Part shown: piece after piece, positions 1 through 64,000 of the stretch
How the letters are laid out: every line of letters begins with the position of its first letter
How positions within the stretch are numbered: position 1 is the first letter of the stretch
Source of the DNA: Candidatus Yanofskybacteria bacterium
GTDB lineage: Bacteria; Patescibacteriota; Minisyncoccia; 2-02-FULL-40-12; GWA2-44-9
Direction of reading: 5' to 3'
DNA length: 64,000 nucleotides
Assembly (NCBI GenBank): GCA_003151795.1
Contig: PLYL01000005.1
Coordinates: 1,011 to 65,010 of the forward strand
Position numbers and translations under genes: made by a program
The notes under the pieces: generated by a model
Told to the model about the DNA's origin: nothing
The model's input: the letters and a program-made list of their open reading frames with translations, nothing else
Database searches by the model: none

Positions 1-719
1 ACGACACGTATAAGAATCAAGGATTAGTCGTAGTTGGCGTGCATACTCCCGAATTTGATTTTGAAAAAGATACCGGTAACGTTCAGGACGCAATTAAGCG
101 CTTTGGGATTCATTATCCCGTCGCGCAGGATAATTCTTATGGCACTTGGAACGCATACGGTAACCAGTATTGGCCAGCCGAATATCTAATCGATCAAAAC
201 GGAAATATTGTCTATACCCATTTCGGCGAAGGGGAATATGACCACACCGAAAACGCGATTCGTGAATTGCTCGGCATGTCAGCAAATGTCGCGCCTAACA
301 ACGGTGTTGATTTAAGCGGTATTGAATCTCCGGAGATGTATTTTGGGACCAATCGTCTGCAATACCTTGCTCCGCAACAATCTGCTTCAGCCCAAACCAG
401 CTACACATTTCCAGCGAACTTAAATCTAAACAACTTTGCTCTGCAAGGTGACTGGAAATTCAGTCCTCAAAATATTCAACTATCAGATGGTTCGGGAAGT
501 ATCGAATTAAAATTCCACGCCAGTAAAGTTCATATTGTCGCATCTAGTTCTATTCCTGCCCAACTGACCATAACCGTAGACGGCAAAGAACAACCCTCTG
601 TTACAGTTCAAGGTTCTCAACTGTACACCCTATTTAATTCTAATTCACCAGCTGACCACGTTATTGAAATAAAAGTTAATCAATCTGGTTTCGAAGCATT
701 TACGTTCACCTTTAGTTAG
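1..719 (+). CDS. Thioredoxin-fold / DipZ-like C-terminal domain protein (5' partial; the frame is open from window start)
   Basis: Frame of ORF 39..719 stays open to nt 3 (DTYKNQGLVVVGVHTPEFDF...). Trx-like motif YWPAEYLIDQNGNIVY followed by a beta-rich C-terminal domain, as in the DipZ C-terminal region. Confidence 0.55.
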   Translation, partial: DTYKNQGLVVVGVHTPEFDFEKDTGNVQDAIKRFGIHYPVAQDNSYGTWNAYGNQYWPAEYLIDQNGNIVYTHFGEGEYDHTENAIRELLGMSANVAPNNGVDLSGIESPEMYFGTNRLQYLAPQQSASAQTSYTFPANLNLNNFALQGDWKFSPQNIQLSDGSGSIELKFHASKVHIVASSSIPAQLTITVDGKEQPSVTVQGSQLYTLFNSNSPADHVIEIKVNQSGFEAFTFTFS

Positions 720-775
720 GATTATTCAAAGCGGTTCCAGCACTGAACCAAACAGCCAACAATGACTTTACAAAA

Positions 776-805
776 TACCACTTCGGTGGTATTTTGTTTT
801 CGAAA
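776..805 (+). terminator. Intrinsic terminator (accacttcggtggt stem then attttgtttt)
   Basis: 5-bp GC-containing stem with ttcg loop followed by a T-rich run, directly 3' of the Trx-like gene. Confidence 0.45.
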
Positions 806-816
806 GGGGGGGAGTT

Positions 817-1209
817 ATGTTTGATATCTTGTCTGATCTTTTCAATATTGCGAGAGAACTTGGTATCGTTGATGCCACTCTCTTTGCTCTACACCTAAAG
901 AGTTTCTCGGTCGAAGAGACCTACGCAATGTTCATGACCGGAAAGATTCCAGCTGATGGTGTTTACGCCCGGCTAAGGCTCAGGCAGGTGCAAGAGTTTA
1001 CCGAGCTTCACGAGCAGGTCAAGAACGGATTCAATGGAAGCCAGGGGGACATTCCACCGTTTGTCAGCATATTTCTGGCCCTAGAGTTCTCAAACTACCG
1101 CCGGTTTCCTTTTATGCTTCCACAGGTTGATGCGCTCATCGAACGAGACATCGAGAAGAACATTTTTCGCCGGCGGGGCAAGAAGAATATTGTTCGAAGG
1201 GATTCATAA
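817..1209 (+). CDS. Hypothetical protein (130 aa)
   Basis: ORF preceded by a G-rich SD (aaagggggggagtt ATG) and followed by a strong terminator. No recognisable domain. Confidence 0.4.
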   Translation: MFDILSDLFNIARELGIVDATLFALHLKSFSVEETYAMFMTGKIPADGVYARLRLRQVQEFTELHEQVKNGFNGSQGDIPPFVSIFLALEFSNYRRFPFMLPQVDALIERDIEKNIFRRRGKKNIVRRDS

Positions 1210-1224
1210 CCTCGCGCTACAGAC

Positions 1225-1260
1225 AGGAAGGTCTCGTCCTGTGCGAGGTCTTCCTTTTTT
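1225..1260 (+). terminator. Intrinsic terminator
   Basis: 12-bp stem aggaaggtctcg/cgaggtcttcct (two G-U pairs), 7-nt loop, then tttttt. Confidence 0.7.
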
Positions 1261-1272
1261 GAAGGGAGAGCG

Positions 1273-1530
1273 TTGAATATGATTGCCAAGTTATCAGAAA
1301 CTGTCTTGAAAGATGGGCAAGGCAACCAAGGGGTCGTCAGGCCGGGAGATAAAGTTGTACTTTCTACCAATTTCGATGACCCTGAATTTATGAGATCTTT
1401 TCTTGGAGGAGACGGACCATACACTATCTCCTGGATAGGGAAATGGCCGTGTGGTCGCGTGATGCTCTATGTGAAACATCCTCATGGAGAGCCGGGCGCT
1501 TACGCTTCACACTTCCGATGCATTGAGTAG
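1273..1530 (+). CDS. Hypothetical small protein (85 aa)
   Basis: ORF between two terminators. No recognisable domain. Confidence 0.3.
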   Translation: MNMIAKLSETVLKDGQGNQGVVRPGDKVVLSTNFDDPEFMRSFLGGDGPYTISWIGKWPCGRVMLYVKHPHGEPGAYASHFRCIE

Positions 1531-1535
1531 CCCCT

Positions 1536-1587
1536 GCCCGCGATGGAGTTCGCCGTAAGGTTCGCTCTACGCGGGCCTTTTGTTTTT
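1536..1587 (+). terminator. Intrinsic terminator
   Basis: gcccgcg ... cgcgggc stem followed by cttttgttttt. Confidence 0.5.
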
Positions 1588-1618
1588 AAAGAGAAATGCT
1601 ACTATTTTGTATAGCCGC

Positions 1619-1648
1619 TCCAACATCGAAACAAACAGCCAGCCAATA
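1619..1648 (+). repeat. 30-nt upstream motif copy A (TCCAACATCGAAACAAACAGCCAGCCAATA)
   Basis: Near-identical copy at 2137..2166 and a weaker copy at 731..765. Copy A ends 4 nt before the ATG at 1653 and copy B abuts the ATG at 2167. Confidence 0.6.
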
Positions 1649-1652
1649 ATTT

Positions 1653-2108
1653 ATGAAAAATGTTTTTGTTAAAGTTTCAGGAGATTTATTTGATGATCCT
1701 GGATTTATAAAATTCTTAAGAAAATTAAGTGAGCGTAATATTACTATTTGCGTTGGTGGAGGAGCTCAAATTAACCAAAAATTTCATGGCAGAAAAACTG
1801 CACTAAAAAGACACGGACCATTAGGAAGAGAACTTAATTCTACAAAAGAAAAGCAATTAGCAAAAAAAGTATTAGAGAGAAATAAAAGGCGGCTTCAAGG
1901 CATACTTTCTATAGAAAGAATAAAAGCCAAGGTGATTATCCCGGTTTTGAATGTTGGTCAAGTTATGTGTCATATAAACAGTGACGAGATGCTAAGGGTA
2001 GCTTACCTGGGATATGACGAGTTGTATGCTATTACCTTAAAAAATAGAGTATTGTCTAAACGACAGCAGTTTTCTAATTTGCCAAAAATAAAAATAATAG
2101 GATTATGA
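1653..2108 (+). CDS. Short amino-acid-kinase-fold protein (UMP-kinase-like N-terminal motifs), AT-rich
   Basis: VFVKVSGDL and ICVGGGAQI resemble the PyrH/amino acid kinase motifs (KLSGE.., VVGGGN). Only 151 aa. About 33% GC versus about 50% in flanks. Confidence 0.4.
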   Translation: MKNVFVKVSGDLFDDPGFIKFLRKLSERNITICVGGGAQINQKFHGRKTALKRHGPLGRELNSTKEKQLAKKVLERNKRRLQGILSIERIKAKVIIPVLNVGQVMCHINSDEMLRVAYLGYDELYAITLKNRVLSKRQQFSNLPKIKIIGL

Positions 2109-2136
2109 TACTCGAGACCGATCATCCTAACACCGT

Positions 2137-2166
2137 TCCAACATCGAACCAAACAAGCCGGCCAAT
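2137..2166 (+). repeat. 30-nt upstream motif copy B
   Basis: TCCAACATCGAACCAAACAAGCCGGCCAATA, about 27/30 identical to 1619..1648. Confidence 0.6.
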
Positions 2167-2742
2167 ATGAAAAAAATAAAACTTGTAGAAATAACCGGAA
2201 AAAAATTTGTTCTTGAGCCCCGGTATTACTTTTTCGGATGGTCAAAGTCATCGAAGATACTGGGCCGCCAATCGGCAATTGTCGCCTTATCTAAAGCAGA
2301 GAAGTTGTTACCGGCCGGATATAAATTTAAAATTTGGGATTGTTTTCGGCCCCGAGAGGTGCAGATTGCCATGGTTGATAGTTTTAAGAAAAGATTGCGC
2401 GTCATGCACCCGGCCGCGCCACCCAAGCAACTTAAGCAGTTGGTTGAAAGATACGCGGGCAAGGTGCCGCCGCCGCTTAAAATTGAACGGCTGGACACTC
2501 ACCGCAACGGCGGTTCTTTTGATTTGACCGTGGCCGATGACGAGGGCCGGGAACTTTATATGGGGACTGATCATGATGACTTGACTCCCAAAGCCGCCAC
2601 TGATTATTTTGAAAAAATTAAAGGCTTGACCGGATTAGAGCGTGAAGCCAAAAAGAACCGGCGCCTATTGGCCAAAACTTTAACCCAAGCCGGTTTTATA
2701 AACTATAAAGAAGAATGGTGGCACTGGAGCTGGGCCAAATAA
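2167..2742 (+). CDS. VanX-like D-Ala-D-Ala dipeptidase (peptidase M15D)
   Basis: HRNGGSFDLTV and C-terminal EEWWHWS motifs are typical of VanX-family dipeptidases. Confidence 0.7.
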   Translation: MKKIKLVEITGKKFVLEPRYYFFGWSKSSKILGRQSAIVALSKAEKLLPAGYKFKIWDCFRPREVQIAMVDSFKKRLRVMHPAAPPKQLKQLVERYAGKVPPPLKIERLDTHRNGGSFDLTVADDEGRELYMGTDHDDLTPKAATDYFEKIKGLTGLEREAKKNRRLLAKTLTQAGFINYKEEWWHWSWAK

Positions 2743-2823
2743 TTCCGGATTGTTTCATCTCTTGCACAAGTTGTCCGAGAAGGGTAGTATGAGAGATAAG
2801 AGCAATGTTTAAAACATACGCCT

Positions 2824-3168
2824 ATGGAAATCAAGAAAAAAGACATCAAGAAAATAAAGCACGCGACCAAGGAACAGTTGGGCAAGTTGCATGAGGAGTA
2901 CAAAGCAACGACGCAGAATGTGAGCGGGATGAGCCCGGTAGGGCTTCTAGCGATCGCAGTTGTCGGCATCGTATTGATGTTCTTATTCCCGAACAGGTTC
3001 TTCCTGCTTGTCGGACTTATCCTGATCTTGTATCCGATCTACGTCTTCGTTCGGCGCGGGGCCCATCGCGAGGGTTATTTTGAAGGTTATTATGAGATGA
3101 TGACCAAGCTTAGCCAGCGGGAAGATGGGCATTCGGACTCCCAAAAGTCCGACTCCGACAAGGAATAG
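2824..3168 (+). CDS. Hypothetical membrane protein (2 TM)
   Basis: Hydrophobic segments LLAIAVVGIVLMFLF and LLVGLILILYPIYVF with an acidic C-tail. Confidence 0.4.
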   Translation: MEIKKKDIKKIKHATKEQLGKLHEEYKATTQNVSGMSPVGLLAIAVVGIVLMFLFPNRFFLLVGLILILYPIYVFVRRGAHREGYFEGYYEMMTKLSQREDGHSDSQKSDSDKE

Positions 3169-3216
3169 CCACTTTTCGCGCTTGTACCGGCTTTTAGTCG
3201 GGATTATAATACAAAC

Positions 3217-3606
3217 ATGAAACCAGACTATTTCGTGTCCCTGAAGCATTACTACGGGGATATCGTCCGGAAACTCTTTTTTGCCGCCGCGATTTTAATG
3301 CTCGCCAGCCTGCCGTTTTTCAGCGACCGTCTGCCGGTTTCAACGATTGACTCTCTGGTAATCATCGTGGCGATTGGATTTTTCGCCGGTTTAACCAATC
3401 CGGTCGAACCGTTTCCAGCGATTATCAATACTCTCACTTCCGGCGTGGCGGTGGTAATTTTTGAATATTACGCGGTTCTGACCTATCAATTAAATTCAGC
3501 CAGTGACCCCTTGTTTTTGGCCGATCAAGCGCTCGCTATTATTTTCCTGTTCGCGCTGTATTATGGAACCAAGACTTTGCGGGCGATGATGATTGATAAA
3601 AATTAA
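3217..3606 (+). CDS. Hypothetical membrane protein (129 aa)
   Basis: Multiple predicted TM helices. The stop codon abuts the left arm of IR element 1. Confidence 0.45.
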   Translation: MKPDYFVSLKHYYGDIVRKLFFAAAILMLASLPFFSDRLPVSTIDSLVIIVAIGFFAGLTNPVEPFPAIINTLTSGVAVVIFEYYAVLTYQLNSASDPLFLADQALAIIFLFALYYGTKTLRAMMIDKN

Positions 3607-3744
3607 TCCCGCACATAACAGCCATATGCAGTAGATAGTGCGGAATTAGTTAAATTAACAAGACAGACCATACGACAAGCTCATTGCGTGGACTTAAGTA
3701 AAAAGTACTGCCCGAGAGCACTAGATGGCTGTTATGTGCGGGAT
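3606..3744. repeat. IR-element copy 1: perfect 20-bp inverted repeat (ATCCCGCACATAACAGCCAT / ATGGCTGTTATGTGCGGGAT), 99-bp spacer
   Basis: Arms at 3606-3625 and 3725-3744. The right arm overlaps the ATGAATAAA start of the DoxX gene. Confidence 0.8.
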
Positions 3745-4177
3745 GAATAAATTCCAAAGAATTTCGTTGCTTCTTCTGCGGGTCAGTCTCGGGTGGATGT
3801 ATTTTTGGGCGGGGATTACCAAAGTGGTTGACCCGGCCTGGTCGGCGGCCGGGTATTTGCAAGGGGCTAAAACCTTTCCGGCTCTTTTCCACTGGTTTGC
3901 TTCGCCCGCCTTACTGCCCCTCACTAATTTCGTAAATGAGTGGGGTTTGACCCTGTTGGGAGTTTCGCTAATTCTTGGTTTAGGCGTTCGCTGGACGGCC
4001 CCATTCGGGATTGCGCTCATGGTCTTATATTATCTCCCGATTCTTCAATTCCCATACCCGAATGTCAATTCATTTATCGTTGACGAGCATTTCATTTATG
4101 TCTGCGGACTTATCGTCCTCCTGGCGTTCAACGCGGGTAAATTTTGGGGGATGGATAGACGCGTCAGTCGCGCTTAA
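3743..4177 (+). CDS. DoxX-family membrane protein
   Basis: RISLLLLRVSLGWMYFWAGITK fits the DoxX signature. Start placed at ATGAATAAA (MNKFQ...). Confidence 0.65.
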   Translation: MNKFQRISLLLLRVSLGWMYFWAGITKVVDPAWSAAGYLQGAKTFPALFHWFASPALLPLTNFVNEWGLTLLGVSLILGLGVRWTAPFGIALMVLYYLPILQFPYPNVNSFIVDEHFIYVCGLIVLLAFNAGKFWGMDRRVSRA

Positions 4178-4186
4178 ATAATAATT

Positions 4187-4585
4187 ATGAAAGGATACGT
4201 CGTCAATATCGAGGAAGCGTCAATCGAGAATGAAAATTTCCGGAAAGTTTTGTATACCGCCCAGAACAGCCAGCTCGTGGTGATGAGCCTTAAGCCTAAC
4301 GAAGACATCGGCGCGGAAATCCACCACCTTGATCAATTTATTCGGGTTGAAGCGGGCCAGGGCCACGCTGTGCTCGATGGCGTCGAACACGAGATTAAAG
4401 ACGGCTTCGCGGTGGTGGTACCGGCCGGGACCAAGCACAACATCATCAATACTTCTTCGGGCGCGCCCCTCAAACTCTATACCGTTTATTCTCCGCCCAA
4501 TCACCGCGACGGCGTCATACACAAGACCAAAGCCGAGGCCGAGGCCGATGAAGCCGAGCATTTCGAAGGCGTAACCAGCGAATAA
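4187..4585 (+). CDS. Cupin-domain protein
   Basis: Cupin beta-barrel motifs (G.EIHHLDQFIRVEAGQGHAV, VVPAGTKHNI). Confidence 0.65.
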   Translation: MKGYVVNIEEASIENENFRKVLYTAQNSQLVVMSLKPNEDIGAEIHHLDQFIRVEAGQGHAVLDGVEHEIKDGFAVVVPAGTKHNIINTSSGAPLKLYTVYSPPNHRDGVIHKTKAEAEADEAEHFEGVTSE

Positions 4586-4589
4586 TAAA

Positions 4590-4889
4590 ATGACGCTTAA
4601 AGTCTTTTCATTGCCACTTCTGGCGGCCGCTTTCCTGTCTATTTTTGGATTTGGAAGACCGGCAACCCCCAAACCGGCCGTGACCAAGACCCCCGCCGCG
4701 ACCGTGCGCTATTCATCAATGCCCAAAAAAGTACCCAAGCTGATACCCCGTCCGACCCCCGCGCCGGCTCCAAAACCAAAACTAAAACCAAAACCAAGCC
4801 CTCAAGTAAAAATCACCCCCAAACCGACGGCTTCGCCTCCGCCCGGTTGGTCTCCGTTACCATTAGGTGTGCCGTCTTATCTCCCGTAA
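4590..4889 (+). CDS. Proline-rich secreted protein (signal peptide then PKP/TPAP low complexity)
   Basis: N-terminal hydrophobic signal followed by Pro/Lys-rich repeats. Confidence 0.4.
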   Translation: MTLKVFSLPLLAAAFLSIFGFGRPATPKPAVTKTPAATVRYSSMPKKVPKLIPRPTPAPAPKPKLKPKPSPQVKITPKPTASPPPGWSPLPLGVPSYLP

Positions 4890-4953
4890 CGGCTTGCATC
4901 CTGCTCGCGTAAGAGTATAGTAGAGGTGAAAAGTTATTAACTTAAATAAATAT

Positions 4954-5241
4954 ATGATGAATAATTATGGCTATCAGGGGTACGGGCATGCCGGCCATAT
5001 GCTCGGCTGGGGCATTGGCGGGCTGTTTGTAATGGTTTTGTTTTGGATTGCAATCGTCTGGCTGATTGTCGCGGTACTGCGCCGGGTGGTGTGGGGTTCA
5101 TCTCATCGCCATGATAGATGGAAGCAGTGGCAGGACATGAAGGGCGCTTCTTCAGGAATTAATATCTTGAACGAGCGTTACGCCAAAGGCGAAATCAATA
5201 AAGAAGAGTACGAACAGAAGAAAAAAGATATTCTTGGTTAA
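4954..5241 (+). CDS. SHOCT-domain membrane protein
   Basis: TM helix followed by ILNERYAKGEINKEEYEQKKKDILG, the SHOCT C-terminal motif. Confidence 0.55.
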   Translation: MMNNYGYQGYGHAGHMLGWGIGGLFVMVLFWIAIVWLIVAVLRRVVWGSSHRHDRWKQWQDMKGASSGINILNERYAKGEINKEEYEQKKKDILG

Positions 5242-5400
5242 ATTTATATGGGTCGGCTTAATTATCGGCGGACTGGTCGGGCAAATTGTCCCCATGCTGT
5301 GGGGCGGCAATCCGCTTTCAATAACTTCCGGCGTCTTCTCATTCATCGGTGGCGCTTTCGGCCTCTGGCTCGGTTTTAAAATCGACCAATCAATCGGCTA
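5234..5400 (+). CDS. Possible small GlsB/YeaQ/YmgE-like membrane protein (about 55 aa, TTG start, below ORF-track cutoff)
   Basis: Translation ..WVGLIIGGLVGQIVPMLWGGNPLSITSGVFSFIGGAFGLWLGFKIDQSIG* resembles transglycosylase-associated small membrane proteins. No ATG start. Confidence 0.3.
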
Positions 5401-6417
5401 GTCTTCTTGTTTTTCTTTTAGTTCTTTGAGGGTGGCTTGGAATTCAGCTTTGGCTTTTTGGGATAAAGTCGCGATATTACTTTTTATGTGGTTGCGCCAT
5501 TTTGTCGTCGCGGCTTTGGCTTCAGTGATGCTAAAATCGGAGATTAAAATTTGTTTGCCGGCGACGTAGGTCACGAATCCGCCGACAAGCAGTATTATAA
5601 TGGCAAAACTTATGGCCACGCTCGCGATAATAATCTCACGTTTTTTTACGTCCGGCTTGCCTGCAAGCTTAGTGATGTCTTTCGCGCGATGATCAATCAC
5701 GGGTCTGTCTTTTAGTTTTTTAAAATATATCGTTCCCAAATAGTTTCTGCCATACTTAACAGCCATAGTAAACATGCCTTCAGCAGCCAAGCGCCGGCCG
5801 GAAGCGAACATAGGGAGTTTGCGGGTGAATTTTACATCCCCAATGGCATGGAGCCGGCGGGCAATATCCGCGTCCTCGCCCCAAAATTCTATCGCGGTGT
5901 CATAGCCGCCGATTTTTTCAAGGCCCGCTCGGGTAATAATAAAATTTCCACCTTGGAGCATCGAGCCTTTTCTCAAAATAAAACGATTAATGAAATAGAC
6001 GACGTAGCCTATACTATAGAAAGCGTTGACAAAGTGGCCAGTTTTTTTAGGAAGGTCGTAGTATTTAAAAGGCCCGCTTAAGCCGACTAGGTTGGGATTT
6101 TGGGAAAATTCCGCGAAGACTGTGTCGAGCCAGCCCGGGGTGAGAATGGTGTCCGAATCAACGTTGGCGATTAATTCGCCCGAAGAGGCGAGATAACCCG
6201 CCCGGCGCGCCCAGACCAGGCCTTTGTGCGGTTCGTCGACGACTTTGACATTGGGATATGACCGTGCAATTTCCCCGGTTCGGTCGGTGCTGGCATTATT
6301 GACGACGATAATCTCTACCCGGTCCAGGTATTTCTGGGCTTGCGCGCACACTGAATCGAGGCACTTCTGGATGTGTCCTTCTTCATTATAGGCCGGGATT
6401 ACGAAGCTTAGTTTCAT
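5398..6417 (-). CDS. Family 2 glycosyltransferase with C-terminal TM anchor
   Basis: MKLSFVIPAYNEE...VVNNASTDRT GT2 motifs; DSD motif. Confidence 0.75.
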   Translation of the reverse strand: MKLSFVIPAYNEEGHIQKCLDSVCAQAQKYLDRVEIIVVNNASTDRTGEIARSYPNVKVVDEPHKGLVWARRAGYLASSGELIANVDSDTILTPGWLDTVFAEFSQNPNLVGLSGPFKYYDLPKKTGHFVNAFYSIGYVVYFINRFILRKGSMLQGGNFIITRAGLEKIGGYDTAIEFWGEDADIARRLHAIGDVKFTRKLPMFASGRRLAAEGMFTMAVKYGRNYLGTIYFKKLKDRPVIDHRAKDITKLAGKPDVKKREIIIASVAISFAIIILLVGGFVTYVAGKQILISDFSITEAKAATTKWRNHIKSNIATLSQKAKAEFQATLKELKEKQED

Positions 6418-6456
6418 ATGCTAATTATATACCATCCTTGGGAATAAGCCTAGCTG

Positions 6457-7644
6457 TCAAGAGGATATGTTTGCGACCTTCATGAATAGGGTTATCCACT
6501 CCTTGACGATGTTCGGGATTGAAAATTGCTCGACATAAGTTCGGGCGTTATGGCCCAATAATTCCTTTACGGAAGGATTATTAAATAAATAGACCAGTTT
6601 TTTGGCGATAGCCTCATAATCGCCGGGTTCGACGACAAATCCATTCTGGTCGTTGATATATTCTGGCAATGCCCCGGCCCGCACCCCGATGGCCGGCAGG
6701 CCGGAAGCCATCGCATTCATCATCGATAAACTCTGGGTTTCGGCGGTACTGGCGATGGTGAAAATATCGGAAGCCTGATAGGCCTGAATCAGCGTCGCGG
6801 GACTAACTAGTCCTAGGAATTTTATCGATTTCCCTAAACCAAGCTCTTCAGATAATTTTTTTAGCGCTTCTTCGACGGGTCCGAAACCGGTGATTATCAT
6901 GGACGCGTCGGGGACGCTTTTTTTGGCGGCCGCGAACGCGCGGATTAAAACATCGACGTGTTTTTCCGCGGCCAACCGGCCGGTGAAAATTACGGTTTTA
7001 TCAGTCACGCCGAATTGTTTTTTGAGGGATATCTTTTCGTCTGGCGCGGGCGGGTGGAAAGACACGATGTCCACGGGGTTGGAGAGAGCCCGGTGGGGCT
7101 TTTTGAACCCATGCTTAATCATACCTTTAAAAATAAAATTAGACGGCGCGGTTACAAACCGGCACCGGTTATAATACCAGGAGATATAGTCGAGGATTAT
7201 TTTAGCGAACCACTTGGATCGAGTCGGGCCATAGTGCATAAATTCGGTCATGTCCGTGTGATTGGTCCCGACCACCGGAACGTTCAGCTTTTTGCCGGCG
7301 ATAAGCGCTTCCAAACCAGTGCCAAAACATAACTGGGTATGAATAATATCCGGTTTCCATTTTTTCAGCGACCGATAGGCGGCGCCGGTAGTGATGACTG
7401 TCCGGCCTTGGCCAGTAGAGGCCCCAAATGATAAGGCCGAAAGGCGGCGAATGCTTATGTGGGGTCCCAATTGCAGCTCTTTTGGCTCAAGTCCGACTTT
7501 GCGGTAATCTTTTACTGAATAATGCGGTACATAAAATCGAATCTCATGGCCGTATTGGGCCAAGCCCTTGGCAAGCGTAATAATGGAGTCGGAAATACCC
7601 GTCAGTTCTGGATAAAAAACATCTGAAAAAATCGCAATTCTCAT
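6457..7644 (-). CDS. Family 1/4 glycosyltransferase (GT-B)
   Basis: MRIAIFSDVFYPELTGISD N-terminus and a C-terminal E..G-rich GT1 domain. Confidence 0.75.
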   Translation of the reverse strand: MRIAIFSDVFYPELTGISDSIITLAKGLAQYGHEIRFYVPHYSVKDYRKVGLEPKELQLGPHISIRRLSALSFGASTGQGRTVITTGAAYRSLKKWKPDIIHTQLCFGTGLEALIAGKKLNVPVVGTNHTDMTEFMHYGPTRSKWFAKIILDYISWYYNRCRFVTAPSNFIFKGMIKHGFKKPHRALSNPVDIVSFHPPAPDEKISLKKQFGVTDKTVIFTGRLAAEKHVDVLIRAFAAAKKSVPDASMIITGFGPVEEALKKLSEELGLGKSIKFLGLVSPATLIQAYQASDIFTIASTAETQSLSMMNAMASGLPAIGVRAGALPEYINDQNGFVVEPGDYEAIAKKLVYLFNNPSVKELLGHNARTYVEQFSIPNIVKEWITLFMKVANISS

Positions 7645-8261
7645 TATAGTTTTTCTAGTGAACGGCCAATGCGAGCGCTGAATTTAACCCAGAGGTAATT
7701 GATAAGGATAATAAGGCCAAGCGCCGCAAGAATCAAGTAGGTACCATTAGCCGCATAACCTGACAATTTGTCGTATGATCTGCCAAAATAGTAACCGATA
7801 ATCATAAAGACCAGCGATTTCGGTATGGTAATAAATAGAGAGATGAGTGTGAACTTTTTGATGTCCATCTTGGTCGCCCCGACAATCATCAAGCCGGGAG
7901 TAGGCAGGATAGGTGTGAGCTTCAAGGCGATAAGGGTTTTCACGGCGTGATCGCGCATGAGGCGTTCCATGCGCTTGATGCGTTCGGTGGTCAGGCCGAA
8001 ATGGCGGCCGAACCGTTCCACGAGGGTTATCCTGCCCCAGTAGCCGATGGCGTAGTAAATCACGTCGGCCACTAAATCTCCGGCCAGAGAAAGGCCAAAA
8101 ATGGCGAAGATGTTGAAATAACCCAGCGCGGCCGCGAAGGCCGCCGCCGCTGTTACAACCGGCCCCTCAATCAGCATGGCCACAAAAATGACCCAATAGC
8201 CGTGGACGAGAACCCACTGCGTCACCGCCGAAAAAGTTGCCGAATGTAGAAAAATATCCAT
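7644..8261 (-). CDS. DedA/SNARE-associated family membrane protein
   Basis: VLVHGYWVIFVAMLIEGPVV and G..G motifs of the DedA family. Confidence 0.7.
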   Translation of the reverse strand: MDIFLHSATFSAVTQWVLVHGYWVIFVAMLIEGPVVTAAAAFAAALGYFNIFAIFGLSLAGDLVADVIYYAIGYWGRITLVERFGRHFGLTTERIKRMERLMRDHAVKTLIALKLTPILPTPGLMIVGATKMDIKKFTLISLFITIPKSLVFMIIGYYFGRSYDKLSGYAANGTYLILAALGLIILINYLWVKFSARIGRSLEKL

Positions 8262-8361
8262 CGGGTATATAACCCTTTGATTATCCCATATCCCACAACT
8301 CCAGGCCAGCCGTTGAACCCTCTGTATCTTTTTAATCAGTATGTAATAATAGGGCTACTGG

Positions 8362-9045
8362 GTGCGTAGATTCAGGGTATTTGGCAGTCTTTGTATGGGT
8401 GAATTGATTTTAAAGCACAAAATGCACTGGAAAGATCCGGCGTTTTATATTTCCACTTTGTGGGCGGGTTTGCTTTTGGTTGTGGGTATCGTGGCTAACA
8501 CTTTCGCGAATAACTACGCGGTCCTGACGGGCAAGAATCCGGTGACGGATATTATTTTGAGCAACGTCCGGGTTTTTGACGTTGATTGGGTTGTGAATTA
8601 CGGCCCGCTCCTGATTCTAATTCTGATTATCCTCATCCTTTTCTTTCGGCCCCAGGCGATACCGTTTACGGTTAAGAGCGTGGCCCTGTTTATCATCATC
8701 CGCGCCGGTTTCATCAGCTTGACCCATCTCGGCCAGTTTGAACCGCAGCTGATTCTTCCGACGACGGGTTTCCTTAATTTTCTGGGCGGAGGCAACACCG
8801 GCGGGCTTTTCTTTTCGGGCCATACCGGCGTGCCGATTCTGTTGGCGCTGATATTCTGGGATAATAAAATATTGCGCTATGGTTTCATCGCCCTGGCCTT
8901 TGTTTTGGGCGCGGCGATGCTTCTGGCCCATCTGCATTATACGATTGACGTGGTCGGCGCGTTCTTTATCACCCCGAGTATTTTTCAGCTCGCTCAAAAG
9001 TTTTTCAAAGGCGATTACCGGCAAATGACTCAAAGTTTAAATTAA
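8362..9045 (+). CDS. PAP2-superfamily membrane phosphatase/phosphotransferase-like protein
   Basis: FSGHTG and HLHYTIDVVGA resemble PAP2 motifs II/III (PSGH, SRxxxxxHxxxD). Confidence 0.5.
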   Translation: MRRFRVFGSLCMGELILKHKMHWKDPAFYISTLWAGLLLVVGIVANTFANNYAVLTGKNPVTDIILSNVRVFDVDWVVNYGPLLILILIILILFFRPQAIPFTVKSVALFIIIRAGFISLTHLGQFEPQLILPTTGFLNFLGGGNTGGLFFSGHTGVPILLALIFWDNKILRYGFIALAFVLGAAMLLAHLHYTIDVVGAFFITPSIFQLAQKFFKGDYRQMTQSLN

Positions 9046-9055
9046 ATATTTTGTT

Positions 9056-9604
9056 ATGCTGCCACCGGGCCATATCGCCGCGGGATTTCTTATCACGAAA
9101 GGATTATTAGTTTTAACCAAACCAGCCTTATCGGCCATCGAGCAACAGCGATTATTGTGGTGGGGGATGTTCTTCGGTTTCGCGCCGGACCTGGACACTT
9201 TCGCGGTTTTTATAAAAGTAAAACGATTCATCGGGTCGGATGATATCAGCCACCGCAAGTTCTGGTCGCACGCGCCGATTCTGTGGCTCATCGGCGGTCT
9301 GGCCATATTTTTTTTCGGGCTGGCTCGGCATAATTTATTTATTGAATATTTTGGCCTCGTCGCTTGGCTGGGTTCGTGGAGCCACTTCGCCCTCGATACC
9401 GTTCAGCACGGCGTTATCTGGTTCTGGCCCTGGCGCAAAGAACCGTTGGCTCTGTTTGATCAAGGGGTTAAAAGCCATATTCCGCCGCAGGATTTCTGGC
9501 CGTATTGGTTCCAGTCGGTTAAATTTTACGCGACTCGGTTCACTCTTTCTTTTTGCATCGAGCTGGTTGCGGTAATCGCCGCTCTCTTTGTTTATTTCCG
9601 TTAA
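9056..9604 (+). CDS. Membrane-bound metal-dependent hydrolase-like protein (YdjM/DUF457-like)
   Basis: N-terminal MLPPGHIAAG with His-rich TM architecture (WSHFALD, HG). Confidence 0.4.
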   Translation: MLPPGHIAAGFLITKGLLVLTKPALSAIEQQRLLWWGMFFGFAPDLDTFAVFIKVKRFIGSDDISHRKFWSHAPILWLIGGLAIFFFGLARHNLFIEYFGLVAWLGSWSHFALDTVQHGVIWFWPWRKEPLALFDQGVKSHIPPQDFWPYWFQSVKFYATRFTLSFCIELVAVIAALFVYFR

Positions 9605-9652
9605 GTGCCTTCTCCTCTTTATCGAAGGCCTGTTCTGTAGTACTTTGAAGGC

Positions 9653-10156
9653 ATGTCCATCCCGCCGATAACCCGCTTAAAGAAATCAAAAGTCGAATAC
9701 TATTGGCGCAAAATCTTTGAATTCGGCGTCTTCATTAAAGGCTTGAACGGAGTTTGGGAGACGATTGCCGGTTTATCGATTCTCATTATCGGCAAGGCGC
9801 GCTTTGGGAGCTTGTTTTCCTTTTTGGTTCGGGGTGAGCTTCTAGAAAACCCTCACGATTGGTTTATTAATGCCGCCGTCCAGGCCTTGCAGAATTTTGG
9901 CGGGGCTAAGACTTTTATCGGTCTGTACTTTTTGATTCACGGGGTCATCAATATTTTTCTTTCGATTCAGTTGTATCGCGATCGGCTCTGGGCCTACCTC
10001 GCGACGATCGGCGTCACGATTATTTTTATCGTTTATCAATTGCATCGGATATCGCTCTATCATTCCCGATTGCTCATGGCCGTTACCGGCTATGACGTCT
10101 TGTTTATTATTCTGACCTGGCATGAGTACCAATACCAAAAGAAATTGCGCTCATGA
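9653..10156 (+). CDS. Hypothetical membrane protein (DUF2127-like)
   Basis: Four predicted TM helices. No catalytic motif. Confidence 0.4.
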   Translation: MSIPPITRLKKSKVEYYWRKIFEFGVFIKGLNGVWETIAGLSILIIGKARFGSLFSFLVRGELLENPHDWFINAAVQALQNFGGAKTFIGLYFLIHGVINIFLSIQLYRDRLWAYLATIGVTIIFIVYQLHRISLYHSRLLMAVTGYDVLFIILTWHEYQYQKKLRS

Positions 10157-10722
10157 GGAAGCATATTATTTTTTGGCTGTGGGTTTTAATCATCTTGAGC
10201 GCGCTCTATTTTTATTTTTTTAGAAATGATTTGATTCTGGCGGGGGTGGCGCAAATGATGCGTCTGCCGCTGGCGTGGCGCTACGCCATTTTTTTGATTC
10301 TCGGCTGCCTGCGGGGCTTTACTCTGATTCCGGTCACCTATTTGATTTTGCTCGGCCTCGTCTTCTTGCCGGCCGGGCACGCTTATCTCTTGACTATCAT
10401 CGGCGTGATGGTTGCTTCGACCTCTATCTATTATTTTGCCGAGTATCTCGGCTTGGCCGGTTATTTTGAACGGTACTATCCGCGCCAGATTGCTCGATTA
10501 AAGTCCGTGATGCGTAAAAACGAATTGCCCATCGTCATCGGCTGGAGCTTTTTTCCGATTACTCCGACCGACGTGATGTGCTATATGTGCGGGTCGCTGA
10601 AGGTCAATTTTAAAAAATTCTTCTTCGGCGTGCTGGTAGGCGAGGGCATCTCCTGCGCAATCTATATCTTTGTCGGCAAAGGCCTCCTTTTGCTGATTCT
10701 GCATAGGATTTTTGGGGGCTAG
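10153..10722 (+). CDS. TVP38/TMEM64 (VTT-domain, DedA-like) membrane protein
   Basis: GFTLIPVTYLILLGLVFLPAGHAYLLT matches the VTT domain consensus. Confidence 0.55.
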   Translation: MRKHIIFWLWVLIILSALYFYFFRNDLILAGVAQMMRLPLAWRYAIFLILGCLRGFTLIPVTYLILLGLVFLPAGHAYLLTIIGVMVASTSIYYFAEYLGLAGYFERYYPRQIARLKSVMRKNELPIVIGWSFFPITPTDVMCYMCGSLKVNFKKFFFGVLVGEGISCAIYIFVGKGLLLLILHRIFGG

Positions 10723-10742
10723 GCTCAAATTCAGCCCTACTC

Positions 10743-10771
10743 TTGACACGCTAATAAATTCTTGATACAAT
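10743..10771 (+). promoter_or_regulatory. Sigma70-like promoter TTGACA-N17-TACAAT upstream of the DEAD-box helicase (about 80-nt leader)
   Basis: Exact -35 TTGACA (10743-10748), 17-nt spacer, -10 TACAAT (10766-10771). Confidence 0.55.
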
Positions 10772-10857
10772 TGAGGCACAATTCATATCTCATTTGGTAT
10801 CTGGAGTTATCGTTTTCCTTATCTCTATCTCATCAGGTCTCAAAGAGTGATTAATTA

Positions 10858-12078
10858 ATGCAGAGAAGTTTTAACCGAGCATCGGCTTTTGGCCGCCGCC
10901 CAAGCAGTTTTGGCGGCAATAGCAGCGGTACTCGCCGGCCCGCCCGCCAAGGCGGGGGACGCGGTTTTCAAGGCCAACGGATTGATCCGGCGCGCTTTGT
11001 CAAAAAAGCCGTCATCACCGAACAGGTGGAAGTTTTCGTCCCCGAACATAAGTTTGCGGATTTTGCGATTGACTCCCGTTTGAAAGTTAATATTACCCGC
11101 AAGGGCTATGTCACGCCGACGCCGATTCAGGACAAAGCCATTCCGCATATTTTGCGCGGTTCCGATTTGGTCGGTATCGCCAACACCGGTACCGGCAAGA
11201 CGGCTGCCTTTCTTATTCCTTTAATCAACAAAGTTCTTTTGAATCCTCAAGAAAATGTTTTGATTGTTGTGCCGACGCGCGAGCTCGCGATTCAAATCGA
11301 CGACGAACTTCGCGGCTTCACCCCGGGTATGCGGATGTTTTCCGTCTGTTGCGTGGGCGGGGCGAGTATCGGCTATCAAATCTCAAATCTTCGCCGTCAG
11401 CACAATTTCATTATCGGCACCCCGGGCCGGATCAAAGACCTCATGGAACGACGCTTCATTAATTTGGCTCGCTTTAACACCGTCGTTCTCGACGAAGCCG
11501 ACCGGATGCTAGACATGGGCTTCGTCAAAGACATGCGGACGATGATGATGGCCATGCCGAAAACTCGGCATACGCTGTTCTTCTCCGCGACCGTCAATCG
11601 CGAAATCGAAGGCCTCATCAATGAGTTTCTCCGCACGCCGGTCAGGATTTCGGTTAAGACCCAGGACACCGCCAAGAACGTCGACCAGGACATCGTCCGC
11701 GTTGGGGGCGGCAAAAATAAACTCCAAATGCTGGAAGAACTTTTAACCAAGCCTGGTTTCAATAAGGTCCTTATTTTCGGCCGCACCAAGCACGGCGTGG
11801 AGCGATTGTATAACACGCTTATCGCCAGCGGATTCAAAGCCGACGCGATTCACGGCGACAAGGTTCACTCTCGCCGCCAGCGCGCCTTGAAGTCGTTTAA
11901 AGAAAATCACATCCAAATTCTCATCGCGACCGACGTCGCGGCTCGCGGTTTGGATATTCCCGATGTTTCCCACGTCATTAACTATGACTTGCCCGCCACT
12001 TACGATGATTATGTCCATCGTATCGGCCGCACCGGCCGCGCCAACAAGACTGGCAAAGCTCTCACCTTCATCGAGTAA
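10858..12078 (+). CDS. DEAD-box ATP-dependent RNA helicase with N-terminal RGG/arginine-rich tail
   Basis: Q motif, AxTGTGKT, VVLDEADRMLDMGF (DEAD), SAT, HRIGRTGRA. Confidence 0.85.
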   Translation: MQRSFNRASAFGRRPSSFGGNSSGTRRPARQGGGRGFQGQRIDPARFVKKAVITEQVEVFVPEHKFADFAIDSRLKVNITRKGYVTPTPIQDKAIPHILRGSDLVGIANTGTGKTAAFLIPLINKVLLNPQENVLIVVPTRELAIQIDDELRGFTPGMRMFSVCCVGGASIGYQISNLRRQHNFIIGTPGRIKDLMERRFINLARFNTVVLDEADRMLDMGFVKDMRTMMMAMPKTRHTLFFSATVNREIEGLINEFLRTPVRISVKTQDTAKNVDQDIVRVGGGKNKLQMLEELLTKPGFNKVLIFGRTKHGVERLYNTLIASGFKADAIHGDKVHSRRQRALKSFKENHIQILIATDVAARGLDIPDVSHVINYDLPATYDDYVHRIGRTGRANKTGKALTFIE

Positions 12079-12087
12079 AAATTAATC

Positions 12088-12116
12088 AAAAAATCGCCTC
12101 GAGGCGATTTTTTGAT
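12088..12116. terminator. Bidirectional intrinsic terminator (aaaaatcgcctcgaggcgatttttt)
   Basis: Palindromic 9-bp stem flanked by an A-run and a T-run. It serves the convergent genes on both strands. Confidence 0.7.
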
Positions 12117-12126
12117 TTTCTGATAG

Positions 12127-12453
12127 TTAGTATCCGTACCCGCCGTAATTATTTGGGGGATAATACTGGTAGAAGTACTGGTGAATCGGCGGAGCGATAA
12201 ATACAAAGCTGCTCGTGAGATTCAAATTAGACTGAATCAATTGACCGACCGTATTTTGCGGCCGTCCGTAATTATAGACGGGGTATTGGAATCCTTGGAA
12301 CGGCTGATAATACGACTGCTGGCCATACGAATTGCCGTAAGAATTTCCGTACGACTGATACGATGGCATATAATACGCCTTGGCCGAGCTGGTTACCAAA
12401 CCGACAGCGACAACGATACCGACCACGAAGAGTGCTTTGGTTATGTTTTTCAT
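12127..12453 (-). CDS. Secreted Tyr/Gly/Gln-rich low-complexity protein
   Basis: Signal peptide MKNITKALFVVGIVVAVGLVTSSAKA followed by (YGNS)/(QYYQP)-type repeats. Confidence 0.5.
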   Translation of the reverse strand: MKNITKALFVVGIVVAVGLVTSSAKAYYMPSYQSYGNSYGNSYGQQSYYQPFQGFQYPVYNYGRPQNTVGQLIQSNLNLTSSFVFIAPPIHQYFYQYYPPNNYGGYGY

Positions 12454-12706
12454 AAGTTTTAAAGCGTGCGTTACTTTTATTTAATTATTTTCAGCTCATA
12501 TACTGATCCGCCTCTGGCGGAAGCTGGCCGGCCCTGTCGACCGACAGCGCCGACTAACGCGCTTAGGATACCACTAAGTCTTTATTATGCAAGGATAAAA
12601 TAGTTGCTGGAACTACTAAAAGATGGTATAATTACTCTAGCTCAAATACCTACCCCACACCCTGTCATAATGGCAGAAGGGGCCTGGTGAGGGCAAGGAG
12701 TTCTCT

Positions 12707-13132
12707 ATGCAAATCGTTCTGACGGCCGTCATGGCTTTGATTGTTGCCTGGCTATTCTTCGATTATATCGTCGTCAAAAAGTGGCTTCGGTCATGGGCCG
12801 ATAGCTATTGTCGGAATCGTGTCTGGTGCGTCTGTCGGGTGAACAACCGAATCGGATTAGTCACTCGAAGATACTACGACCAGGTATCACGTGAATACTG
12901 GCGATGGGAACTCAGGTCACAAACTGAAGAAACCAGAGGTTATGTCAGAGGGCATTTCATTGCGCCATACGATGTTGTCATACTCGACGCCACTAACCCC
13001 CAAGCATTGAAGTTACTGAGAGGCCTCCTTCTTGAGCGCCGAGAATTCCTTGTTCCACCAATTGAAATGAGGATTGAGGAAGCTTACAAGAAAATTAATG
13101 GCTGGTGGAATAAATATCCAGACCAAGGTTAG
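12707..13132 (+). CDS. Hypothetical protein with N-terminal TM
   Basis: ORF with a hydrophobic N-terminus followed by a hairpin terminator. Confidence 0.4.
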   Translation: MQIVLTAVMALIVAWLFFDYIVVKKWLRSWADSYCRNRVWCVCRVNNRIGLVTRRYYDQVSREYWRWELRSQTEETRGYVRGHFIAPYDVVILDATNPQALKLLRGLLLERREFLVPPIEMRIEEAYKKINGWWNKYPDQG

Positions 13133-13143
13133 TTCCTCAATCA

Positions 13144-13197
13144 GCCCGCGAGAGAGTTCGCACGATCTGTGCCCACTCTCGCGGGCCTTATCGTTTT
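13144..13197 (+). terminator. Intrinsic terminator (cccgcgagagag...ctctcgcggg then ccttatcgttttt)
   Basis: 10-12-bp GC stem with a long loop and a T-run. Confidence 0.5.
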
Positions 13198-13241
13198 TAT
13201 ATGAAAATGCTAGAATTATTTAAATAAATTCATTCGTTCGA

Positions 13242-13337
13242 TTGTCTTATTCAATTTATCTTCTCAAATGCGCCGACGAAAGTCTCTACTGCGGGATTAC
13301 GACTGATGTGGCGCGGAGGTTTAGGGAGCAGTATTAA
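13242..13337 (+). pseudogene. Truncated GIY-YIG nuclease 5' fragment (about 31 codons). It duplicates the 5' end of the 14161..14430 gene.
   Basis: (TTG)SYSIYLLKCADESLYCGITTDVARRFREQY*. About 88% nt identity over about 75 nt to 14176-14250, then divergence and a stop. Confidence 0.55.
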
Positions 13338-13490
13338 CTATCCACATCTCATTGACTTTTAATGCGACGAGGCGTATGCTGGAGATGTAGAGGTTGTATC
13401 GTAGCTTGGTAGCAGGAATGCTAATTAAATACGTTAACCCCACCGCCCTCTGGCTTGCCGGATGGCGGTTTTAGTTTTATCATTTATTTG

Positions 13491-14138
13491 ATGAAAAGAG
13501 CTTTTGTTTTTATTGATGGTAGCAATCTTTACTACCGGCTTAAGGGTATCGCCGGATTTTATATGAAAGAAAATGGCAAGGATTACAGTATGAGCCATTT
13601 TAAGTTTAAGGAGTTTTGTAAATGGCTGGTAGGCGACAACGGTCTACAAGAAATTCATTATTATATTGGTCAAATTAAGCGACCCAATCCTCAATCAAAA
13701 AATTCTCAAAAAGCAGAACAGATGTATTCGAGTCAGCAAAGACTGGCAGGCTACTTACAGGCTCAAGGGATAGTTATGAAGTTTGGGAAGCTTATGAGAG
13801 ATCCGAGCCGTCCTGATGTGTACCATGAAAAAGGTGTTGATGTGCAAATTGCTGTAGAAATGATTAGATTCGCTCGTCAGGATAAGTATGACATTGCTTA
13901 TTTGATAAGTTCAGATACTGATTTAGTTCCAGCAGTTCAAGAAGTGAAGGACCTTGGAAAAGAAGTTGTCTATGCTGGAGTTAAATTAATTCCTATAGGA
14001 GATACTAATAATACAAAAAAGAAAAACGTATTTGGCATTTCCTATGGCTTACTCGGTACCGCAAGCGATGTTAAGTTAATTGAAAAAGAGGATATAAAAC
14101 CATTTTTAGTATTACGAGAGGATACTCAAGTTAAGTAG
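13491..14138 (+). CDS. NYN/LabA-like (PIN-fold) domain protein, AT-rich
   Basis: FIDGSNLYY, KGVDVQIAVEM and SSDTDLVPAV are NYN-domain acidic catalytic motifs. About 37% GC. Start set at MKRAFVF. Confidence 0.65.
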   Translation: MKRAFVFIDGSNLYYRLKGIAGFYMKENGKDYSMSHFKFKEFCKWLVGDNGLQEIHYYIGQIKRPNPQSKNSQKAEQMYSSQQRLAGYLQAQGIVMKFGKLMRDPSRPDVYHEKGVDVQIAVEMIRFARQDKYDIAYLISSDTDLVPAVQEVKDLGKEVVYAGVKLIPIGDTNNTKKKNVFGISYGLLGTASDVKLIEKEDIKPFLVLREDTQVK

Positions 14139-14160
14139 GACGCTTATATATTATTAAGGT

Positions 14161-14430
14161 TTGATTTACTTTATCTACCTTCTCAAATGCGCGGACGGCA
14201 GTCTCTACTGCGGGATTACGACTGATGTGGAGCGGAGGCTTAGAGAGCATCGGGCGGGGAAGGGCGGGAATTACACGCGAGCGCATAGGGCGGTAAAGAT
14301 GGTATATATAGAGAGGTGCAAGGATAGGTCGAGCGCTTTGAAGCGGGAAGCGGAGATTAAACGGCTATTACGAGCGGATAAACTCAAGTTAATTAAACAC
14401 CCGCCAAAATTTTATGGAAACAAAACTTAG
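14161..14430 (+). CDS. GIY-YIG nuclease superfamily protein (YhbQ/UPF0213-like)
   Basis: IYLLKCADGSLYCGITTDVERRLREH are GIY-YIG core motifs (GIY ... YIG-like, R, E). Confidence 0.75.
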   Translation: MIYFIYLLKCADGSLYCGITTDVERRLREHRAGKGGNYTRAHRAVKMVYIERCKDRSSALKREAEIKRLLRADKLKLIKHPPKFYGNKT

Positions 14431-15043
14431 GCGGGCAAGCACAAAACATCTCGCGAAGGTTGACCCGATTTTGAAAGAGCTGATGAAGCGGGTGAAACCA
14501 CAGATCTATCCATTGCAGGATAATTATTTTCGTTCCTTGGTGCGGGCTATCGCGAATCAGCAGTTGTCGGGCAAAGCGGCCCAGACGATTCTCAATCGGA
14601 TGGTGGCATTGTTTCCCAGGGGCGAATTTCCGACACCGAAGCAGTATCTGAAAATGCCGGACGGGAAACTTCGTGCGGCGGGGTTTTCATTTTCCAAAAT
14701 CGCCTACACCAAAAATATCGCCCAATTTTTCATCGAGCGCGAGAAAGAGATGCAAAAGATTAACGAACTCACGGACGAAGATATTATTAAACTTCTGACC
14801 GGCGTGAAAGGCGTCGGCGTCTGGACGGCCGAAATGTTTCTGATGTCTTCGCTGGGCCGGGAAGACGTATTCTCATACGGCGATCTCGGCCTGCGAAAAG
14901 GTTTGCAGAAAGTCTACAAGTTTAAAAAAGAGCCGACGCTCAAACAGATGCAGAAAATCGTGGAAGCCTGGAAACCCTACCGGACCCACGGCGCTCGCTA
15001 TATGTGGGCCAGTTTGGCTAAACCCGAACCAAAAAAGAAGTAG
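14414..15043 (+). CDS. DNA-3-methyladenine glycosylase II (AlkA-like, HhH-GPD family)
   Basis: HhH motif LTGVKGVGVWTAEMFLM and the catalytic Asp region GDLGLRKG. Confidence 0.7.
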   Translation: METKLRRASTKHLAKVDPILKELMKRVKPQIYPLQDNYFRSLVRAIANQQLSGKAAQTILNRMVALFPRGEFPTPKQYLKMPDGKLRAAGFSFSKIAYTKNIAQFFIEREKEMQKINELTDEDIIKLLTGVKGVGVWTAEMFLMSSLGREDVFSYGDLGLRKGLQKVYKFKKEPTLKQMQKIVEAWKPYRTHGARYMWASLAKPEPKKK

Positions 15044-15090
15044 GCTTAATCCTACTTGTAGGAAATTAGGATATGTGCTAGGATGGGGAT

Positions 15091-15336
15091 ATGAAGAAAT
15101 TCCCCGAACAGGAGTTCTACGGCACCACCACTCTGGGCGAGAAAGGCCAGGTTGTGATTCCCTCGGAAGCTCGAAAAGGCCTGAAAATCCACAAAGGCGA
15201 GAAATTGCTGGTTTTTAGCATGGGCGACGACATTGTCATTCTTTCAAAGCTTTCCAACTTGAAACAATTCGCCTTTCATTTGGCCAAGAGATTGGATTCC
15301 ATCAAGAAAATTATTAAAAAAACAAACAAAAAATAA
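15091..15336 (+). CDS. AbrB/MazE/SpoVT-type swapped-hairpin DNA-binding protein
   Basis: GEKGQVVIPSEARKGLKIHKGEKLLV is the SpoVT/AbrB domain pattern. Confidence 0.5.
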   Translation: MKKFPEQEFYGTTTLGEKGQVVIPSEARKGLKIHKGEKLLVFSMGDDIVILSKLSNLKQFAFHLAKRLDSIKKIIKKTNKK

Positions 15337-16871
15337 TGTTTACATTTTTTAAAACAAAATTAGGAATGGTCGTCGGCGCAGTGTTGCTCGTGGTTGTAAT
15401 TTTGATTGTCCGGCGCGTGACGGCCAAGCCCGCGTCAGTGGCCACGATTGTTGCCCAGACGGGCGATATCAAAGAACAAATCAGCGTGACTGGCAGCGTA
15501 ACTTCGTCCGATACGGCAAATTTATCATTCCAGAGTTCGGGCCGATTGGCACGGGTCAATGTTGTCGTCGGTTCGCGCGTCGGCGCGGGCCAAGTTTTGA
15601 TGGCCCTCGATACGACGCAACTTCAGGCTCAACGCCAGCTCCAGCAAGCTCAAATCAACGGCGCCCAAGCCAAACTCAATCAAGTCCAAGCTGGCGCGAC
15701 GCCCGCCGATATTGCTGTCGCTCAATCCGCGGTCGCGACCGCCCAGAACACGCTTATTCAGATCCAGACCAAAACCGCCCTCGACGCGTCCCGTAAAGAT
15801 ATTAATGCCGTCACCGACGCGCTTCAGCTCATCTCTAATATTGATGACCCATTATATCTCGTAAAACAAGACATGAATACGGGTGCACTCAATAGCCCGA
15901 TTGGTCAGGTGAGATTGAGTATCTATGGTAATTCGAGTTCTAACTCAACGACAACGGGAGGCTTGCTCGGTCAACTCAATGGAAGTCAAATCGATACGAC
16001 CGATAGCATTCTTGAAAAAACAAAAGTTGATCTGGTTACTACTCAAGGGATTCTTGATATTGCCTATGCTGATTTGGTGCAAGAAAGCGCAAGTGCCACG
16101 ACGACTTCGCTCGTTACCACGGCTCGCTCAAATGTATTAACCGCTCTCAATGACATCGATACTCAAATTCAGGCGCTCATCACGGCCGAGAATAATGTTC
16201 AAAACGCTCAAGCGGCGCTGACGCTGAAACAATCGCCGCCCACGGCTAACGATATTGCCATTGCCCAAGCTTCGCTCGATGAAGCGACTGCTAATCTCGC
16301 GATTATCAACGCTCAAATTAATCAAGACGTTATTGTCGCGCCCGTCGCGGGCGTGATTACGGCAGTTAATTTTAAAGTTGGTGAAACCGTGAACGCGAGC
16401 GCGATTGCTACGACGCTTCTCAATGATTCTCATTTTGAAATCGATTCTAACGTGCCCGAAACTGATATCGGCAAAGTCGCGGTTGGCGATCCGGTTTCAC
16501 TGACTCTCGACGCGTTTCAGGGCGAGACATTCACGGGCAAAGTCAGCCAGATTGATCCGGCCCAGCAGATTATCGACGGCGTAGTGGTCTTTAAGGTTAC
16601 GGTTTTGTTTGATAAAGCCGACCCGCGTCTGAAGAGCGGACTCACCGCCAACTTGAGCATTCAAACGGCCGAGAAAGACGGCGTGGTGGTCTTGCCCCAG
16701 GTCGCGATTCTCGAAAACGATTCAGGGACCTTTGTGGTCAAAGTCGTGAAAGGCGTCGCCACTCAAACGCCGATTACTATCGGTTTGCGCGCTTCGGACG
16801 GAAGCGTTGAAATTACGTCGGGCGTCCAAGCTGGCGATACTGTCCAAAACATCGGCCTGAAGAAAAACTAA
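15336..16871 (+). CDS. HlyD/MacA-family periplasmic adaptor (membrane fusion) protein with long coiled coil
   Basis: N-terminal TM, biotinyl/lipoyl-like hairpin (VTGSV...GQVLMALD), an extended Q/A-rich coiled coil and a C-terminal beta-barrel (VPETDIGKVAVGDPVSLTLDAF). Confidence 0.7.
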   Translation: MFTFFKTKLGMVVGAVLLVVVILIVRRVTAKPASVATIVAQTGDIKEQISVTGSVTSSDTANLSFQSSGRLARVNVVVGSRVGAGQVLMALDTTQLQAQRQLQQAQINGAQAKLNQVQAGATPADIAVAQSAVATAQNTLIQIQTKTALDASRKDINAVTDALQLISNIDDPLYLVKQDMNTGALNSPIGQVRLSIYGNSSSNSTTTGGLLGQLNGSQIDTTDSILEKTKVDLVTTQGILDIAYADLVQESASATTTSLVTTARSNVLTALNDIDTQIQALITAENNVQNAQAALTLKQSPPTANDIAIAQASLDEATANLAIINAQINQDVIVAPVAGVITAVNFKVGETVNASAIATTLLNDSHFEIDSNVPETDIGKVAVGDPVSLTLDAFQGETFTGKVSQIDPAQQIIDGVVVFKVTVLFDKADPRLKSGLTANLSIQTAEKDGVVVLPQVAILENDSGTFVVKVVKGVATQTPITIGLRASDGSVEITSGVQAGDTVQNIGLKKN

Positions 16872-16882
16872 CGCATCCCGAG

Positions 16883-17590
16883 ATGATTGATTTAAGTCAC
16901 ATCCAAAAAAAATACGATGACGAAGCATCGGCGACGTTAGCCCTTGACGATGTTTCATTCAAAATCGATCCGGGCGAATTCGTGGCCATCATGGGCCCGT
17001 CCGGTTCCGGCAAGTCCACCTTGCTCCATATTTTGAGTTTCATGGATCGACCCACGGCCGGTGCGTACACCTTTTACGGCAAGGACATGAGCGACTTGAG
17101 CGATGCGGAACTCGCGTCTATCAGAAACAAGGATATGGGTTTTGTGTTCCAGTCGTTTAATCTTTTGGCCCGTCAGAGCGTCTATGACAATGTCGAAATT
17201 CCGCTCATGTATTCCGATATCAAAATTGCCGACCGCAAGAAACTCGTCGAAGACGCCGTCAAGGCGGTGGGCTTATCGGAAAAACTGCACGTCGAAGCGG
17301 GCAAGCTTTCCGGCGGCCAAAAACAGCGCGTCGCTATCGCCCGCGCCTTGGTTTGTAATCCGCGGGTGATTTTTGCCGACGAGCCGACGGGAAATTTGGA
17401 TTCCAAATCCGGCGGCCAAGTCATGAATATTCTCGAGGACCTGCACGCCAAAGGCCATACCATCGTCTTAGTTACCCACGAGACGTACACCGCCGGCTAC
17501 GCCAATCGTTTGATTAGAATTAAAGACGGCAACGTGGAATTTGACGGTCCGACCGAGAAGAGCCACGAACACGGTACGTTCGTTAAATAA
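16883..17590 (+). CDS. ABC transporter ATP-binding protein (MacB/LolD-type)
   Basis: Walker [10 protein letters not shown], signature [15 protein letters not shown], Walker [12 protein letters not shown]. Confidence 0.85.
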
Positions 17591-17595
17591 AATAT

Positions 17596-18843
17596 ATGCA
17601 ACTTTCCGATACTATTAAAACCTCGCTCAAGGGCCTCCGCCAATCCAAGACGCGGACGGCCTTGACCATGCTCGGAATTATTATCGGCATCGCGTCGGTG
17701 ATTTTGCTCATGTCGATTGGTCAGTCGGCTCAAGATTATATTTTGGGCCAAGTGCAGGGGATTGGTTCGAACCTTATCTTTGTCATCCCGGGTGGCTCCA
17801 ACAAAAGTTCTCGCCTCGCGTCGCCCGCTTCCGTCCAAGGCATTGTCATCAAAACCCTCAATCAAGCCGACCTTGAAGCCCTGGGCCGTGAAGCCTCCAT
17901 CGCGAACGTCGCGCCAGAAGTGCGAGGCCAAGCTCGCGTCGTGTACGGCAGTAATGACGATTCGGTCACGTTTGACGGCACGACGCCGAATTTCTTCTCG
18001 CTTCGAAATTACACGATTGTGGAAGGCTACCAATTTACGCAAGACGACGTGGATTCATTTAATCATGTCGCGGTCCTGGGTTCGGAGCTCGCCAAGACCT
18101 TATTTGAAAATTTCGACCCTATCGGTAAAAGTATCCGTTTGAATAATTTAAATTTCACCGTGGTTGGCGTGCTGGGTCCGAAAGGCGTGGGACCGGGTGG
18201 TATCGACCAAGATAACATCGTCCTGATGCCGGTGTCGGTCGCGCAGAAGCAGTTACTCGGGATTGATTATTACAATACCATCACCGTGCAGGCGGGGGAT
18301 GCGTATGACATTAATTTTACCAAGGCGCGGGTGACGTCGGTGCTTCGCCAAGACCACGGCATTACCGACCCCAACAAAGACGATTTTACAATTGAGACCC
18401 AAGCTGACGCGGAAGCATTGCTCGGTAGTATTACATCCGTATTAACATTGTTCCTGACCGCGATTGCCTGTATCTCGCTCGTCGTCGGCGGTATCGGCAT
18501 TATGAACATCATGCTCGTGTCGGTCGTAGAACGCACCCGAGAGATTGGCTTGCGCAAAGCCGTCGGCGCGACGGACAAAGATATTATTCAGCAATTTCTA
18601 GTGGAAGCTTTGATGCTGACCTTCTTCGGCGGGCTTGTCGGTATTGCCGTCGGCGCGTTGCTCACCGGCCTTATTTATCTCGGGATTGTTAATTTCACGA
18701 CTGTCGCCTGGACGTTCGCCCTACCGATGACCGCGATTTTGCTCGCCACCGGCGTGTCGATTTTTATCGGCATCGTGTTTGGAATTTATCCGGCCCGCCA
18801 AGCCGCCCGCAAAAGTCCGATTGAGGCGTTGCGTTACGAATAA
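17596..18843 (+). CDS. ABC transporter permease, FtsX/MacB family
   Basis: N-terminal TM, a large extracytoplasmic domain, then a C-terminal 3-TM FtsX domain (ERTREIGLRKAVGA motif). Confidence 0.8.
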   Translation: MQLSDTIKTSLKGLRQSKTRTALTMLGIIIGIASVILLMSIGQSAQDYILGQVQGIGSNLIFVIPGGSNKSSRLASPASVQGIVIKTLNQADLEALGREASIANVAPEVRGQARVVYGSNDDSVTFDGTTPNFFSLRNYTIVEGYQFTQDDVDSFNHVAVLGSELAKTLFENFDPIGKSIRLNNLNFTVVGVLGPKGVGPGGIDQDNIVLMPVSVAQKQLLGIDYYNTITVQAGDAYDINFTKARVTSVLRQDHGITDPNKDDFTIETQADAEALLGSITSVLTLFLTAIACISLVVGGIGIMNIMLVSVVERTREIGLRKAVGATDKDIIQQFLVEALMLTFFGGLVGIAVGALLTGLIYLGIVNFTTVAWTFALPMTAILLATGVSIFIGIVFGIYPARQAARKSPIEALRYE

Positions 18844-18941
18844 ATCCGGATAAACTTCTTGTCAGGACTTAGATATTTGTTTAAAATATGTAATATTGGG
18901 GCGGTGTTTTGCGTATACCTAACGCAGTAGAATTATTTAAC

Positions 18942-19475
18942 ATGAAAAAATTCCTCGTATCGGCAATCATTGTCGTAGCTTTTGTGGGCTATTTTTGGTT
19001 CCAGCAACAAAGCCCGCAGGTGGTAGAGATTATTCCAAGCGTCAGCGCGACGCCGACTATAACTCCGCTTCCAACTGCGAATCCGACCGCCCTCCCGACA
19101 ACCAGCGGCATGCCGGTATCGACCGCTTTACCGACTCCAGCGCCAACTCAAAGACCGACCGCGACGCCAACCCCTAAACTGGGCTTATATAAAGACGGCA
19201 CCTATACCAGCCAAGTCGCCGATGCCGGCTATGGCCCCGTCCAGATAAGAGTGACTGTTCAAGGCGGCCAGATGACCAATGTCCAATTCCTGCAATATCC
19301 AACCGATGCCGGGCATAGCCGACAAGTGAGCAGTTATTCGACCCCAATCTTAAGCCAGGAGGCGATTATTGCCCAGAACGCTAATGCTAATGTAGATACC
19401 GTCTCCGGCGCCACCCAAACTTCAGAAGCGTTTATTCAAGCACTCGGCGGACTACTGGCAAGTATTAAAGCGTAA
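18942..19475 (+). CDS. Exported FMN-binding (FMN_bind) domain protein with Pro/Thr-rich linker
   Basis: Signal/TM, PT-rich linker, FMN_bind domain with predicted flavinylation motif DTVSGATQTS. Confidence 0.65.
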   Translation: MKKFLVSAIIVVAFVGYFWFQQQSPQVVEIIPSVSATPTITPLPTANPTALPTTSGMPVSTALPTPAPTQRPTATPTPKLGLYKDGTYTSQVADAGYGPVQIRVTVQGGQMTNVQFLQYPTDAGHSRQVSSYSTPILSQEAIIAQNANANVDTVSGATQTSEAFIQALGGLLASIKA

Positions 19476-19477
19476 TC

Positions 19478-20218
19478 ATGAAGGAGACTCGTATCTTAAT
19501 GGGGATGCCGGTTACTATAGATATTGCCGATATTTCCGCGACGGGCGAGGCCTTGCAAAAGGTCTTTTCCTATTTTGAATACGTTGACCAAAAATTCAGC
19601 ACTTACAAAACCGCCAGCGAAATCAGCCGAATCAATCGCGGGGAACTGGCGCCAGTCGATTATAGCGACGACATGAAAGAAGTTTTTCGGTTGGCCGAAG
19701 AAACCAAACAGCTCACGCGCGAATATTTCAATATCAAAAAGCCCGACGGTTCGTACGACCCGTCAGGTTTGGTGAAAGGCTGGGCGATTTATAGAGCGGC
19801 CGAACTGATTAAAGGTCTGGGCTTTAAAGAATATTACGTCGATGCCGGTGGGGATATCGAAGCCCGAGGCAAGGTTTGGAAAATCGGCATTAAAAATCCG
19901 TTCCAGCAAAAAGAAATCGTCAAGGTATTGTATATTCAAGACCGAGGCGTCGCCACGTCGGGGACTTATATTCGCGGCGACCATATTTACGATCCGACCA
20001 ATAGTGGGACGAATATGGACGAAATCGCGAGCCTGACGATTATCGGGCCCAACGTCTATGAAGCCGACCGGTTCGCGACGGCGGCGTTTGCCATGGGGCA
20101 AGCGGGAATTTATTTTGTTGAAAATTTAGAAGGCTTTGAAGGCTATATGATTGACCAGCACGGCCAAGCCACGATGACCACCGGCTTCGAGGCGTTTACC
20201 AAAGAAGTGCTACAATAA
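19478..20218 (+). CDS. apbE: ApbE-family FAD:protein FMN transferase
   Basis: DPSGLVKGWA, TSGTYIRGDHIYDPTNSG and DRFATAAFAMG are ApbE motifs. Confidence 0.75.
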   Translation: MKETRILMGMPVTIDIADISATGEALQKVFSYFEYVDQKFSTYKTASEISRINRGELAPVDYSDDMKEVFRLAEETKQLTREYFNIKKPDGSYDPSGLVKGWAIYRAAELIKGLGFKEYYVDAGGDIEARGKVWKIGIKNPFQQKEIVKVLYIQDRGVATSGTYIRGDHIYDPTNSGTNMDEIASLTIIGPNVYEADRFATAAFAMGQAGIYFVENLEGFEGYMIDQHGQATMTTGFEAFTKEVLQ

Positions 20219-20222
20219 AATC

Positions 20223-21743
20223 ATGTTTCGATTCATCGACAATCTGCTCAACCGCATCACCATGTACCGCTTGGTGCTGTATTATTTAATTATTTTGTGG
20301 GCGGCGGCTTTTATTTTTTCAATTTTCGGAATTTTAGCATACGAGCCATTTGGCATGGCCATCACGGCGATTATTATTTTATGCGTGTGCTGGCTGGCCA
20401 ATGTCATTCTGGCCGGCGTCTTTGAGGCGCCGGTGAACGTCGAGTCGGTTTATATCACGGCGCTAATTTTAATGCTGATTTTGACGCCGATTAAAGCCGC
20501 CGACCCTTATGGCTACTGGGTCTTTCTCGTGATGGTTTCTTTAGGCGCAATCGCGTCTAAATTCATCTTGGCGATTGGCAAGAAGCACGTCTTCAATCCC
20601 GCCGCTTTCGGGGTGGCCCTAGTCGCTTTCGCCGGCGTCTATTCGGCCAGCTGGTGGCTGGGCACGGCAGTGATGTTGCCGTTTGTCCTGGTGGGCGGAC
20701 TCTTGATTGTGCGGAAGCTTCAGCGGTCGGATTTGGCGTTCAGTTTTATTCTTGCGGCTTTTATATCTATCGCCGTGTCCACGTGGTTGAGGGGATTTGA
20801 TCCGTTCAGCGCGGTTCAGCGCGCGTTTCTACACTCGCCGATATTCTTCTTTGCTTTCGTGATGATTACGGAACCGTTAACCACGCCGCCGACCCGCGCC
20901 CTGCGGATTATCTACGGCTGTTTTGTCGGCGCTTTGTTTTCGCCGGCGATTGGTCTGGCCGGCATTCAATCGACTCCCGAGCTGGCGTTGTTGGTCGGCA
21001 ATGTTTTCTCGTATCTGGCCAGCCCGAAAACCAAGATGATATTAAAGCTGAAAGAAGTGATTCCGACCGGGACCGACTTGTATGATTTTGTCTTTACGCC
21101 CGATAAGAAATTAAAATTTAAAGCCGGGCAATATTTGGAATGGACGCTTGGCCACGATAGCCCCGATTCTCGCGGCAACCGCCGGTATTTTACGATTGCG
21201 TCTGCGCCGTCAGAATCTGATATTCGGATGGGCGTTAAATTTTATCCCAACTCGAGCACCTTCAAGAAAAAATTGGCCGGCCTTAGTGCCGGCGATGTTA
21301 TTGTCGGTTCCCAGCTGGCCGGCGAGTTTACGCTTCCAAAAGATAAAAACAAAAAACTGGTTTTCATCGCCGGCGGAATCGGCGTCACGCCCTTTCGGAG
21401 CATGGTTAAAAATATGCTTGATACAAGGGAACAGCGCGATGTCGTCATGTTTTATTCGGCCCGCACGCCGACCGAGCTGGCCTATCGGGATATTTTTGAC
21501 CAAGCCGTTCGGGAAAAAAGATTAAAAATGGTCTATACTGTCAATGACGCGCCGGCGGGTTGGCGGGGCCTGACCGGCTATATTACCGCCGACATGATTA
21601 TGCGGGAAGCGCCGGACTGCGCTCGGAGATTTTTCTACATCTCCGGGCCGCGGTCGATGGTCGTGATGTTTGAAGATGCCTTGAAAAAGCTCGGCGTGCC
21701 GAAAAACCAGATTAAAACCGACTTCTTCCCCGGCTTCGTATAA
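20223..21743 (+). CDS. Polytopic membrane protein fused to an FNR-like FAD/NAD(P)-binding oxidoreductase domain
   Basis: About 270-aa multi-TM N-terminal half with few His (not heme-like). The C-terminal half has RRYFTIAS (RxYS-type FAD site) and FIAGGIGVTPF (NAD(P) site). Confidence 0.6.
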   Translation: MFRFIDNLLNRITMYRLVLYYLIILWAAAFIFSIFGILAYEPFGMAITAIIILCVCWLANVILAGVFEAPVNVESVYITALILMLILTPIKAADPYGYWVFLVMVSLGAIASKFILAIGKKHVFNPAAFGVALVAFAGVYSASWWLGTAVMLPFVLVGGLLIVRKLQRSDLAFSFILAAFISIAVSTWLRGFDPFSAVQRAFLHSPIFFFAFVMITEPLTTPPTRALRIIYGCFVGALFSPAIGLAGIQSTPELALLVGNVFSYLASPKTKMILKLKEVIPTGTDLYDFVFTPDKKLKFKAGQYLEWTLGHDSPDSRGNRRYFTIASAPSESDIRMGVKFYPNSSTFKKKLAGLSAGDVIVGSQLAGEFTLPKDKNKKLVFIAGGIGVTPFRSMVKNMLDTREQRDVVMFYSARTPTELAYRDIFDQAVREKRLKMVYTVNDAPAGWRGLTGYITADMIMREAPDCARRFFYISGPRSMVVMFEDALKKLGVPKNQIKTDFFPGFV

Positions 21744-21831
21744 CCGCGGCTGAAACGGCCAAAAACATGAAACAAACCGGGTTTTGGTTCGTACTGTACC
21801 CTAAGCCTATAATAGGCTAATATGGATTGTC

Positions 21832-23565
21832 ATGAATAAAATCAAGGCTTTTATCTCCGCCCACAAATTTATCAGCACCCTCATCGCCCTCGTTTTAGTT
21901 ATATTCGTCTATTATAAATACTTCAAAACTTCGGCGATTGTCACCCAATACGCCCTCGCCACGGTTCAACAAGGGACGATTGTGAGTTCTATTTCCGGCA
22001 CGGGCCAAGTTTCCGGTTCTAGCGAAGTGTCCGTCAATCCCAAAGTTTCAGGCACGCTCACCTATGTGGACAGCGCTCTGGAGGGCAAATCGGTCAAAGC
22101 GGGAACCGTCATCGCGACCATTGATTCAACCGATGCCCAAAAAACCTTGCGCGACGCCCAGCTTAATCTTGAAAAACTCCAAGCCACCCAAGTGACCAGC
22201 CAGCCGAAACTGCAAGATTCAATTAATAATGACCAGAACAATCTGGTCAAAAACTATCAAGATGTCTTTGCCGGCGTTTCCGGAGCATTTCTCGATCTTC
22301 CGGGCATCTTCAATGACGCCGACAATGTTTTGTACGCCAATACCTTGAACGGCTCCTGCAAGCCGGATCTTTGTGATTATCAGAATCTGGTTGATTTAAG
22401 CGCCGTAGACAATCTTAATCTGCTTATTACTCAAGCCCAAAGCGATTTTGCCGCCGCGTCCGTTTCTTATACGAAAAATTTTAACGATTACGGCGGAATC
22501 TTATATACCGCGCCTCAAGACCAACTCGATCAGATATTGGCCGAAACGATTGGCTCGACCCAACTTTTATCCCAAAGCATTAAAAGCGAACAAGCCGTCA
22601 TTAATACGGTTATCCAGAATATCCAAACTCAAAATCACGCGACCGTGCCGAGCGCGATTACGGCCCACCAAACCACCTTGGCGTCTGATCTTTCCAAAAT
22701 CAACAACGACCTTTCCTCGCTTCTTAACGTGCAAGGCGTGGTTTTAAGCGACCGCCAAACATTGGCGTCAGACCAGCGCAATCTTGTCTCTGCCCAGCAA
22801 ACCAATCCCCTCGATCTGATTACCCAGCAAAACGCGGTCGCCGATGCCCAGCAAAATCTTTCCTATTATACGGTTCGCGTGCCGATTGACGGCATCGTCG
22901 CCAATATCACGGCTCAACGGGGCGCGAATGCGTCCAGCGGCGGGGCTTTGGCGACGATGGTGTCGCCCCAGCAAATCGCGGACGTAACTCTCAATGAAGT
23001 TGATGTTTCTAAAGTTATGCTTGGCCAGCAGGTCACGCTCACTTTTGACGCTTTGCCCGATTTGACCATGACCGGCAAAGTCATTTCCATCGATACCATC
23101 GGCACGGTCAGCCAAGGCGTCGTTTCCTATGACGTAAAGATTGCTTTTGATATCGCGAACCAAGAGATTAAACCGAGTATGAGCGTCTCGGCGGCGATTA
23201 TCACCCAAGCCAATTCCGACGCCTTGGAAGTCCCGACGAGCGCGGTGAAAATTCAAGGCACGCAATCGTATGTTCAGACGGTGCAACTGCCGGCCACGCT
23301 TATCAGCGCGGGCACCGCGACCGTGGCTTCAACCGTGCTCACGGCCGCGCCTCAAAACCAGATCGTCACGACCGGCATTCAAAGCGATACCATGACCGAA
23401 ATCACCAGCGGTCTTAAAGTCGGCGATATTATCGTCGTCCGAACCATTACCGGCGCCGCTGCTACCACGACTTCCAGCGCCGCCGGCGGTCTGCGCATCC
23501 CTGGCCTCACCGGCGGCACCGGTGGCGGCGCGACCCGGGCGACCACCACCGCCCCAGGAAGATAA
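21832..23565 (+). CDS. HlyD/MacA-family periplasmic adaptor protein (paralog) with Gly/Thr/Ala-rich C-tail
   Basis: Same architecture as 15336..16871. The C-terminus is TTTSSAAGGLRIPGLTGGTGGGATRATTTAPGR. Confidence 0.65.
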   Translation: MNKIKAFISAHKFISTLIALVLVIFVYYKYFKTSAIVTQYALATVQQGTIVSSISGTGQVSGSSEVSVNPKVSGTLTYVDSALEGKSVKAGTVIATIDSTDAQKTLRDAQLNLEKLQATQVTSQPKLQDSINNDQNNLVKNYQDVFAGVSGAFLDLPGIFNDADNVLYANTLNGSCKPDLCDYQNLVDLSAVDNLNLLITQAQSDFAAASVSYTKNFNDYGGILYTAPQDQLDQILAETIGSTQLLSQSIKSEQAVINTVIQNIQTQNHATVPSAITAHQTTLASDLSKINNDLSSLLNVQGVVLSDRQTLASDQRNLVSAQQTNPLDLITQQNAVADAQQNLSYYTVRVPIDGIVANITAQRGANASSGGALATMVSPQQIADVTLNEVDVSKVMLGQQVTLTFDALPDLTMTGKVISIDTIGTVSQGVVSYDVKIAFDIANQEIKPSMSVSAAIITQANSDALEVPTSAVKIQGTQSYVQTVQLPATLISAGTATVASTVLTAAPQNQIVTTGIQSDTMTEITSGLKVGDIIVVRTITGAAATTTSSAAGGLRIPGLTGGTGGGATRATTTAPGR

Positions 23566-23568
23566 TCT

Positions 23569-24282
23569 ATGATTAAATGTACGGATATCGAAAAAATTTA
23601 CCACGATGGCGGCGATCCCACCGTGGCTCTGAAGAATATTTCTTTTACGATTGAGAAAGGCGAGTTCGTGGCCATTATCGGGCCGTCCGGTTCGGGCAAA
23701 TCAACCCTGATGCATATTCTGGGCGCGCTCGATTCTCCGACCAACGGCATTTATGAGCTCGATGGCAAAAACGTTTCAGCGCTGTCGGAAGAACAGCTGG
23801 CCGATATCAGAAAAAAGAAAATAGGATTTGTGTTTCAGTCGTTTAATCTGTTGCCTCGGGCGACAGTGCTGCGCAACGTCGCTCTGCCGCTGGTGTACGC
23901 CGACGTTCCGGAAGAAGAACGCCTGGCACGTGCCCGCCAAGCCTTGTTGAGCGCCGGCATGGATGAATCAAGGTTCGACCATCTTTCCAACCAATTATCG
24001 GGCGGCCAGATGCAAAGAGTCGCCATCGCCCGCGCCCTGGTGAATGACCCGGCCCTGATTTTGGCCGACGAGCCGACCGGAAATTTGGATTCCAGAACCG
24101 GCGAAATTGTGCTCGACACGTTTCAAAGGCTGAACCGGGAACTGGGGCGCACGATTATTTTGATTACGCACGAGCCGTACGTCGCCGAACACGCCGACCG
24201 CATTATCACGGTCAAAGACGGGATGATTACCAGCGACGTCAAAAATTTGCATAAACGAATCATCAATCACCATGACGCTTAA
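23569..24282 (+). CDS. ABC transporter ATP-binding protein (MacB-type, paralog)
   Basis: [34 protein letters not shown]. Confidence 0.85.
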
Positions 24283-25495
24283 AGATTTATTTCAAGAGAC
24301 TTTTTCCGCGATTACGGTCAATAAAGTCCGGTCCGGCTTGACCGTGCTCGGGATTGTCATCGGCATCGCCTCGGTCATCGGTTTGGTCTCCATCGGCCAA
24401 GGCGCCCAAAATAGCATCTCCGCCAGCATCCAATCAATCGGCTCGAATCTGATTATTGTCACGCCGGGCGCCGCGCGCGGGGCGGGCGTGCAGTTCAGCG
24501 CCGGCCGGGGCAGCGCCCAAACGCTGACCCAAGCCGATGCCGACGCGATTAAAGCTACCGTAACTGAAGTCGCGGGCATCGCGCCCGAAGTTTCCCGCCG
24601 CTACCAAGTCATCGCCGGCGGGCTGAATACGAACACGAGCGTCATCGGCACCGTGGCGGATTATACCAATGTCCATAATTTTCAAATGGATGAAGGGTCA
24701 TTCATCACTGACCAGCAGGTCCAAAGCGTCGCCAAAGTGGCCGTGCTCGGCCCGACGACGCGAGACGATTTATTCGGCGTCGGTTCGGAAGCGCTCGGCC
24801 AGAAAATTAAAATCAACAAAATAGAATTTACCGTCATCGGCACGACAATTGCCAAAGGCGGTTCCGGTTTCACGAATCCGGACGACGCAATTTATGTCCC
24901 AATCTCGACCGCCCAGCATTATCTGGCCGGCGGGAATTACGTGACGGGGATTGATTTGTCGGCGGTGAGCCAGCCGGCGATGGTTGACGTCCAAAATCAG
25001 GTTACTAGTTTATTGCTCCAGCGCCATAATATTTCCGATCCGACCCTGGCTGATTTCAGCGTCATGAACCAGAATGACATTACTTCGGCCGCGTCCAGCA
25101 TCACTAACACCTTTACCCTTCTTCTGGCCGCCATCGCCGGTATTTCGCTCGTCGTCGGCGGAATCGGCATCATGAACATGATGCTCACGAGCGTCACCGA
25201 ACGGACGCGTGAAATCGGCTTGCGCAAAGCCATCGGCGCGACGCCGAAAGATATTTCTCTCCAATTTTTAACCGAATCAGTGATGCTGACATTTTTCGGC
25301 GGGGCCATCGGCGTTGCCATCGGCTGGGGTATTTCCCTTCTCGCCGGCCATTTCTTGAGCCTGAATACTTCCGTAACATTATCTTCCGTCGCACTGGCTT
25401 TTGGCGTTTCGGCCGGTATCGGGATTGTTTTCGGTTATTACCCTTCGCGTCGTGCCGCCGGTCTTAATCCCATTGAGGCATTGCGTTACGAATAA
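24272..25495 (+). CDS. ABC transporter permease, FtsX/MacB family (paralog)
   Basis: ERTREIGLRKAIGA motif and 4-TM topology. The ATPase stop overlaps its start. Confidence 0.8.
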   Translation: MTLKDLFQETFSAITVNKVRSGLTVLGIVIGIASVIGLVSIGQGAQNSISASIQSIGSNLIIVTPGAARGAGVQFSAGRGSAQTLTQADADAIKATVTEVAGIAPEVSRRYQVIAGGLNTNTSVIGTVADYTNVHNFQMDEGSFITDQQVQSVAKVAVLGPTTRDDLFGVGSEALGQKIKINKIEFTVIGTTIAKGGSGFTNPDDAIYVPISTAQHYLAGGNYVTGIDLSAVSQPAMVDVQNQVTSLLLQRHNISDPTLADFSVMNQNDITSAASSITNTFTLLLAAIAGISLVVGGIGIMNMMLTSVTERTREIGLRKAIGATPKDISLQFLTESVMLTFFGGAIGVAIGWGISLLAGHFLSLNTSVTLSSVALAFGVSAGIGIVFGYYPSRRAAGLNPIEALRYE

Positions 25496-25632
25496 TCCCG
25501 CACATAACGAGCAGAAGTCTCTGTTGTGGGCGATGGTTAAAGTTTTATAAAATAATTTTTCGGGCACTAGGATATTGGTTCTGGCTATATATGTAGCGAG
25601 ACCAGAAGCCCACTGCTCGTTATGTGCGGGAT
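25496..25632. repeat. IR-element copy 2: perfect 20-bp inverted repeat (ATCCCGCACATAACGAGCAG / CTGCTCGTTATGTGCGGGAT), 97-bp spacer
   Basis: The left arm starts right after the permease stop codon. The right arm ends in the ATGAATAAA start of the next gene. Confidence 0.8.
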
Positions 25633-26041
25633 GAATAAAAACATAGCGATAGTATTGATGGTTGTATTCGCGGGAGCGGGATTTTATGGCGGGATGAAGT
25701 ATCAGCAAGGTCAAACTCCGGATCGCGGTACGGGCACGTTTGCCGGCCGCACGGGCGGGACAGGCCGTGGCGGCGTCGCTTTCAACGGCACCTTCGGGCA
25801 AGTCATCGCCAAGACCGCTACGACCATCACGGTTCAGTTGGCGGACGGCAGTTCGCGTATTGTCTTTATATCCGCGACGACTCCCGTAGCGAAGCAGGCG
25901 TCCGGCACCTTGAATGACGTCGCCGTCGGCACCAATATCGCCGTGACGGGCACGAGCAACAGCGATGGCAGTGTCACCGCGTCTCAAATTCAAATCCGTC
26001 CCGCCGGCACGCCCCGTCCCAGTCCCTCGCCGACGCCGTAA
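25631..26041 (+). CDS. Small secreted Gly/Thr-rich protein (136 aa)
   Basis: Start at MNKNIAIVLMVVFAGAGF (signal/TM), then G/T-rich beta-like sequence and a PSPSPTP tail. Confidence 0.5.
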   Translation: MNKNIAIVLMVVFAGAGFYGGMKYQQGQTPDRGTGTFAGRTGGTGRGGVAFNGTFGQVIAKTATTITVQLADGSSRIVFISATTPVAKQASGTLNDVAVGTNIAVTGTSNSDGSVTASQIQIRPAGTPRPSPSPTP

Positions 26042-26051
26042 TTTTAACCCG

Positions 26052-26105
26052 TTCAAGATCTCGCCCGCTTTGAGCGGTCGTAGACCTTGGGCGAGGAATC
26101 TTGAA
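26052..26105. promoter_or_regulatory. Operator-like nested inverted repeat (ttcaagatctcgccc ... gggcgaggaatcttgaa) abutting the promoter -35
   Basis: 15/17-bp imperfect IR with a 22-nt spacer containing a second small hairpin (ccgctttgagcgg). It ends 6 nt before TTGACT. Confidence 0.45.
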
Positions 26106-26110
26106 TCGGG

Positions 26111-26138
26111 TTGACTTTTTCTTGAGAAGGCCTAGAAT
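26111..26138 (+). promoter_or_regulatory. Sigma70-like promoter TTGACT-N16-TAGAAT
   Basis: -35 at 26111-26116 and -10 at 26133-26138. An AGGAGG SD and an ATG follow 30 nt downstream. Confidence 0.55.
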
Positions 26139-26169
26139 CTAACCCATTGTACTTTAGGAGGATTGAGTC

Positions 26170-26289
26170 ATGGATTGTCCGTATTGTAATGGTTCTGGAA
26201 AGAAAACCTTCTTTGTGTTCTTTGAACTGGACTGTGGTAGATGCAGTGGCACTGGCCAGAAGCTGGACATGACCCCCAGTCAAACGTGA
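26170..26289 (+). CDS. 39-aa zinc-ribbon mini-protein with two CxxCxGxG motifs (MDCPYCNGSGKKTFFVFFELDCGRCSGTGQKLDMTPSQT)
   Basis: Strong SD (aggagg, 8-nt spacing), ATG, and two DnaJ-like CxxCxGxG repeats. Below ORF-track cutoff. It may instead be part of an ncRNA. Confidence 0.35.
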   Translation: MDCPYCNGSGKKTFFVFFELDCGRCSGTGQKLDMTPSQT

Positions 26290-26439
26290 TCCCAATGATC
26301 ACGTGCCGAGCAAGAAAGAAACCCGCGCGGCCGAAAACATCGAGGTTCCGGCGAACCGGAAATCCAGGCTCATCCCGGGTGTCAAAACCGACTCCAAGCA
26401 CAACATGTAGCACTGGCGAGTTCTGTCCAGGGATGAAGT

Positions 26440-26474
26440 GGCGGCGCGTTCAACGCGCCGCCTTTACTTTTTCC
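26440..26474 (+). terminator. GC-clamp hairpin (ggcggcgcg-ttcaa-cgcgccgcc) followed by tttactttttcc
   Basis: Perfect 9-bp all-GC stem with a 5-nt loop and a T-rich tail, 50 nt upstream of the RT start. Confidence 0.6.
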
Positions 26475-26524
26475 TCCCGAGTTTTATGATGCCCCAGGCC
26501 TAAACTTCTTTAAATTACAACAGA

Positions 26525-27844
26525 ATGATTGATTTTGATAATTTTCAGCAAATAATAGATAGAAAATTTTGGAGATGTATTACGAGAGACACCCTATGTC
26601 CAGTTGGGGAGCAGTCTAAAGATAAATTGCTTCGCATCCTCTATGATTCAATTGTGGATAAGACTTATTATCCATCTCCACCCCGAGAGTACCTTGTGAG
26701 CCATAAATCACAGAAAGTAGCCAGAATAGTTCCAGTTTTTGAAATAAAAGATTATTGTCTGTATTATTTTTGTGTAAAGCGACTTGAAGATTTTTTGACT
26801 AAAGAGCGAACCCCTAATACTTTTGGTGGATGGAGATTGAGTAATAATTTTAGTGAATTAGAACGACAAGAATTAGAGCGAAGATATCCTTATGTCGATC
26901 CCGAGTATTTTTCAGAAGGCTCTTTTAATCCATTGGCCTGGGTTAAATTCTGGGGTGAATTTACGGCTTTATTATACTCAACCCTAGAGCGAGAACAGGA
27001 GGGGTTTATTGTTGAGTTTGATATATCTAATTTTTATGATTGCGTAAGACTGGATATTCTAGAGAATAATATTAGGTCAGTATCTCCTGCAGAGTTACAA
27101 TTTGAAGTTAGTTTGCTTATGCATTTTTTAAAATACTGGAATAGGAAATTTAATTCCTATCACCCACAATCTGCAGGGATACCTCAAGACGAATCCCAAG
27201 ATTGTTCTAGAATTTTGGCTAATTTTTATCTCCAGGCCTATGATAAAAAGATCAACAGGTTATGTTCTGGAATGGGAGCTAGATATTTCAGATATGCAGA
27301 TGATCAAGTTATATTTGCAGAGAATAAATTAGTAGCCGGTAGACTCTTGTTTGAGGCGTCAAAAGAGTTATCTAAAATTGGTTTGAACATTAATACCAGT
27401 AAAGTTAAAGAGTTTAGTTCAAAGAAAGACTACGCAAACTTTTGGTCGTTCGACATACATCAAAATTTAGGCAGGAAAGATATAAAAAATGCTTTTGCAA
27501 TCTGGAAGGATAGAAAAGATAAAATAGATGGGTTCCGCAATTACCCATCTATTATTAAAAGATTTATTAGTAACGACCTTTCTGTACTGGATTTAAATGA
27601 GTACAATATGATTATGACTGAAGCTCTGTCTCGTGAGATGTATTCAGTCTATGATTCTCGCCAGCTAAAAAAGATATATTTGAAATTACACGAGGATGAA
27701 AAGAGAAAATTTATTAACGAGCTAAATCAAACGGCAAAAGTTTTTCCTTTTAATAAATTTCATTTTATCCTTAAGAAATTTTTTAGTGAATTTGGCTTTG
27801 ATTGTTCTGATTTAGACTTAAAAATTAATGAATTAAGGCTTTAG
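26525..27844 (+). CDS. Reverse transcriptase (orphan, YADD catalytic motif; retron/DRT/UG-like, not intron-associated)
   Basis: RT motifs PSPPREY..IVPVFEIKD (1/2), FIVEFDISNFYDCV (A/3), GIPQDESQDCSRILANFYL (B'/4), RYFRYADDQVIFAEN (C/5), ELSKIGLNINTSKVKEF (D/E/6-7). About 33% GC island. No maturase X, endonuclease or other fused effector domain. Confidence 0.8.
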   Translation: MIDFDNFQQIIDRKFWRCITRDTLCPVGEQSKDKLLRILYDSIVDKTYYPSPPREYLVSHKSQKVARIVPVFEIKDYCLYYFCVKRLEDFLTKERTPNTFGGWRLSNNFSELERQELERRYPYVDPEYFSEGSFNPLAWVKFWGEFTALLYSTLEREQEGFIVEFDISNFYDCVRLDILENNIRSVSPAELQFEVSLLMHFLKYWNRKFNSYHPQSAGIPQDESQDCSRILANFYLQAYDKKINRLCSGMGARYFRYADDQVIFAENKLVAGRLLFEASKELSKIGLNINTSKVKEFSSKKDYANFWSFDIHQNLGRKDIKNAFAIWKDRKDKIDGFRNYPSIIKRFISNDLSVLDLNEYNMIMTEALSREMYSVYDSRQLKKIYLKLHEDEKRKFINELNQTAKVFPFNKFHFILKKFFSEFGFDCSDLDLKINELRL

Positions 27845-27853
27845 GTATCAAAT

Positions 27854-28468
27854 ATGTTGAAAAACACAATAACTATTTTAATTTTTACTACAATCGTGAT
27901 AGTGTTTTTTATTTATCGAAACGAAGCGAAAGCGCCTAGTGAGATGGTGACACCGAAGGTAAGCCAAGTAATCAATTCAGCAAATACTATTTTTGATAAA
28001 GCGCGGATAACCAAGAAACCGTTTGGGATTTATATCACGCCGAAGAATTCGCCGGTTCAGCCGGAGAAATTTACGGGCTATCATACGGGCGTGGATTTTG
28101 AGACGACCTCGGCGGAGGAAAATATCGATGTGTCGGTGCCGGCATTTTGCGACGGTAAATTATTGTTGAAAGAATATGTGTCCGGCTACGGTGGCGTGGC
28201 GGTGGAGTCTTGCGTGCTCAATAATCAACCTGTAACGATTATCTATGGCCACCTACGGCTTGCCAGCATTACGCCGGCAGTCGGGCAATTATTAAATAAA
28301 GGGGATTTGCTCGGCGTTCTTGGTAAAGGCTATTCCACCGAAACCGACGGTGAGCGCAAACATCTCCACTTTGGTATTCACATCGGTTCCGCCATCAATA
28401 TCCTCGGCTACGTTCAAACCCAATCCGCTCTCTCCGGCTGGCTGGACCCCGTGCAATTTTTGAAATAG
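27854..28468 (+). CDS. M23-family (LytM-type) metallopeptidase with N-terminal TM anchor
   Basis: GYHTGVDFE (HxxxD) and HLHFGIHIG (HxH) are M23 zinc-ligand motifs. It starts 10 nt after the RT stop. Confidence 0.7.
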   Translation: MLKNTITILIFTTIVIVFFIYRNEAKAPSEMVTPKVSQVINSANTIFDKARITKKPFGIYITPKNSPVQPEKFTGYHTGVDFETTSAEENIDVSVPAFCDGKLLLKEYVSGYGGVAVESCVLNNQPVTIIYGHLRLASITPAVGQLLNKGDLLGVLGKGYSTETDGERKHLHFGIHIGSAINILGYVQTQSALSGWLDPVQFLK

Positions 28469-28514
28469 TTGACAAAAGACATCTTTTAAAGTATGATTAG
28501 TTTCGAAGGAGGGA

Positions 28515-28928
28515 TTGATGCGAAAGAGCTTTTGGATACAGGAGTTTATAATCATCTTGGCGGTGGTGGCAATGCTGTTTGTTGTCGTGTCAAGAACGGA
28601 CGACAAGCAGAAGCGGGTCGGCATTCAGAACTCATTCACAGCTAAGATTGTGTCCGTCGAACCAGTCAGAAGTTGTGACGCGATTCCGCCGACGAGCTAT
28701 CTTCAAGTTGTGTTTGATCGGCCAATCGGGGTAAGGATAGCTGGCTATTCTTCCGACTCAATCTTGCTTGTTGAAGTGGTTGATGGGTCGGATCTAAGGA
28801 TTATGCTTGATGGTCAGTCAAAGAAGCAGTCCAGATGGAGGCTCTCTGAAGAGCAAAAGCTTGGATGTGCTGGCAACGGAGAACGTCATCTTCTTGTCCA
28901 CGATCTTGAGCAGATTTCCCAGCCATGA
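28515..28928 (+). CDS. Hypothetical protein with N-terminal TM (137 aa)
   Basis: ORF with a hydrophobic N-terminus. No recognisable domain. Confidence 0.4.
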   Translation: MMRKSFWIQEFIIILAVVAMLFVVVSRTDDKQKRVGIQNSFTAKIVSVEPVRSCDAIPPTSYLQVVFDRPIGVRIAGYSSDSILLVEVVDGSDLRIMLDGQSKKQSRWRLSEEQKLGCAGNGERHLLVHDLEQISQP

Positions 28929-29006
28929 CTCGCGCAGGAACCAGGCGAAACCCTCGGTTCCATGCCGCGGGTTTTTCGTTTTAATAAATTGTGCTAATAT
29001 CCGCAT

Positions 29007-29618
29007 ATGTATAACCAACTTGCATCACAAGAACAAATAGACAAGACCGTCACGGCGCTCAAAACTAACGGCATTGATTCGTATGTGGCTAAAGATAGCG
29101 CCGACGCGAAGGCCAAGGTTATAGAGCTGATTCCGAAAGGTGTACAGATTATGACGATGCCGTCGGTCACGCTGGATACGCTCGGGATTGCTAAAGAAAT
29201 AAATGAATCCGGAAATTATGATTCTGTGCGCGCCAGGCTCTTAAAGATGGACCGCAAGACGCAAGCCCGCGAAATGAAAATGCTTGGCGCCGCGCCGGAA
29301 TACGCTATCGGGAGCGTCCATGCCGTGACCGAGGATGGTAAGGTCGTGATTGCTTCAGCGACCGGAAGTCAATTGCCGGCCTACGCCTATGGCGCGGATA
29401 AAGTCCTTTGGGTCGTCGGTACGCAAAAGATTGTCAAAGACATCGCCGACGCTTTTAAGCGCGTCCAAGAATACGTTTTGCCGCTCGAAAGCGAACGGGC
29501 CAACAAAGCTTACAACATTACGACCGGCAGTTTCGTCGCCAAGGAACTGGTTATCAATCGAGAAATCACGCCCGGACGCATCACCGTCGTTTTTGTGCCC
29601 GAAGTCATTGGTTTCTAA
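29007..29618 (+). CDS. LUD-domain (LutC/YkgG-like, DUF162) protein
   Basis: Length and motif pattern (GIAKE..., GADKVLWVVGTQKIV, ITVVFVPE) fit the LUD/LutC family. Confidence 0.55.
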   Translation: MYNQLASQEQIDKTVTALKTNGIDSYVAKDSADAKAKVIELIPKGVQIMTMPSVTLDTLGIAKEINESGNYDSVRARLLKMDRKTQAREMKMLGAAPEYAIGSVHAVTEDGKVVIASATGSQLPAYAYGADKVLWVVGTQKIVKDIADAFKRVQEYVLPLESERANKAYNITTGSFVAKELVINREITPGRITVVFVPEVIGF

Positions 29619-29639
29619 GACGAAGTAATGTGATATAGT

Positions 29640-30605
29640 ATGAGCATGACATACGAAGAAGGAATTTTGGGAATTCCGAAACAATTTAAGTATCAGCCAG
29701 AGATTATCAACAAGGATAAAATCCGCCCGTTCCAGCGGATTATTGTTTTGGGGATGGGCGGGTCGCGCTTAGCCGCGGATATTTTGAATATGCTCCAGCC
29801 GGAACTGGATATCCATATCCATTCCGATTATGATTTGCCCGCTTTGAGTTCTGAAACATTAGCGGAGGCGCTAGTGATTGCCAATTCCTATTCGGGCAAT
29901 ACGGCTGAACCGATTTCGGGCGCTAAAATTGCCATTGAGCGGGGACTTAATCTTGTGATTATCGCGAGCGGCGGGGAATTGATTACGCTCGCGAGGGAAA
30001 AGCAGATTCCTCACGCGGTTCTGCCTCATAGCCCATATCCGCCCCGGATGATGCTCGGCCATGACCTCGTAGCCATGGCGGAAATTATTGGCTTTGATTC
30101 TGCCGAATTGCAATCATGCCAGCACATTGATGCCCAAGCCTTAAAATCTGAAGGCACGCAAGTCGCCCGGCAGATGGGTTCGGCGATTCCGCTTATCTAT
30201 ACCTCGGAGCGTTTAAATGAACTCGGTTATATTTGGAAAGTTATTTTAAATGAAACCGCGAAGATGCCGGCGTTTCATAATCGTTTTCCCGAAGCGGACC
30301 ATAACGAAATCGCCGGATTCCAAGGCGATTGGGCGGCCGGGTTTCATTCTATATTTATCCGGGACGAACTTAACGCGCGCCTTGGCGAGCGGATGGATTT
30401 AACCGCTAAACTATTTCAATCGCACGGCATGCTGGTGGCTTCAATACCTCTGGCCGGCGTTTCCTTGGCCGAAAAGATTATTTCCTCGATTATTGTCGCT
30501 CACTGGACGGCCCTGGAATTGGCCGTCACAAATAATGTCGAACCGCTCGCGGTGCCGGAAATAGAAGAGTTCAAGAAAGAGCTACACAATCTAGTAAAAC
30601 CTTAA
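29640..30605 (+). CDS. Bifunctional phosphoglucose/phosphomannose isomerase (archaeal-type SIS-domain PGI/PMI)
   Basis: IIVLGMGGSRLAADIL SIS motif, about 320-aa length, and the conserved C-terminal region. Confidence 0.7.
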   Translation: MSMTYEEGILGIPKQFKYQPEIINKDKIRPFQRIIVLGMGGSRLAADILNMLQPELDIHIHSDYDLPALSSETLAEALVIANSYSGNTAEPISGAKIAIERGLNLVIIASGGELITLAREKQIPHAVLPHSPYPPRMMLGHDLVAMAEIIGFDSAELQSCQHIDAQALKSEGTQVARQMGSAIPLIYTSERLNELGYIWKVILNETAKMPAFHNRFPEADHNEIAGFQGDWAAGFHSIFIRDELNARLGERMDLTAKLFQSHGMLVASIPLAGVSLAEKIISSIIVAHWTALELAVTNNVEPLAVPEIEEFKKELHNLVKP

Positions 30606-33361
30606 CCTCCACAATCGGAATCAGTTGTGCATGTTTGATCCGGATTATCGCTACAGACGCCATTACCGGCGTCATCTATATTTGTACAAGAAGGTAAACC
30701 TGAACCGTTGACCGAGCTATCACTTGCGCATTCAATATCAGTTGTGCAGGTCTTGGTTTGATCATTGCTACAAATCCCATTACCGGCATCATCTTTGTTT
30801 GTGCAGGTACCGGCAGCACCTGAAGTGTTAGATGAAGCGCATTGAGCTTCTCCTGTGCAGGGTGTCCCCGTGTCGGTGCAATAGCCGTCTTTACAAAGAG
30901 GGTCGATACCGCCGCAATCAACTTCACTCCCGCAGGGTTGCCCAGGATTTTGGGGAGAATTAGCGGAGCAAACGTAATTTACGCAGAAGTTTGTGGGAGT
31001 TTTAGGTGTACTGCCAGTTGCTGGCGCGGTGCCGGCCGTGGGATTGGTCGCCGGTATGCCGGGGAGTTTAACCACGCTGCCAACGAGGTCGGGGTTGATG
31101 GTATTGAGAATTATAAAAGCCGAGAAGAGGACCAAGGCGCCGTAGACGGCGTTTTTCATAATAGTTTTAGCTCGACTGACTCTGTCGGCACCGCCAGCGG
31201 CAGTGAACCATAAGAATCCGGCGTAGAAAAATCTGACAAAGATAACGAGGCCGATAATCGACAGCGACCAGACAAATATCGCCGAAATCAATTGGCCGAG
31301 ATCGGTGGGCAGGCCCTTGCTGGGGACGGGGAAATCCGTACTCTTTGGAATCGGACCATTATTAACTGGACCAGTGGAAGGCGTCCCAATACCCGAGACA
31401 AATTTGACATCTTGGGTATCGGGACTCGCGGCTGCGGCGTACGTGCCGGTTACCGGATTGACGGCCGCGGCCAGCCATAGGCCATTGGCGGTCCACGTCC
31501 CGGCAAAAACAGTTTGGCCATCGCCGCCGTTATCAGAACTATCAAAGGAAGTGAACTTATCGCTTGTTTTGTTGGAATTCACGACAAATAAACCAAAGCC
31601 ATTTGTATTTTGGACGAGAATTCCGGTTTGAACTCCATCCGCGAGGGAGATAGGATCTTGTCCGGGATCATCGGCGCAAGTAGTAAGAGTCTTTGAGTCG
31701 ATAGACCCGTCTGGATTAAGCCACGCCGCGACATATGAACTATCAGTTGAGTTATAAATAATACCGGCATTGTCTTGGGCTTGGCCAAGTTCTGTCGCGG
31801 TCCCGATTGTGCCATCCGCGGAAACCGGTTGGATTTTTAATTTATCTCCATCCAAATAGGTGGCGCAATATTCTTTGGTCTTTGTATTAATCGCCACGCT
31901 CGGGGCACTGCCCTTAAGACTGACGTCGGCGAGCTTAGTCGGGCCGGTGATTGTGCCGGAACCATCAATACCAACGACCATAATTCCAACACTATTGGCG
32001 GCTTTTTCGTAAACTAAAACAAAACGCTGATTGATGGCGTCAAATTGAATGTCGCTGGCGCTATAGAGATGAGCCCCGCCCGTGGCGATTTTGAAGGCTG
32101 TACCCGAAGCCGAACCGTCTTCTGATAATAACTGGCCCCATAGGACAGCGCTTGGATCTTGGCCAGATGTCCAGACGACCAGATATTTATTTAGACTTGG
32201 ACTATAAGAGACTTTCGGCGTGTGGGCACCACTGCCGCCGATGTTTAAAACCGACCCGCTGGGCTTATTCGCGTCGGTCATTAATTGGCCTTGAATTTTT
32301 CCGCCATTTTCGGCGACAACGAGCCATAATTTTTTAGCCGGATCAAAAACAAGACTGGGGTTTTTGCCAGATAGCGCGGTCACGCCGGCACTGGTTGGAC
32401 TAATCAGGCAAGGAGCATCTTGGGGATAGACATAAGCCCAGCCGGTGAATGAGGTTCCGTCATATGGGACAGGATTAACGCCAGGATAGTTATAAATATA
32501 AAGAGGGTTGCCAGGACTACTATGTTCAGATTCGCAGTAAGTAGAAACACCATCACCGCCATCGCCATAGTTACAAGCCTCGGCATTGTTTGTTTGGCAT
32601 AATTTTAAACATGTGGCTAAACTTAAACCAGATGGTGTCGTATCAAACGTAGGACTCGTTCCTCGTATCTGTCCACCGACGATTACATTTTCAGGGCAGA
32701 AATTTCCTCCGCCGCCACTGCCAGGACCGGGATTTGGCCCAGGTGCTGGGGTAGGATTTGGAGCACCGGCCGGGCAAGTGCTTGGATCAGTGGCGTCAAG
32801 AGGGCTCTGAAGCACTATAATATTTGACCGTTCTTTTAAATCGGTGTTGCCATTGCGTGCGTCGCCGGCCGTGACCATGAATCCAAGCTGTTCTCCCGCT
32901 TTAAATTGATAGCCCGTCATTGGCGCCCAGCGGTTGTCGTAGTACCAGTTGCAGGTGGCATCGGAGATTGGCGCACCGGTAATCGGATCTCTCCCGTACC
33001 AAGCTTCAATAATTCCAGATCCAACCCACTTGCCGTTTATATTTAAAAAAAGCCAGAGTGTGTACTGGAGACTAGACGGACTCCCGTCGGGGTTAGTTCC
33101 AATAAATCCAGGAAGGTCGGTCTGGTCGGGCCAGCGGTTGGGGCCATTTTTTCTATCAAAATCAACGCTGACCGGGCCGTTAAGCACAACACTGTTGATA
33201 GTGGCTGTCACGGGCCAACTGGCAACGTCTTGCGGAGAACTGCCGGTTATGGTGGCCTGGCTTAAATTAAAGGCGTCTCCAGTCGCGGCGACGATGTGTT
33301 TTTGAGGACTAAAAAAAGCTAGCAGGATGATGCTACAGACGATAAAAATGCGAGATTTCAT
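30602..33361 (-). CDS. Large secreted/cell-surface protein (919 aa): signal peptide, beta-rich central region, VirB2/TrbC-like two-TM pilin-like segment, C-terminal Cys-rich repeats
   Basis: Signal MKSRIFIVCSIILLAFF. Two TM helices flank AAGGADRVSRAKTIMKNA. C-terminal repeats NxDDAGNGxCSxxxxxTCTTDxxC (x2) and other Cys-rich blocks. Pro/Gly linker PNPTPAPGPNPGPGSGGGG. Confidence 0.6.
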   Translation of the reverse strand: MKSRIFIVCSIILLAFFSPQKHIVAATGDAFNLSQATITGSSPQDVASWPVTATINSVVLNGPVSVDFDRKNGPNRWPDQTDLPGFIGTNPDGSPSSLQYTLWLFLNINGKWVGSGIIEAWYGRDPITGAPISDATCNWYYDNRWAPMTGYQFKAGEQLGFMVTAGDARNGNTDLKERSNIIVLQSPLDATDPSTCPAGAPNPTPAPGPNPGPGSGGGGNFCPENVIVGGQIRGTSPTFDTTPSGLSLATCLKLCQTNNAEACNYGDGGDGVSTYCESEHSSPGNPLYIYNYPGVNPVPYDGTSFTGWAYVYPQDAPCLISPTSAGVTALSGKNPSLVFDPAKKLWLVVAENGGKIQGQLMTDANKPSGSVLNIGGSGAHTPKVSYSPSLNKYLVVWTSGQDPSAVLWGQLLSEDGSASGTAFKIATGGAHLYSASDIQFDAINQRFVLVYEKAANSVGIMVVGIDGSGTITGPTKLADVSLKGSAPSVAINTKTKEYCATYLDGDKLKIQPVSADGTIGTATELGQAQDNAGIIYNSTDSSYVAAWLNPDGSIDSKTLTTCADDPGQDPISLADGVQTGILVQNTNGFGLFVVNSNKTSDKFTSFDSSDNGGDGQTVFAGTWTANGLWLAAAVNPVTGTYAAAASPDTQDVKFVSGIGTPSTGPVNNGPIPKSTDFPVPSKGLPTDLGQLISAIFVWSLSIIGLVIFVRFFYAGFLWFTAAGGADRVSRAKTIMKNAVYGALVLFSAFIILNTINPDLVGSVVKLPGIPATNPTAGTAPATGSTPKTPTNFCVNYVCSANSPQNPGQPCGSEVDCGGIDPLCKDGYCTDTGTPCTGEAQCASSNTSGAAGTCTNKDDAGNGICSNDQTKTCTTDIECASDSSVNGSGLPSCTNIDDAGNGVCSDNPDQTCTTDSDCGG

Positions 33362-33412
33362 CTTTTACATATTATAGCGTATTAACAAAATAGATAGTAT
33401 GTGGATTATCCA

Positions 33413-33477
33413 CCCCGCATATAACTGTCAGCATTTTTGTCTGGACCTTGCGGGTCAACTGACAGTTATGTGCGGGG
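33413..33477. repeat. IR-element copy 3: 19-bp inverted repeat (CCCCGCATATAACTGTCAG / CTGACAGTTATGTGCGGGG, 1 mismatch), 27-bp spacer
   Basis: Same core CCCGCA(C/T)ATAAC...GTTATGTGCGGG as copies 1 and 2. It lies 70 nt upstream of the 33551 gene. Confidence 0.7.
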
Positions 33478-33550
33478 TCCACCCCGAGTATAAAATAAGA
33501 TTGCAACGTAGCAGGTCGTCAGTCCGTATCCATGTGATATACTAAAACGG

Positions 33551-34825
33551 ATGAAACGAGCACTAGGATATCGTGGTTTTTTCGTGTTCCTGGCGATGAT
33601 TTTGCCGGGATTGTGCTTTGGTATTTCGGCCCGCGCGAGTACTGCGAGTGATACAGACCAGCAGATCCAGTCCCTCCAACAGCAAATCGACCAATATCAA
33701 CAACAGATTGACGCCGTTCATTCGCAAGCCGTCACGCTGCAGGGCCAGATTGCGGTGCTCACTGCGCAAATCAATCAATACACATTGCAATTAAAAAGCT
33801 TAGCCCTTTCAATCAGTCAGACGAACGCCGATATCAAAGATACGCAGAAAAAAATAAGCGACGCGGAGGCGCAAATAAGCCAAGATCAGATTGTGTTGGC
33901 CCAGTATCTTAGAGTGGTGTATCAGAACGACCAAGAAACTCTGACGGGCATTTTATTTAAAAACAACACGCTCTCGGATTTTTTTAATGACGTGAATAGT
34001 ATTAGCACCACCCAAGATCAACTCAAGACGACTATCGATACCATTAAAGCTCTCGATACGTCTTTGACCGCCACCGAACAAGATTTAGAAGACAAACAGA
34101 CCACTCTTGAAAATCAGCAAGGTGAGACCCAAGTTCTCCAAAGAAATATCGCTCAAAATAAAGCTCAACAAAATTCTCTTCTGAAAAACGCTCAAGGCCA
34201 AGAGCTAACGCTCCAGCAGAAAAAAAACACTCTCCAACAAGAAATTTATTATTTGGAACAAAACGGCGTATCGGTGGATGATGCCATAAAGTATGGCAAT
34301 CTGGCCGCAATCGCCGCGGGCATCCGGCCGGCATTCCTGCTCGCCGAACTTGATCAGGAATCAGGCATTGGACAAAATGTCGGCAAGTGCAATCGCGCCG
34401 GCGATCCGCCGTCAAAGAGTTACAAAGTCGTCATGAAGCCGAGCCGCGATATCCAGCCTTTTTTACAGATAACGTCCGAACTCGGGCTTGATCCCAATAC
34501 GACGGCGATTTCTTGCGCCGCCGCGGGCGGTTATGGCGGCGCGCTCGGCCCCGCTCAATTCCTGCCGTCAACATGGCTCGGCTATGCCGACCAAGTTGCC
34601 AGTCTCACCGGCCATAGTCCGGCCAATCCGTGGAATATCGAAGATGCTTTCACCGCCGCCGCCGCGAAGCTTTTTAAAGCCGGGGCGGGGAGTAAAGACA
34701 AAGCCGGGGAAATAGCGGCCTCAAAAGCGTATTATTGCGGCAACTCGGCCAGTACGAGAAAAGATTGTATTAATTACGCGAACAATGTCCAAGCATTAGA
34801 AAGTCAAGTTCAGCAGAATCTTTAA
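33551..34825 (+). CDS. Secreted PcsB-like coiled-coil protein with C-terminal lytic-transglycosylase-like (MltB/SLT-type) domain
   Basis: Signal peptide, about 230-aa Q-rich coiled coil, then GGALGPAQFLPSTW (the transglycosylase signature G.MQF.PSTW). Confidence 0.55.
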   Translation: MKRALGYRGFFVFLAMILPGLCFGISARASTASDTDQQIQSLQQQIDQYQQQIDAVHSQAVTLQGQIAVLTAQINQYTLQLKSLALSISQTNADIKDTQKKISDAEAQISQDQIVLAQYLRVVYQNDQETLTGILFKNNTLSDFFNDVNSISTTQDQLKTTIDTIKALDTSLTATEQDLEDKQTTLENQQGETQVLQRNIAQNKAQQNSLLKNAQGQELTLQQKKNTLQQEIYYLEQNGVSVDDAIKYGNLAAIAAGIRPAFLLAELDQESGIGQNVGKCNRAGDPPSKSYKVVMKPSRDIQPFLQITSELGLDPNTTAISCAAAGGYGGALGPAQFLPSTWLGYADQVASLTGHSPANPWNIEDAFTAAAAKLFKAGAGSKDKAGEIAASKAYYCGNSASTRKDCINYANNVQALESQVQQNL

Positions 34826-34829
34826 ATCT

Positions 34830-36170
34830 ATGAGAATTAAGAAATCAAAATTACTACTCATATCCGCGGGCGCTGTTTTTGCGGTGTTTTTATATTCGGC
34901 GCCGGCCCAGGCCGCAAGTATTTCCGCCTCTATTTCTTCGCTGACGAATTTATTTTCTCAAAAACAAATTGAAATCATAATTCCTTCGCCGACCGCCCCG
35001 CCGGTGCCCTGGACCATCTCTCAAAAAATTACCGAAGCCGAAAATCTTCTCAAAGGCGTTACTTTAACGGTCGGGGATAACGATATCGCCTACACCGAGA
35101 CGCGCTATACGCTGGTGAACGGAAAACTGGCGCCGACCGTTAAAAATTTCAAAGAGCCGGAAAAACAAATCGCCCTGGCAGTCCTTGACACCGTCTCCGG
35201 CCAGATTCAAATCGTGACTATCGTCAAACACGGCGCCGATTTAATCGCCCCGCCCGGTTGGAACATTAATATTCTTCAGCGCCTAAGCGGAATTATTTGG
35301 AACGGCTGGAACACGGCTTACAAAATCAACGTACCCGCCCACAGCGTGGTTATTGCCAATGTCTATCCCAACGAGACCGACACTAAAATTGCCCAAAAAC
35401 AAAAAGGCAAGACGGTCTATGTGACCCAGCGGACAATTGATTATGAATTATACGCCCCATATAGCCCCGATTTGCATTCATCAGAATTAGTTAAGTCGGG
35501 CGCGGGCTATACCGCCGCGGTTATTGCCAGGGCTTTCGATGATTTGCGCGTTGCCGGCGTGAAATCGCGCGCGGTTTCCGGCGCTCTCGTGGCTGATGTC
35601 TTCGCTTCGCATTCTGAATTTTTCGGCCACATTCCACTGCTTGAACAAACCGATCTCACGGAATTTGAAATCGATCCGCAGAATACGGTGGAGCGGGCCC
35701 AAGTCATTATCGGCGCGAATCAAGACCAGGCTTTCGGCACGACCTGCAGCAGCTCGAGCGCGTGCGGGTGGCTTCAATTCATGCCGAGCACCTATGCCAC
35801 GATTGTGAGAGATTACCCTTCAGCTAAATTAATCAAAGATTTTAAAACCGGCGCCGCCGATCACCTTAATTCAATGAAAGCCGCCGTCTTGCTCTATGAC
35901 GAAAATCTTAATGGCCTCATCAAAACTAACGGTCAAAAAGTACTGACCGATCCAAAACTGGAGGAGTATTTGGCGTCTTCTTATAACGGCTCGCCGAAAC
36001 ATGTCTACGCGACTCTCACCGCTTCCATCATCGGCGGTCTTCAAGATTGGATTGACGGCTTAACGGCTAAAAAAGGCGGCCTCCAAGATGAAACCAAAGG
36101 CTATCTGGTCAAGCTCCGCTATCTGCAACAGCATTATAATCCTCTCAATTCAACAGTCGCGGCCAAGTGA
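34830..36170 (+). CDS. Secreted lytic-transglycosylase-like protein (paralogous catalytic domain)
   Basis: Signal peptide and CGWLQFMPSTYATIVRDY motif. Confidence 0.5.
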   Translation: MRIKKSKLLLISAGAVFAVFLYSAPAQAASISASISSLTNLFSQKQIEIIIPSPTAPPVPWTISQKITEAENLLKGVTLTVGDNDIAYTETRYTLVNGKLAPTVKNFKEPEKQIALAVLDTVSGQIQIVTIVKHGADLIAPPGWNINILQRLSGIIWNGWNTAYKINVPAHSVVIANVYPNETDTKIAQKQKGKTVYVTQRTIDYELYAPYSPDLHSSELVKSGAGYTAAVIARAFDDLRVAGVKSRAVSGALVADVFASHSEFFGHIPLLEQTDLTEFEIDPQNTVERAQVIIGANQDQAFGTTCSSSSACGWLQFMPSTYATIVRDYPSAKLIKDFKTGAADHLNSMKAAVLLYDENLNGLIKTNGQKVLTDPKLEEYLASSYNGSPKHVYATLTASIIGGLQDWIDGLTAKKGGLQDETKGYLVKLRYLQQHYNPLNSTVAAK

Positions 36171-36173
36171 GTC

Positions 36174-36653
36174 CTACTTCTTTTTTGAGAACAACTTGAA
36201 GTCGAGCAACACTTCTTCAGCGTGGAGTTCGGGCTTTACGTTTTCGTAAATTTTGGCGATGAGCCCTTTCGGATTAATCAGAAACGAAGTTCGCATGGTG
36301 CCCAGATATTCCCGGCCCATAAATTTTTTCTTGGCCCAGACGCCGTATTTTTTGACGACTAATTTTTTCTCATCGGCGAGCAAAGTAAAAGGCAATTTGT
36401 ATTTCGTCACAAACTTGTCATGACTTTTGACGGAATCGACGCTAATACCCAGCACATCAAGTTTTAATTTTTTAAAATCGGGATAGTTGTCTCGGATTGA
36501 GCAAGCTTCCTTGGTACAGCCCGGCGTATCATCTTTCGGATAAAAATAGACCAGCACCCAGTGGCCTAAATAGTCCGACAATGAATGTTCTTTGCCGTTC
36601 TGGTCTGAAAGCGTGAAGTCCGGAGCCTTTTGTTTGAGTTTGATTTTCATCAT
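36174..36653 (-). CDS. bcp: Thiol peroxidase / peroxiredoxin Bcp
   Basis: APDFTLSDQNGKEHSLSDYLGHWVLVYFYPKDDTPGCTKEACSIRD is the PxxxTxxC peroxiredoxin active site. Start set at MMKIK. Confidence 0.8.
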   Translation of the reverse strand: MMKIKLKQKAPDFTLSDQNGKEHSLSDYLGHWVLVYFYPKDDTPGCTKEACSIRDNYPDFKKLKLDVLGISVDSVKSHDKFVTKYKLPFTLLADEKKLVVKKYGVWAKKKFMGREYLGTMRTSFLINPKGLIAKIYENVKPELHAEEVLLDFKLFSKKK

Positions 36654-36677
36654 ATTTTGCAATATACTAACTAAATT

Positions 36678-37991
36678 ATGAAGCGTCAACCCCGTAATAC
36701 AACTTCGATTAGCTCGGCCAAAGCCGAGCATGTTCGGTCAAAAATCGGAGTTGATATACGGGGTCAAGATACTCAAAAAACTGTCTATGTCGGCATGTCC
36801 CCGAAGCAATCGCTGCGCGATGCTACGGGGCAGGCGCGCGGAGTTAAGTCTGCGGTTGTTTATGTTGGTATGTCCGGGGGTGTAGATTCTTCCGTGGCCG
36901 CGGCCTTGCTGAAGAAGCAGGAATTTAAGGTGGTCGGGGTTTTTATGAAACCGTGGCAACCAGGCGAAGGAACAATGAGCAATGAACAAGGAACAAAAAA
37001 AAGAGTTTCAGGGGTACCTGCTCATGGTTCATTGTTCAATGATCATTGTCTCTGGAAGCAAGACCGCGAAGATGCGATGCGCTCGGCCGTGGCCATCGGG
37101 ATTCCATTGCTGACTTGGGATTTTTCCAAAGAATATAAAAAGTTAGTGACGGATTATATGATTCGCGAGTACAAAGCCGGTCGGACGCCGAATCCCGACG
37201 TGATGTGCAATAAAGAAATTAAATTCGGATTATTTTTGAAACGCGCTTTGAAAGAAGGGGCGGATTTCATCGCGACGGGACACTACGTGCGTTTAAGAAA
37301 CAATGAACAGGGAGCAATGAACAGGAAACATGTTCATTGCTCCCTGTTCATTGCTCATGATTTAAATAAAGACCAGTCTTATTTTTTGTGGACGCTGACG
37401 CAAGAGCAATTAAAATATTGTCTATTTCCGGTTGGAGAGTATATCAAGCCCGAAGTCCGGAAGCTGGCCAAGAAATTTAAACTGCCGAATCACGCCAAAA
37501 AAGACAGCCAGGGCGTGTGCTTCATTGGGCCGTTAGATATGAAAGAATTTTTACTCACGTATATCAAACCCAGGAAAGGCAGGATCATTTTAATGAGTGG
37601 GCAAGGAAACCTGCCTGCCGGCAGGCAGGTTGGGACTCACGACGGCGTCTATTATTACACTATTGGCCAACGCCACGGACTGGACATCAAAGACGGCGGC
37701 GGGCCATACTATGTCGTCGCCAAAGATATCAAGAAAAATATTATCTATGTCGGTACCGATGCTCAAGCCGTTACGCAAAATACCAAAGTTGAAGAATTTA
37801 ATTGGCTAAATCGGCCATCTTTGCCAACACGTCTGGATGTCAAAGTCCGTTACCGGACGAAGTCGGTTAAAGCTGTACTGGATAAAAAAGGCGTTTTAAA
37901 ATTTGAAAAACCGGAGCGCGCCGTTACCTCCGGCCAGTCCGCAGTTTTCTATCGGGGGAAAGAATTGCTTGGCGGCGGGATTATTGTATGA
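36678..37991 (+). CDS. mnmA: tRNA 2-thiouridylase MnmA, with three in-frame palindromic insertions and an N-terminal extension
   Basis: PP-loop SGGVDSS, Cys motifs, and C-terminal GQRHGLDI...GGG. About 70 aa longer than typical MnmA. The true start may be internal (MSPKQ / VVYVGMSGG). Confidence 0.8.
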   Translation: MKRQPRNTTSISSAKAEHVRSKIGVDIRGQDTQKTVYVGMSPKQSLRDATGQARGVKSAVVYVGMSGGVDSSVAAALLKKQEFKVVGVFMKPWQPGEGTMSNEQGTKKRVSGVPAHGSLFNDHCLWKQDREDAMRSAVAIGIPLLTWDFSKEYKKLVTDYMIREYKAGRTPNPDVMCNKEIKFGLFLKRALKEGADFIATGHYVRLRNNEQGAMNRKHVHCSLFIAHDLNKDQSYFLWTLTQEQLKYCLFPVGEYIKPEVRKLAKKFKLPNHAKKDSQGVCFIGPLDMKEFLLTYIKPRKGRIILMSGQGNLPAGRQVGTHDGVYYYTIGQRHGLDIKDGGGPYYVVAKDIKKNIIYVGTDAQAVTQNTKVEEFNWLNRPSLPTRLDVKVRYRTKSVKAVLDKKGVLKFEKPERAVTSGQSAVFYRGKELLGGGIIV

Positions 37992-38064
37992 TAGGTTTTT
38001 CGTATCGTACTTTGTTTGGAGGTGCAAATTGGCGAATCATTACGGCGGAAACAAAGCGCGGTCT

Positions 38065-38349
38065 ATGGGATCAGAACAGGAGTACACGCATTGTTACGAA
38101 GTTCTTGAGCAGTTCATCGGGTCTGTAAGGCTCAATCCGAACCAGACCATCACAGATCTTCGTCAGCGGTTGAGATTGAGGCTCAAACGGGAGAGAGACG
38201 AAAAAAGAGTGGGTTGGATCGTCATCGCCTACGGCGCCCTGACCCTGCTCATCGATTCCGGAATGCTTGCGGTCTCTGCGACAGTGGAACAGCTCGAGGA
38301 ACTTCTCAAGTGGGTGACAATGTTACCCGCTTCTGATTTCATGCATTAA
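38065..38349 (+). CDS. Hypothetical small protein (95 aa)
   Basis: ORF downstream of mnmA. No recognisable domain. Start assignment uncertain. Confidence 0.3.
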   Translation: MGSEQEYTHCYEVLEQFIGSVRLNPNQTITDLRQRLRLRLKRERDEKRVGWIVIAYGALTLLIDSGMLAVSATVEQLEELLKWVTMLPASDFMH

Positions 38350-39935
38350 CTGCCGTTCAGCGTCAAACCACTAAGCAGGCTCGTGCCGGTCATCTCGACT
38401 GGCACGAGCATTTTTAATAATTCCAAAATCGTCGGGGCGACATCGGCGAGGAGGCCGTCGGCTTGAGCAAGAGATTTATTTAGTTCATCAATAGTGCGCG
38501 GACGGGCGTATTCGCGGCCGATTAAATAAAACGGTACGGGATTATCATCGTGCTTGGTCTCTTGGGCGCCCGTGTTTTTATAGATCATCGATTCGACATT
38601 GCCGTGATCGGCGGTGATGAGCATAATCCCGTCTTTGGCTAAAACTTTTTCTTTAATCACGCCTAGAGCGGTATCGACAGCGCGCACACCTTGCGTTGCG
38701 GCTTCCAAATTTCCAAGATGGGCGAGGATATCGCCGTTCGCGATATTGATAACATAAAAATCATAGCCATTGCGGTCTAGTTCGGTTACAACCTTGTCTG
38801 CAATATCCCTGGCCCGCATTTCCGGATGTTCTATCGGATTCTCAAGCGAGTCAATAAAGAAATCGGTTTCGCCCTCATAGGGTGCGTTGCGCAGGCCGTT
38901 GAAAAAGAAGGTCACATGGGCGTATTTTTCGGTTTCGGCGATATGGAGATGTTTTTTACTATCCGCGCTTAACACCTCGGATAAGCAATGATCAATCGGC
39001 GGGGGTGGAAACAACACATGCAGAAGCGGAGAGTCGCTATAGCGCGTCATCGAAGCGAGATAGAGATTAGCGGGAAGCACGCGGGGAAACTTATCAAATG
39101 ATTCATCGGTGAAGGCTTGGACGAGCTGGCGCATTGAATCTTCCCGGAAATTAAAGAACACAATCGCGTCGCCTGCCTTCACTAAATCTTCGGCGGGCAA
39201 GCCCTCTTTGTTTATCATGACCGTCGACGGGATTCCGCCATCGTGGATATCTTGGACATAGTAGCCTTCTAGTGTCTTAAAAATATCATCGCTCGGCGTG
39301 CCTGTACCTTGGGTGAGCAGATTAAACGCAATTTCGGTCTTTTGCCAATTATTATTGCGGTCCATGGCGAAGTCTCGGCCGATTAATGTCGCGAGGTGGT
39401 CCAGCCCGCCGATTTGACCGGAGAGTTTTTTAAGGGTATCGCCTGCTTCCTTGAGCCCGGAATCCCGCCCGTCGGTGAAGAGGTGGATTTTATAAGGCGC
39501 ATTGCTGTCCTTGGCAAACTTTACCAAAGCAATGAGATGATTGAAGTGAGCGTGCACCGCCCCGGAAGTTAAAAGCCCCACAATATGAAGCGTGCCCGCC
39601 TGTCCGGTAGGCAGGGAATTATTAGTCTGGATATGATGGACCGCTTCTTCCAGGGCCGGATTTTTAAAAAATTCTCCGGTACCGATAGCTTTATTAATTC
39701 GGGTCAAGTATTGGAAAATAATCCGGCCGGCGCCGAGGGTTAAATGGCCAACCTCGCTATTACCCGATTCGCCAAAAGTCATCCCCACCGCCGGCCCGGA
39801 AGCTTGCAGAAGCATCGACGGATAGTTCTGAAAAATTTCATCCAAAACCGGCGTCCCCGCGCCGGCAATCGCATTGCCATTTATGTTCTTGGAATATCCC
39901 CAGCCATCCAAAATTGTCAGCACGATTGGCCGCAT
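38346..39935 (-). CDS. gpmI: 2,3-bisphosphoglycerate-independent phosphoglycerate mutase
   Basis: MRPIVLTILDGWGYS N-terminus, the metal-binding TADHGN motif, and about 530-aa length. Confidence 0.85.
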   Translation of the reverse strand: MRPIVLTILDGWGYSKNINGNAIAGAGTPVLDEIFQNYPSMLLQASGPAVGMTFGESGNSEVGHLTLGAGRIIFQYLTRINKAIGTGEFFKNPALEEAVHHIQTNNSLPTGQAGTLHIVGLLTSGAVHAHFNHLIALVKFAKDSNAPYKIHLFTDGRDSGLKEAGDTLKKLSGQIGGLDHLATLIGRDFAMDRNNNWQKTEIAFNLLTQGTGTPSDDIFKTLEGYYVQDIHDGGIPSTVMINKEGLPAEDLVKAGDAIVFFNFREDSMRQLVQAFTDESFDKFPRVLPANLYLASMTRYSDSPLLHVLFPPPPIDHCLSEVLSADSKKHLHIAETEKYAHVTFFFNGLRNAPYEGETDFFIDSLENPIEHPEMRARDIADKVVTELDRNGYDFYVINIANGDILAHLGNLEAATQGVRAVDTALGVIKEKVLAKDGIMLITADHGNVESMIYKNTGAQETKHDDNPVPFYLIGREYARPRTIDELNKSLAQADGLLADVAPTILELLKMLVPVEMTGTSLLSGLTLNGS

Positions 39936-39984
39936 GAGTAGAGTATATCAAGAGCTTGGCTTCATGCCCAGCTCGACCGATAAT

Positions 39985-40007
39985 CAACCTGCTCCTGCGG
40001 CAGGTTG
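39985..40007. repeat. Hairpin CAACCTGC-tcctgcg-GCAGGTTG
   Basis: Perfect 8-bp stem. It shares the AACCTGC...GCAGGTT core with the 24-nt palindrome inside mnmA (37608-37631). Confidence 0.5.
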
Positions 40008-40452
40008 CCATCTAGATGCTCGCCCCTTCACCACATAATCTCCAACCATGTCCACACGCATTGTGTCGCGTAGCCTAAATGTGGCTATCCGATGTGATGC
40101 GTTTTTCGTTTTAATTTAAAAAATAAGCGAAGCCTTTGTAATTTTATTCAATCTGCACAATCGGTTGTCAGCTCAGCATTTTTGACGCTATTTCTCTGGG
40201 TGCCGGCCCGAGGATGCCCGAAACGGCTGAAAGCCGCATGGTCGGGCAGGAGTTGCTTCGGACGGCCAGAGAAATTAGGAGAAAATGCTAGAGCTGGCCC
40301 GAGCGGAAGCCTGAAGAAAATTATAAAGGCGGAGCGCCTGTTCATAATAAGGTTTGCTAAAAAAGACCTTTTTCTGTATACTCGGGATAACCTTCCTTTA
40401 ATATTAGCTAGAAAAATCAACACAAATATGGTCTTTCTAACTTTACACAACA

Positions 40453-41985
40453 ATGACAATAGTGCTTTCCACGCTGACCGCGGGGGTTTTGGGCGTGATA
40501 TTCGGCGGGCTGATTGGCTACTTCTCGCGCCAATTCCTCGCTTCTAAAAAGGCCACCAACGCCGAGTCTCGGGCTCAACAAATTCTCAATGACGGCAAGT
40601 CGCAGGCCCAGGACATTGTTCTTGAAGCCAAGAATACCGCCTTAAAGACCCTCGAAGAATCAAAGAAAGAAGAAAAAGAGCGCACGGCTCAACTTTCGCG
40701 TATTGAAAATTTACTCACGCGCAAAGAAGACGAGCTCGAACAAAAGGCCAAAGAATTAGGCCAAGAAAAAGACCAGCTCAAATCAAAGGCGACTGAAATC
40801 GTGGCCTTGAAGACGCAAGTCGAAGAAACCCACGTTCGCCAGATTGTGGAGCTCGAGCGCATTGCCGGTTTAAATCGCGAGACCGCCAAAACGGAATTAA
40901 TTACCAAAATTGAAGAAGACTCAAAAGACGAGCTCTATCGCAAGATGCACAAGCTCGACGTGGATAATAAGGACGAAATTGAAAAGAAAGCCCGCGAAAT
41001 TGTCACGCTCGCGGTTCAGCGTTACGCTGGGTCTCATATTTCTGACTCGATGACCACGGTCGTCAGTCTGCCGTCTGATGAAGTGAAAGGTAAAATTATC
41101 GGCAAAGAAGGCCGGAACATCAAAGCCATTGAACGGCTCACAGGCGTGGATGTGATTATCGATGACACGCCCGAAGCGCTGGTTATCTCCGGTTTTGATC
41201 CCGTGCGCCGGCAGATTGCTCGCATCGCCATCGAGAAACTTATCGCCGATGGCCGGATTCATCCCGCTAAAATCGAAGAAGAAGTGGAAAAAGCCAAAGA
41301 CGAGATGAATGATAAAATCCGCGAAGCCGGCGAGGCGGCCTTGTTTGAAACCGGCGTCGGCCCCGTTGATCCTAAATTGACGCATTTATTGGGTCGGTTA
41401 GCTTTTCGAACTAGTTTTGGGCAGAATGTTTTATTCCATTCCGTTGAGATGACTCATATCGCCGGCATGCTCGCTTCCGAGCTGGGCGCGGACGTCTCGC
41501 TCGCCAAGAAAGGCGCCCTGTTTCATGACATCGGCAAAGCCCTGGATCACGAAGTGCAGGGGACGCATGTCGAAATCGGCCGGAAGGTTCTCCAGAAATT
41601 CAACATGGACCCGCGCGTGATTCAAGCCATGGAAGCGCATCATGATGAGTATCCATACGCGATTCTGGAAGCCCGCATCGTTCAAGCCGCCGATGCCATC
41701 TCGGGCGCCCGGCCCGGCGCTCGTCGCGATACGGCCGAAATCTACTTGAAACGTCTTGAAGATCTAGAGCGCATCGCCAAGAGCTTTGAAGGCGTCGAGA
41801 AGTCATACGCCATTCAAGCTGGCCGAGAATTGCGTATCTTCGTCACTCCGACAAAAATTGACGATTTAGGCGCCATCAAGCTTGCCAAAGACATCGCCAA
41901 GAAAATAGAAGAAGAAATGAAATACCCCGGCGAAATCCGCGTGAATGTTATCCGGGAGACGAGGGCTCTTGAATACGCGAGATAA
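40453..41985 (+). CDS. rny: Ribonuclease Y
   Basis: N-terminal TM, coiled coil, KH domain (GKIIGKEGRNIKAIE), HD domain (LFHDIGK...H..D). Confidence 0.85.
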   Translation: MTIVLSTLTAGVLGVIFGGLIGYFSRQFLASKKATNAESRAQQILNDGKSQAQDIVLEAKNTALKTLEESKKEEKERTAQLSRIENLLTRKEDELEQKAKELGQEKDQLKSKATEIVALKTQVEETHVRQIVELERIAGLNRETAKTELITKIEEDSKDELYRKMHKLDVDNKDEIEKKAREIVTLAVQRYAGSHISDSMTTVVSLPSDEVKGKIIGKEGRNIKAIERLTGVDVIIDDTPEALVISGFDPVRRQIARIAIEKLIADGRIHPAKIEEEVEKAKDEMNDKIREAGEAALFETGVGPVDPKLTHLLGRLAFRTSFGQNVLFHSVEMTHIAGMLASELGADVSLAKKGALFHDIGKALDHEVQGTHVEIGRKVLQKFNMDPRVIQAMEAHHDEYPYAILEARIVQAADAISGARPGARRDTAEIYLKRLEDLERIAKSFEGVEKSYAIQAGRELRIFVTPTKIDDLGAIKLAKDIAKKIEEEMKYPGEIRVNVIRETRALEYAR

Positions 41986-42168
41986 TCGCTTGGGCCAGCC
42001 CCTACTGACCCGCGTTAAAAGTCTGCTGACTTTTCCGCTCTGCTCTCGGCTATCCGCCTGCGACGGTCGTTAGTGGCTGGTCCTTCGCTTAGTTATTTTA
42101 TTAAAAACAAGACCCGCGAGCGCGCGGGGCTTGTTAGCCGGGCGGCTTCGCGGGTGGCCTGGGAGTCT

Positions 42169-42687
42169 TTACGATCGGATCAGATGTGCTAGAGGTTTGA
42201 AGGCTTTTTCCTCAGCCTCTCTTCTCTGCTTTTCTTCACGTGATTTCTGTCGAAATCTTGTGAGCGCAGCGGGAATGTCGTTGAGGATGGTCTGTGCCCT
42301 GCGGACTTCAATGAAGAGTTCAACCATGGCCTCGGCATTGTCGCGGGAAATTGGCTGGTTGTTGATTGAGCCGGAGACGATTGCACCATTGCTTCTGGGC
42401 TGCTCTCTGGGGGAGAGGTTCAGAAGTACCCGGTTTCCTTCGACCACTCCGCTCAGCGCGATGCGGTCGCCGTGGCCTTGGCTGATGTCTACTTCTTCAA
42501 GCGACACGATGTCGTCCCATGTTTCGACGGACATGCGTCTTTTGAGACCGTAGAGTCCTTGGATACTTCCTCCAGGAGATTCCTTGCGGATGACCTCCTC
42601 GAGAATACCAGGAATTCCAGGTTTTCTTCCTATCAGGAACTCAAGGAAGTCTATTGCATACTGTTCTCCAATCACATCCTTTGCCAT
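42169..42687 (-). CDS. Hypothetical protein (172 aa)
   Basis: Good SD (aaggtgagg) upstream on the minus strand. No recognisable domain. Confidence 0.45.
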   Translation of the reverse strand: MAKDVIGEQYAIDFLEFLIGRKPGIPGILEEVIRKESPGGSIQGLYGLKRRMSVETWDDIVSLEEVDISQGHGDRIALSGVVEGNRVLLNLSPREQPRSNGAIVSGSINNQPISRDNAEAMVELFIEVRRAQTILNDIPAALTRFRQKSREEKQRREAEEKAFKPLAHLIRS

Positions 42688-42889
42688 AATTCCTCACCTT
42701 CTTAATGAGTAATATACCCCAATTGATTTATAAAGTCAATGTTAGTAATATCAGAGGTTTTCCACAGGGGTATTGCAATTTTGGCGGAAAACCTGGAGAA
42801 TTAGAAAGCGGAGTTTAAATAGCTTAGGAAAACAATAGTTTCTGGTCGATACTATTGCCAGTAAAATCAATTAAATACAGCAAAATACT

Positions 42890-43180
42890 ATGGCAAATAC
42901 AGCAATGAAGAAGAGTCAGTTAGGCGCGGCACTCGGCGAAAAAATGGCTCTTTCCAAGAAGCAAGGTATGGAAATTATCGACGCTTTCGTGGAAATTGTG
43001 ACCGCGGAAATGCGTAAGGGCAACAAGGTCAACATCACCGGTTTTGGCATTTTCAAGGTTTCCGATCGCAAAGCTCGCGAAGGACGCAATCCTCGCACCG
43101 GCGAAACAATCCACATCAAAGCTTCGAAGAAACCTCGATTCACGCCGGGCAAGCTTTTGAAAGAAGCTATCGCTTCTTAA
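42890..43180 (+). CDS. hup: DNA-binding protein HU
   Basis: MEIIDAFVEIVTAEMRKGNKVNITGFGIFKV...RNPRTGE is a canonical HU/IHF fold sequence. Confidence 0.85.
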   Translation: MANTAMKKSQLGAALGEKMALSKKQGMEIIDAFVEIVTAEMRKGNKVNITGFGIFKVSDRKAREGRNPRTGETIHIKASKKPRFTPGKLLKEAIAS

Positions 43181-43213
43181 TCAGTTGACGTATCGGATCC
43201 GATATATCAATTC

Positions 43214-43238
43214 AAAAACCGCGTAGCACGCGGTTTTT
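43214..43238. terminator. Bidirectional intrinsic terminator (aaaaaccgcg-tagca-cgcggttttt)
   Basis: Hairpin flanked by A-run and T-run between the convergent hup and rarA genes. Confidence 0.7.
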
Positions 43239-43241
43239 GAA

Positions 43242-44378
43242 TTATTCTTTGAGATATTTCTTGTCTTTCAATTTTTCGGGCAAGAGGTCTTCTTTGGGAT
43301 AGCGAGTGTAGCCTTTGCCATAATCCAATTCTTTCATGAGTTTGGTAACGGGGTTGCGAATCATCAAGGGAATGGGCAAGTTGCCGTATTTTTTCACGTC
43401 GGCGAGGGCTTCCTGATAGGCTTCATATGATCTTTTGCCTTTTGGACATTTACAAAGATAGGCGACGCCATGGGCGAGATTGATGCCGGCTTCGGGCATG
43501 CCGATGGCGTCGACGGCCTGAAAGACGGCGTTGGCGAGGACGAGGGCTTGCGGGTCTTTTAATCCAATATCTTCTGACGCGAAGATAACCATGCGGCGGG
43601 CGATAAATTTCGGATCTTCGCCGGCTTCGACCATCCGGGCGAGATAATAGAGGGCGGCGTCGGGCTGGCTGGCGCGCATGCTTTTGATGAACGCACTGAT
43701 GGTGTTGTAATGCTCTTCGCCCTTTTTGTCGTAGCGGAGAAATTTAGACTGAAGGGTATTTTTTAAATTTTCAATAGTGATGGCGCCGTAGAGCCGATTG
43801 GTATTTTCCAACATCGTAATGGCTTGGCGGGCATCGCCGCCGGCCATCGAGATGAGCCAGTCGCCGGCGTCTTTCGGAATTTTGAATCCCGTGCGTTTGA
43901 GAATCGCGCACATATCTTCCTCATTGAGTTCTTCTAAAACAAAGACTCGACAGCGGGAAAGGAGGGCGGGGATGACTTCAAAACTGGGATTCTCGGTCGT
44001 GGCGCCGATGAGCGTGAGCTTGCCGGATTCCACGAAGGGTAGAAGATAATCCTGCTGGGCTTTATTGAAGCGGTGAATCTCGTCGAGAAAGAGAATTTTA
44101 GGCCCGAATAGCCCCTCCGCGGACTCGACTATTTTGCGGATATCTTCTTTGCCCGCCGAAACCGCCGACAGTTCGTGATAATCGGCTTTCAGGGCGTTGG
44201 CGTAAATCCGGCCCAGGGTTGTCTTGCCAACTCCCGGCGGTCCCCAGAGAATAAAAGAGAAAAGATGTTTTTTATCGATGGCAATCGCGAGCGGTTTATC
44301 CGGGCCGACCAAATGCCGCTGGCCCATGAATTCGGACAGTTCTTTCGGTCTGATTTGGACGGCAAGAGGTTCTGGCAT
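43242..44378 (-). CDS. rarA: Replication-associated recombination protein RarA/MgsA (AAA+ ATPase)
   Basis: Walker A GPPGVGKTT, Walker B ILFLDEIHRF, sensor motifs; about 380 aa (no N-terminal Zn finger). Confidence 0.8.
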   Translation of the reverse strand: MPEPLAVQIRPKELSEFMGQRHLVGPDKPLAIAIDKKHLFSFILWGPPGVGKTTLGRIYANALKADYHELSAVSAGKEDIRKIVESAEGLFGPKILFLDEIHRFNKAQQDYLLPFVESGKLTLIGATTENPSFEVIPALLSRCRVFVLEELNEEDMCAILKRTGFKIPKDAGDWLISMAGGDARQAITMLENTNRLYGAITIENLKNTLQSKFLRYDKKGEEHYNTISAFIKSMRASQPDAALYYLARMVEAGEDPKFIARRMVIFASEDIGLKDPQALVLANAVFQAVDAIGMPEAGINLAHGVAYLCKCPKGKRSYEAYQEALADVKKYGNLPIPLMIRNPVTKLMKELDYGKGYTRYPKEDLLPEKLKDKKYLKE

Positions 44379-44496
44379 GGCGATAGTATATCAAAGTAAA
44401 AGAAAAATGTATTAAAATAAAGTAGCCTGTTTATATCTTCCATTGCGGAGTTAACTAGGAAGGCTATAATATAGAAAAGGTCTAATAAATACTCAA

Positions 44497-45498
44497 TTGA
44501 AAATACTCAATAAAGTTTCAGTGGCAGTGTTGGTTGTCGCGGTGGTACTTGGTCTGTCTGGGCTAGTTACCGCGCTCGCGGCCACGACGCCCTCGCTGGG
44601 GACTGCATCATCTTATGGCGTTCTTGGCAGTACCTACACCAACGGGTCGGCAACCACAATTAATGGCGATGTCGGATTTACTACCGGCCCGTCCGTGGCG
44701 CCTTTGGGGACACATACCAATTACGGCAGTGGCGCCCCCTATTCTGCCGCCGGCACAGATCAGGCCACCGCTTTAGCTAATCTTAATAGCCAAGCCTGTA
44801 CATTTACTTTCGCGGCCGGAGCCATCGATCTCGCTGCGGATACGACCCATGGTGCGATTGGAGTTTACGCTCCCGGAGTATATTGCGTATCCGGCGCGGC
44901 CTCCATTGGCACAGCCGGGATTGCTCTTAATGGCGCCGGAACATATATCTTTAGAGTCAACGGCGCGCTTACTACCGTCGCCAACTCTGTCGTTACATTG
45001 CCCGGTAGCGCTTCATCCTGCGATGTCTTTTGGACGCCGACTTCGGCGACTACGCTTGGCGCTAACTCTACTTTAAGAGGAACTATCATTGATCCTTCCG
45101 GCATTACTATCGGCAGCACGACGCTGTTGACCGGCCGGGCCTTAGCTTTTGGCGGAACCGTCACGACCGATACGGATACTATTAGCGTGCCGGCGTGCAC
45201 AACTCCAACGGCTACACCCACCCCAACGCCAAGCGCGACGCCTACCCCGACTCCGAGTGTGACTCCGACGCCCACGGCCACACCGAGTGTTACGCCGACC
45301 CCTTCTTCGACCCCAACTCCCACCCCGACACCAAGCGCGACCCCCACCCCCACCCCCACCCCGACCCCTGTTCCTGGGTTGCCGAGTACCGGAATTGGTC
45401 CCGATGATAGCGGTGCTCCATGGAACGTAATAATTCCCGCCGGAATTTTCGTTGCCTTGCTGTCACTTTATTTAGCTCGTAAGAAATTAACGGTTTAG
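44497..45498 (+). CDS. LPXTG-anchored surface protein with Thr/Pro-rich repeats
   Basis: Signal peptide, (TPTPS/ATP) repeats, and a C-terminal sorting signal LPSTG plus hydrophobic segment plus RKK tail. Confidence 0.65.
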
Positions 45499-45501
45499 TT
45501 T

Positions 45502-47226
45502 TTGTGGCGATTTTTGATAGACCATATGTCGAATCAGACCAAAAGATTTAGTTCAATTTTAGTAGTTGTCGTGTTGGTTTTGGTTGGTAGCTTCTCTAGA
45601 TATCAAATTGCTTTAGCGTTGGGTGGTGAAGGTACAGCTACAATAGATGGTAGTGCCTCCGGTGGAAATGTGAGCGTTGTACAATCAACCTCGCATAAAT
45701 TTACCGTTATTTTAACGATTGGCGCGGATGGAATTACTGTCGATGCTCAAAATCCAACCTTTACTATTCCGACCGGCTTTACTGCGCCAACTAACCCTGT
45801 CGCAAATGCAGGACTTGTATTAGCTGATGGTGATTGGTCTGCCGTAGGTGGTGCGACTTGTCCGACTACAATGGGTTCATCCAGTAATTCAGGACAAGTA
45901 ATAACAGTTGACGTAACGACAGTCTGTACAGTCGGTCCCGGAGGCACAATCACTCTTACCTATCAAGGACAATCTGCGTCAACAATGTCAGCGTCACCTC
46001 TTGTTATAAAAACTGCTGTTGATATTGGCGCGGGTGCACCAACGGCTATTGCCGCTCCGCCGACAATTACCGTTACGGCCAGCGGCACTCCCACCCCGAC
46101 CCCGAGCGCAACGCCCACACCTTCTGCTACTCCCACACCAACTCCAGGCAGTGGTTTACAATTGGCGACAATCAATGTCGTTAAAAATGTCATCAACGAC
46201 AACGGCCGAACCAAAATCGTCGCCGACTTCCCATTATTTGTTAACGGCACCCTAGTTGTTTCCGGCGTGACCAATACCTTCCCGGCGATTAATGGCGTGT
46301 ATACCGTCACCGAAACCGGCGACCCCAACTACACGCGGACGTTCTCCGGCGATTGCGATGCTAACGGCCAACTGAACCTCACTCAAGGTCAAAATAAATT
46401 TTGTATCATCACTAACAACGATATTGGCCCGCCCATCGTCGTGCCGCCCGTGCCGCCCCTTATCGACGTAGTGAAGACCGCGAGCCCGTTATCTTTACCA
46501 AACGGCCCTGGTCCCGTGGTGTATACTTATACCCTTCGCAATATTGGTGTCGTTCCAGTAAGCAATGTCACTATGGTCGGCGATACGTGCAGTCCAATCG
46601 TCCTTACTTCCGGCGACGCAAATAGCGATTCCAAACTAGACGTAAATGAAACGTGGGTATATACCTGTTCCACGACGCTAACTCAAACCCACACCAATAC
46701 TGTTGTCGCGATGGGTTGGGCGAACGGTATTAGCGCCGTTGATATCGCCAGCGCAACGGTTATCGTCGGCGCCCCGGTTGTCCCGCCCTTGATTCACATC
46801 ACAAAAATTCCAAGCCCGTTAACGTTGCCGGCGGGAGGGGGAATGGTCACGTACACCAAGACGGTTACAAATCCAGGGACAGTTCCTTTAAGCAATGTTC
46901 GCCTCACGGACGATAAGTGCAGTCCGGTGAGTTATGTTTCCGGGGACGCTAATGGCAATTCGAAGCTCGAACCCAGCGAGACCTGGATATACACCTGTCG
47001 AACACGCCTCACCCAAACTACGACCAACACCGTCATCGTCGCGGGAGATGCGAATGGCCTAACCGCGAGAGATTTCGCAATTGCGACAGTCGTGGTCGCT
47101 GATGCTAAGCCGACACTTCCAAATGCGGGAGTTGCGCCCGATGATAAGAATACTCTTTTCGGTCTTATTATTTTGGCCGGTATCTTTGGGATTGCGATTG
47201 TTGCTCACCGAAAACAACTTGTATAG
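45502..47226 (+). CDS. DUF11-repeat surface protein with LPNAG-type sorting signal
   Basis: Signal peptide, repeated DUF11-like modules (VNETWVYTCSTTLTQTHTNTV / LEPSETWIYTCRTRLTQTTTNTV), and C-terminal LPNAG plus TM plus HRKQLV. Confidence 0.6.
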   Translation: MWRFLIDHMSNQTKRFSSILVVVVLVLVGSFSRYQIALALGGEGTATIDGSASGGNVSVVQSTSHKFTVILTIGADGITVDAQNPTFTIPTGFTAPTNPVANAGLVLADGDWSAVGGATCPTTMGSSSNSGQVITVDVTTVCTVGPGGTITLTYQGQSASTMSASPLVIKTAVDIGAGAPTAIAAPPTITVTASGTPTPTPSATPTPSATPTPTPGSGLQLATINVVKNVINDNGRTKIVADFPLFVNGTLVVSGVTNTFPAINGVYTVTETGDPNYTRTFSGDCDANGQLNLTQGQNKFCIITNNDIGPPIVVPPVPPLIDVVKTASPLSLPNGPGPVVYTYTLRNIGVVPVSNVTMVGDTCSPIVLTSGDANSDSKLDVNETWVYTCSTTLTQTHTNTVVAMGWANGISAVDIASATVIVGAPVVPPLIHITKIPSPLTLPAGGGMVTYTKTVTNPGTVPLSNVRLTDDKCSPVSYVSGDANGNSKLEPSETWIYTCRTRLTQTTTNTVIVAGDANGLTARDFAIATVVVADAKPTLPNAGVAPDDKNTLFGLIILAGIFGIAIVAHRKQLV

Positions 47227-47263
47227 TCTATTCTGAATTAATAAACCAATTAACAATAATCAC

Positions 47264-47404
47264 ATGCTCCTCACTATCGCATTTGTTCTCATCGCATTAT
47301 GGCTTGTCGGGCTTATCATTTTCCCGGTGCTAGGATTGTTTATCCACGTTCTTCTAATTATTGCCGTCATTATGATTCTCATGCGAGTCATAAAAGGCAA
47401 GTAG
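47264..47404 (+). CDS. lmo0937-family small membrane protein (46 aa)
   Basis: MLLTIAFVLIALWLVGLIIFPVLGLFIHVLLIIAVIMILMRVIKGK matches the twin-helix lmo0937/DUF5670 pattern. Below ORF-track cutoff. Confidence 0.45.
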   Translation: MLLTIAFVLIALWLVGLIIFPVLGLFIHVLLIIAVIMILMRVIKGK

Positions 47405-47420
47405 AACTCGTCTCTTACAA

Positions 47421-48038
47421 TTGAAAACCTTATCAATAAAAACGGCTTTAATATTGGTTTTTATCGGATCCGCGCTTTATACCGCGTATCTTTTTTATAT
47501 TATTCCTAAAGACCCCGCCCAAAGCGACGCCGCTCTCCTTGTGGAAAATCCTAGCCCCACATCGTCACCGGCGCCATCGCCAGCACCAGTCCGGCCAGCC
47601 GTGCCCATACGCCTTATTATTCCAACAATTGCTGTGGATTCTATTATTGAAGACGTCGGTCTTACTTCCGGCGGGGCAATGGACGTCCCCAAGAACGCGA
47701 GCGATGTTGGATGGTTATCGTTTGGACCCCGGCCTGGCGAAGACGGCACTTCGGTTATCGATGGCCATTACGGAATCAGCAAAGGAAAAGCATCAGCGTT
47801 TGATGATATATATAAATTACGCAAAGGCGATATTATACAGATTGAAGACCAGGCCGGGGCAATCATCCCTTTTGTCGTAACTGGAAACCGAAGATATGAC
47901 CCGCAAGCCGACGCGACCTACGTCTTTGGCACAAATCAAGGGCCTTCCCATCTCAATCTTATCACCTGTGAAGGAGTCTGGGATGAAACTATCAAAGGCT
48001 ATCCCGAACGTCTTGTGGTTTTTGCCGATAAAGAATAG
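47421..48038 (+). CDS. Sortase-family transpeptidase
   Basis: N-terminal TM, catalytic His region (IDGHYG), TLxTC motif (LITCEG), conserved Arg. Confidence 0.8.
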   Translation: MKTLSIKTALILVFIGSALYTAYLFYIIPKDPAQSDAALLVENPSPTSSPAPSPAPVRPAVPIRLIIPTIAVDSIIEDVGLTSGGAMDVPKNASDVGWLSFGPRPGEDGTSVIDGHYGISKGKASAFDDIYKLRKGDIIQIEDQAGAIIPFVVTGNRRYDPQADATYVFGTNQGPSHLNLITCEGVWDETIKGYPERLVVFADKE

Positions 48039-48046
48039 TTTTCTTG

Positions 48047-48117
48047 AGCGGGATACGGGAGTCGAACCCGTCTCTTGAGTTTGGAAAACTCATGTATTAC
48101 CGATATACGAATCCCGC
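48047..48117 (-). tRNA. tRNA-Gly (anticodon TCC)
   Basis: Cloverleaf: acceptor GCGGGAT/ATCCCGC, D-arm GTAT-ATCGGTA-ATAC, anticodon loop TTTCCAA, T-arm CGGG-TTCGACT-CCCG. Confidence 0.8.
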
Positions 48118-48400
48118 CTAGTTTTCTAAAGCACTGACTTCTTGCAAACTCTCTCTTATTATTAATTTCAATGATTTTTTTCCAGGATTTGTTTTAAAAT
48201 ACTCTTCGCGACGTAAAGCATCTTTTTTAGAAAGAAAGTACTCACAGAAAATTAACTGAAATGGTCGTCTCTTTTAGACTGAAAAGGACATATGTACAAT
48301 AAATTAGCTTTGCCATTTTTGCAATCAAAAGAAACATCATAGCGAATGAAGTACAGCCTGGCTGACTTCATCGCCATGAAGCGAACTTCGTTCTGCTTCA

Positions 48401-48474
48401 TGGTCGGGCCGCCGGGATTTGAACCCGGACTACGTGATCCCAAATCACGCGTGCTACCGTTACACAACGGCCCG
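48401..48474 (-). tRNA. tRNA-Pro (anticodon TGG), CCA encoded
   Basis: Acceptor CGGGCCG/CGGCCCG, anticodon stem CGTGA/TCACG with loop TTTGGGA, T-arm CCGGG-TTCAAAT-CCCGG, 3' ACCA. Confidence 0.85.
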
Positions 48475-48476
48475 TG

Positions 48477-48548
48477 TGTCCTCGGAGGGAATCGAACCCC
48501 CATCAAGGCCTTAGAAGAGCCCTGCTCGATCCGTTGAGCTACGAGGAC
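48477..48548 (-). tRNA. tRNA-Arg (anticodon TCT)
   Basis: Acceptor GTCCTCG/CGAGGAC, D-arm GCTC...GAGC, anticodon loop CTTCTAA, T-arm GGGGG-TTCGATT-CCCTC. 3 nt upstream of tRNA-Pro. Confidence 0.8.
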
Positions 48549-48770
48549 AAACTTCTATAAATTCTACGTTAAAATGGCCAAAACGTAAAGGTTGCGATAA
48601 AATTTTACGTAACATAATTAACTGTACAATCGTTATAGAAAATATTAGTATATGGACATGAATCCCGTAGGAAGTCGCCCTTACGGGTTTGAAAGTCAAA
48701 CACTTAATTAAGTATCGTAGTGTTGGTCTCACACCAAAGTGTCTGACCGATTACTACGACTTCTGACGGG

Positions 48771-49628
48771 ATGAACAAAAACCTTATTTACTCGATAATC
48801 ATCGTCGCATTGCTGGGCCTGGGTCTTTGGTGGTTTATTTCCAATACTACTCCGAAAGACGCGCTGGCGCCGACTATCTCGACATCGGTTTCTCCTTCCG
48901 CCAGTCCAACGCCGGTCGCGACCAAAACTCCAGCGGCGCCGAAGATTACCATGACTTCGCCCCAAGCCAACGCCCTCGTCGATTCGCCGATATTGGTCAC
49001 CGGCCGGGCCAATGTTTTTGAGAATCAGTTTACGGTTCAAGTCAAAGACAGCGCCGGTCAAGTGGTGGCCACGGCTCATGTTTTCACCGATGCTAAAGAC
49101 GCGGGTCAGTACGGCAACTACAGCGTTAAAATTCCAATTCCGGCCGGCCTAGCGACGAGTATCATGAAAGTCGAAGCGTTGAGTTATTCGGCGAAAGGGG
49201 ACGGATCTTTTGAGGGCTACGCTTCCGCACCGGTGAAGCTCAAATATTTTGATACCATGAGTATTTATGCCGCTTTCTCGACTTCTCAAACCGATTGCAC
49301 GGCAGTAACTCTTTTCCCCCACGAAATCACCAAGACCAGTCAATTCCCGTACATGAGTTTGGTGGAGTTGCTTAACGGTCCGAATGATACCGACAAGCAA
49401 CAGGGCGCGACGACGTTAATACCGTCCGGCGTGGTCATTAATTCGTTTAAACAGACTGGCAGTACTTATATGGTTGATTTTAATAACACGCTTCAGCAGG
49501 GCGTGGCCGGTTCCTGCCGGGTCCAGGGTATTCGCGCCCAAATCGAAGGCACTCTCAAGCAATTTCTGGGAATTAATAACGTCATTATTTCCATCAACGG
49601 TCAGACTGAAGGTATCCTTCAGCCCTAA
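48771..49628 (+). CDS. Secreted Gmad2 Ig-like / GerMN-domain protein
   Basis: Signal/TM, then TSPQANALVDSPILVTGRANVFENQFTVQVKD (Gmad2-like) and a C-terminal GerMN-like region (LVELLNGPND). Confidence 0.5.
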   Translation: MNKNLIYSIIIVALLGLGLWWFISNTTPKDALAPTISTSVSPSASPTPVATKTPAAPKITMTSPQANALVDSPILVTGRANVFENQFTVQVKDSAGQVVATAHVFTDAKDAGQYGNYSVKIPIPAGLATSIMKVEALSYSAKGDGSFEGYASAPVKLKYFDTMSIYAAFSTSQTDCTAVTLFPHEITKTSQFPYMSLVELLNGPNDTDKQQGATTLIPSGVVINSFKQTGSTYMVDFNNTLQQGVAGSCRVQGIRAQIEGTLKQFLGINNVIISINGQTEGILQP

Positions 49629-49637
49629 ATTATAATT

Positions 49638-50672
49638 ATGTTTGACCGAGCGGTTCTACGCGATAAAAAATTTCTCTCGTGGGCGATACTCGTTTTTATC
49701 GGCGGTTTTTTGATCGGCTTGCCGATTGATGGAGCCTTTTTGTTCCAAAAATTAACCTCAAGCATCACCGCCCAGACCCTTCCCAAGGAATGGCGAGAAG
49801 GACAGACGGGGCTTATCAATCCGCTTTTGGGGGTTAATTATCCCGACAATAGCGCTTTTACTGAACTAGTGCCCCTTCAAAGCGCCGTCCAAACAGTTAT
49901 CAACAACGCTATTGATAATCATGTTCTTATTCGCGGAAGCGTTTACTTTCGGGACATGAGCGATAGCCACTGGATAGGTGTTAATGAAACCGAGACTTAT
50001 TCTCCAGCAAGTTTGATTAAAATTCCCATGATGGTGAGTTACTTCAAAGTGGCCGAATCAAACCCCAATATCCTAAATAAATTACTCCAGTATACCGGTC
50101 CCAATCAGAATGTAAGCGTATATTTTAAGCCGGCTGACAATATGGTCTCCGGCCAATATTATTCCGTAAGCGATCTTATCCGTCGGATGATTGTTTACTC
50201 TGATAATAACGCGATTCTCATGCTGTTTAATAACATGGACAAGGCTAGCCTCGATGCGATTTTTTCTGACCTATCCATAACCGTACCCAAGGACCCCAAT
50301 CAGCCCGGGGATTACATAACGCCCGGAAATTTCTCACGCTTTTTCCGCACCCTCTATAACGCAACGTATCTAAATGAAGCATATTCGCAAAAAGCCCTCG
50401 AGCTTCTTTCTGAAGCTGATTTTAAGCAAGGTCTTGTGGCCGGCGTGCCGGGGAACATCACCGTCGCTCACAAATTTGGGGAGACTCCAGATGTTGACGC
50501 GACGGGTAAGACAATCAGTTATGAACTCCACGACTGCGGCATTATTTACGCCCCGAACCACCCCTACATCCTTTGCGTTATGACTTCCGGCCAGTCATAC
50601 GATTCTATCGCCGGCGCCATTAAAGACATCTCCGCGGCCGTCTACTCGGCCGTTAAGAATAATTATAAATAG
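49638..50672 (+). CDS. Class A beta-lactamase-like serine hydrolase (exported)
   Basis: SxxK (SLIK), SDN (SDNNAI) and KxG (HKFG) motifs in the correct order and spacing. Confidence 0.65.
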   Translation: MFDRAVLRDKKFLSWAILVFIGGFLIGLPIDGAFLFQKLTSSITAQTLPKEWREGQTGLINPLLGVNYPDNSAFTELVPLQSAVQTVINNAIDNHVLIRGSVYFRDMSDSHWIGVNETETYSPASLIKIPMMVSYFKVAESNPNILNKLLQYTGPNQNVSVYFKPADNMVSGQYYSVSDLIRRMIVYSDNNAILMLFNNMDKASLDAIFSDLSITVPKDPNQPGDYITPGNFSRFFRTLYNATYLNEAYSQKALELLSEADFKQGLVAGVPGNITVAHKFGETPDVDATGKTISYELHDCGIIYAPNHPYILCVMTSGQSYDSIAGAIKDISAAVYSAVKNNYK

Positions 50673-50737
50673 CGGCCGGATTTCTCGTCTAGATTTTTCT
50701 TGTAAATCTGATATAATACGAAGACCATTTTAATATT

Positions 50738-50812
50738 GGGGGCTATGGTGAAGAGGTTATCACAGCGCTCTGTGGCAGCGCGGTCGAGGGTTCGATTCCC
50801 TCTAGCCCCCCA
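50738..50812 (+). tRNA. tRNA-His (anticodon GTG) with genomically encoded G-1
   Basis: Five G run (G-1 plus GGGGCTA acceptor) pairing to TAGCCCC plus C73, anticodon loop CTGTGGC, T-arm GAGGG-TTCGATT-CCCTC. Extended -10 TGaTATAAT about 20 nt upstream. Confidence 0.85.
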
Positions 50813-50931
50813 GAAAAACAGAAATCCCTTAAATGGGGATTTTTGTTAAAAAGGTTGAAAAATTAAGCAAAATAGGCTATTATGGCTGGTATTGACTTAG
50901 AAACAAGAAGCTTACTCTATACGTATACCCC

Positions 50932-51468
50932 ATGGCGACCAAAGACCAATTTAATACTCAAGCCGAGGCCCTCCAGAAAGGGGATAGCCGTTCGGCGGAA
51001 AGGATATTTGACCACTTTTCTGGGCCAATCTACGCCTTCTTTATGGCTCGGATTCGGCACAAGGAGACGGCCCAAGACTTAACTCAAGAGGTTTTTTTAA
51101 AGGTAATTAAAAGTATTGAGCAGTTTGACAGAAAGAGCGGGGACTTCACAGCCTGGATTTGGCAAATCGCTCGCAATTCCGCCATTGACTATTTCCGCCA
51201 TAAGAAGCCGTCGTACCTCGCTGACTTGCCCGATGAAGGAACTAATATCAGCGAGGAGCGCGTGAAGTCGGACGAGAGCGCCAAGGTTCGGGAAATCATG
51301 GACATCGTCGAAAGTTTTTCGCCGGAAGAGCAAGAATTATTTCAACAGCATTTTGTCGCCGATATATCGTACACGGAATTGGCCCGGATAACGGGTAAAA
51401 CCGAATCGGCCTTGCGGGTGGCGATTCACCGGTTGCGCAAAAAACTTATCCCTTATTTAAATGATTAA
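50932..51468 (+). CDS. ECF-type RNA polymerase sigma factor (sigma-70 family)
   Basis: Region 2 (DLTQEVFLKVIKSIEQFD) and region 4 HTH (ISYTELARITGKTESALRVAIHRLRKKL). Confidence 0.75.
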   Translation: MATKDQFNTQAEALQKGDSRSAERIFDHFSGPIYAFFMARIRHKETAQDLTQEVFLKVIKSIEQFDRKSGDFTAWIWQIARNSAIDYFRHKKPSYLADLPDEGTNISEERVKSDESAKVREIMDIVESFSPEEQELFQQHFVADISYTELARITGKTESALRVAIHRLRKKLIPYLND

Positions 51469-52171
51469 TTTCATCAAAGAACAATTAGCGGTCTGGAAGC
51501 TCAAACGGAGCCTCCATAAATATATTCGACCGGACCGGGCGTTCTTGCAATCCGCGCGAACGAGGTTTATAACTCTGGCTCAACAGTCCCGATTTGGTCA
51601 GAATGCTCATTCTGATGCCAAATCGAGGATCCTCGATTCCGACAAGGCGGAATCGAGACGCGCGGGCGTAACCGTCCGGGCCAAGCATCCGCGGTCCTGG
51701 AAATACGCCACCATCGCGATTGTGGCCGTCCTTTCGATGACCAGCGGGATGGCTGTTTTCGCTGATGCCAGTAACGTTCCCGTAACTCATCCGCTCTACA
51801 GTTTAAAACGTTTAAGCGAGCAGATTCGTTTAGGATTAAGCACGCCGGAACAACAGGTTGAACTGCACCAAATTTTTGCCCAGCGCCGGCTTGAAGAAGC
51901 GTCGGAACTGGAGACGAATCACGACGATCGTCCGATTACGCCTGAATCCCAGACTCGGATTAACGGGCTAGACAATGATTTTCAGAAAGAAACAGAACAC
52001 GGCCTGGATAAGACCCAGGACCCTCAAGTTCACGCCGCCGCCCGCGCCAAGTTTTGCCAAGATATTTTAGATATTATTCAGCAAGACGCTCCAACCAATC
52101 CTCTGCCCAGTCCGATGGTGGACCATATTAAAACTCGCTGTGCCGACGCCGTCAAAACCCCGGGAAACTAA
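51461..52171 (+). CDS. Putative anti-sigma factor / membrane protein (single TM, overlaps sigma gene stop)
   Basis: 4-nt overlap with the ECF sigma gene. Central TM ATIAIVAVLSMTSGMAVFA. No conserved catalytic motif. Confidence 0.4.
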   Translation: MINFIKEQLAVWKLKRSLHKYIRPDRAFLQSARTRFITLAQQSRFGQNAHSDAKSRILDSDKAESRRAGVTVRAKHPRSWKYATIAIVAVLSMTSGMAVFADASNVPVTHPLYSLKRLSEQIRLGLSTPEQQVELHQIFAQRRLEEASELETNHDDRPITPESQTRINGLDNDFQKETEHGLDKTQDPQVHAAARAKFCQDILDIIQQDAPTNPLPSPMVDHIKTRCADAVKTPGN

Positions 52172-52249
52172 CCTCTTCAAAAAATAAGCCCGAACTTGAT
52201 GTTTAGGCTTATTTTTGTTACACTGACGCCTGTTCAATAAACACTCTAA

Positions 52250-53362
52250 ATGGCTAATCATCCCCTAATTTCATACGTGGAAGAGGCCCGCGGCCGCGGG
52301 ATGTCCAATAAACAAATCATCGACGCGCTGACTTCGGCTGGCTGGCAGACTCACGACCTCACTAATATATTTTTAGAGCATATCGAAGTTTCTCGCGAGC
52401 CGGCTATACCTGAATCTGCCGATAGTATCGTTACTGTCCGCAATGTTTCCAAGATTTATAATAAGACCATCAAAGCTCTGGATAATGTCAGCTTGGAGGT
52501 CAAACGGGGCAGCGTGACGGCCCTTTTGGGACCGAATGGCGCCGGTAAAACCACCCTCGTCCGGATTCTGACGACTCTCTTAACCCTCGAGCACGGTACG
52601 GCCCGCGTGGCGGGGTTTGATATCGTCCGCGACGCGCAAGAACTCCGCTCGGTCATCGGCTTGGCTGGCCAGTACGCCGCCGTGGACGAAACTCTGACCG
52701 GCCGAGAGAACCTGGAGATGGTCGGGCGCTTATATCATTTATCAGTGCCGACCTCCCGCCAGCGCGCCGATGAACTTCTCCATCAGTTTAATCTGGATGA
52801 GGCCAGCGACCGGGTTTTGAAAACATATTCCGGCGGGATGCGCCGCCGTCTCGACTTGGCCGCGAGTTTAGTTATCCGGCCCCAGATTTTATTCTTGGAT
52901 GAGCCGACGACCGGCCTCGATCCGCGCGGCCGGTTCGCCTTATGGCATGTTATCCGCGAGCTCGTGAAAGACGGCACGACCGTCCTTTTGACTACCCAGT
53001 ATCTGGAAGAAGCCGATCAGCTGGCCCATAAGATATTTGTGATCGACCATGGCCACATCATCGCTCAAGGCACGGCCGATGAACTTAAAAAACAAGTTGG
53101 CGGAGACGTTCTGGAACTTCACATCGCCGACCACGGGTTGATTGATGAAACAGTCCGTTTAATAACTCCTTTCGGCAGCGAGGCTCCGCGCGTCGACGAA
53201 GACACGAATATTATAACCATGCCGGTTAGCGGCGGGGCTTCGATATTGATTGACGCCGTTCGGGAACTTGATTCCGCGAATATTAAAATCAACGACATCG
53301 TCTTGCGCCGGCCCAGCTTGGATGACGTCTTCATGGCCCTAACCGGCCATTCGGCAGAATAA
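52250..53362 (+). CDS. ABC transporter ATP-binding protein (ABC-2/DrrA-like) with about 60-aa N-terminal extension
   Basis: GPNGAGKTT, YSGGMRRRLDLAASL, LFLDEPTTGLD. Confidence 0.8.
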   Translation: MANHPLISYVEEARGRGMSNKQIIDALTSAGWQTHDLTNIFLEHIEVSREPAIPESADSIVTVRNVSKIYNKTIKALDNVSLEVKRGSVTALLGPNGAGKTTLVRILTTLLTLEHGTARVAGFDIVRDAQELRSVIGLAGQYAAVDETLTGRENLEMVGRLYHLSVPTSRQRADELLHQFNLDEASDRVLKTYSGGMRRRLDLAASLVIRPQILFLDEPTTGLDPRGRFALWHVIRELVKDGTTVLLTTQYLEEADQLAHKIFVIDHGHIIAQGTADELKKQVGGDVLELHIADHGLIDETVRLITPFGSEAPRVDEDTNIITMPVSGGASILIDAVRELDSANIKINDIVLRRPSLDDVFMALTGHSAE

Positions 53363-53368
53363 ATTTAT

Positions 53369-54136
53369 ATGAATAATTTCTCCCACACGTTTTCCGATAT
53401 CCGCGTCATGACCAAGCGTAACTTGATTAAGTATCGGCGCGTCCCGCAATTATTGGTTTTCTCAACGATTCAGCCCGTAATGTTTTTATTGCTCTTTACT
53501 TATGTTTTCGGCGGGGCGATTGTTACCGGTACCGGCACTTATATCAACTATCTTTTGCCGGGTATTTTGGTGCAGACCGTGCTGTTCGGGGCGATGCAAA
53601 CTGGGATTGGCCTCGTCGATGATTTGTCGCGGGGGATGATTGACCGGTTCCGATCCTTGCCGATGGCCCGCTCCGCCGTCTTAGCCGGCCGGACGATTAC
53701 CGATGTTATTCGCAATTTGTTCGTCGTGATATTAATGACTATTGTCGGTTTGTTTATCGGCTTTCGCATTGATCACGGCATCTTTAATTTCCTGGGCGCC
53801 GTGGCCCTGATTGCTCTGTTCGGCTTCGCGTTCTCCTGGGTTTCGGCCACCATTGGCTTGGCGGTTAAAACGCCGGAAACCGCCCAAGTGGCCGGTTTCA
53901 TCTGGGTGTTCCCGCTCGCTTTCGGCAGTTCCATCTTTGTGCCGGTATCAAGCATGTCTTCGGCTATCCGCGCCTTTGCCGAGCATAATCCGATTACCTA
54001 TGTCGTCAATACCGTTCGGGCTCTGACCCTCGGCCTGCCGGTCGGTAATAATATCTGGTTCGCTTTGGCCTGGATTGCCGGCATCATGATCGTCTTCGTT
54101 CCGCTGGCCGTCAATCGCTACCGTTCAATCTCTTAA
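53369..54136 (+). CDS. ABC-2 family transporter permease
   Basis: Six predicted TM helices. Position and size are typical of ABC-2 permeases. Confidence 0.7.
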   Translation: MNNFSHTFSDIRVMTKRNLIKYRRVPQLLVFSTIQPVMFLLLFTYVFGGAIVTGTGTYINYLLPGILVQTVLFGAMQTGIGLVDDLSRGMIDRFRSLPMARSAVLAGRTITDVIRNLFVVILMTIVGLFIGFRIDHGIFNFLGAVALIALFGFAFSWVSATIGLAVKTPETAQVAGFIWVFPLAFGSSIFVPVSSMSSAIRAFAEHNPITYVVNTVRALTLGLPVGNNIWFALAWIAGIMIVFVPLAVNRYRSIS

Positions 54137-54137
54137 G

Positions 54138-54530
54138 ATGCCGATGCGCAGAACTATCAAACCCTTTCTTGCCGGTCTCGCTGTAATCTTTCTGGGCTCG
54201 TTTGTCGCTGCGTTTTTTAATCTCTACGATACTTTTCCGCACATTGATAAAATTTTTCACATCGCCAGCGGATTTATTATCGCATGGTTTTTTAGTAATT
54301 TATGGGAAGATAATTTCAAAGGGTTCAATCGGTTCCAGCGCGTCATCATGTTTATGGCCCTGGCCGGCCTCATTGGCTTTTTCTGGGAAGTCCTGGAATA
54401 TTCAACTTCGACTTCTCTCTTTACTCATTACCAACTTATCCGCCATTATTTCTACGGCGGGGACTTAACCGATACTCTGGGCGACCTGCTGGCCGATGTT
54501 CTCGGCGGTGCCATCTTCGGTTTGCTTTAG
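54138..54530 (+). CDS. Hypothetical membrane protein (130 aa, 4 TM)
   Basis: Hydrophobic profile only. Confidence 0.4.
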   Translation: MPMRRTIKPFLAGLAVIFLGSFVAAFFNLYDTFPHIDKIFHIASGFIIAWFFSNLWEDNFKGFNRFQRVIMFMALAGLIGFFWEVLEYSTSTSLFTHYQLIRHYFYGGDLTDTLGDLLADVLGGAIFGLL

Positions 54531-54576
54531 GTGTTTGTGTGGATACCTGGCCGGCCGGATATGCTATTGTTAGCTC

Positions 54577-55035
54577 ATGAGCCTTCATACTCCGCTATCC
54601 GTCAGCCAGCTTCGAGAAAAACGCCGCCCGCTCCGCAACGTCAATATCGAACATCGAGAAAAACTCTCGCCTCTTGAGCGTCTCGCCTTGGCCGTCACCG
54701 AAACTATCGGGACAATGGGCTTTTTCTTTATTGTTTTTGTTTGGACTGTGGGCTGGCTGCTCTGGAATCTTGTCGGGCCCGTGGAAATGCGCTTTGATCC
54801 TTATCCGGCCTTTGTGCTCTGGCTCTTTATTTCCAACATGATTCAGCTGATGCTCCTCCCGCTCATTATGATTGGACAGAACTTGCAGGGCAAACACGCC
54901 GAAGCCCGCGCTCAAGCCGATTTTGAAGTCAACGTCCAAGCCGAAGAAGAAATCGAAACGATTCTTCAGCATCTGGAGAATCAAAACGATCTCATCCTTA
55001 AAATTATTAATACGCTCGAGAGCAGGCCGTCTTAG
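54577..55035 (+). CDS. DUF1003-family membrane protein
   Basis: Two TM helices plus DPYPAFVLWLFISNMIQLMLLPLIMIGQNLQ is the DUF1003 signature. Confidence 0.55.
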   Translation: MSLHTPLSVSQLREKRRPLRNVNIEHREKLSPLERLALAVTETIGTMGFFFIVFVWTVGWLLWNLVGPVEMRFDPYPAFVLWLFISNMIQLMLLPLIMIGQNLQGKHAEARAQADFEVNVQAEEEIETILQHLENQNDLILKIINTLESRPS

Positions 55036-56000
55036 ATTATTTTTTGGCCGCCAATTTTGTTGAGGATTTTTTTGACCTTTTCCAGGCTATCGGTGTCATG
55101 AATCGAGAGCGGGGTGACGGTTGGATTATTATTTTTTAACTTTGTGACTATTTTTTTGAGTTCGGCCGGTGCAATCATGTCGGATTTGGAGATAAATAAG
55201 TATTCTTTCTTTTTTAATAATTCCGGATTGTAGGCGCCAAGTTCACCCCGAATGATATTATAATCAGCCACTGGATCAGTTGATTCGGCAGATAGCAAAT
55301 GAAAGAAGGTATTGGTGCGTTCCACGTGGCGGAGGAATTTTACGCCGAGGCCCTTGCCCATGGCCGCGCCTTCGATAATTCCCGGCACATCGGCCAGAAT
55401 TAAATCATAGTACACGCCCAAGTGCGGTTCGAGAGTCGTGAAAGCGTAGTTGGCGACTTTAGATTTCGCTCGCGTGAGTTCGTTTAAGAGCGAGGACTTG
55501 CCGGCGTTCGGCAGACCAATCAAACCGATATCGGCGATGAGTTTTAATTCTAATCTAACCGTGTATTTTTCTCCGGCTTCGCCTTTTTGAAATTCTTTCG
55601 GGCTGGTATTAGTCGAGGAGCGGAAATGATAATTGCCTTTGCCGCCTCGGCCGCCTTCGGCGACCATGACTTTCTCGCCGATTTTCGTAATTTCAATATC
55701 TGTTTTGGTATCTAAATTATGGACGACCGTGCCGACGGGGACTTGAATGGTTAAATGCTCGCCGTCTTTGCCGTCGTTAAATTGGCGTCCGCCAACTCCG
55801 CCATTTTCGGATTTGAAGACTTTGCTGTGGCGCAAACGCAACAAAGCGCCCAAGTCAGCGACGCCTTCGACGTATACGTTCCCGCCAGTGCCTCCGGTCG
55901 CGCCCGTCGGCCCCAAGGACATCATGTTCTTATTGAACCCGACCGTCCCATCTCCGCCATTCCCCGCCACGACCCTGATTGTAATATCATCGATTAACAT
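55032..56000 (-). CDS. obg: GTPase Obg/CgtA (short form without C-terminal TGS domain)
   Basis: Gly-rich Obg fold (GGDGTVGF, GGRGGKGN), G1 GLPNAGKSS, G3 DVPG. Confidence 0.85.
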   Translation of the reverse strand: MLIDDITIRVVAGNGGDGTVGFNKNMMSLGPTGATGGTGGNVYVEGVADLGALLRLRHSKVFKSENGGVGGRQFNDGKDGEHLTIQVPVGTVVHNLDTKTDIEITKIGEKVMVAEGGRGGKGNYHFRSSTNTSPKEFQKGEAGEKYTVRLELKLIADIGLIGLPNAGKSSLLNELTRAKSKVANYAFTTLEPHLGVYYDLILADVPGIIEGAAMGKGLGVKFLRHVERTNTFFHLLSAESTDPVADYNIIRGELGAYNPELLKKKEYLFISKSDMIAPAELKKIVTKLKNNNPTVTPLSIHDTDSLEKVKKILNKIGGQKII

Positions 56001-56074
56001 TGGCGGTAATTATGCCATAAAAAATTAAACTTGACAATCAGAAAACTAAAAACCCTCTTGCAGGTCTATTTCTA

Positions 56075-57130
56075 TTGCTGTATATTCAGACAATGGATAA
56101 AAAGACTCTTATTTTAAGGCTTGAAGAGCTACGTGGCTCAAAAGTGATTGTGTATATTACAAGCGACCGCCCCGGTCCTGTTAATGCGCGGGTTGCCCCA
56201 GATATTATCCCATTTTTCAGTAAGCAACTTCGAGCCATGGCTCCCACAGGCAAAATTCCGAAAATTGATCTTTTCCTTTATAGCGCAGGAGGAGATACGA
56301 TGGTACCTTGGCGACTGGTTTCAATGATTCGGGAATATTGTGATCAGTTTTCTGTACTCGTACCTTATAAAGCCCATAGTTCGGCGACAATGATTTCTCT
56401 TGGCGCAGACGAAATTGCGATGAGCGATCTTTCAGAATTGTCACCTATTGATCCTTCGACTACAAATATTTTCAACCCAGAAGATCCAAATAATAAGCAA
56501 GCACGCATTCCAATATCGGTCGAAGACGTAATGGCGTATTTCGATCTTGCAAAAAATAAGTTTGGTATTAAAAGCGATGAAGACCTTACTAAAGTTTTTA
56601 TCCAGTTTGTCGAAGCGAGTCCTGAAATTCATCCCCTCGCCCTCGGTAATGTAAATCGGATTCACAATCTCATCCGTATCTTGGCTCGTCGGCTTTTGAA
56701 GAGCCATACAAAACCGATGAAGGATGAAGAAGTAGAACGTGTCGTCGATTTCTTCACTGAAAAACTATACAGCCACCAATATTTCATTGGGCGCAAAGAA
56801 GCAAGAGATGATCTCGGTCTCAAGACGGTCATTAATGCGGACGGAATTTTAGCCCAAACCATGTTTGACCTTTATGATCTTTATCGACAGGAAATGGGGC
56901 TTGGTGCTTCTGGTTGGAACCCAGAGGTTGAGCTTGGTTTCAATACAAGTCAAAACAAAAAATCTTACCGCATTGCTTATATTGAAAGCGCAATTAGTGC
57001 CAATTACTTTGAAATTACATTAGATTTTCGTCGCCAACAAGTGATGATCCCTCAACAGACTCCACAAGGAATCATTCAAATTCCTCAAGAACAGGTCACT
57101 TTTCGACCTATTGATCAAGGCTGGAAATAA
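56075..57130 (+). CDS. ClpP/crotonase-fold SDH-like (S49-related) serine peptidase family protein
   Basis: IDLFLYSAGGD...AHSSATMISLGADEI parallels ClpP/SppA core (LYINSPGG ... AASMG). About 40% GC. Confidence 0.5.
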   Translation: MLYIQTMDKKTLILRLEELRGSKVIVYITSDRPGPVNARVAPDIIPFFSKQLRAMAPTGKIPKIDLFLYSAGGDTMVPWRLVSMIREYCDQFSVLVPYKAHSSATMISLGADEIAMSDLSELSPIDPSTTNIFNPEDPNNKQARIPISVEDVMAYFDLAKNKFGIKSDEDLTKVFIQFVEASPEIHPLALGNVNRIHNLIRILARRLLKSHTKPMKDEEVERVVDFFTEKLYSHQYFIGRKEARDDLGLKTVINADGILAQTMFDLYDLYRQEMGLGASGWNPEVELGFNTSQNKKSYRIAYIESAISANYFEITLDFRRQQVMIPQQTPQGIIQIPQEQVTFRPIDQGWK

Positions 57131-57136
57131 AATTAT

Positions 57137-57712
57137 ATGTCTTTACCCTTATTTTTAAATTCATCATTCTTCTTAGCACTAACAACTTCGGCTGTTGGTT
57201 ATTTCGCTATTTATTTATATCAAAGACAAAAACGTGATAAAAAACAAGACATAGCCCGCCTTATATTACAAGAAATTCGATACGCAGAATTAAAAGTTAG
57301 ACGTCATCGAGAATTTGGTCAGTATAAATTATATGATAAACTTTTACCAACAAATAGTTGGAATGATAATTTACATCTTTTCATTAACGAATTAAGTGAG
57401 TCTGAGGTTGATTTAATAAGTGATTTTTATTCTAAGTCATCTTACCTCGATGTTTTGATAAGAGCTATATCAGATCAAAGAACCAATATAGCTCCAAGCA
57501 TTATTCACCAAAACACAGTAAATGAGGGAATAACCCCACCTATCCAAAATCAAACAATACGGGGACCTATGATTATTGAAACGCAAATTACTAACTCAAT
57601 AACACAAGGTATTCTAAATGATGTCTCTTTAAATTTTGTATTTATATATAATACTCCCACAGTTGAAAGACTGCGGTTCATAGCGACTAAGAGAAAAAAT
57701 AATCAAAGCTAG
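57137..57712 (+). CDS. Hypothetical protein with N-terminal TM, strongly AT-rich (about 30% GC)
   Basis: TM FFLALTTSAVGYFAIYLY then KRDKK. No known domain. Begins 7 nt after the previous gene. Confidence 0.4.
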   Translation: MSLPLFLNSSFFLALTTSAVGYFAIYLYQRQKRDKKQDIARLILQEIRYAELKVRRHREFGQYKLYDKLLPTNSWNDNLHLFINELSESEVDLISDFYSKSSYLDVLIRAISDQRTNIAPSIIHQNTVNEGITPPIQNQTIRGPMIIETQITNSITQGILNDVSLNFVFIYNTPTVERLRFIATKRKNNQS

Positions 57713-57865
57713 AGGTTATTTCTATTGGAGTTAGATAGATTTTAACTAATCAGATTCTCGAGATAATCTTTGAACATCTATCTCACAATCGCATCGTGGA
57801 TATGGGGGATTTGGTTTGTGACGGCGTTTAAGGCGAAGAAGAAGAATGTTGATCCCGTTTGTTTT

Positions 57866-57894
57866 TTGACCGCAACGAAAGGCTGTGGTATAGT
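57866..57894 (+). promoter_or_regulatory. Sigma70-like promoter TTGACC-N17-TATAGT
   Basis: -35 at 57866-57871 and -10 at 57889-57894, followed by an AAGGAGG SD 5 nt before the ATG at 57913. Nested inverted repeats (agatagat...atctatct) lie 80 nt upstream. Confidence 0.55.
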
Positions 57895-57912
57895 TTTGCT
57901 TAAGGAGGCCGC

Positions 57913-58104
57913 ATGATTGATTTCCCGTTGCTAACTGGCGGGCGTAAAGGCGTGGAAGTGTTCGTGAACAGCAAGTGCATCGCCTACATCACGCCGGACA
58001 AAGGGTTCATGCTCGGCTCCGGTCTCGTGGTTTCTGCGGAAGAATTGCGCAGGATTGCCGACAAGGTCGACGAGATTAAGAAGTTGCAGGAGGGTTCGTC
58101 ATGA
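57913..58104 (+). CDS. Hypothetical small protein (63 aa), GC-rich
   Basis: Canonical promoter and SD. Its stop overlaps the next start (ATGA). Confidence 0.45.
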   Translation: MIDFPLLTGGRKGVEVFVNSKCIAYITPDKGFMLGSGLVVSAEELRRIADKVDEIKKLQEGSS

Positions 58105-58460
58105 GTCTGGTACGTTGCGGCCACATCTGCGACTGCGATTGCCATGGGCCGGTTCTGCATCGTCAGCCCGGTCCCGAGCTGGGGAAAAAGTACCTCATCG
58201 AGTTGCCGGAGATTGTCCACAATGGACCATGTTGTGACTACCTTTGTCCCGCAGGATGTGGCAACAACATCCTGCGGGGTATGACCAAGGCGCATCTCAT
58301 GGCTCCCCAGTGCCACGGCAAGACCGAAGCCGAAGCCGACAATCTTATCGCGAATCCGCCTGTTGTCTCGCCTGTCGTCCGAGCCGTTCAAGCTTTGATT
58401 GACAGTCCCGACCTCGCACGCAAAAGGTTCGCCGATGAGTTTGGCCGCGAATCAAAATAA
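58101..58460 (+). CDS. Cysteine-rich hypothetical protein (119 aa; CGHICDCDCHG, GPCCDYLCPAGCGNN, QCHGK)
   Basis: Translationally coupled to the upstream ORF. 13 Cys plus His clusters suggest metal or Fe-S binding. Confidence 0.45.
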   Translation: MSLVRCGHICDCDCHGPVLHRQPGPELGKKYLIELPEIVHNGPCCDYLCPAGCGNNILRGMTKAHLMAPQCHGKTEAEADNLIANPPVVSPVVRAVQALIDSPDLARKRFADEFGRESK

Positions 58461-58475
58461 GCCGCTTGGTCTCAC

Positions 58476-58508
58476 GCCGCCCCAATCCCGGGGCGGCAAT
58501 TTCTTTTT
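58476..58508 (+). terminator. Intrinsic terminator (gccgcccc-aatccc-ggggcggc then aatttcttttt)
   Basis: Perfect 8-bp GC stem plus T-run. Confidence 0.65.
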
Positions 58509-58553
58509 AAAAAGCAAAACGCACCCCGGACAAAGCAGTGCGTCTGCATTGGC

Positions 58554-58931
58554 CTAGGGCGCGGCGATTTCCGTGCTCGTCTTCTTGATCGTATTTTTGG
58601 GAAAGTACTTGGTACCGATGTGGCGGACCAGCGCCATCTTTTGAGGACTTCTCGCGGGAAGTTCCTCGTACAATTTCATCGCGCCCGAGAGCCCCGATGG
58701 ATGTTCCTTCAACTTGGTCTGGATTGCCTCATCCGCTTCCGTGTCTGCCTGCTTAAAGGCAATTTCAACGCTGACGATGTCGATTCCAGTTCTTCGGTAC
58801 ATCCACCCTGTATCAACCTCTGTGTGCATGTAAGCCCCCAGTAAAGATTGTACAAAAATATTATTTTTGGTCAATGGGCCGCCAGCGCCAGGGAAGCCCA
58901 ATTTATTTTTAAAAATGATATAATCAGGCAT
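58554..58931 (-). CDS. Hypothetical protein (125 aa). Its start codon overlaps the divergent helicase start.
   Basis: ORF only. ATG overlaps the + strand ATG by 2 nt, so one of the two starts may be misassigned. Confidence 0.3.
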   Translation of the reverse strand: MPDYIIFKNKLGFPGAGGPLTKNNIFVQSLLGAYMHTEVDTGWMYRRTGIDIVSVEIAFKQADTEADEAIQTKLKEHPSGLSGAMKLYEELPARSPQKMALVRHIGTKYFPKNTIKKTSTEIAAP

Positions 58932-61836
58932 GGATTTTAAGGAAGCCTATAAGCAACTCAATCCGGAGCAGAAGAAAGCCGTCGACGCGATTGAAGGGCC
59001 GGTGATGGTTGTCGCGGGACCGGGGACGGGCAAGACGCAGATTTTGGTTTTGCGAATCGCCAATATTTTATTAAAGACTGATACGCCCGCAAGCGGAATT
59101 TTAGCCTTAACATTTACTGAAGCCGGGGCAAAAGAAATGAAACGGCGCGTGCGAGAAATAATCGGTTCGCGGGCCGATGAAGTCCGAGTCCATACCTATC
59201 ATGGCTTTGCGGCTTCGGTCATCGCTGAATTTCCAGAGCATTTTCCTCATCTTTCCCGGACTAAGCAATTAACAGACATCGAGACAGAATCGATGGTGCG
59301 CGATATTTTGAAAGAAAAAAGATTCGCGCCTTTGCGTCCGTACGGCGAGCCCGATTTGTACGTCGGTAAAATTATCGGCGCCATCGCTGATTCTAAAAAA
59401 GAAGCTTGGACTCCGGACATGGTTGCCAGTTTCGCCGCGGATGAAATTAAGCGAATTGAAAATGATGAAGATTCAATTTCTAGCCGCGGGCCAACCAAGG
59501 GCAAATTAAAAGCCGAGGCTTTGAAACGGATTGAGAAATGCGAACGCACGTTATTATTCGCCGAAGTCTACCGGGTCTATGAATCTCGCAAAAGAACGGA
59601 AAGGATGATGGATTTTGAAGATTTAATTTTTGAACTCATTACCGCACTGAAGAAAGACGAACTCCTGCTTCGTCTATTGCAAGAGAAATATTTATATATC
59701 TTAGTCGATGAGCATCAAGACACGAATGACGCTCAAAACGCGCTCATCCGTTTAATTGCCGATTTCTTCGAAACGCCCAACTTGTTTGTCGTCGGTGACG
59801 AGAAGCAGGCGATTTATCGTTTTCAAGGCGCTTCGGTTGAGAATTTTTTAAAGTTCCAAAGTATTTGGCAGTCGATGAAAGTGATCCCTCTTAGGGAGAA
59901 CTATCGCTCGCACCAGAGTATTCTAGACGCCACATTCGCGATGATCGAGCGCAACTACGACGAAGGCGAGCATGTTGATTTGCGCGTGCGTTTGAAATCA
60001 GCCAACGGCCAGCCCTCCAAACCGCTCGATGTCGTGCACGCCGGCAATGCCGAAGCCGGCGACGAGTATCTAGTAAAAGAATTAGCAAAAATAAAAAAAG
60101 GCACGGTGGCGATAATTGTCCGCCGCAACCGAGATATCCCGCGATTATTGAGTTTGTGCGAAGAACATGGGATTCAAGCTTCAGCCGAAAGAGGAACGGA
60201 TATTTTTTCGCATCCGGTCGGTTCTTTATTTTTCAGTCTTATTGAGTTTTTAGCGGATACTGGCCAGACCGAAGCTTTGGCCCAAACCATTGCCGGCGGT
60301 TTATGGAAGCTGACTCTTGAAAAATCCGCTAGCTTAATCCGAGCGATTCGGAGCGGAACTTTGCGGGACATTGAACGCGATCTTCCTGAATTAAAGAAGC
60401 TAGCGAATGAAATTACCCATGCCGGTTCAGTCGCGTATCTCACGCTGGCCGGCCAGATGAGCGGTTTAACCGGCCTTTCGGCAAGCGAACCTTTAGCCGC
60501 TGAAGTTTGGCACGCGATTATTGCGCTGGCCCAGCACCTGGCCCGGTCGCATGGTCTCGCCGATGACCCGCGCGCTTTGATTAAATTATTGCTGGAATAT
60601 CGAACTTCCGCTGAAAAAAAGACTATTAAAATCAGTACGGGTTCGCCCGAGGCTCGGGTAAAGATTATGACCGCTCACGGCTCTAAAGGGCTTGAATTTG
60701 ATTATGTATTTTTACCGTACGCGACCGAAGAAGCGTGGTTGCCTCGAGTTCGAGGATCTTATTTTGTTTTGCCCCGCGGCAAAGAAGAAGGCGATGAAAT
60801 TCGCGACTCGCGCCGTTTGTTTTATGTCGCGCTTACCCGGGCTAAAAAACATGTCTCTATTATTGCTCCTCTTCAAGAAGGTTTAGACACGGCCCTGACG
60901 CCGCTTCGCTTCTTGAGCGAGCTTGACCCAAACCACATTTCAAAAATAAATATCCCCGCTGTTGAAGTTCATCTCGGTACTGCTTCGCTTGAAAGCCGCC
61001 AGTCGAGCCGTCGGACTGAAACTATCGAATACGCTAAATCCATCCTTTTGGAGAAAGGCCTTTCCGTTACCGCTTTAAATCATTTTTGCGATTGTCCAAG
61101 AAAGTTTTTCTATAAAAGCATTTTAAAACTGCCGGAACCGCCGAGCGCGAATGCCGAAAAAGGCAACGCCATGCACGAAGCATTAGCGCGGGTTTGGCAT
61201 TTAAAAGATAAAAGCCAAGAAAAAATTTCAAAGACAATAATTGAATCAGTCAGTGCGTATTTCAACGCCTCCTTGCTGCCGTCATTTGAAAAAGAGCCCT
61301 TGCTTGAAGATTTGATTGAGACTGCGCCGATTGTTGCCGCAGCTTTGAAAGCTCATGTAAATCAGTTGGGTACGATTATGACGGAGACGTGGACGGAAAG
61401 ACTTTACGAAGGCGAATATCAAAAGACGGCCGTCCCTTTGCTATTGCATGGCAAACTCGATGCGGTTCTTGAAACAGCCGCGGATGTCTTGGTCTTTGAT
61501 TACAAAACTCGCGAAGCGATGAGCGAGAATGCTATCAAAGGCCAGACAAAAGACAGCGATGGAAATTATTTCCGCCAGCTGGTTTTTTATAAGATGCTAC
61601 TTGAAAATAAATCAAAATATAAAAACAAAACAATTCAGCCAGCGCTTGTATTTTTAAAACCTGATGCCAAAGGCCAATGTAAAATTATTTCTCTGCCAGT
61701 TTCCGCTGAAGATATCCGGACTGTCGAAGGGGAAATTCAAACCCTCATCACCAGTGTCTGGTCAGGCAATTTCCTTACCGACACCTGTGATGATAAAGAT
61801 TGTGAGTTTTGCGCTCTGCGGAAACTCATACAATGA
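58930..61836 (+). CDS. UvrD/PcrA-type SF1 helicase fused to C-terminal PD-(D/E)xK (Cas4/AddB-like, Cys-cluster) nuclease
   Basis: Helicase motifs I (AGPGTGKT), II (ILVDEHQDTN), Q-motif. C-terminal FCDCPRK...LDAVLE...VFDYKT...CDDKDCEFC matches the RecB-family nuclease with a 4-Cys cluster. Confidence 0.8.
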   Translation: MDFKEAYKQLNPEQKKAVDAIEGPVMVVAGPGTGKTQILVLRIANILLKTDTPASGILALTFTEAGAKEMKRRVREIIGSRADEVRVHTYHGFAASVIAEFPEHFPHLSRTKQLTDIETESMVRDILKEKRFAPLRPYGEPDLYVGKIIGAIADSKKEAWTPDMVASFAADEIKRIENDEDSISSRGPTKGKLKAEALKRIEKCERTLLFAEVYRVYESRKRTERMMDFEDLIFELITALKKDELLLRLLQEKYLYILVDEHQDTNDAQNALIRLIADFFETPNLFVVGDEKQAIYRFQGASVENFLKFQSIWQSMKVIPLRENYRSHQSILDATFAMIERNYDEGEHVDLRVRLKSANGQPSKPLDVVHAGNAEAGDEYLVKELAKIKKGTVAIIVRRNRDIPRLLSLCEEHGIQASAERGTDIFSHPVGSLFFSLIEFLADTGQTEALAQTIAGGLWKLTLEKSASLIRAIRSGTLRDIERDLPELKKLANEITHAGSVAYLTLAGQMSGLTGLSASEPLAAEVWHAIIALAQHLARSHGLADDPRALIKLLLEYRTSAEKKTIKISTGSPEARVKIMTAHGSKGLEFDYVFLPYATEEAWLPRVRGSYFVLPRGKEEGDEIRDSRRLFYVALTRAKKHVSIIAPLQEGLDTALTPLRFLSELDPNHISKINIPAVEVHLGTASLESRQSSRRTETIEYAKSILLEKGLSVTALNHFCDCPRKFFYKSILKLPEPPSANAEKGNAMHEALARVWHLKDKSQEKISKTIIESVSAYFNASLLPSFEKEPLLEDLIETAPIVAAALKAHVNQLGTIMTETWTERLYEGEYQKTAVPLLLHGKLDAVLETAADVLVFDYKTREAMSENAIKGQTKDSDGNYFRQLVFYKMLLENKSKYKNKTIQPALVFLKPDAKGQCKIISLPVSAEDIRTVEGEIQTLITSVWSGNFLTDTCDDKDCEFCALRKLIQ

Positions 61837-61841
61837 TCTGG

Positions 61842-61883
61842 AGTTGTCATATGAACATATGCGCATATGTTCATATGACAACT
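61842..61883. repeat. Perfect 42-bp palindrome AGTTGTCATATGAACATATGC|GCATATGTTCATATGACAACT
   Basis: Read directly. It begins 6 nt after the helicase-nuclease stop, contains three CATATG cores, and has no flanking T-run. Confidence 0.9.
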
Positions 61884-61920
61884 GGCCCCTATGACACATA
61901 AGGAAGCGAATATTTATTAT

Positions 61921-61957
61921 TTTAAATTAAAAAGCGGTCGCCAGAAGAGGCGACCGC
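61921..61957 (-). terminator. Intrinsic terminator for the minus-strand gene (gcggtcgcc-tcttct-ggcgaccgc then tttttaatttaaa on minus)
   Basis: Perfect 9-bp stem followed by a T-run on the minus strand. Confidence 0.65.
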
Positions 61958-62004
61958 AGGATGGCACTCTCGCACCATCCTGCGTCGGATGGGCGAGATG
62001 CGCT

Positions 62005-62667
62005 CTATGGCGCGACGGGTTTGGTGTGGAAGGTTCTGTCCCACCGGACTTGAAACGTCAAGTGGTTGCTGGGCAGACGTTGGAGCCAGAGCTCCACGTT
62101 TCCGACTGGGCCCGCTTTGAGCGTTGTGGTGATGAATGGCCGACTTTGCCATTCATCTTGGCCGAATTGGTAGCCGGCATAGCCACCGCCCATCTTGATA
62201 CGTCCAAAGTCGTATTCCAGCTTGGCCCTTTCGAGCACGTGTTGGATTCGGCCCGCCTCATTGAGAGGTAGATACGGGAAGTAGGTAACCTGTCCGCCGA
62301 CCTTCGGCGTGATGTGATAGATCGCCAGAGCCCACGGGATGAGGTACGTTGCCCCGCCCGAAGTCGGACCGAGCGCCTTGTCGATGTACCCTTCGCCAAT
62401 CACCACAAGATGCTTCGAGTCGAACAGAGTACCTCCAGCGCCGATTATTACCTCGCGGTAGTCGCTGGCATGTCCGAAGTCAATGTAGCTGATGTCCCAG
62501 GGAATCAGTTTCCCTTTTTGGCCGAAGGCCTCGACGTAGTGGTACTCTCCGTTGCCCGTTGCGGTCCGGGCAATCGCGTAGACATCCGTTGAGGGGGCTG
62601 TTGTCTGCGCGGAAACCGAGGTTACCGCCAGTGACGCGATGATGAATGCGATAATTGGTTTAATCAC
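62005..62667 (-). CDS. Secreted hypothetical protein (signal peptide, beta-rich, about 58% GC)
   Basis: Signal MIKPIIAFIIASLAVTSVSA-QT, then alternating-hydrophobicity beta-strand pattern. Confidence 0.5.
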   Translation of the reverse strand: MIKPIIAFIIASLAVTSVSAQTTAPSTDVYAIARTATGNGEYHYVEAFGQKGKLIPWDISYIDFGHASDYREVIIGAGGTLFDSKHLVVIGEGYIDKALGPTSGGATYLIPWALAIYHITPKVGGQVTYFPYLPLNEAGRIQHVLERAKLEYDFGRIKMGGGYAGYQFGQDEWQSRPFITTTLKAGPVGNVELWLQRLPSNHLTFQVRWDRTFHTKPVAP

Positions 62668-62783
62668 GGTTAACCGCCTCCTGGCAGTCGATTAGTTGTT
62701 AAAGTAGGGGAATAAACCCCATGCTGATATTGTAGCACAAAATAAGTATTTTTGTCAACTTTAGTAAAGTTGTTGTTTTTGGT

Positions 62784-64000
62784 ATGATTTCGGGGATGAC
62801 TCATCAGGAGATACGGGAAAAATTTCTTCAATATTTTAAATCGAAAGGGCACACCGTTGTGCCGTCTTCGTCATTATTGCCGAGCGACGCTTCGGTACTG
62901 TTTACGACTGCTGGCATGCAGCAATTCAAAGAATATTACACTCATCCCGAAAAAGCTCCAGCTCAAAACGTCGTTTCAATTCAGAAATGTCTTCGGACTT
63001 CCGATATTGATGAAGTTGGCGATGAATCGCATCTTACCTTCTTCGAGATGCTCGGTAACTTTTCTTTTGGCGGATATTGGAAAAAAGAAGCCATTGAATA
63101 TGCTCATGAATTTATTACAAGTCCCGAATGGATGAATTTAAAAATTGATTATGTTTCCGTATTTGCGGGCGAGGATGGCGTGCCCGCCGACGAAGAATCA
63201 GAAAAAATCTGGAAATCACTCGATTCTTCATTGGAAGTTAAACGTGCTGCCCGAAGCGATAATTTCTGGGGACCAACTGGTTTAGAAGGCCCGTGCGGAC
63301 CCACGACTGAGATTTATGTAAACGGAGTTGAAGTCTGGAACATTGTTTTTAATGAATATTATCTGCCGATGGTGAGTCATGCCATGGGTGAGAATGAGTC
63401 CTTTGCCGAATTTGAAGAAAGAATAAATAAAGAGCAATGGAGTGAGATACAGAAATTAAAAATTCAAGGCATCGATACTGGCATGGGCTTGGAACGTCTC
63501 GCTATGATGGTTCAAGAAAAAAAGAATATCTTTGAAACAGATCTTTTTGAGCCTCTTACTTCCTTGTTGCCCCAAGCTCAGCGAACAAGCCGTATCATTG
63601 CTGATCACGCCCGCGCCGCCGCCTTCCTCATCTCTGAAGGTGTTACGCCTTCTAATAAAGACCAAGGTTATGTCTTGCGTAGATTATTACGCCGAATAAT
63701 CGTTCAAGCTCATCTGTCACAAATAGACGCAAAAACTATATACGATGTATTAAGCAAAGTAGTAGATGTTTATGGTAAAGAGTATCCTGAGTTTAAGAAC
63801 GAAAAGATTGCCTCAGTTTTTAACGCCGAAGACGCAAAATTTGAAAAGACATTCAGAAATGGTTTAAAAGTTTTACAGAATGAGATGCACGTCAGAGATT
63901 ATGTGCCTGGGCAAGATATGATAATGGATGATTTAAGTTCCGTTGAAGGGGCTACGGGCATGGTGCCGGGATTTACCCCATTTAAGATCACAGCAGAGTG
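62784..64000 (+). CDS. alaS: Alanine--tRNA ligase, N-terminal part (3' partial, runs off window)
   Basis: Manual translation (M)THQEIREKFLQYFKSKGHTVVPSSSLLP...FTTAGMQQFK...SIQKCLRTSDIDEVG...HLTFFEMLGNFSFGGYW matches AlaS class II motifs. The frame is open to the window end, so it is absent from the ORF track. Confidence 0.8.
   Translation, partial: MISGMTHQEIREKFLQYFKSKGHTVVPSSSLLPSDASVLFTTAGMQQFKEYYTHPEKAPAQNVVSIQKCLRTSDIDEVGDESHLTFFEMLGNFSFGGYWKKEAIEYAHEFITSPEWMNLKIDYVSVFAGEDGVPADEESEKIWKSLDSSLEVKRAARSDNFWGPTGLEGPCGPTTEIYVNGVEVWNIVFNEYYLPMVSHAMGENESFAEFEERINKEQWSEIQKLKIQGIDTGMGLERLAMMVQEKKNIFETDLFEPLTSLLPQAQRTSRIIADHARAAAFLISEGVTPSNKDQGYVLRRLLRRIIVQAHLSQIDAKTIYDVLSKVVDVYGKEYPEFKNEKIASVFNAEDAKFEKTFRNGLKVLQNEMHVRDYVPGQDMIMDDLSSVEGATGMVPGFTPFKITAE

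Follow-up and report, generated by a model that had tools for sequence, protein, structure and literature searches.

Organization of the Locus

In the 64-kb window (the whole stretch of DNA analysed here), a UG13b reverse transcriptase (RT) of 439 aa is encoded on the forward strand at 26525-27844, with palm and fingers regions carrying the YADD motif followed by an all-helical C-terminal domain (approximately residues 300-439). The motifs reported in the initial annotation, FDISNFYDCV, GIPQDESQDCSRILANFYL, RYADD and GLNINTSKV, were all confirmed in an ORF that is complete, with no frameshift or stop, RYADD occupying residues 256-260 and the YxDD palm catalytic motifs being intact. No Shine-Dalgarno (SD) sequence is visible before the RT. 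Nine nucleotides separate its stop codon from the ATG of an M23 metallopeptidase gene (27854-28468, forward strand; Pfam Peptidase_M23), a host core gene. In keeping with the earlier suggestion of co-transcription the two genes are almost certainly transcribed together, M23 now coming second in the transcript. Homologues of M23 with up to 81% identity retain the same synteny without an RT, while at the other UG13b loci an M23 neighbor was found in none of 80. Sequence comparison indicates that M23 belongs to the core genes of the lineage and is no dedicated partner or effector of the RT.

The GC content of the RT is 0.33, while the whole window stands at 0.48 and the flanks at 0.49-0.55. It had been proposed that the RT and the elements upstream of it share a single AT-rich island, and while the low GC content of the RT was upheld, the upstream elements lie outside the island, 26052-26475 having a host-like GC content of 0.51 with the drop beginning only past the hairpin described below. 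The island is the RT segment alone, about 26492-27853. This inserted low-GC segment (26492-27853, forward strand), in which the RT ORF is preceded by a leader of 33 nt and followed by a spacer of 9 nt, is missing in syntenic relatives. The empty sites in L083, L084 and L085 consist of the DUF5666-like gene, approximately 75 nt and then M23, without an RT, the spacer containing a terminator hairpin and the motif TTTACTTTT..GAGTTTTATGATG just 5′ of the M23 ATG. Such comparisons set the boundaries of the insertion, though not with single-nucleotide precision, since the distance from promoter to ATG differs between relatives, and no target-site duplications or repeats were seen at the borders of the insert. 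The AT-rich 5′ end of M23 was considered as part of the island and rejected, the relatives encoding the same Ile/Phe/Lys-rich signal or transmembrane segment in similarly AT-rich sequence.

Upstream of the RT an intrinsic terminator was identified at 26440-26473 (forward strand), comprising the hairpin GGCGGCGCG-TTCAA-CGCGCCGCC and a T-run (-28.8 kcal/mol, z -6.5). A GC hairpin with a T-tail had been noted here previously and is indeed present, though not at the 50 nt from the RT ATG then given, the distance from the end of the terminator stem being 62 nt. The terminator is the positional equivalent of that following the DUF5666-like gene in relatives, in which the hairpin lies at the same place directly 5′ of a conserved promoter motif, and it would end the transcript of the zinc-finger cassette described below. 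A promoter scan located the host M23 promoter motif TTTACTTTTTCCTCCCGAGTTTTATGATG at 26463-26491 (forward strand), with a -35 element TTTACT, a 16-nt spacer and a -10 element TATGAT; this TTTACT-N16-TATGAT sequence (26463-26490), absent from the initial annotation, overlaps the T-tail of the terminator. The motif occurs once in the window and, with four to six mismatches, is found 7-8 nt 5′ of the first ATG in L082-L085, L089 and L090. Because the M23 promoter motif follows it as in the RT-less relatives, the hairpin with its T-tail is a terminator of host type, and it overlaps the M23 promoter of the host, by which the RT now appears to be driven.

The Upstream Zinc-Finger Cassette

The nested inverted repeat described earlier was found at 26046-26112 (forward strand) as a strong stem-loop (-35.6 kcal/mol, z -5.5) directly beyond the stop codon that closes the DUF5666-like host gene, where it is probably a transcription stop or mRNA-stabilizing hairpin of that gene. 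It is missing at the homologous position of the relative L082, the alignment of the window with L082 showing a 70-nt gap. Neither the stem-loop arm at 26048-26066 nor the terminator has a second copy in the window and therefore neither is a REP/MITE-type repeat. The promoter-like site TTGACT-N16-TAGAAT was likewise located as described (26111-26138, forward strand; 10/12 consensus match), with TTGACTTTTT and the spacing of the promoter conserved in L082. It is followed, again in agreement with the initial annotation, by AGGAGG at 26156-26161 and a 39-codon ORF at 26170-26289 (forward strand) with two CxxCxGxG motifs. The two correspond to one DnaJ-type zinc center, and across the six reading frames of the 64-kb window no further motif of this kind occurs. 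The ORF matches Pfam DnaJ_CXXCXGXG weakly (E 2e-4), as does its 63-aa homologue in L082 (E 4e-5), both under the curated Pfam cut-off.

Relative to the L082 homologue the 39-codon ORF looks truncated. The stretch of about 150 nt that follows had been regarded as a featureless region without an ORF, which it is not, another frame encoding ...DPNDHVPSKKETRAAENIEVP..., the counterpart of which in L082 is the C-terminal tail of its 63-aa zinc-finger ORF. The out-of-frame remnant of this basic tail (..DPNDHVPSKKETRAAEN..) was mapped by comparison with L082 to 26276-26413 (forward strand), the frame being shifted because of a 7-nt indel relative to L082, and the alignment suggests that the zinc-finger gene is probably frameshifted in this genome. 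Folding of the upstream RNA, as had been recommended, gave a structure better than shuffled sequence for 26144-26480 (z -3.1), most of the signal being due to the terminator and stem-loop, while 26280-26420 folds only marginally better than shuffled (z -1.9).

L082 carries this cassette in the corresponding position but has no RT there, and the block of promoter, SD sequence, mini-ORF and "150 nt" is a separate cassette of normal GC content, unrelated to the RT. A scan of JGI metagenome contigs with a 79-aa frame-repaired query returned no relatives, and a two-sequence zinc-finger profile returned from the same contigs only motif-level matches in an unrelated 263-aa protein with multiple CxxCxGxG motifs, such that within these contigs and the syntenic relatives L082 carries the only true homologue of the zinc-finger ORF. 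Neither the mini-ORF nor M23 had a match in PADLOC.

Classification of the Reverse Transcriptase

Classification with RT-family profiles, as had been called for, gave PADLOC RT_UG13b as the best match (E 1.2e-124, 414.7 bits), with residues 2-429 aligned to profile positions 1-417 of 430, followed by UG21 (E 8e-36), UG19, UG9, Drt8/UG7, UG13a, UG23 and UG34. The RT is a UG13b member of the UG/Abi (DRT) superfamily. UG13b is listed as a group of UG/Abi RTs, and is predicted to be defensive, by Mestre et al. (2022, NAR; PMC9226505), with the PADLOC model RT_UG13b (PDLC03750). The view that the locus was no described system that could be named was mistaken, that of a stand-alone, UG-type and probably defence-related RT correct. 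RVT_1 is the sole credible Pfam domain in the ORF, in accordance with the earlier reading that no maturase or endonuclease domain is fused to it. A Pfam match to Glyco_transf_64 at residues 312-384 was rejected as spurious, lying inside the helical C-terminal domain and being absent from the precomputed Pfam listing of the homologues.

A homology search identified 873 homologues, the closest with 41-42% identity, and 198 stretches encoding a relative of the RT were found in 185,579 species genomes but only one full-length relative in IMG/VR. In an alignment of 40 sequences 25 invariant and 39 near-invariant columns were recorded, the query having been included in defining them, and the RT keeps all 25 invariant residues. 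Conserved tyrosines Y48 (39/40) and Y56 (38/40) are candidate priming residues, together with Ser and Tyr residues in the disordered 105-135 loop. No experimentally tested UG13b enzyme was found in the literature.

The AF2 model of the RT (pLDDT 89.5) has an all-helical C-terminus, and the RT is fused to an alpha-helical repeat domain of the alphaRep/HEAT type, a feature of Class 1 UG/Abi enzymes. The top Foldseek TM-scores were to DRT6 (0.60), DRT4 (0.58-0.59) and AbiA (0.57), while those to DRT2 and DRT9 were 0.42-0.43. In a PDB profile search residues 254-437, including the C-terminal domain, aligned to UG15/DRT4. From sequence and model alike, the helical C-terminal domain appears to link the RT to the Class 1 enzymes DRT4, DRT6 and AbiA. 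Among the profile neighbors, UG21, UG19, UG9, Drt8/UG7, UG23 and UG34 are treated as Class 1 in PMC9226505, and from these neighbors and the predicted fold we infer that the RT belongs to Class 1.

UG13b Loci and Their Surroundings

A survey of other UG13b loci was used to search for partners of the RT. An ORF with CxxCxGxG motifs within 1.2 kb of the RT was found at none of 80 loci, contrary to what would be expected if homologous RTs always carried the mini-ORF, and blastn and nhmmer searches of the flanks of these loci detected no similarity to 26042-26524 above chance. The upstream gap is 30 nt or less in 25 of 79 loci and nine loci are tight on both sides. Together with the RT-less cassette of L082, the absence from 80 loci and the tight upstream gaps largely refute the proposal that the 26144-26475 RNA or a zinc-ribbon peptide is the partner of the RT. 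Rfam covariance models, run in E-value mode over 25500-28500, gave chance-level matches only (best E about 0.6), with nothing corresponding to the retron or DRT ncRNA that had been suspected. A conserved structured ncRNA beside the RT, which is a Class 2 feature, was found neither at the UG13b loci nor in the window. The RT is unlinked to the elements upstream of it.

The RT has a lower GC content than its flanks in 74 of 78 UG13b loci. The only conserved flanking elements are attC-like sites, confined to a Bacteroidota subset in which the gene lies between attC-like palindromes inside arrays of such sites, and attC-like hairpins are found 3′ of the RT in L028 and L005. In the window there is neither an attC-like site nor an integrase, and the RT stop codon and M23 are only 9 nt apart. 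At 21 of 80 loci the RT has genes for type I restriction-modification (R-M; HsdM and/or HsdR) as same-strand neighbors no more than about 4 kb away, and in several it is placed directly between HsdM/HsdR genes with gaps of a few nucleotides. The neighbors of the RT in the window include no defence genes but transporters and housekeeping genes.

Alternative Explanations

The promoter, mini-ORF, 150-nt RNA and hairpin might form one module with the RT, in which either the RNA would serve as template or scaffold, in the manner of DRT2, DRT9, DRT10 or retrons, or the peptide as a partner or effector. These elements adjoin the RT and share its strand, Class 2 DRTs do have upstream ncRNAs, the region folds better than shuffled sequence and read-through of the terminator could join the two units. 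Against this, the fold signal comes mostly from the terminator and stem-loop with little left in 26280-26420, and the hairpin with its T-tail is a terminator of host type that extends into the M23 promoter of the host. Moreover none of the 80 UG13b loci contains the cassette, many of them lacking the upstream space for it, L082 has the cassette without the RT, the GC content of the cassette is host-like where that of the RT is not, and the RT groups with Class 1 enzymes that are ncRNA-independent. The comparative data largely refute the one-module reading, which we regard as very improbable. That the RT belongs to a group II intron, retron or diversity-generating retroelement (DGR) with overlooked RNA parts might be suggested by its generic core and by the best NCBIfam match, the group II RT/maturase TIGR04416, which at 70 bits is well under its cut-off of 300. 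Yet the PADLOC retron RT models (E 1e-12) and the NCBIfam group II model (E 2e-19) fall far short of UG13b (1e-124), Rfam contains no match to an intron, msr/msd or other family, and the non-coding DNA of the insert amounts to 33 nt on the 5′ side and 9 nt on the 3′ side. Between 25900 and 28100 no TR/VR-type repeat was detected, the longest direct repeats being 24 nt or less with about 70% identity, and no a1/a2-type repeat brackets a non-coding stretch beside the RT. The Rfam and repeat searches bear out the initial view that intron RNA and a TR/VR pair are lacking at the locus, and the probability of this explanation is close to nil.

UG13b RTs could also be templated by an RNA from outside the flanking intergenic regions, such as their own mRNA, an RNA embedded in a coding region or one of host or phage origin. 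The nearest HMM neighbors and the C-terminal domain are nevertheless those of Class 1, the characterized members of which are all described as untemplated or protein-templated, and UG13b loci share no non-coding element besides the attC-like sites of the Bacteroidota subset, so that a non-flanking template is considered unlikely. Slightly less probable still is that the RT is a non-functional passenger or decaying relic, its expression from the M23 promoter being perhaps no more than fortuitous. The gene stands alone, lacks an SD sequence, lies outside any defence island and adjoins a zinc-finger gene that seems frameshifted, which suggests a hotspot tolerant of decay, and its closest homologue (41-42% identity) is too distant to gauge selection. 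On the other side, neither a frameshift nor a stop interrupts the full-length ORF, the 25 invariant positions are kept (although the query was part of the alignment that defined these and the 39 near-invariant ones), the fold is confident (pLDDT 89.5) and M23 has been left intact in an operon-like arrangement. It had been argued that a lack of upstream conservation would mark the RT as a degenerate relic, a conclusion that does not follow for a full-length RT with its invariant residues and a confident fold.

Proposed Origin and Function

The explanation that we favor as a whole, and hold to be probable, is the insertion of a promoterless UG13b gene before M23 with a Class 1-type role in defence. 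The RT would have been gained horizontally as a single promoterless gene that landed between the promoter and start codon of M23 in a Patescibacteria (CPR) host, with the RT and M23 being transcribed from the host M23 promoter. The sequence upstream of 26463 would then comprise the stem-loop, the zinc-finger cassette with its own promoter and SD sequence, and the terminator of the cassette, none of it related to the RT. The anatomy of the locus and the family assignment are held with high confidence.

Homology with the Class 1 enzymes AbiK, Abi-P2, AbiA, DRT1, DRT4 and DRT6 makes it most likely that the RT works without an ncRNA. The RT may prime DNA synthesis on one of its own Tyr or Ser residues, the product presumably being untemplated single-stranded DNA that would halt phage-infected cells through abortive infection. 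There is precedent for such a mechanism (PMC9508834, PMC12783706, PMC13275509, PMC13174585), and by extrapolation from these systems we infer the biochemistry and defensive role of the RT, with an untemplated protein-primed mechanism standing at about even chances. A more speculative functional wiring in the CPR lineage, in which co-expression of the RT with the M23 hydrolase creates a lineage-specific RT/murein-hydrolase abortive-infection unit tuned by read-through of the zinc-finger terminator, is a long shot. If true, it would be a unit built on a minimal (~440 aa) Class 1 RT, with a DNA product possibly of a new kind.

Comparison With Known Systems

The RT shares with other members of UG13b the size class (about 437-470 aa), the RT motifs and the single-gene architecture, but has only ~41% identity to any other sequence found and is wedged behind a housekeeping promoter. 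The group recurs beside type I R-M genes, and this copy lies in a CPR genome outside any defence island. DRT4 (UG15) and DRT6 (UG12) likewise combine an RT with a C-terminal helical (alphaRep-like) domain in a stand-alone gene (PMC12783706). They are the best global structural matches (TM 0.58-0.60), with similarity at the sequence level through the C-terminal domain, although the RT has only 13-16% identity to them and is about 50-100 residues shorter. DRT4 and DRT6 carry out Tyr-primed, template-independent synthesis of single-stranded DNA in abortive infection triggered by phage proteins (PMC12783706), and by analogy the RT is expected to work in the same way. Compared to AbiK, Abi-P2 and AbiA (PMC9508834) it lacks a HEPN or other extra domain and occurs in different taxa, with lower TM-scores (0.41-0.47) to AbiK and Abi-P2. 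The resemblance to DRT2, DRT9, DRT10 and retrons lies in a single RT with a seemingly non-coding upstream stretch, but in the window this stretch is part of another cassette and of the host's own sequence and shows no conservation alongside the RT. The HMM and fold similarity is confined to the catalytic core. In being a promoterless single-ORF unit behind a resident promoter, the RT also resembles integron defence cassettes (bioRxiv 10.1101/2024.07.02.601719).

Implications

An RT-plus-ncRNA or RT-plus-peptide module is absent from the locus and a false lead is removed. Annotation of the RT itself is routine, "DRT, UG13b" being the label that profiles of the PADLOC or DefenseFinder type would assign to it. 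Members of UG13b occur widely in Patescibacteria and can apparently be gained as lone genes that depend on a borrowed housekeeping promoter, with the spacer between the DUF5666-like gene and M23 acting as a small insertion hotspot at which relatives carry other cassettes. At ~440 aa the RT is smaller than the characterized Class 1 enzymes to which it was matched (about 490-600 residues in solved structures) and, should it prove active, UG13b would be a handy model for protein-primed, untemplated DNA synthesis.

Identity and fold of the reverse transcriptase

The 439-aa ORF at 26525-27844 (+) carries all the reverse transcriptase (RT) motifs quoted in the initial annotation, RYADD among them, and has no credible Pfam domain other than RVT_1. 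Running the RT-family profiles proposed there as a check gave a match to RT_UG13b over the whole length of the protein (PADLOC defence profiles, E 1.2e-124, 415 bits), the second-best profile being 90 orders of magnitude weaker and the runners-up being UG21, UG19, UG9, Drt8/UG7, UG13a, UG23 and UG34. What had been presented as a system without a name contains a member of the catalogued group UG13b (PADLOC; PMC9226505), and the RT is intact, horizontally acquired and under a captured host promoter. The anatomy of the RT and its family assignment, taken jointly, are very probably correct. A weak Pfam match to Glyco_transf_64 in the helical C-terminal domain (residues 312-384, 25.9 bits against a gathering cut-off of 21.3), listed for no RT homologue in the precomputed Pfam column, is probably spurious and likely a compositional artefact of Lys/Ile/Asn-rich sequence.

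UG13b is a large, cellular family, with 873 homologues recovered (the nearest 41-42% identical) and 198 confirmed stretches among 185,579 species genomes, spanning Patescibacteria, Bacteroidota, Cyanobacteria, Proteobacteria and some archaea, while just one full-length viral relative was found among 2.9 million viral contigs. In the sections of Mestre et al. (2022; PMC9226505) that treat it, UG13b arose by splitting UG13 and is predicted to be defensive from individual loci, with no ncRNA described. The class lists of the same paper include UG20, UG21, UG23, UG9, UG19, UG7 and UG34 in Class 1, in which the RT is fused to a helical alphaRep domain, and do not name UG13 among the Class 2 groups (PMC9226505).

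A profile of 40 family members searched against the PDB matched UG15/DRT4 chains at positions 254-437, extending through the C-terminal domain, and the AlphaFold2 model of the RT (pLDDT 89.5, pTM 0.89) is all-helical from residue 300. The best global Foldseek TM-scores were obtained with DRT6 (0.60), DRT4/UG15 (0.58-0.59) and AbiA (0.57), whereas DRT2 and DRT9 (0.42-0.43) and group II and retron RTs (0.39-0.47) matched less well. The profile match, the predicted helical C-terminus and the TM-scores lend independent support to placing the RT in Class 1.

A single-gene insertion behind a host promoter

The M23 metallopeptidase gene downstream of the RT (27854-28468, +) is a conserved gene of Patescibacteria, its homologues reaching 81% identity. 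The closest M23 relatives keep the gene order YknX-like, ABC ATPase, MacB, a 135-142-aa DUF5666-like gene and M23, and in L083/L084 and L085, the last from the same sample as the window, the spacer between the DUF5666-like gene and M23 is ~75 nt long and consists of a terminator hairpin, then TTTACTTTTCACCCCC(G/A)AGTTTTATGATG, then the M23 ATG 7-8 nt on. This 29-mer lies directly upstream of the first ATG in all of L082, L083, L084, L085, L089 and L090, loci of host relatives, and occurs once in the window, at 26463-26491, immediately 3' of the GC hairpin and T-run (26440-26473), where a promoter scan also placed TTTACT-N16-TATGAT (26463-26490) overlapping the terminator T-tail. From this arrangement, the hairpin and T-tail are the positional equivalent of the host terminator, the following 29 nt are the host M23 promoter, and the segment 26492-27853 (33-nt leader, RT ORF and 9 nt) is an inserted single gene that separates this promoter from the start codon of M23. 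The AT-rich 5' end of M23 is native, since its relatives encode the same Ile/Phe-rich N-terminus. The co-transcription of M23 with the RT suggested earlier is retained as a shared transcript, predicted from insertion behind the M23 promoter, but as an accident of that insertion, M23 being no dedicated partner.

Composition agrees only in part with the AT-rich island originally outlined. The RT has a GC content of 0.33 against 0.48 for the window, with a sliding-profile trough of 0.30-0.36 from about 26500 to 28000, while the upstream feature block is host-normal at 0.51 (26000-26499, 0.54) and lies outside the island.

Among the relatives (L083:5965-6003; L085:5965-6003; L082:2804-2841; L089:4283-4321), the conserved promoter has its -10 hexamer (TATGAT or TATTAT) just 7-8 nt ahead of the first ATG, so their mRNAs would be leaderless or nearly so; in the window, the RT insertion leaves M23 as a downstream cistron, 9 nt beyond the stop codon of the RT. 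The DUF5666-like/M23 spacer is an insertion hotspot in this Patescibacteria lineage (window 26042-27853; L082:2201-3204; L088:3-353), empty in L083, L084 and L085, and filled in the window by a zinc-finger cassette and the RT, in L082 by a zinc-finger cassette together with two genes, one of 67 aa on the minus strand and one of 121 aa, and in L088 (M23 81% identical) by a called gene of 116 aa that is truncated at the end of the contig and runs 4 nt into M23. The L082 121-aa protein resembles phosphoribosyl-ATP diphosphatase/MazG-like pyrophosphatases only weakly (NCBIfam E 7e-4). Elsewhere in the window, an operon for a YknX-like periplasmic adaptor, an ABC ATPase and a MacB-type permease occurs twice in tandem at ~16500-25500 (L001:1-8971), with FMN_bind, ApbE and NQR2/RnfD-like genes between the copies. 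The gene at 30602-33361 (-) encodes a secreted protein of 919 aa, rich in Cys and Thr, with a C-terminal TM segment and a weak Pfam match to T4SS_pilin; its syntenic counterpart in L085 is shorter (493 aa).

The zinc-finger cassette

All the upstream elements first reported were found: the nested stem-loop (26046-26112, a strong fold of -35.6 kcal/mol, z -5.5), the promoter-like TTGACT-N16-TAGAAT (26111-26138, promoter scan), AGGAGG followed by a 39-codon ORF whose two CxxCxGxG motifs are unique in a six-frame scan of the whole window, and the GC hairpin with T-run. A homologous unit is present at the same place in L082 (M23 76% identical) without the RT, comprising a TTGACTTTTT promoter, GGAGG, a terminator and a 63-aa ORF that encodes a basic tail (..GPSDHVPRKKEATKAKP..) as well as two CxxCxGxG motifs; in place of the RT are the 67-aa gene on the other strand and the 121-aa gene, which sits on the M23 promoter. 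On alignment the mini-ORFs match, the stem-loop is represented by 70 nt extra in the window, and the stretch formerly read as a 150-nt untranslated RNA continues the L082 homology (GATCAyGTGCCGAGsAAGAArGAA), although a 7-nt indel has put it in a different frame. A 79-aa ORF is recovered when the C5 run at 26273 is shortened by one C, and the fold of the stretch barely beats shuffled sequence (z -1.9). Given the L082 homology, the indel and the one-C repair, it is best taken as the 3' portion, now out of frame, of a small accessory gene that is either truncated or mis-assembled.

The indel adjoins the C5 run, and the stop TGA of the window ORF falls within a perfect 8-bp hairpin, ACGTGATC-CCAAT-GATCACGT (26255-26305). 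The truncation may represent a real pseudogene, an assembly error or regulated truncation. Scans of JGI metagenome contigs found no homologues of the ORF beyond L082. The zinc-finger gene is, on this comparison, a hotspot neighbour and no component of the RT.

Genomic context of UG13b homologues

The RT was located in 80 genomic loci (L002-L081). In 74 of 78 it is poorer in GC than the DNA around it (mean difference 6.7 points), which fits a horizontally moving gene. When all ORFs of at least 60 aa within 4 kb of the RT were clustered, just two neighbours recurred, the type I restriction-modification proteins HsdM and HsdR (Pfam-confirmed on one example of each), and M23 was not among them; no cluster linked the window to other loci except an ABC-type ATPase common with one locus ~2 kb away. 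HsdM- and/or HsdR-like neighbours occur in 21/80 loci (both in 16), always on the RT strand and within ~4 kb (L003, L012, L014, L023, L026, L027, L030, L032, L033, L036, L038, L054, L057, L078 and others; RT at ~6001-7400), and in several the RT lies directly between the two genes, either a few nt away from them or slightly overlapping them. This placement resembles the embedding of other abortive-infection genes in hsd loci.

Whether homologous RTs carry the mini-ORF was among the checks first suggested: none of the 80 loci shows a small CxxCxGxG ORF within 1.2 kb of the RT. In 25/79 loci no more than 30 nt separate the RT from the gene upstream, nine loci are tight on both sides, and nothing in 26042-26524 is shared with the flanks of RT loci (blastn, nhmmer). 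Neither an adjacent ncRNA nor a zinc-finger peptide is thus characteristic of the family, and the RT is without a conserved RNA or protein partner.

In several Bacteroidota loci, the non-coding DNA on either side of the RT shows higher conservation than the RT gene (between L005 and L028, 127 nt of downstream DNA are 95% identical and the gene 61%) and folds into long imperfect hairpins with CAAC/GTTG ends. These RT genes are bracketed by attC-like imperfect palindromes of ~130 nt (..CACAACAATGGCTATAAG....CTCATAGCC..CGTTGG..) at L028:5250-12870, where one occurs every 0.6-2 kb, at L005:7310-7450, 8510-8640 and 11430-11470, and in the RT flanks of L009, L018, L039 and L042. The Bacteroidota RT looks like a cassette in a chromosomal integron array, which fits reports of integron cassettes as carriers of defence genes (bioRxiv 10.1101/2024.07.02.601719). 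Elsewhere the RT lies between direct repeats in L049 (241 nt, 95% identity; 305-545 of 600 nt upstream and 14-253 downstream) and L067 (132 nt, 98%; the first 132 nt of the 600-nt upstream flank and 166-297 downstream), and between an inverted repeat pair in L006 (92 nt, 73%); such repeats may be the ends of mobile elements or insertion sites that were duplicated.

Predicted mechanism and alternatives

By likeness to Class 1 enzymes, there is about an even chance that the RT is untemplated and protein-primed. It would prime DNA synthesis on its own side chain, as characterised Class 1 enzymes do, then polymerise DNA without a nucleic-acid template, the product mediating abortive infection once stabilised or exposed by a phage factor. 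There are precedents in AbiK and Abi-P2 (PMC9508834), DRT1 (PMC13275509) and DRT4, which primes on Tyr125, makes random ssDNA and is triggered by a phage ssDNA-binding protein that also activates DRT6 (PMC12783706). As far as the cited accounts set out a general rule, Class 1 DRTs are untemplated and Class 2 DRTs ncRNA-templated (PMC13174585, PMC12632851). Y48 and Y56, near-invariant within a TYYPSxPREY segment, or Ser/Tyr in the low-confidence loop 105-135, are speculative candidates for priming.

A templated mechanism using a non-adjacent RNA is unlikely. That the RT works with the RNA or peptide encoded at 26144-26475, as initially proposed, is highly improbable, since the arrangement fails the comparative tests in the 80 RT loci and in L082, where the cassette stands without the RT; as a unit that system does not exist. 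It is unlikely that the RT is a non-functional passenger, its sequence being intact and fully conserved, and a group II intron, retron or DGR RT is excluded by the profile scores and by the lack of Rfam matches, of repeats and of space.

The window RT adds a divergent new member to UG13b, a group that is catalogued but unstudied, and its residual value is as a clean case of one gene captured behind a housekeeping promoter in the genome of a CPR bacterium.

Follow-up and report, generated by a model that had tools for sequence, protein, structure and literature searches.

Results

The mnmA Gene Carries Five In-Frame Inserts

The window, by which we mean the whole 64-kb stretch of DNA that was analysed, carries at positions 36678..37991 of the plus strand the coding sequence of mnmA (tRNA 2-thiouridine synthase), whose 437-aa product contains five in-frame inserts. 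The product shows the three-domain architecture (Pfam matches PF03054, 4.5e-69; PF20259, 9e-21; PF20258, 1.6e-17), laid out as a HUP/PP-loop domain, a PRC-barrel and a C-terminal beta-barrel, and its top match among the solved structures is B. subtilis MnmA (E = 5e-81, PDB chains). The PP-loop M5-S12 (MSGGVDSS) and the residues C64, C117 and C221 occupy invariant alignment columns and are intact despite the inserts; C117 and C221 are those that we take, from E. coli MnmA, to be the catalytic cysteines. A promoter-like TTGATT-17-TATACT lies upstream of the gene, with 10 nt between its end and the ATG.

The MnmA of insert-free relatives has about 340 aa, vs 437 aa here. A sequence-only reading of this DNA had recognized three inserts, (a), (b) and (c), and had credited them with about 70 aa; with P0059, a relative free of inserts (339 aa), as the reference, they add about 24 + 12 + 7 = 43 aa, and two additional inserts that had been missed, N1 (36690-36764) and the 36801-36854 segment of N2 together with its duplicated 21 nt, make up the remainder of the 98-aa excess. 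All the palindromic segments, with units of 20-85 nt, are in frame within the ORF. The sequence CAATGAACA occurs five times in the window, every time inside mnmA (0.62 copies expected), and, within its 64 kb, clear copies of the insert families were found in mnmA and gpmI only. The scanned ORFs of the window include no transposase; a reverse transcriptase of the UG13b class lies at 26525-27841. Rfam scans of the window at the gathering threshold and of eight element-bearing loci (E <= 0.1) returned tRNAs and a spurious miRNA-like hairpin only. Insert-derived peptides predicted from mnmA include NNEQGAMNR, HVHCSLFIAHDLNK and GQGNLPAGR.

Insert N1 (36690..36764, plus strand) is a 75-nt compound hairpin encoding PRNTTSISSAKAEHVRSKIGVDIRG; it follows MKRQ and precedes QDTQKTVYVG in the canonical MnmA N-terminus. 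Its two ends form an inverted repeat with 22-nt arms (82%), it folds at -38.8 kcal/mol (z = -8.3), and its termini ACCCCGTAATACAAC bear a loose likeness to the intergenic family CCCGCAYATAAC; it is missing in the three relatives L001, L002 and L003. Insert N2 (36780..36875, plus strand) comprises a 54-nt hairpin segment at 36801-36854 (PKQSLRDATGQARGVKSA, 67% GC) inside a diverged 21-nt direct duplication (36780-36800 / 36855-36875) that encodes (T/V)VYVGMS. L002 is the sole relative sharing N2, and the two copies are identical at 50/51 nt (36801-36851 compared) and at 16/17 third positions, vs 77.5% identity, and 50% at third positions, for mnmA outside N2.

Insert (a) (36963..37046, plus strand) lies at what we call hotspot 1, after KPWQP and before the invariant Cys, and consists of two inverted heptamer arrays, GGAACAA TGAGCAA TGAACAA GGAACAA and CTGCTCA TGGTTCA TTGTTCA ATGATCA. 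The inverted repeat had been described as imperfect, which it is; the pairing of 19/23 then proposed is close to the 20/23 of one register (36972-36994 / 37027-37049), and the best register covers 29 nt at 76% (36967-36995 / 37019-37047). It folds at -25.8 kcal/mol (z = -3.5). Hotspot 1 spans 28 aa here, vs 4-8 aa in insert-free relatives, and in L003 it holds a homologous insert, with 74% nucleotide identity vs 67% for the core gene. Insert (a) is open in one of the six frames, the one used, and appears in the AF2 model as an unstructured loop (pLDDT < 50).

Insert (b) (37296..37358, plus strand) is located at hotspot 2, after GHYVRL, is built from 14-nt units CAATGAACAGGGAG and encodes NEQGAMNRKHVHCSLFIAH. 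Direct inspection and a repeat search both returned the perfect inverted repeat, a 23-bp stem closed by a loop of 7 nt, exactly where it had been reported (37301-37323 / 37331-37353; 25 pairs with extension). Folded as RNA it has a minimum free energy of -40.5 kcal/mol (z = -10.5), which 0/200 shuffles reached; like (a) and (c), this palindrome is far beyond chance. A six-frame check found it open solely in the frame used; its 3' arm extends into codons aligned with the native residues LF.A.D, and the AF2 model shows it as an extended beta-hairpin (pLDDT ~59).

Insert (c) (37608..37631, plus strand) lies at hotspot 3, before GR.VG.HDG, and adds 7 aa. It is AACCTGCCTGCCGGCAGGCAGGTT, which, as had been claimed, is an in-frame perfect 24-nt palindrome encoding NLPAGRQV; its 20-nt core CCTGCCTGCCGGCAGGCAGG had 0 matches in 100 shuffles. 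It is stop-free in 6/6 frames, its 3' arm overlaps codons aligning with the native residues GR.V, and it is modelled by AF2 as a loop.

The Inserts Occupy Variable Sites Among MnmA Relatives

MnmA relatives were aligned in sets of 37 and 120 sequences (331-442 aa). In both sets (a), (b) and (c) fall in three gap-rich positions between conserved blocks, and in the relatives the same sites are either empty or occupied by unrelated low-complexity or palindromic families. Over the 120 relatives, more than a dozen unrelated insert families were counted at the three sites, and many of the proteins (339-346 aa) are free of inserts. Within the nearest clade (P0002, P0005, P0003, P0014, P0045), site 1 and site 2 each occur in three or more different states, and the closest relatives are empty or carry unrelated sequence. 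FAKAS.G-type peptides were found at sites 1 and 3, and the insert peptide family NE.G..N.EHAHCSL..AHD is recognizable across genomes that are 65-70% identical. The alignment establishes the segments as lineage-specific insertions, as the sequence-only reading had proposed, and the three internal sites as hotspots.

The (b) family was found at hotspot 2 of six other MnmA genes in the form of poorly pairing tandem heptamers, and the hotspot-2 DNA of the seven genomes consists of CAATGAA / CAAGGAA / CATGGAA and CTCACTG / CTCATTG units. The predicted folding energy of the segment is -40.5 kcal/mol here vs -10.3 to -27.6 kcal/mol in the six relatives. The pairing of (b) is not conserved, and the perfect palindrome is present in this genome alone. 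Compared base by base, by hand, with the copy of P0039, (b) has eight differences, all of which leave its arms perfectly complementary. With L003 it shares 49/57 nt (86%) and 17/19 third positions, vs 67% and 44%, respectively, for the core gene. By nucleotide comparison N2 and (b) are more alike between genomes than their host gene is, synonymous sites included; selection on a nucleic-acid structure could be an alternative cause of this excess identity.

A single recombination tract carrying both (a) and (b) from a (b)-carrying lineage was considered and rejected, as sliding identity is raised around site 2 only; the sliding comparison gave local patches, none of them running from site 1 to site 2. 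An intron, an intein or a translational bypass is unlikely, since all the copies in real genes are in frame and stop-free. The mobility of the inserts is inferred rather than observed: neither an insertion event nor a pair of empty and filled alleles with near-identical flanks was found.

The Palindromes Recur at Unrelated Loci

The expectation that the repeats would be found elsewhere was borne out for both (b) and (c). A 24-mer of (b) recurs in two intergenic hairpins of unrelated metagenome contigs, adjoining a putative ispH ORF and a PAP2-like ORF; plasmid BLAST with (b) gave zero matches. The (c) core was found at at least 120 genome loci in many phyla, including Patescibacteria, Bacteroidota, Omnitrophota and Planctomycetota, and in phage contigs; 35 viral loci carry it, vs 0 and 1 for two composition-matched control palindromes. 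Among its cultured carriers are Winogradskyella echinorum, Flagellimonas yonaguniensis, Longitalea luteola and Aquiflexum lacus. Plasmid BLAST with the doubled (c) gave only weak matches to F-plasmid trbB (E 0.2-0.8), which we judged uninformative, and no paper with the 20-mer was found in the searchable literature.

The settings of (c) comprise ORF interiors, intergenic DNA and one tRNA variable loop. In-frame copies lie in putative FtsK, RfbB, RsmI and other ORFs (named by eye from the flanking residues), and the ORF-borne copies are mostly read in the Cys-free LPAGRQ frame. In a tRNA-Met (L150) the palindrome sits in the variable loop, and its excision in silico restored a 72-nt tRNA. Copies following a tRNA D-arm-like sequence were seen at five other loci (L022, L047, L107, L122, L157); palindrome removal in silico gave a clean tRNA for L150 only and a doubtful one for L038, so that the tRNA insertion of (c) amounts to one solid case. 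The core was also found at hotspot 2 of another MnmA, within a (GAATTAT)n array (P0108/L167). The flanks of (c) are mostly without inverted repeats, so that the 20-mer is the whole palindrome at most loci.

We looked for traces of transposition around (c). Abutting repeats of 1-6 nt showed no excess and no consistent target-site duplication, which is not evident at the mnmA or the gpmI copy either. Exact abutting direct repeats of 7-14 nt were present at 6/163 sites (0.01 expected), and at 26% of sites, vs 6% in controls, a direct repeat of 6 nt or longer lay no more than 20 nt away; under the best reading this excess loosely reflects nesting within heptamer arrays. Flank composition revealed an A at position -1 only, with no target motif and no tetranucleotide tag. 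Clustering of 2,497 ORFs from 155 loci yielded no recurrent neighbour gene, no linked transposase and no recurrent Y1/RAYT-like gene. The possibility that the arms of (c) are the abutted TIRs of a longer element was also discarded: solo half-sites exist, with no consistent pairing at element-like distances.

In the 64 kb of the source genome (c) is represented by a single exact copy, along with one or two that have decayed. The decayed copy in gpmI (39594..39615, minus strand) is a 21-nt in-frame insert encoding LPTGQAG; the window shares the insertion codon with L001 and L002, the inserts being variants of the form CCTGCCTG.CCGGCAGGCAGG, and the insert is missing in L003. Upstream of gpmI, the hairpin described earlier at 39985..40007 does exist (CAACCTGC-TCCTGCG-GCAGGTTG, 8-bp stem, -17.5 kcal/mol, z = -5.2), and its proposed kinship with (c) is plausible. 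It has no counterpart in the orthologous spacers of L001, L002 and L003, and this spacer could not be aligned from one relative to another. It may possibly be a decayed or deleted (c)-family copy, to judge from the 7-8 bases shared per arm.

Discussion

Probable Colonization of Tolerant Loops by Palindromic Repeat DNA

The reading that we favour, and consider probable, is that tolerant loops of mnmA have been colonized by short palindromic repeat DNA much as in the case of the Rickettsia palindromic elements (RPEs) and that the inserts were reshaped by slippage and template switching. In this uncultured, ultra-small CPR bacterium of Paceibacteria type, several families of hairpin-forming repeat DNA would have entered the gene, on five or more occasions in all: inverted heptamer arrays (a, b), a GC-rich 20/21-nt palindrome (c), the N2 hairpin with its duplicated target and the 75-nt N1 with terminal inverted repeats. 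Such repeats would arrive throughout these genomes and would persist in an essential enzyme only where extra residues are tolerated, at the three variable sites and the N-terminus, and where a stop-free frame is available; they would then be translated into loop or beta-hairpin extensions. Heptamer arrays may be homogenized by slippage, and intrastrand template switching (quasipalindrome correction) could render their arms complementary, producing in this lineage alone the perfect 23-bp stem of (b), while the occupants of the hotspots would be exchanged over time. The most likely insertion route would be copying or recombination from other copies via template switching, rather than a transposase that makes target-site duplications. 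The dispersal of the families, the non-conserved hairpin and the lack of regular transposition hallmarks are observed facts; selective neutrality, translation (N-terminal 64 codons included) and the insertion route are what we infer from them.

A purely local origin would dispense with mobility: native mnmA sequence, duplicated in inverted orientation or recopied by template switching in place, would together with slippage generate the inserts, and their resemblance would reflect shared native codons. The 3' arms of (b) and (c), which overlap native-aligned codons (LF.A.D, GR.VG), fit this account, as do the 21-nt duplication of native VYVGMS codons around N2, the lack of a regular target-site duplication and the fact that (b) was clearly perfected in situ. 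We nevertheless consider it unlikely, given the presence of the (c) 20-mer in gpmI, in phage contigs and at 120 or more unrelated genome loci, that of the (b) 24-mer in unrelated intergenic DNA and the occurrence of the same families at different hotspots (the (c) core at site 2 of P0108; FAKAS.G-type peptides). Local processes account for the reshaping of the inserts, not for the origin of their sequence. Slightly less likely still, in our view, is that the hairpins are selected nucleic-acid structures, such as ribosome-pausing or RNase-recruiting mRNA or protein-bound DNA cruciforms, which are in frame by virtue of their location. The gene of RNase Y adjoins, conservation at synonymous positions is much higher in N2 and (b) than in the host gene, the stems pair perfectly and reach z-scores between -8 and -10, and the sequence of (c) does not differ between phyla, a trait that palindromes bound by proteins, parS for one, can share. 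Set against this, in 6/7 carriers (b) forms a weak hairpin or none, and the regulatory mRNA role that the sequence-only reading had offered as its alternative is weakened by the same comparison (-40.5 here vs -10 to -28 kcal/mol in six other carriers); the closest relatives have no elements or unrelated ones at the same sites, the positions of (c) follow no positional logic or associated gene (ORFs, tRNA loop, intergenic), and no Rfam family matched.

That the inserts are adaptive, lineage-specific MnmA loops for partner or tRNA interactions, with incidental palindromy, seems improbable to us. In-frame retention in many lineages, the recognizable NE.G..N.EHAHCSL..AHD peptide in genomes 65-70% identical and the modelling of (b) as a beta-hairpin extension are what such a function would predict; more than a dozen unrelated sequences at three sites with many relatives having none, conservation that lies at the nucleotide level with third positions included, the same DNA in non-coding and tRNA contexts and the low pLDDT in (a) are not. 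An assembly or sequencing artefact, in the form of palindromic chimeras from metagenome assembly, is very improbable: amplification and assembly are known to produce spurious perfect palindromes and the window is a metagenome scaffold, but the identical 437-aa product was found on three assembled contigs, diverged homologues of (a), (b), N2 and the gpmI element lie at the same codons in independent samples put together by different pipelines, isolate genomes contain (c), as do assemblies that seem from their record names to be long-read ones, and all copies keep the reading frame.

A bolder proposal, which we offer as a speculation with a modest chance of being correct, is that the stop-free palindrome CCTGCCTG(N)CCGGCAGGCAGG is an extremely small horizontally spreading DNA element (a "nano-element") that moves by an unrecognized hairpin-specific mechanism. 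It would travel among bacterial phyla and phages, leaving direct repeats of 7-14 nt occasionally, and ORFs, tRNA loops and heptamer arrays would all serve as insertion sites; the heptamer-array hairpins (a, b) might then be products or preferred landing pads of the same process.

If the colonization of tolerant loops is correct, translated repeat DNA at permissive loops would be a feature of proteins of CPR and several other environmental phyla, and would explain part of the protein length variation and of the low-complexity insertions of CPR; we found no such account for CPR bacteria in the searchable literature. Alignment, phylogeny, domain annotation and structure prediction could be misled by inserts of this kind, which would also represent a natural insertional scan of residue tolerance in essential enzymes. 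The exact (c) 20-mer in several phyla and phage contigs, with no recognizable transposition hallmarks, poses a puzzle as to how short palindromes spread, for which a hairpin-specific enzyme, templated repair and phage-borne transfer are candidate routes. The perfect (b) here vs the decayed copies elsewhere would illustrate quasipalindrome correction and heptamer slippage within a coding sequence.

Comparison With Known Repeat Systems

The sequence-only reading had suggested MITE- or REP-like elements, and neither label is well supported. Terminal inverted repeats, a MITE trait, are present (22-nt end arms in N1; (a), (b) and (c) inverted throughout), but no cognate transposase was found at 155 (c) loci or in the scanned ORFs of the window, and (c) shows no target motif. 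Flanking duplications give a mixed picture: around (c) abutting repeats of 1-6 nt are not in excess and those of 7-14 nt are present at 6/163 sites, and N2 lies inside a 21-nt duplication. REPs are extragenic and species-specific, bear a GTAG or CGTC tag, reach hundreds of copies and have a cognate RAYT (PMC3733652). Like REP/BIME sequences, (c) is a repeated GC-rich palindrome of 20-40 nt with a non-coding origin, some of its copies being tandem or nested; unlike REPs, it has no GTAG/CGTC tag, its copies are not confined to extragenic DNA, many being in ORFs and one in a tRNA gene, and it is identical across phyla at an apparently low copy number per genome.

Imperfect inverted repeats can become perfect in a single templated event, the quasipalindrome template-switch mutagenesis of Ripley and of the Lovett laboratory. 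The eight differences between (b) and the P0039 copy, all of which keep the arms complementary, are what this process would leave; it is, however, a mutational mechanism and no element family, and explains the perfection of the arms, not the source of the sequence. STRRs (short tandemly repeated repetitive sequences) are known from filamentous cyanobacteria, and their unit sequences probably differ from those of (a) and (b). They are tandem, hairpin-capable 7-bp units that also occur in the RNase P RNA gene (Vioque, 1997). Inserts (a) and (b) resemble them as inverted arrays of 7-nt units; STRRs, in contrast, are described as intergenic or in an RNA gene rather than as in-frame enzyme inserts, and the present host is no cyanobacterium.

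In yeast, the GC clusters of var1 are small GC-rich palindromes placed in frame in an organelle gene. In the mitochondria of Nematomorpha, perfect inverted repeats occur in translated genes, both arms encoding conserved protein regions (PMC6649704). Both share with mnmA the in-frame position in translated genes of compact, AT-biased genomes, but they are organellar, not bacterial, and the arms in mnmA encode loops that are probably dispensable.

The closest parallel in behaviour is that of the RPEs. It is well established that palindromic repeats can lie in frame within conserved protein genes, and also within RNA genes (Ogata et al., 2000, reviewed in PMC2229807); such insertions are considered tolerated and near-neutral, a guanylate kinase with an RPE being the case in which this was shown (PMC2229807). 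RPEs measure 105-146 bp, have TIRs of ~12 bp and are limited to one genus (PMC2229807). The mnmA inserts share with them dispersed palindromic repeats that are in frame in conserved protein genes and absent from orthologues, the presence of one repeat family at multiple loci, including intergenic DNA and an RNA gene ((c); (b) unit), and a host that is a reduced-genome organism dependent on other cells. They differ in having units of 20-85 nt in a Patescibacteria-type host, with neither the RPE size nor the Rickettsia-specific sequence, in the many unrelated families, three reused hotspots and tandem-heptamer arms of mnmA, and in the occurrence of (c) in several phyla and phage contigs. Set apart by size and sequence, the mnmA inserts are RPE-like in behaviour and are not members of the RPEs.

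Palindromic inserts in the mnmA gene

The mnmA gene (36678-37991, 437 aa; window GC 48%) was assigned from three Pfam domains and from matches to the MnmA structures of B. subtilis, S. pneumoniae and E. coli (E down to 5e-81), and its named MnmA homologues come from MAGs of Paceibacteria, Yanofskybacteria and other Patescibacteria, which places the window in a CPR bacterium. The identical 437-aa product is found on 3 assembled contigs, including scaffold WOOD18-1_SAMN07125042 (65,773 bp), and the gene order 446-aa protein, (peroxiredoxin), mnmA, small ORF, gpmI, rny is kept in relatives. A sigma-70-like sequence, TTGATT-17-TATACT, ends 10 nt 5' of the ATG at 36678 (consensus match only).

The sequence-only reading had described three palindromic features in this gene and a hairpin at 39985-40007; reading 36400-38200 together with a repeat search recovered all three, and sequence and folding confirmed the hairpin. 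The arms of element (b), CAATGAACAGGGAGCAATGAACA at 37301-37323 and TGTTCATTGCTCCCTGTTCATTG at 37331-37353, are perfectly inverted around a 7-nt loop, and element (c), AACCTGCCTGCCGGCAGGCAGGTT at 37608-37631, is perfectly palindromic over its 24 nt. Element (a) is an imperfect inverted repeat, matched at 22 of 29 positions in its best register (36967-36995/37019-37047) and at 20 of 23 in an alternative one (36972-36994/37027-37049). All five copies of CAATGAACA in the 64 kb lie within mnmA (0.62 expected), and the 20-nt core of (c) did not occur in shuffled sequence. The predicted folds reach -40.5 kcal/mol for (b) (z = -10.5) and -25.8 kcal/mol for (a) (z = -3.5). A scan for stems of at least 10 bp with loops of at most 12 nt returned 12 hairpins in the window, among which (b) was the strongest by a wide margin; four lie clearly within long ORFs, and two of these are (b) and (c). 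The presence of these palindromes by chance is rejected.

Five inserts at putatively tolerant sites of MnmA

The ortholog alignment proposed as a check on that reading showed the three segments to be insertions, gap-rich in alignments of 37 and 120 close homologues (331-442 aa) and already gapped in the pairwise alignment to solved MnmA structures. All three in-frame inserts were thus upheld as insertions, but their count rose to five with the addition of two N-terminal ones, N1 and N2. Hotspot 1 lies after KPWQP and ahead of an invariant Cys, hotspot 2 after GHYVR and hotspot 3 before GR.VG.HDG. Compared by hand count with the insert-free relative P0059 (339 aa), the window MnmA carries +24, +12 and +7 residues at hotspots 1, 2 and 3, the rest of its length excess being N-terminal. 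N1 (36690-36764), a 75-nt compound hairpin (-38.8 kcal/mol, z = -8.3), splits the canonical N-terminus MKRQ..K.VYVGMSGGVD, and the GC-rich 54-nt N2 (36801-36854) splits the same start again, flanked on both sides by a diverged 21-nt duplication in which the VYVGMS codons are repeated. The ORF is open through N1 and N2, and this region is presumably translated.

Sites 1 and 2 each show at least three different states within the closest clade in neighbour-joining order (P0005, P0003, P0013, P0014, P0045, P0002, P0010), and site 3 also holds several unrelated sequences. More than 12 recognisable insert peptide families recur among MnmA relatives, for instance NE.G..N.EHAHCSL..AH, [FY]AKAS.G.,.HGAHA., ARSTRSARSGR, RSDLKG.SRSDLE, SPIRAN.RI, KSQILNSKQI.NSKFQI and GPV..HP...., and several of them stand at more than one hotspot. 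The hotspots have thus been reused by unrelated sequences. Such reuse would be the outcome expected of selection if few loops tolerate extra residues. In an AlphaFold2 model of a 377-aa construct (mean pLDDT 79, pTM 0.76), (a) forms a loop at residues 36-61 (pLDDT <50), (b) extends a beta-hairpin whose strands span 144-149 and 160-165 (pLDDT ~59), and (c) is part of a loop between strands 241-245 and 257-261.

Nucleotide identity of the inserts

The inserts are more alike between related loci than the genes that carry them. Between the window and L002, N2 agrees at 50 of 51 positions (third positions 16/17), compared with 77.5% in the core gene (third positions 50%); against L003, (b) agrees at 49 of 57 (third positions 17/19) and the (a) insert at 74% (third positions 71%), compared with 67% in the core gene (third positions 44%). 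This implies either a younger shared ancestry of the inserts or a constraint on the nucleic acid. By sliding identity, the window resembles L001 and L002 more closely over the rest of the gene and gains in likeness to the (b)-carrying lineages only near site 2, so that no single recombination tract covers sites 1 and 2.

Heptamer arrays in elements (a) and (b)

Site-2 DNA was compared from six other genes with the (b) peptide family (L003, L162-L166). In all six, the element consists of two arrays of tandem heptamers, the left one built from CAATGAA, CAAGGAA and CATGGAA and the right one from CTCACTG and CTCATTG, homogenised per genome (in P0021, three CAAGGAA and three CTCACTG). The two arrays pair poorly in these relatives (-10.3 to -27.6 kcal/mol), and among the seven copies compared only that of the window (-40.5) is a perfect palindrome. 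Base by base, by hand, it differs from the P0039 copy at 8 positions, all of which leave the arms exactly complementary. Such a pattern marks quasipalindrome correction by intrastrand template switching and not selection to keep a structure conserved. Element (a) can likewise be read as heptamers, in inverted orientation.

The (b) family is not confined to mnmA: its exact 24-mer AATGAACAGGGAGCAATGAACAGG, with a chance expectation estimated well below one, takes the form of tandem 14-mers plus a distal inverted arm on two metagenome contigs. The two copies are intergenic, next to a putative ispH and a PAP2-like ORF read from translation.

Distribution and contexts of element (c)

The core of (c), CCTGCCTGCCGG(N0-1)CAGGCAGG, was found at at least 120 loci in the species-representative genome collection, where about one match is estimated at uniform base composition and fewer at 31-50% GC, the range of most matches listed. 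By record titles, and qualitatively, the carriers among the matches listed include many Patescibacteria groups, Bacteroidota (with several isolate genomes), Omnitrophota, Planctomycetota, Bdellovibrionales, Thermodesulfovibrionales, Nitrospira, Elusimicrobia, Ignavibacteria and Chloroflexi; Firmicutes, Actinobacteria and enterobacteria were not among them. The 20-mer has 35 loci in IMG/VR, compared with 0 and 1 for two control palindromes of the same composition and CCGG centre, run on this viral collection only. A set of mutually related viral contigs with high GC also has (c); several of them (L126-L133) have in common a large unannotated ORF, a putative portal protein.

Within ORFs of at least 250 codons, the hosts, judged by eye from flanking residues, are putative FtsK, dTDP-glucose dehydratase, RsmI, GT39-like membrane proteins and metallophosphoesterase. 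ORF-borne copies are mostly in the LPAGRQ frame, and the 21-nt variants seem commoner in long ORFs on a reading of the table; none of the six frames of the core contains a stop, but (a) and (b) can be read through only in the used frame. Copies also occur in intergenic DNA and, in one clear case, in the variable loop of a tRNA-Met, from which in silico deletion leaves a 72-nt tRNA. At hotspot 2 of another MnmA (P0108/L167), the core is nested in a (GAATTAT)n array. In the window, a decayed copy forms a 21-nt in-frame insert in gpmI (39594-39615), found also in L001 and L002 and absent from L003. Beside this 7-aa insert, gpmI (38346-39935) has a second variable stretch at residues ~245-252, INKEGLPAEDL, which L002 shares, L003 has in a shorter form and L001 lacks.

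Six cores lie on the 29.5-kb viral contig IMGVR_UViG_3300037242_000417 (L146, L153, L154). Some of them cap longer hairpin units that are themselves repeated, and one adjoins DNA translating to an AFAKASAG motif, which belongs to a peptide family also seen among the inserts at sites 1 and 3 of other MnmA proteins. On viral contig IMGVR_UViG_3300025106_000007 (L159, 3920-4142), at least 10 tandem copies of the 21-nt (c)-family variant CCATGCCTACCGGCAGGCAGG reach the contig end, the period of 7 codons keeping the frame. In the complete WWE3 genome MEWB01000001 (L047, 2106-2280), the palindrome comes immediately after a 5' tRNA fragment (acceptor and D arm) and ahead of a putative GIY-YIG nuclease ORF read from translation; the tRNA gene may be disrupted or contain an intron, and ARAGORN called no tRNA there. 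A doubled (c) query gave weak plasmid matches (E 0.2-0.8, 83% over ~36 nt) in trbB of ~2,900 F-type enterobacterial conjugative plasmids (e.g., NZ_CP127256.1, 93752-93785), which are not significant and probably reflect a CAGG-rich coding repeat.

Flanks of element (c)

At the first 111 (c) sites, abutting direct repeats of 1-6 nt were not in excess and no flanking motif was seen beyond A at -1 and T at +1; no protein family recurred near (c) across 155 loci. The two flanks are mostly not inverted copies of each other, and the palindrome therefore usually ends with the 20-mer. Nevertheless, the flanks are non-random: direct repeats of at least 6 nt that fall within 20 nt on each side occur at 26% of 163 sites (5.9% in shuffled pairings) and of at least 7 nt at 12.9% (1.6%), and exact abutting repeats of 7-14 nt occur at six sites (L056, L144, L128, L104, L101, L134; 0.01 expected). 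Many copies lie inside short tandem arrays of ~7-nt units. Occasional target duplication, preferential survival within already dispensable repeat arrays and hairpin-stimulated slippage are all possible sources of these repeats. Neither an insertion event nor an empty site with near-identical flanks was observed among the loci compared.

Other palindromic features of the window

Three intergenic hairpin elements of 67-147 bp (3602-3748, 25495-25632, 33412-33478) have common termini, ATCCCGCACATAAC...GTTATGTGCGGGAT; they form a MITE-like family, with ends loosely like those of N1. CCCGCAYATAAC occurs in 6 copies (0.47 expected). A stand-alone reverse transcriptase of 'unknown group' UG13b (26525-27841, plus strand; PADLOC RT_UG13b, E = 1.2e-124; Pfam RVT_1) has an internal 12-bp-stem hairpin (27521-27555) and an upstream GC hairpin (26440-26462). 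Intergenic palindromes of 28-42 nt, perfect or nearly so (61842-61883, 12084-12117, 43206-43246, 770-797), the 42-nt one just past a UvrD/PD-(D/E)XK helicase-nuclease gene (58930-61836), resemble bidirectional terminators and have no sequence relationship to the mnmA elements. The gpmI-rny spacer (39936-40452), at 517 nt unusually long for a compact genome, neither aligned with the same spacer of relatives nor matched Rfam, and the small ORFs called in it differ in L002 and L003. The window tRNA cluster (48046-48548, 50739-50811; Gly-TCC, Pro-TGG and Arg-TCT minus, His-GTG plus) has no palindromic insert in any of its four genes.

Origin of the inserts and known systems

The best-supported account of the mnmA inserts is one like that of the Rickettsia palindromic elements (RPEs). 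Short hairpin-forming repeat DNA of several families would land in these genomes; in essential genes, inserts would survive only if in frame, stop-free and at permissive loops, would be translated as loop extensions, and would evolve further by slippage and template switching. The inserts could instead be of purely local origin, be adaptive protein loops, be an artefact, or be selected RNA or DNA structure. For the last of these, a nucleic-acid constraint is one of the two readings of the high insert identity, whereas the loss of pairing in the relatives of (b) disfavours it for that element.

In-frame palindromic inserts in CPR genomes and the 20-mer were not found in the literature searched, most subscription journals being outside its coverage. 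RPEs form in-frame fusions in 19 Rickettsia protein genes and lie in two RNA genes, with near-neutral effect (PMC2229807). In contrast to RPEs, the mnmA units are much smaller, belong to many families, have a heptamer architecture and use three hotspots repeatedly, and one family is common to several phyla and phage contigs without regular hallmarks of transposition. The heptamer architecture recalls the STRR repeats of cyanobacteria, hairpin-forming sequences that are also found within an RNase P RNA gene.
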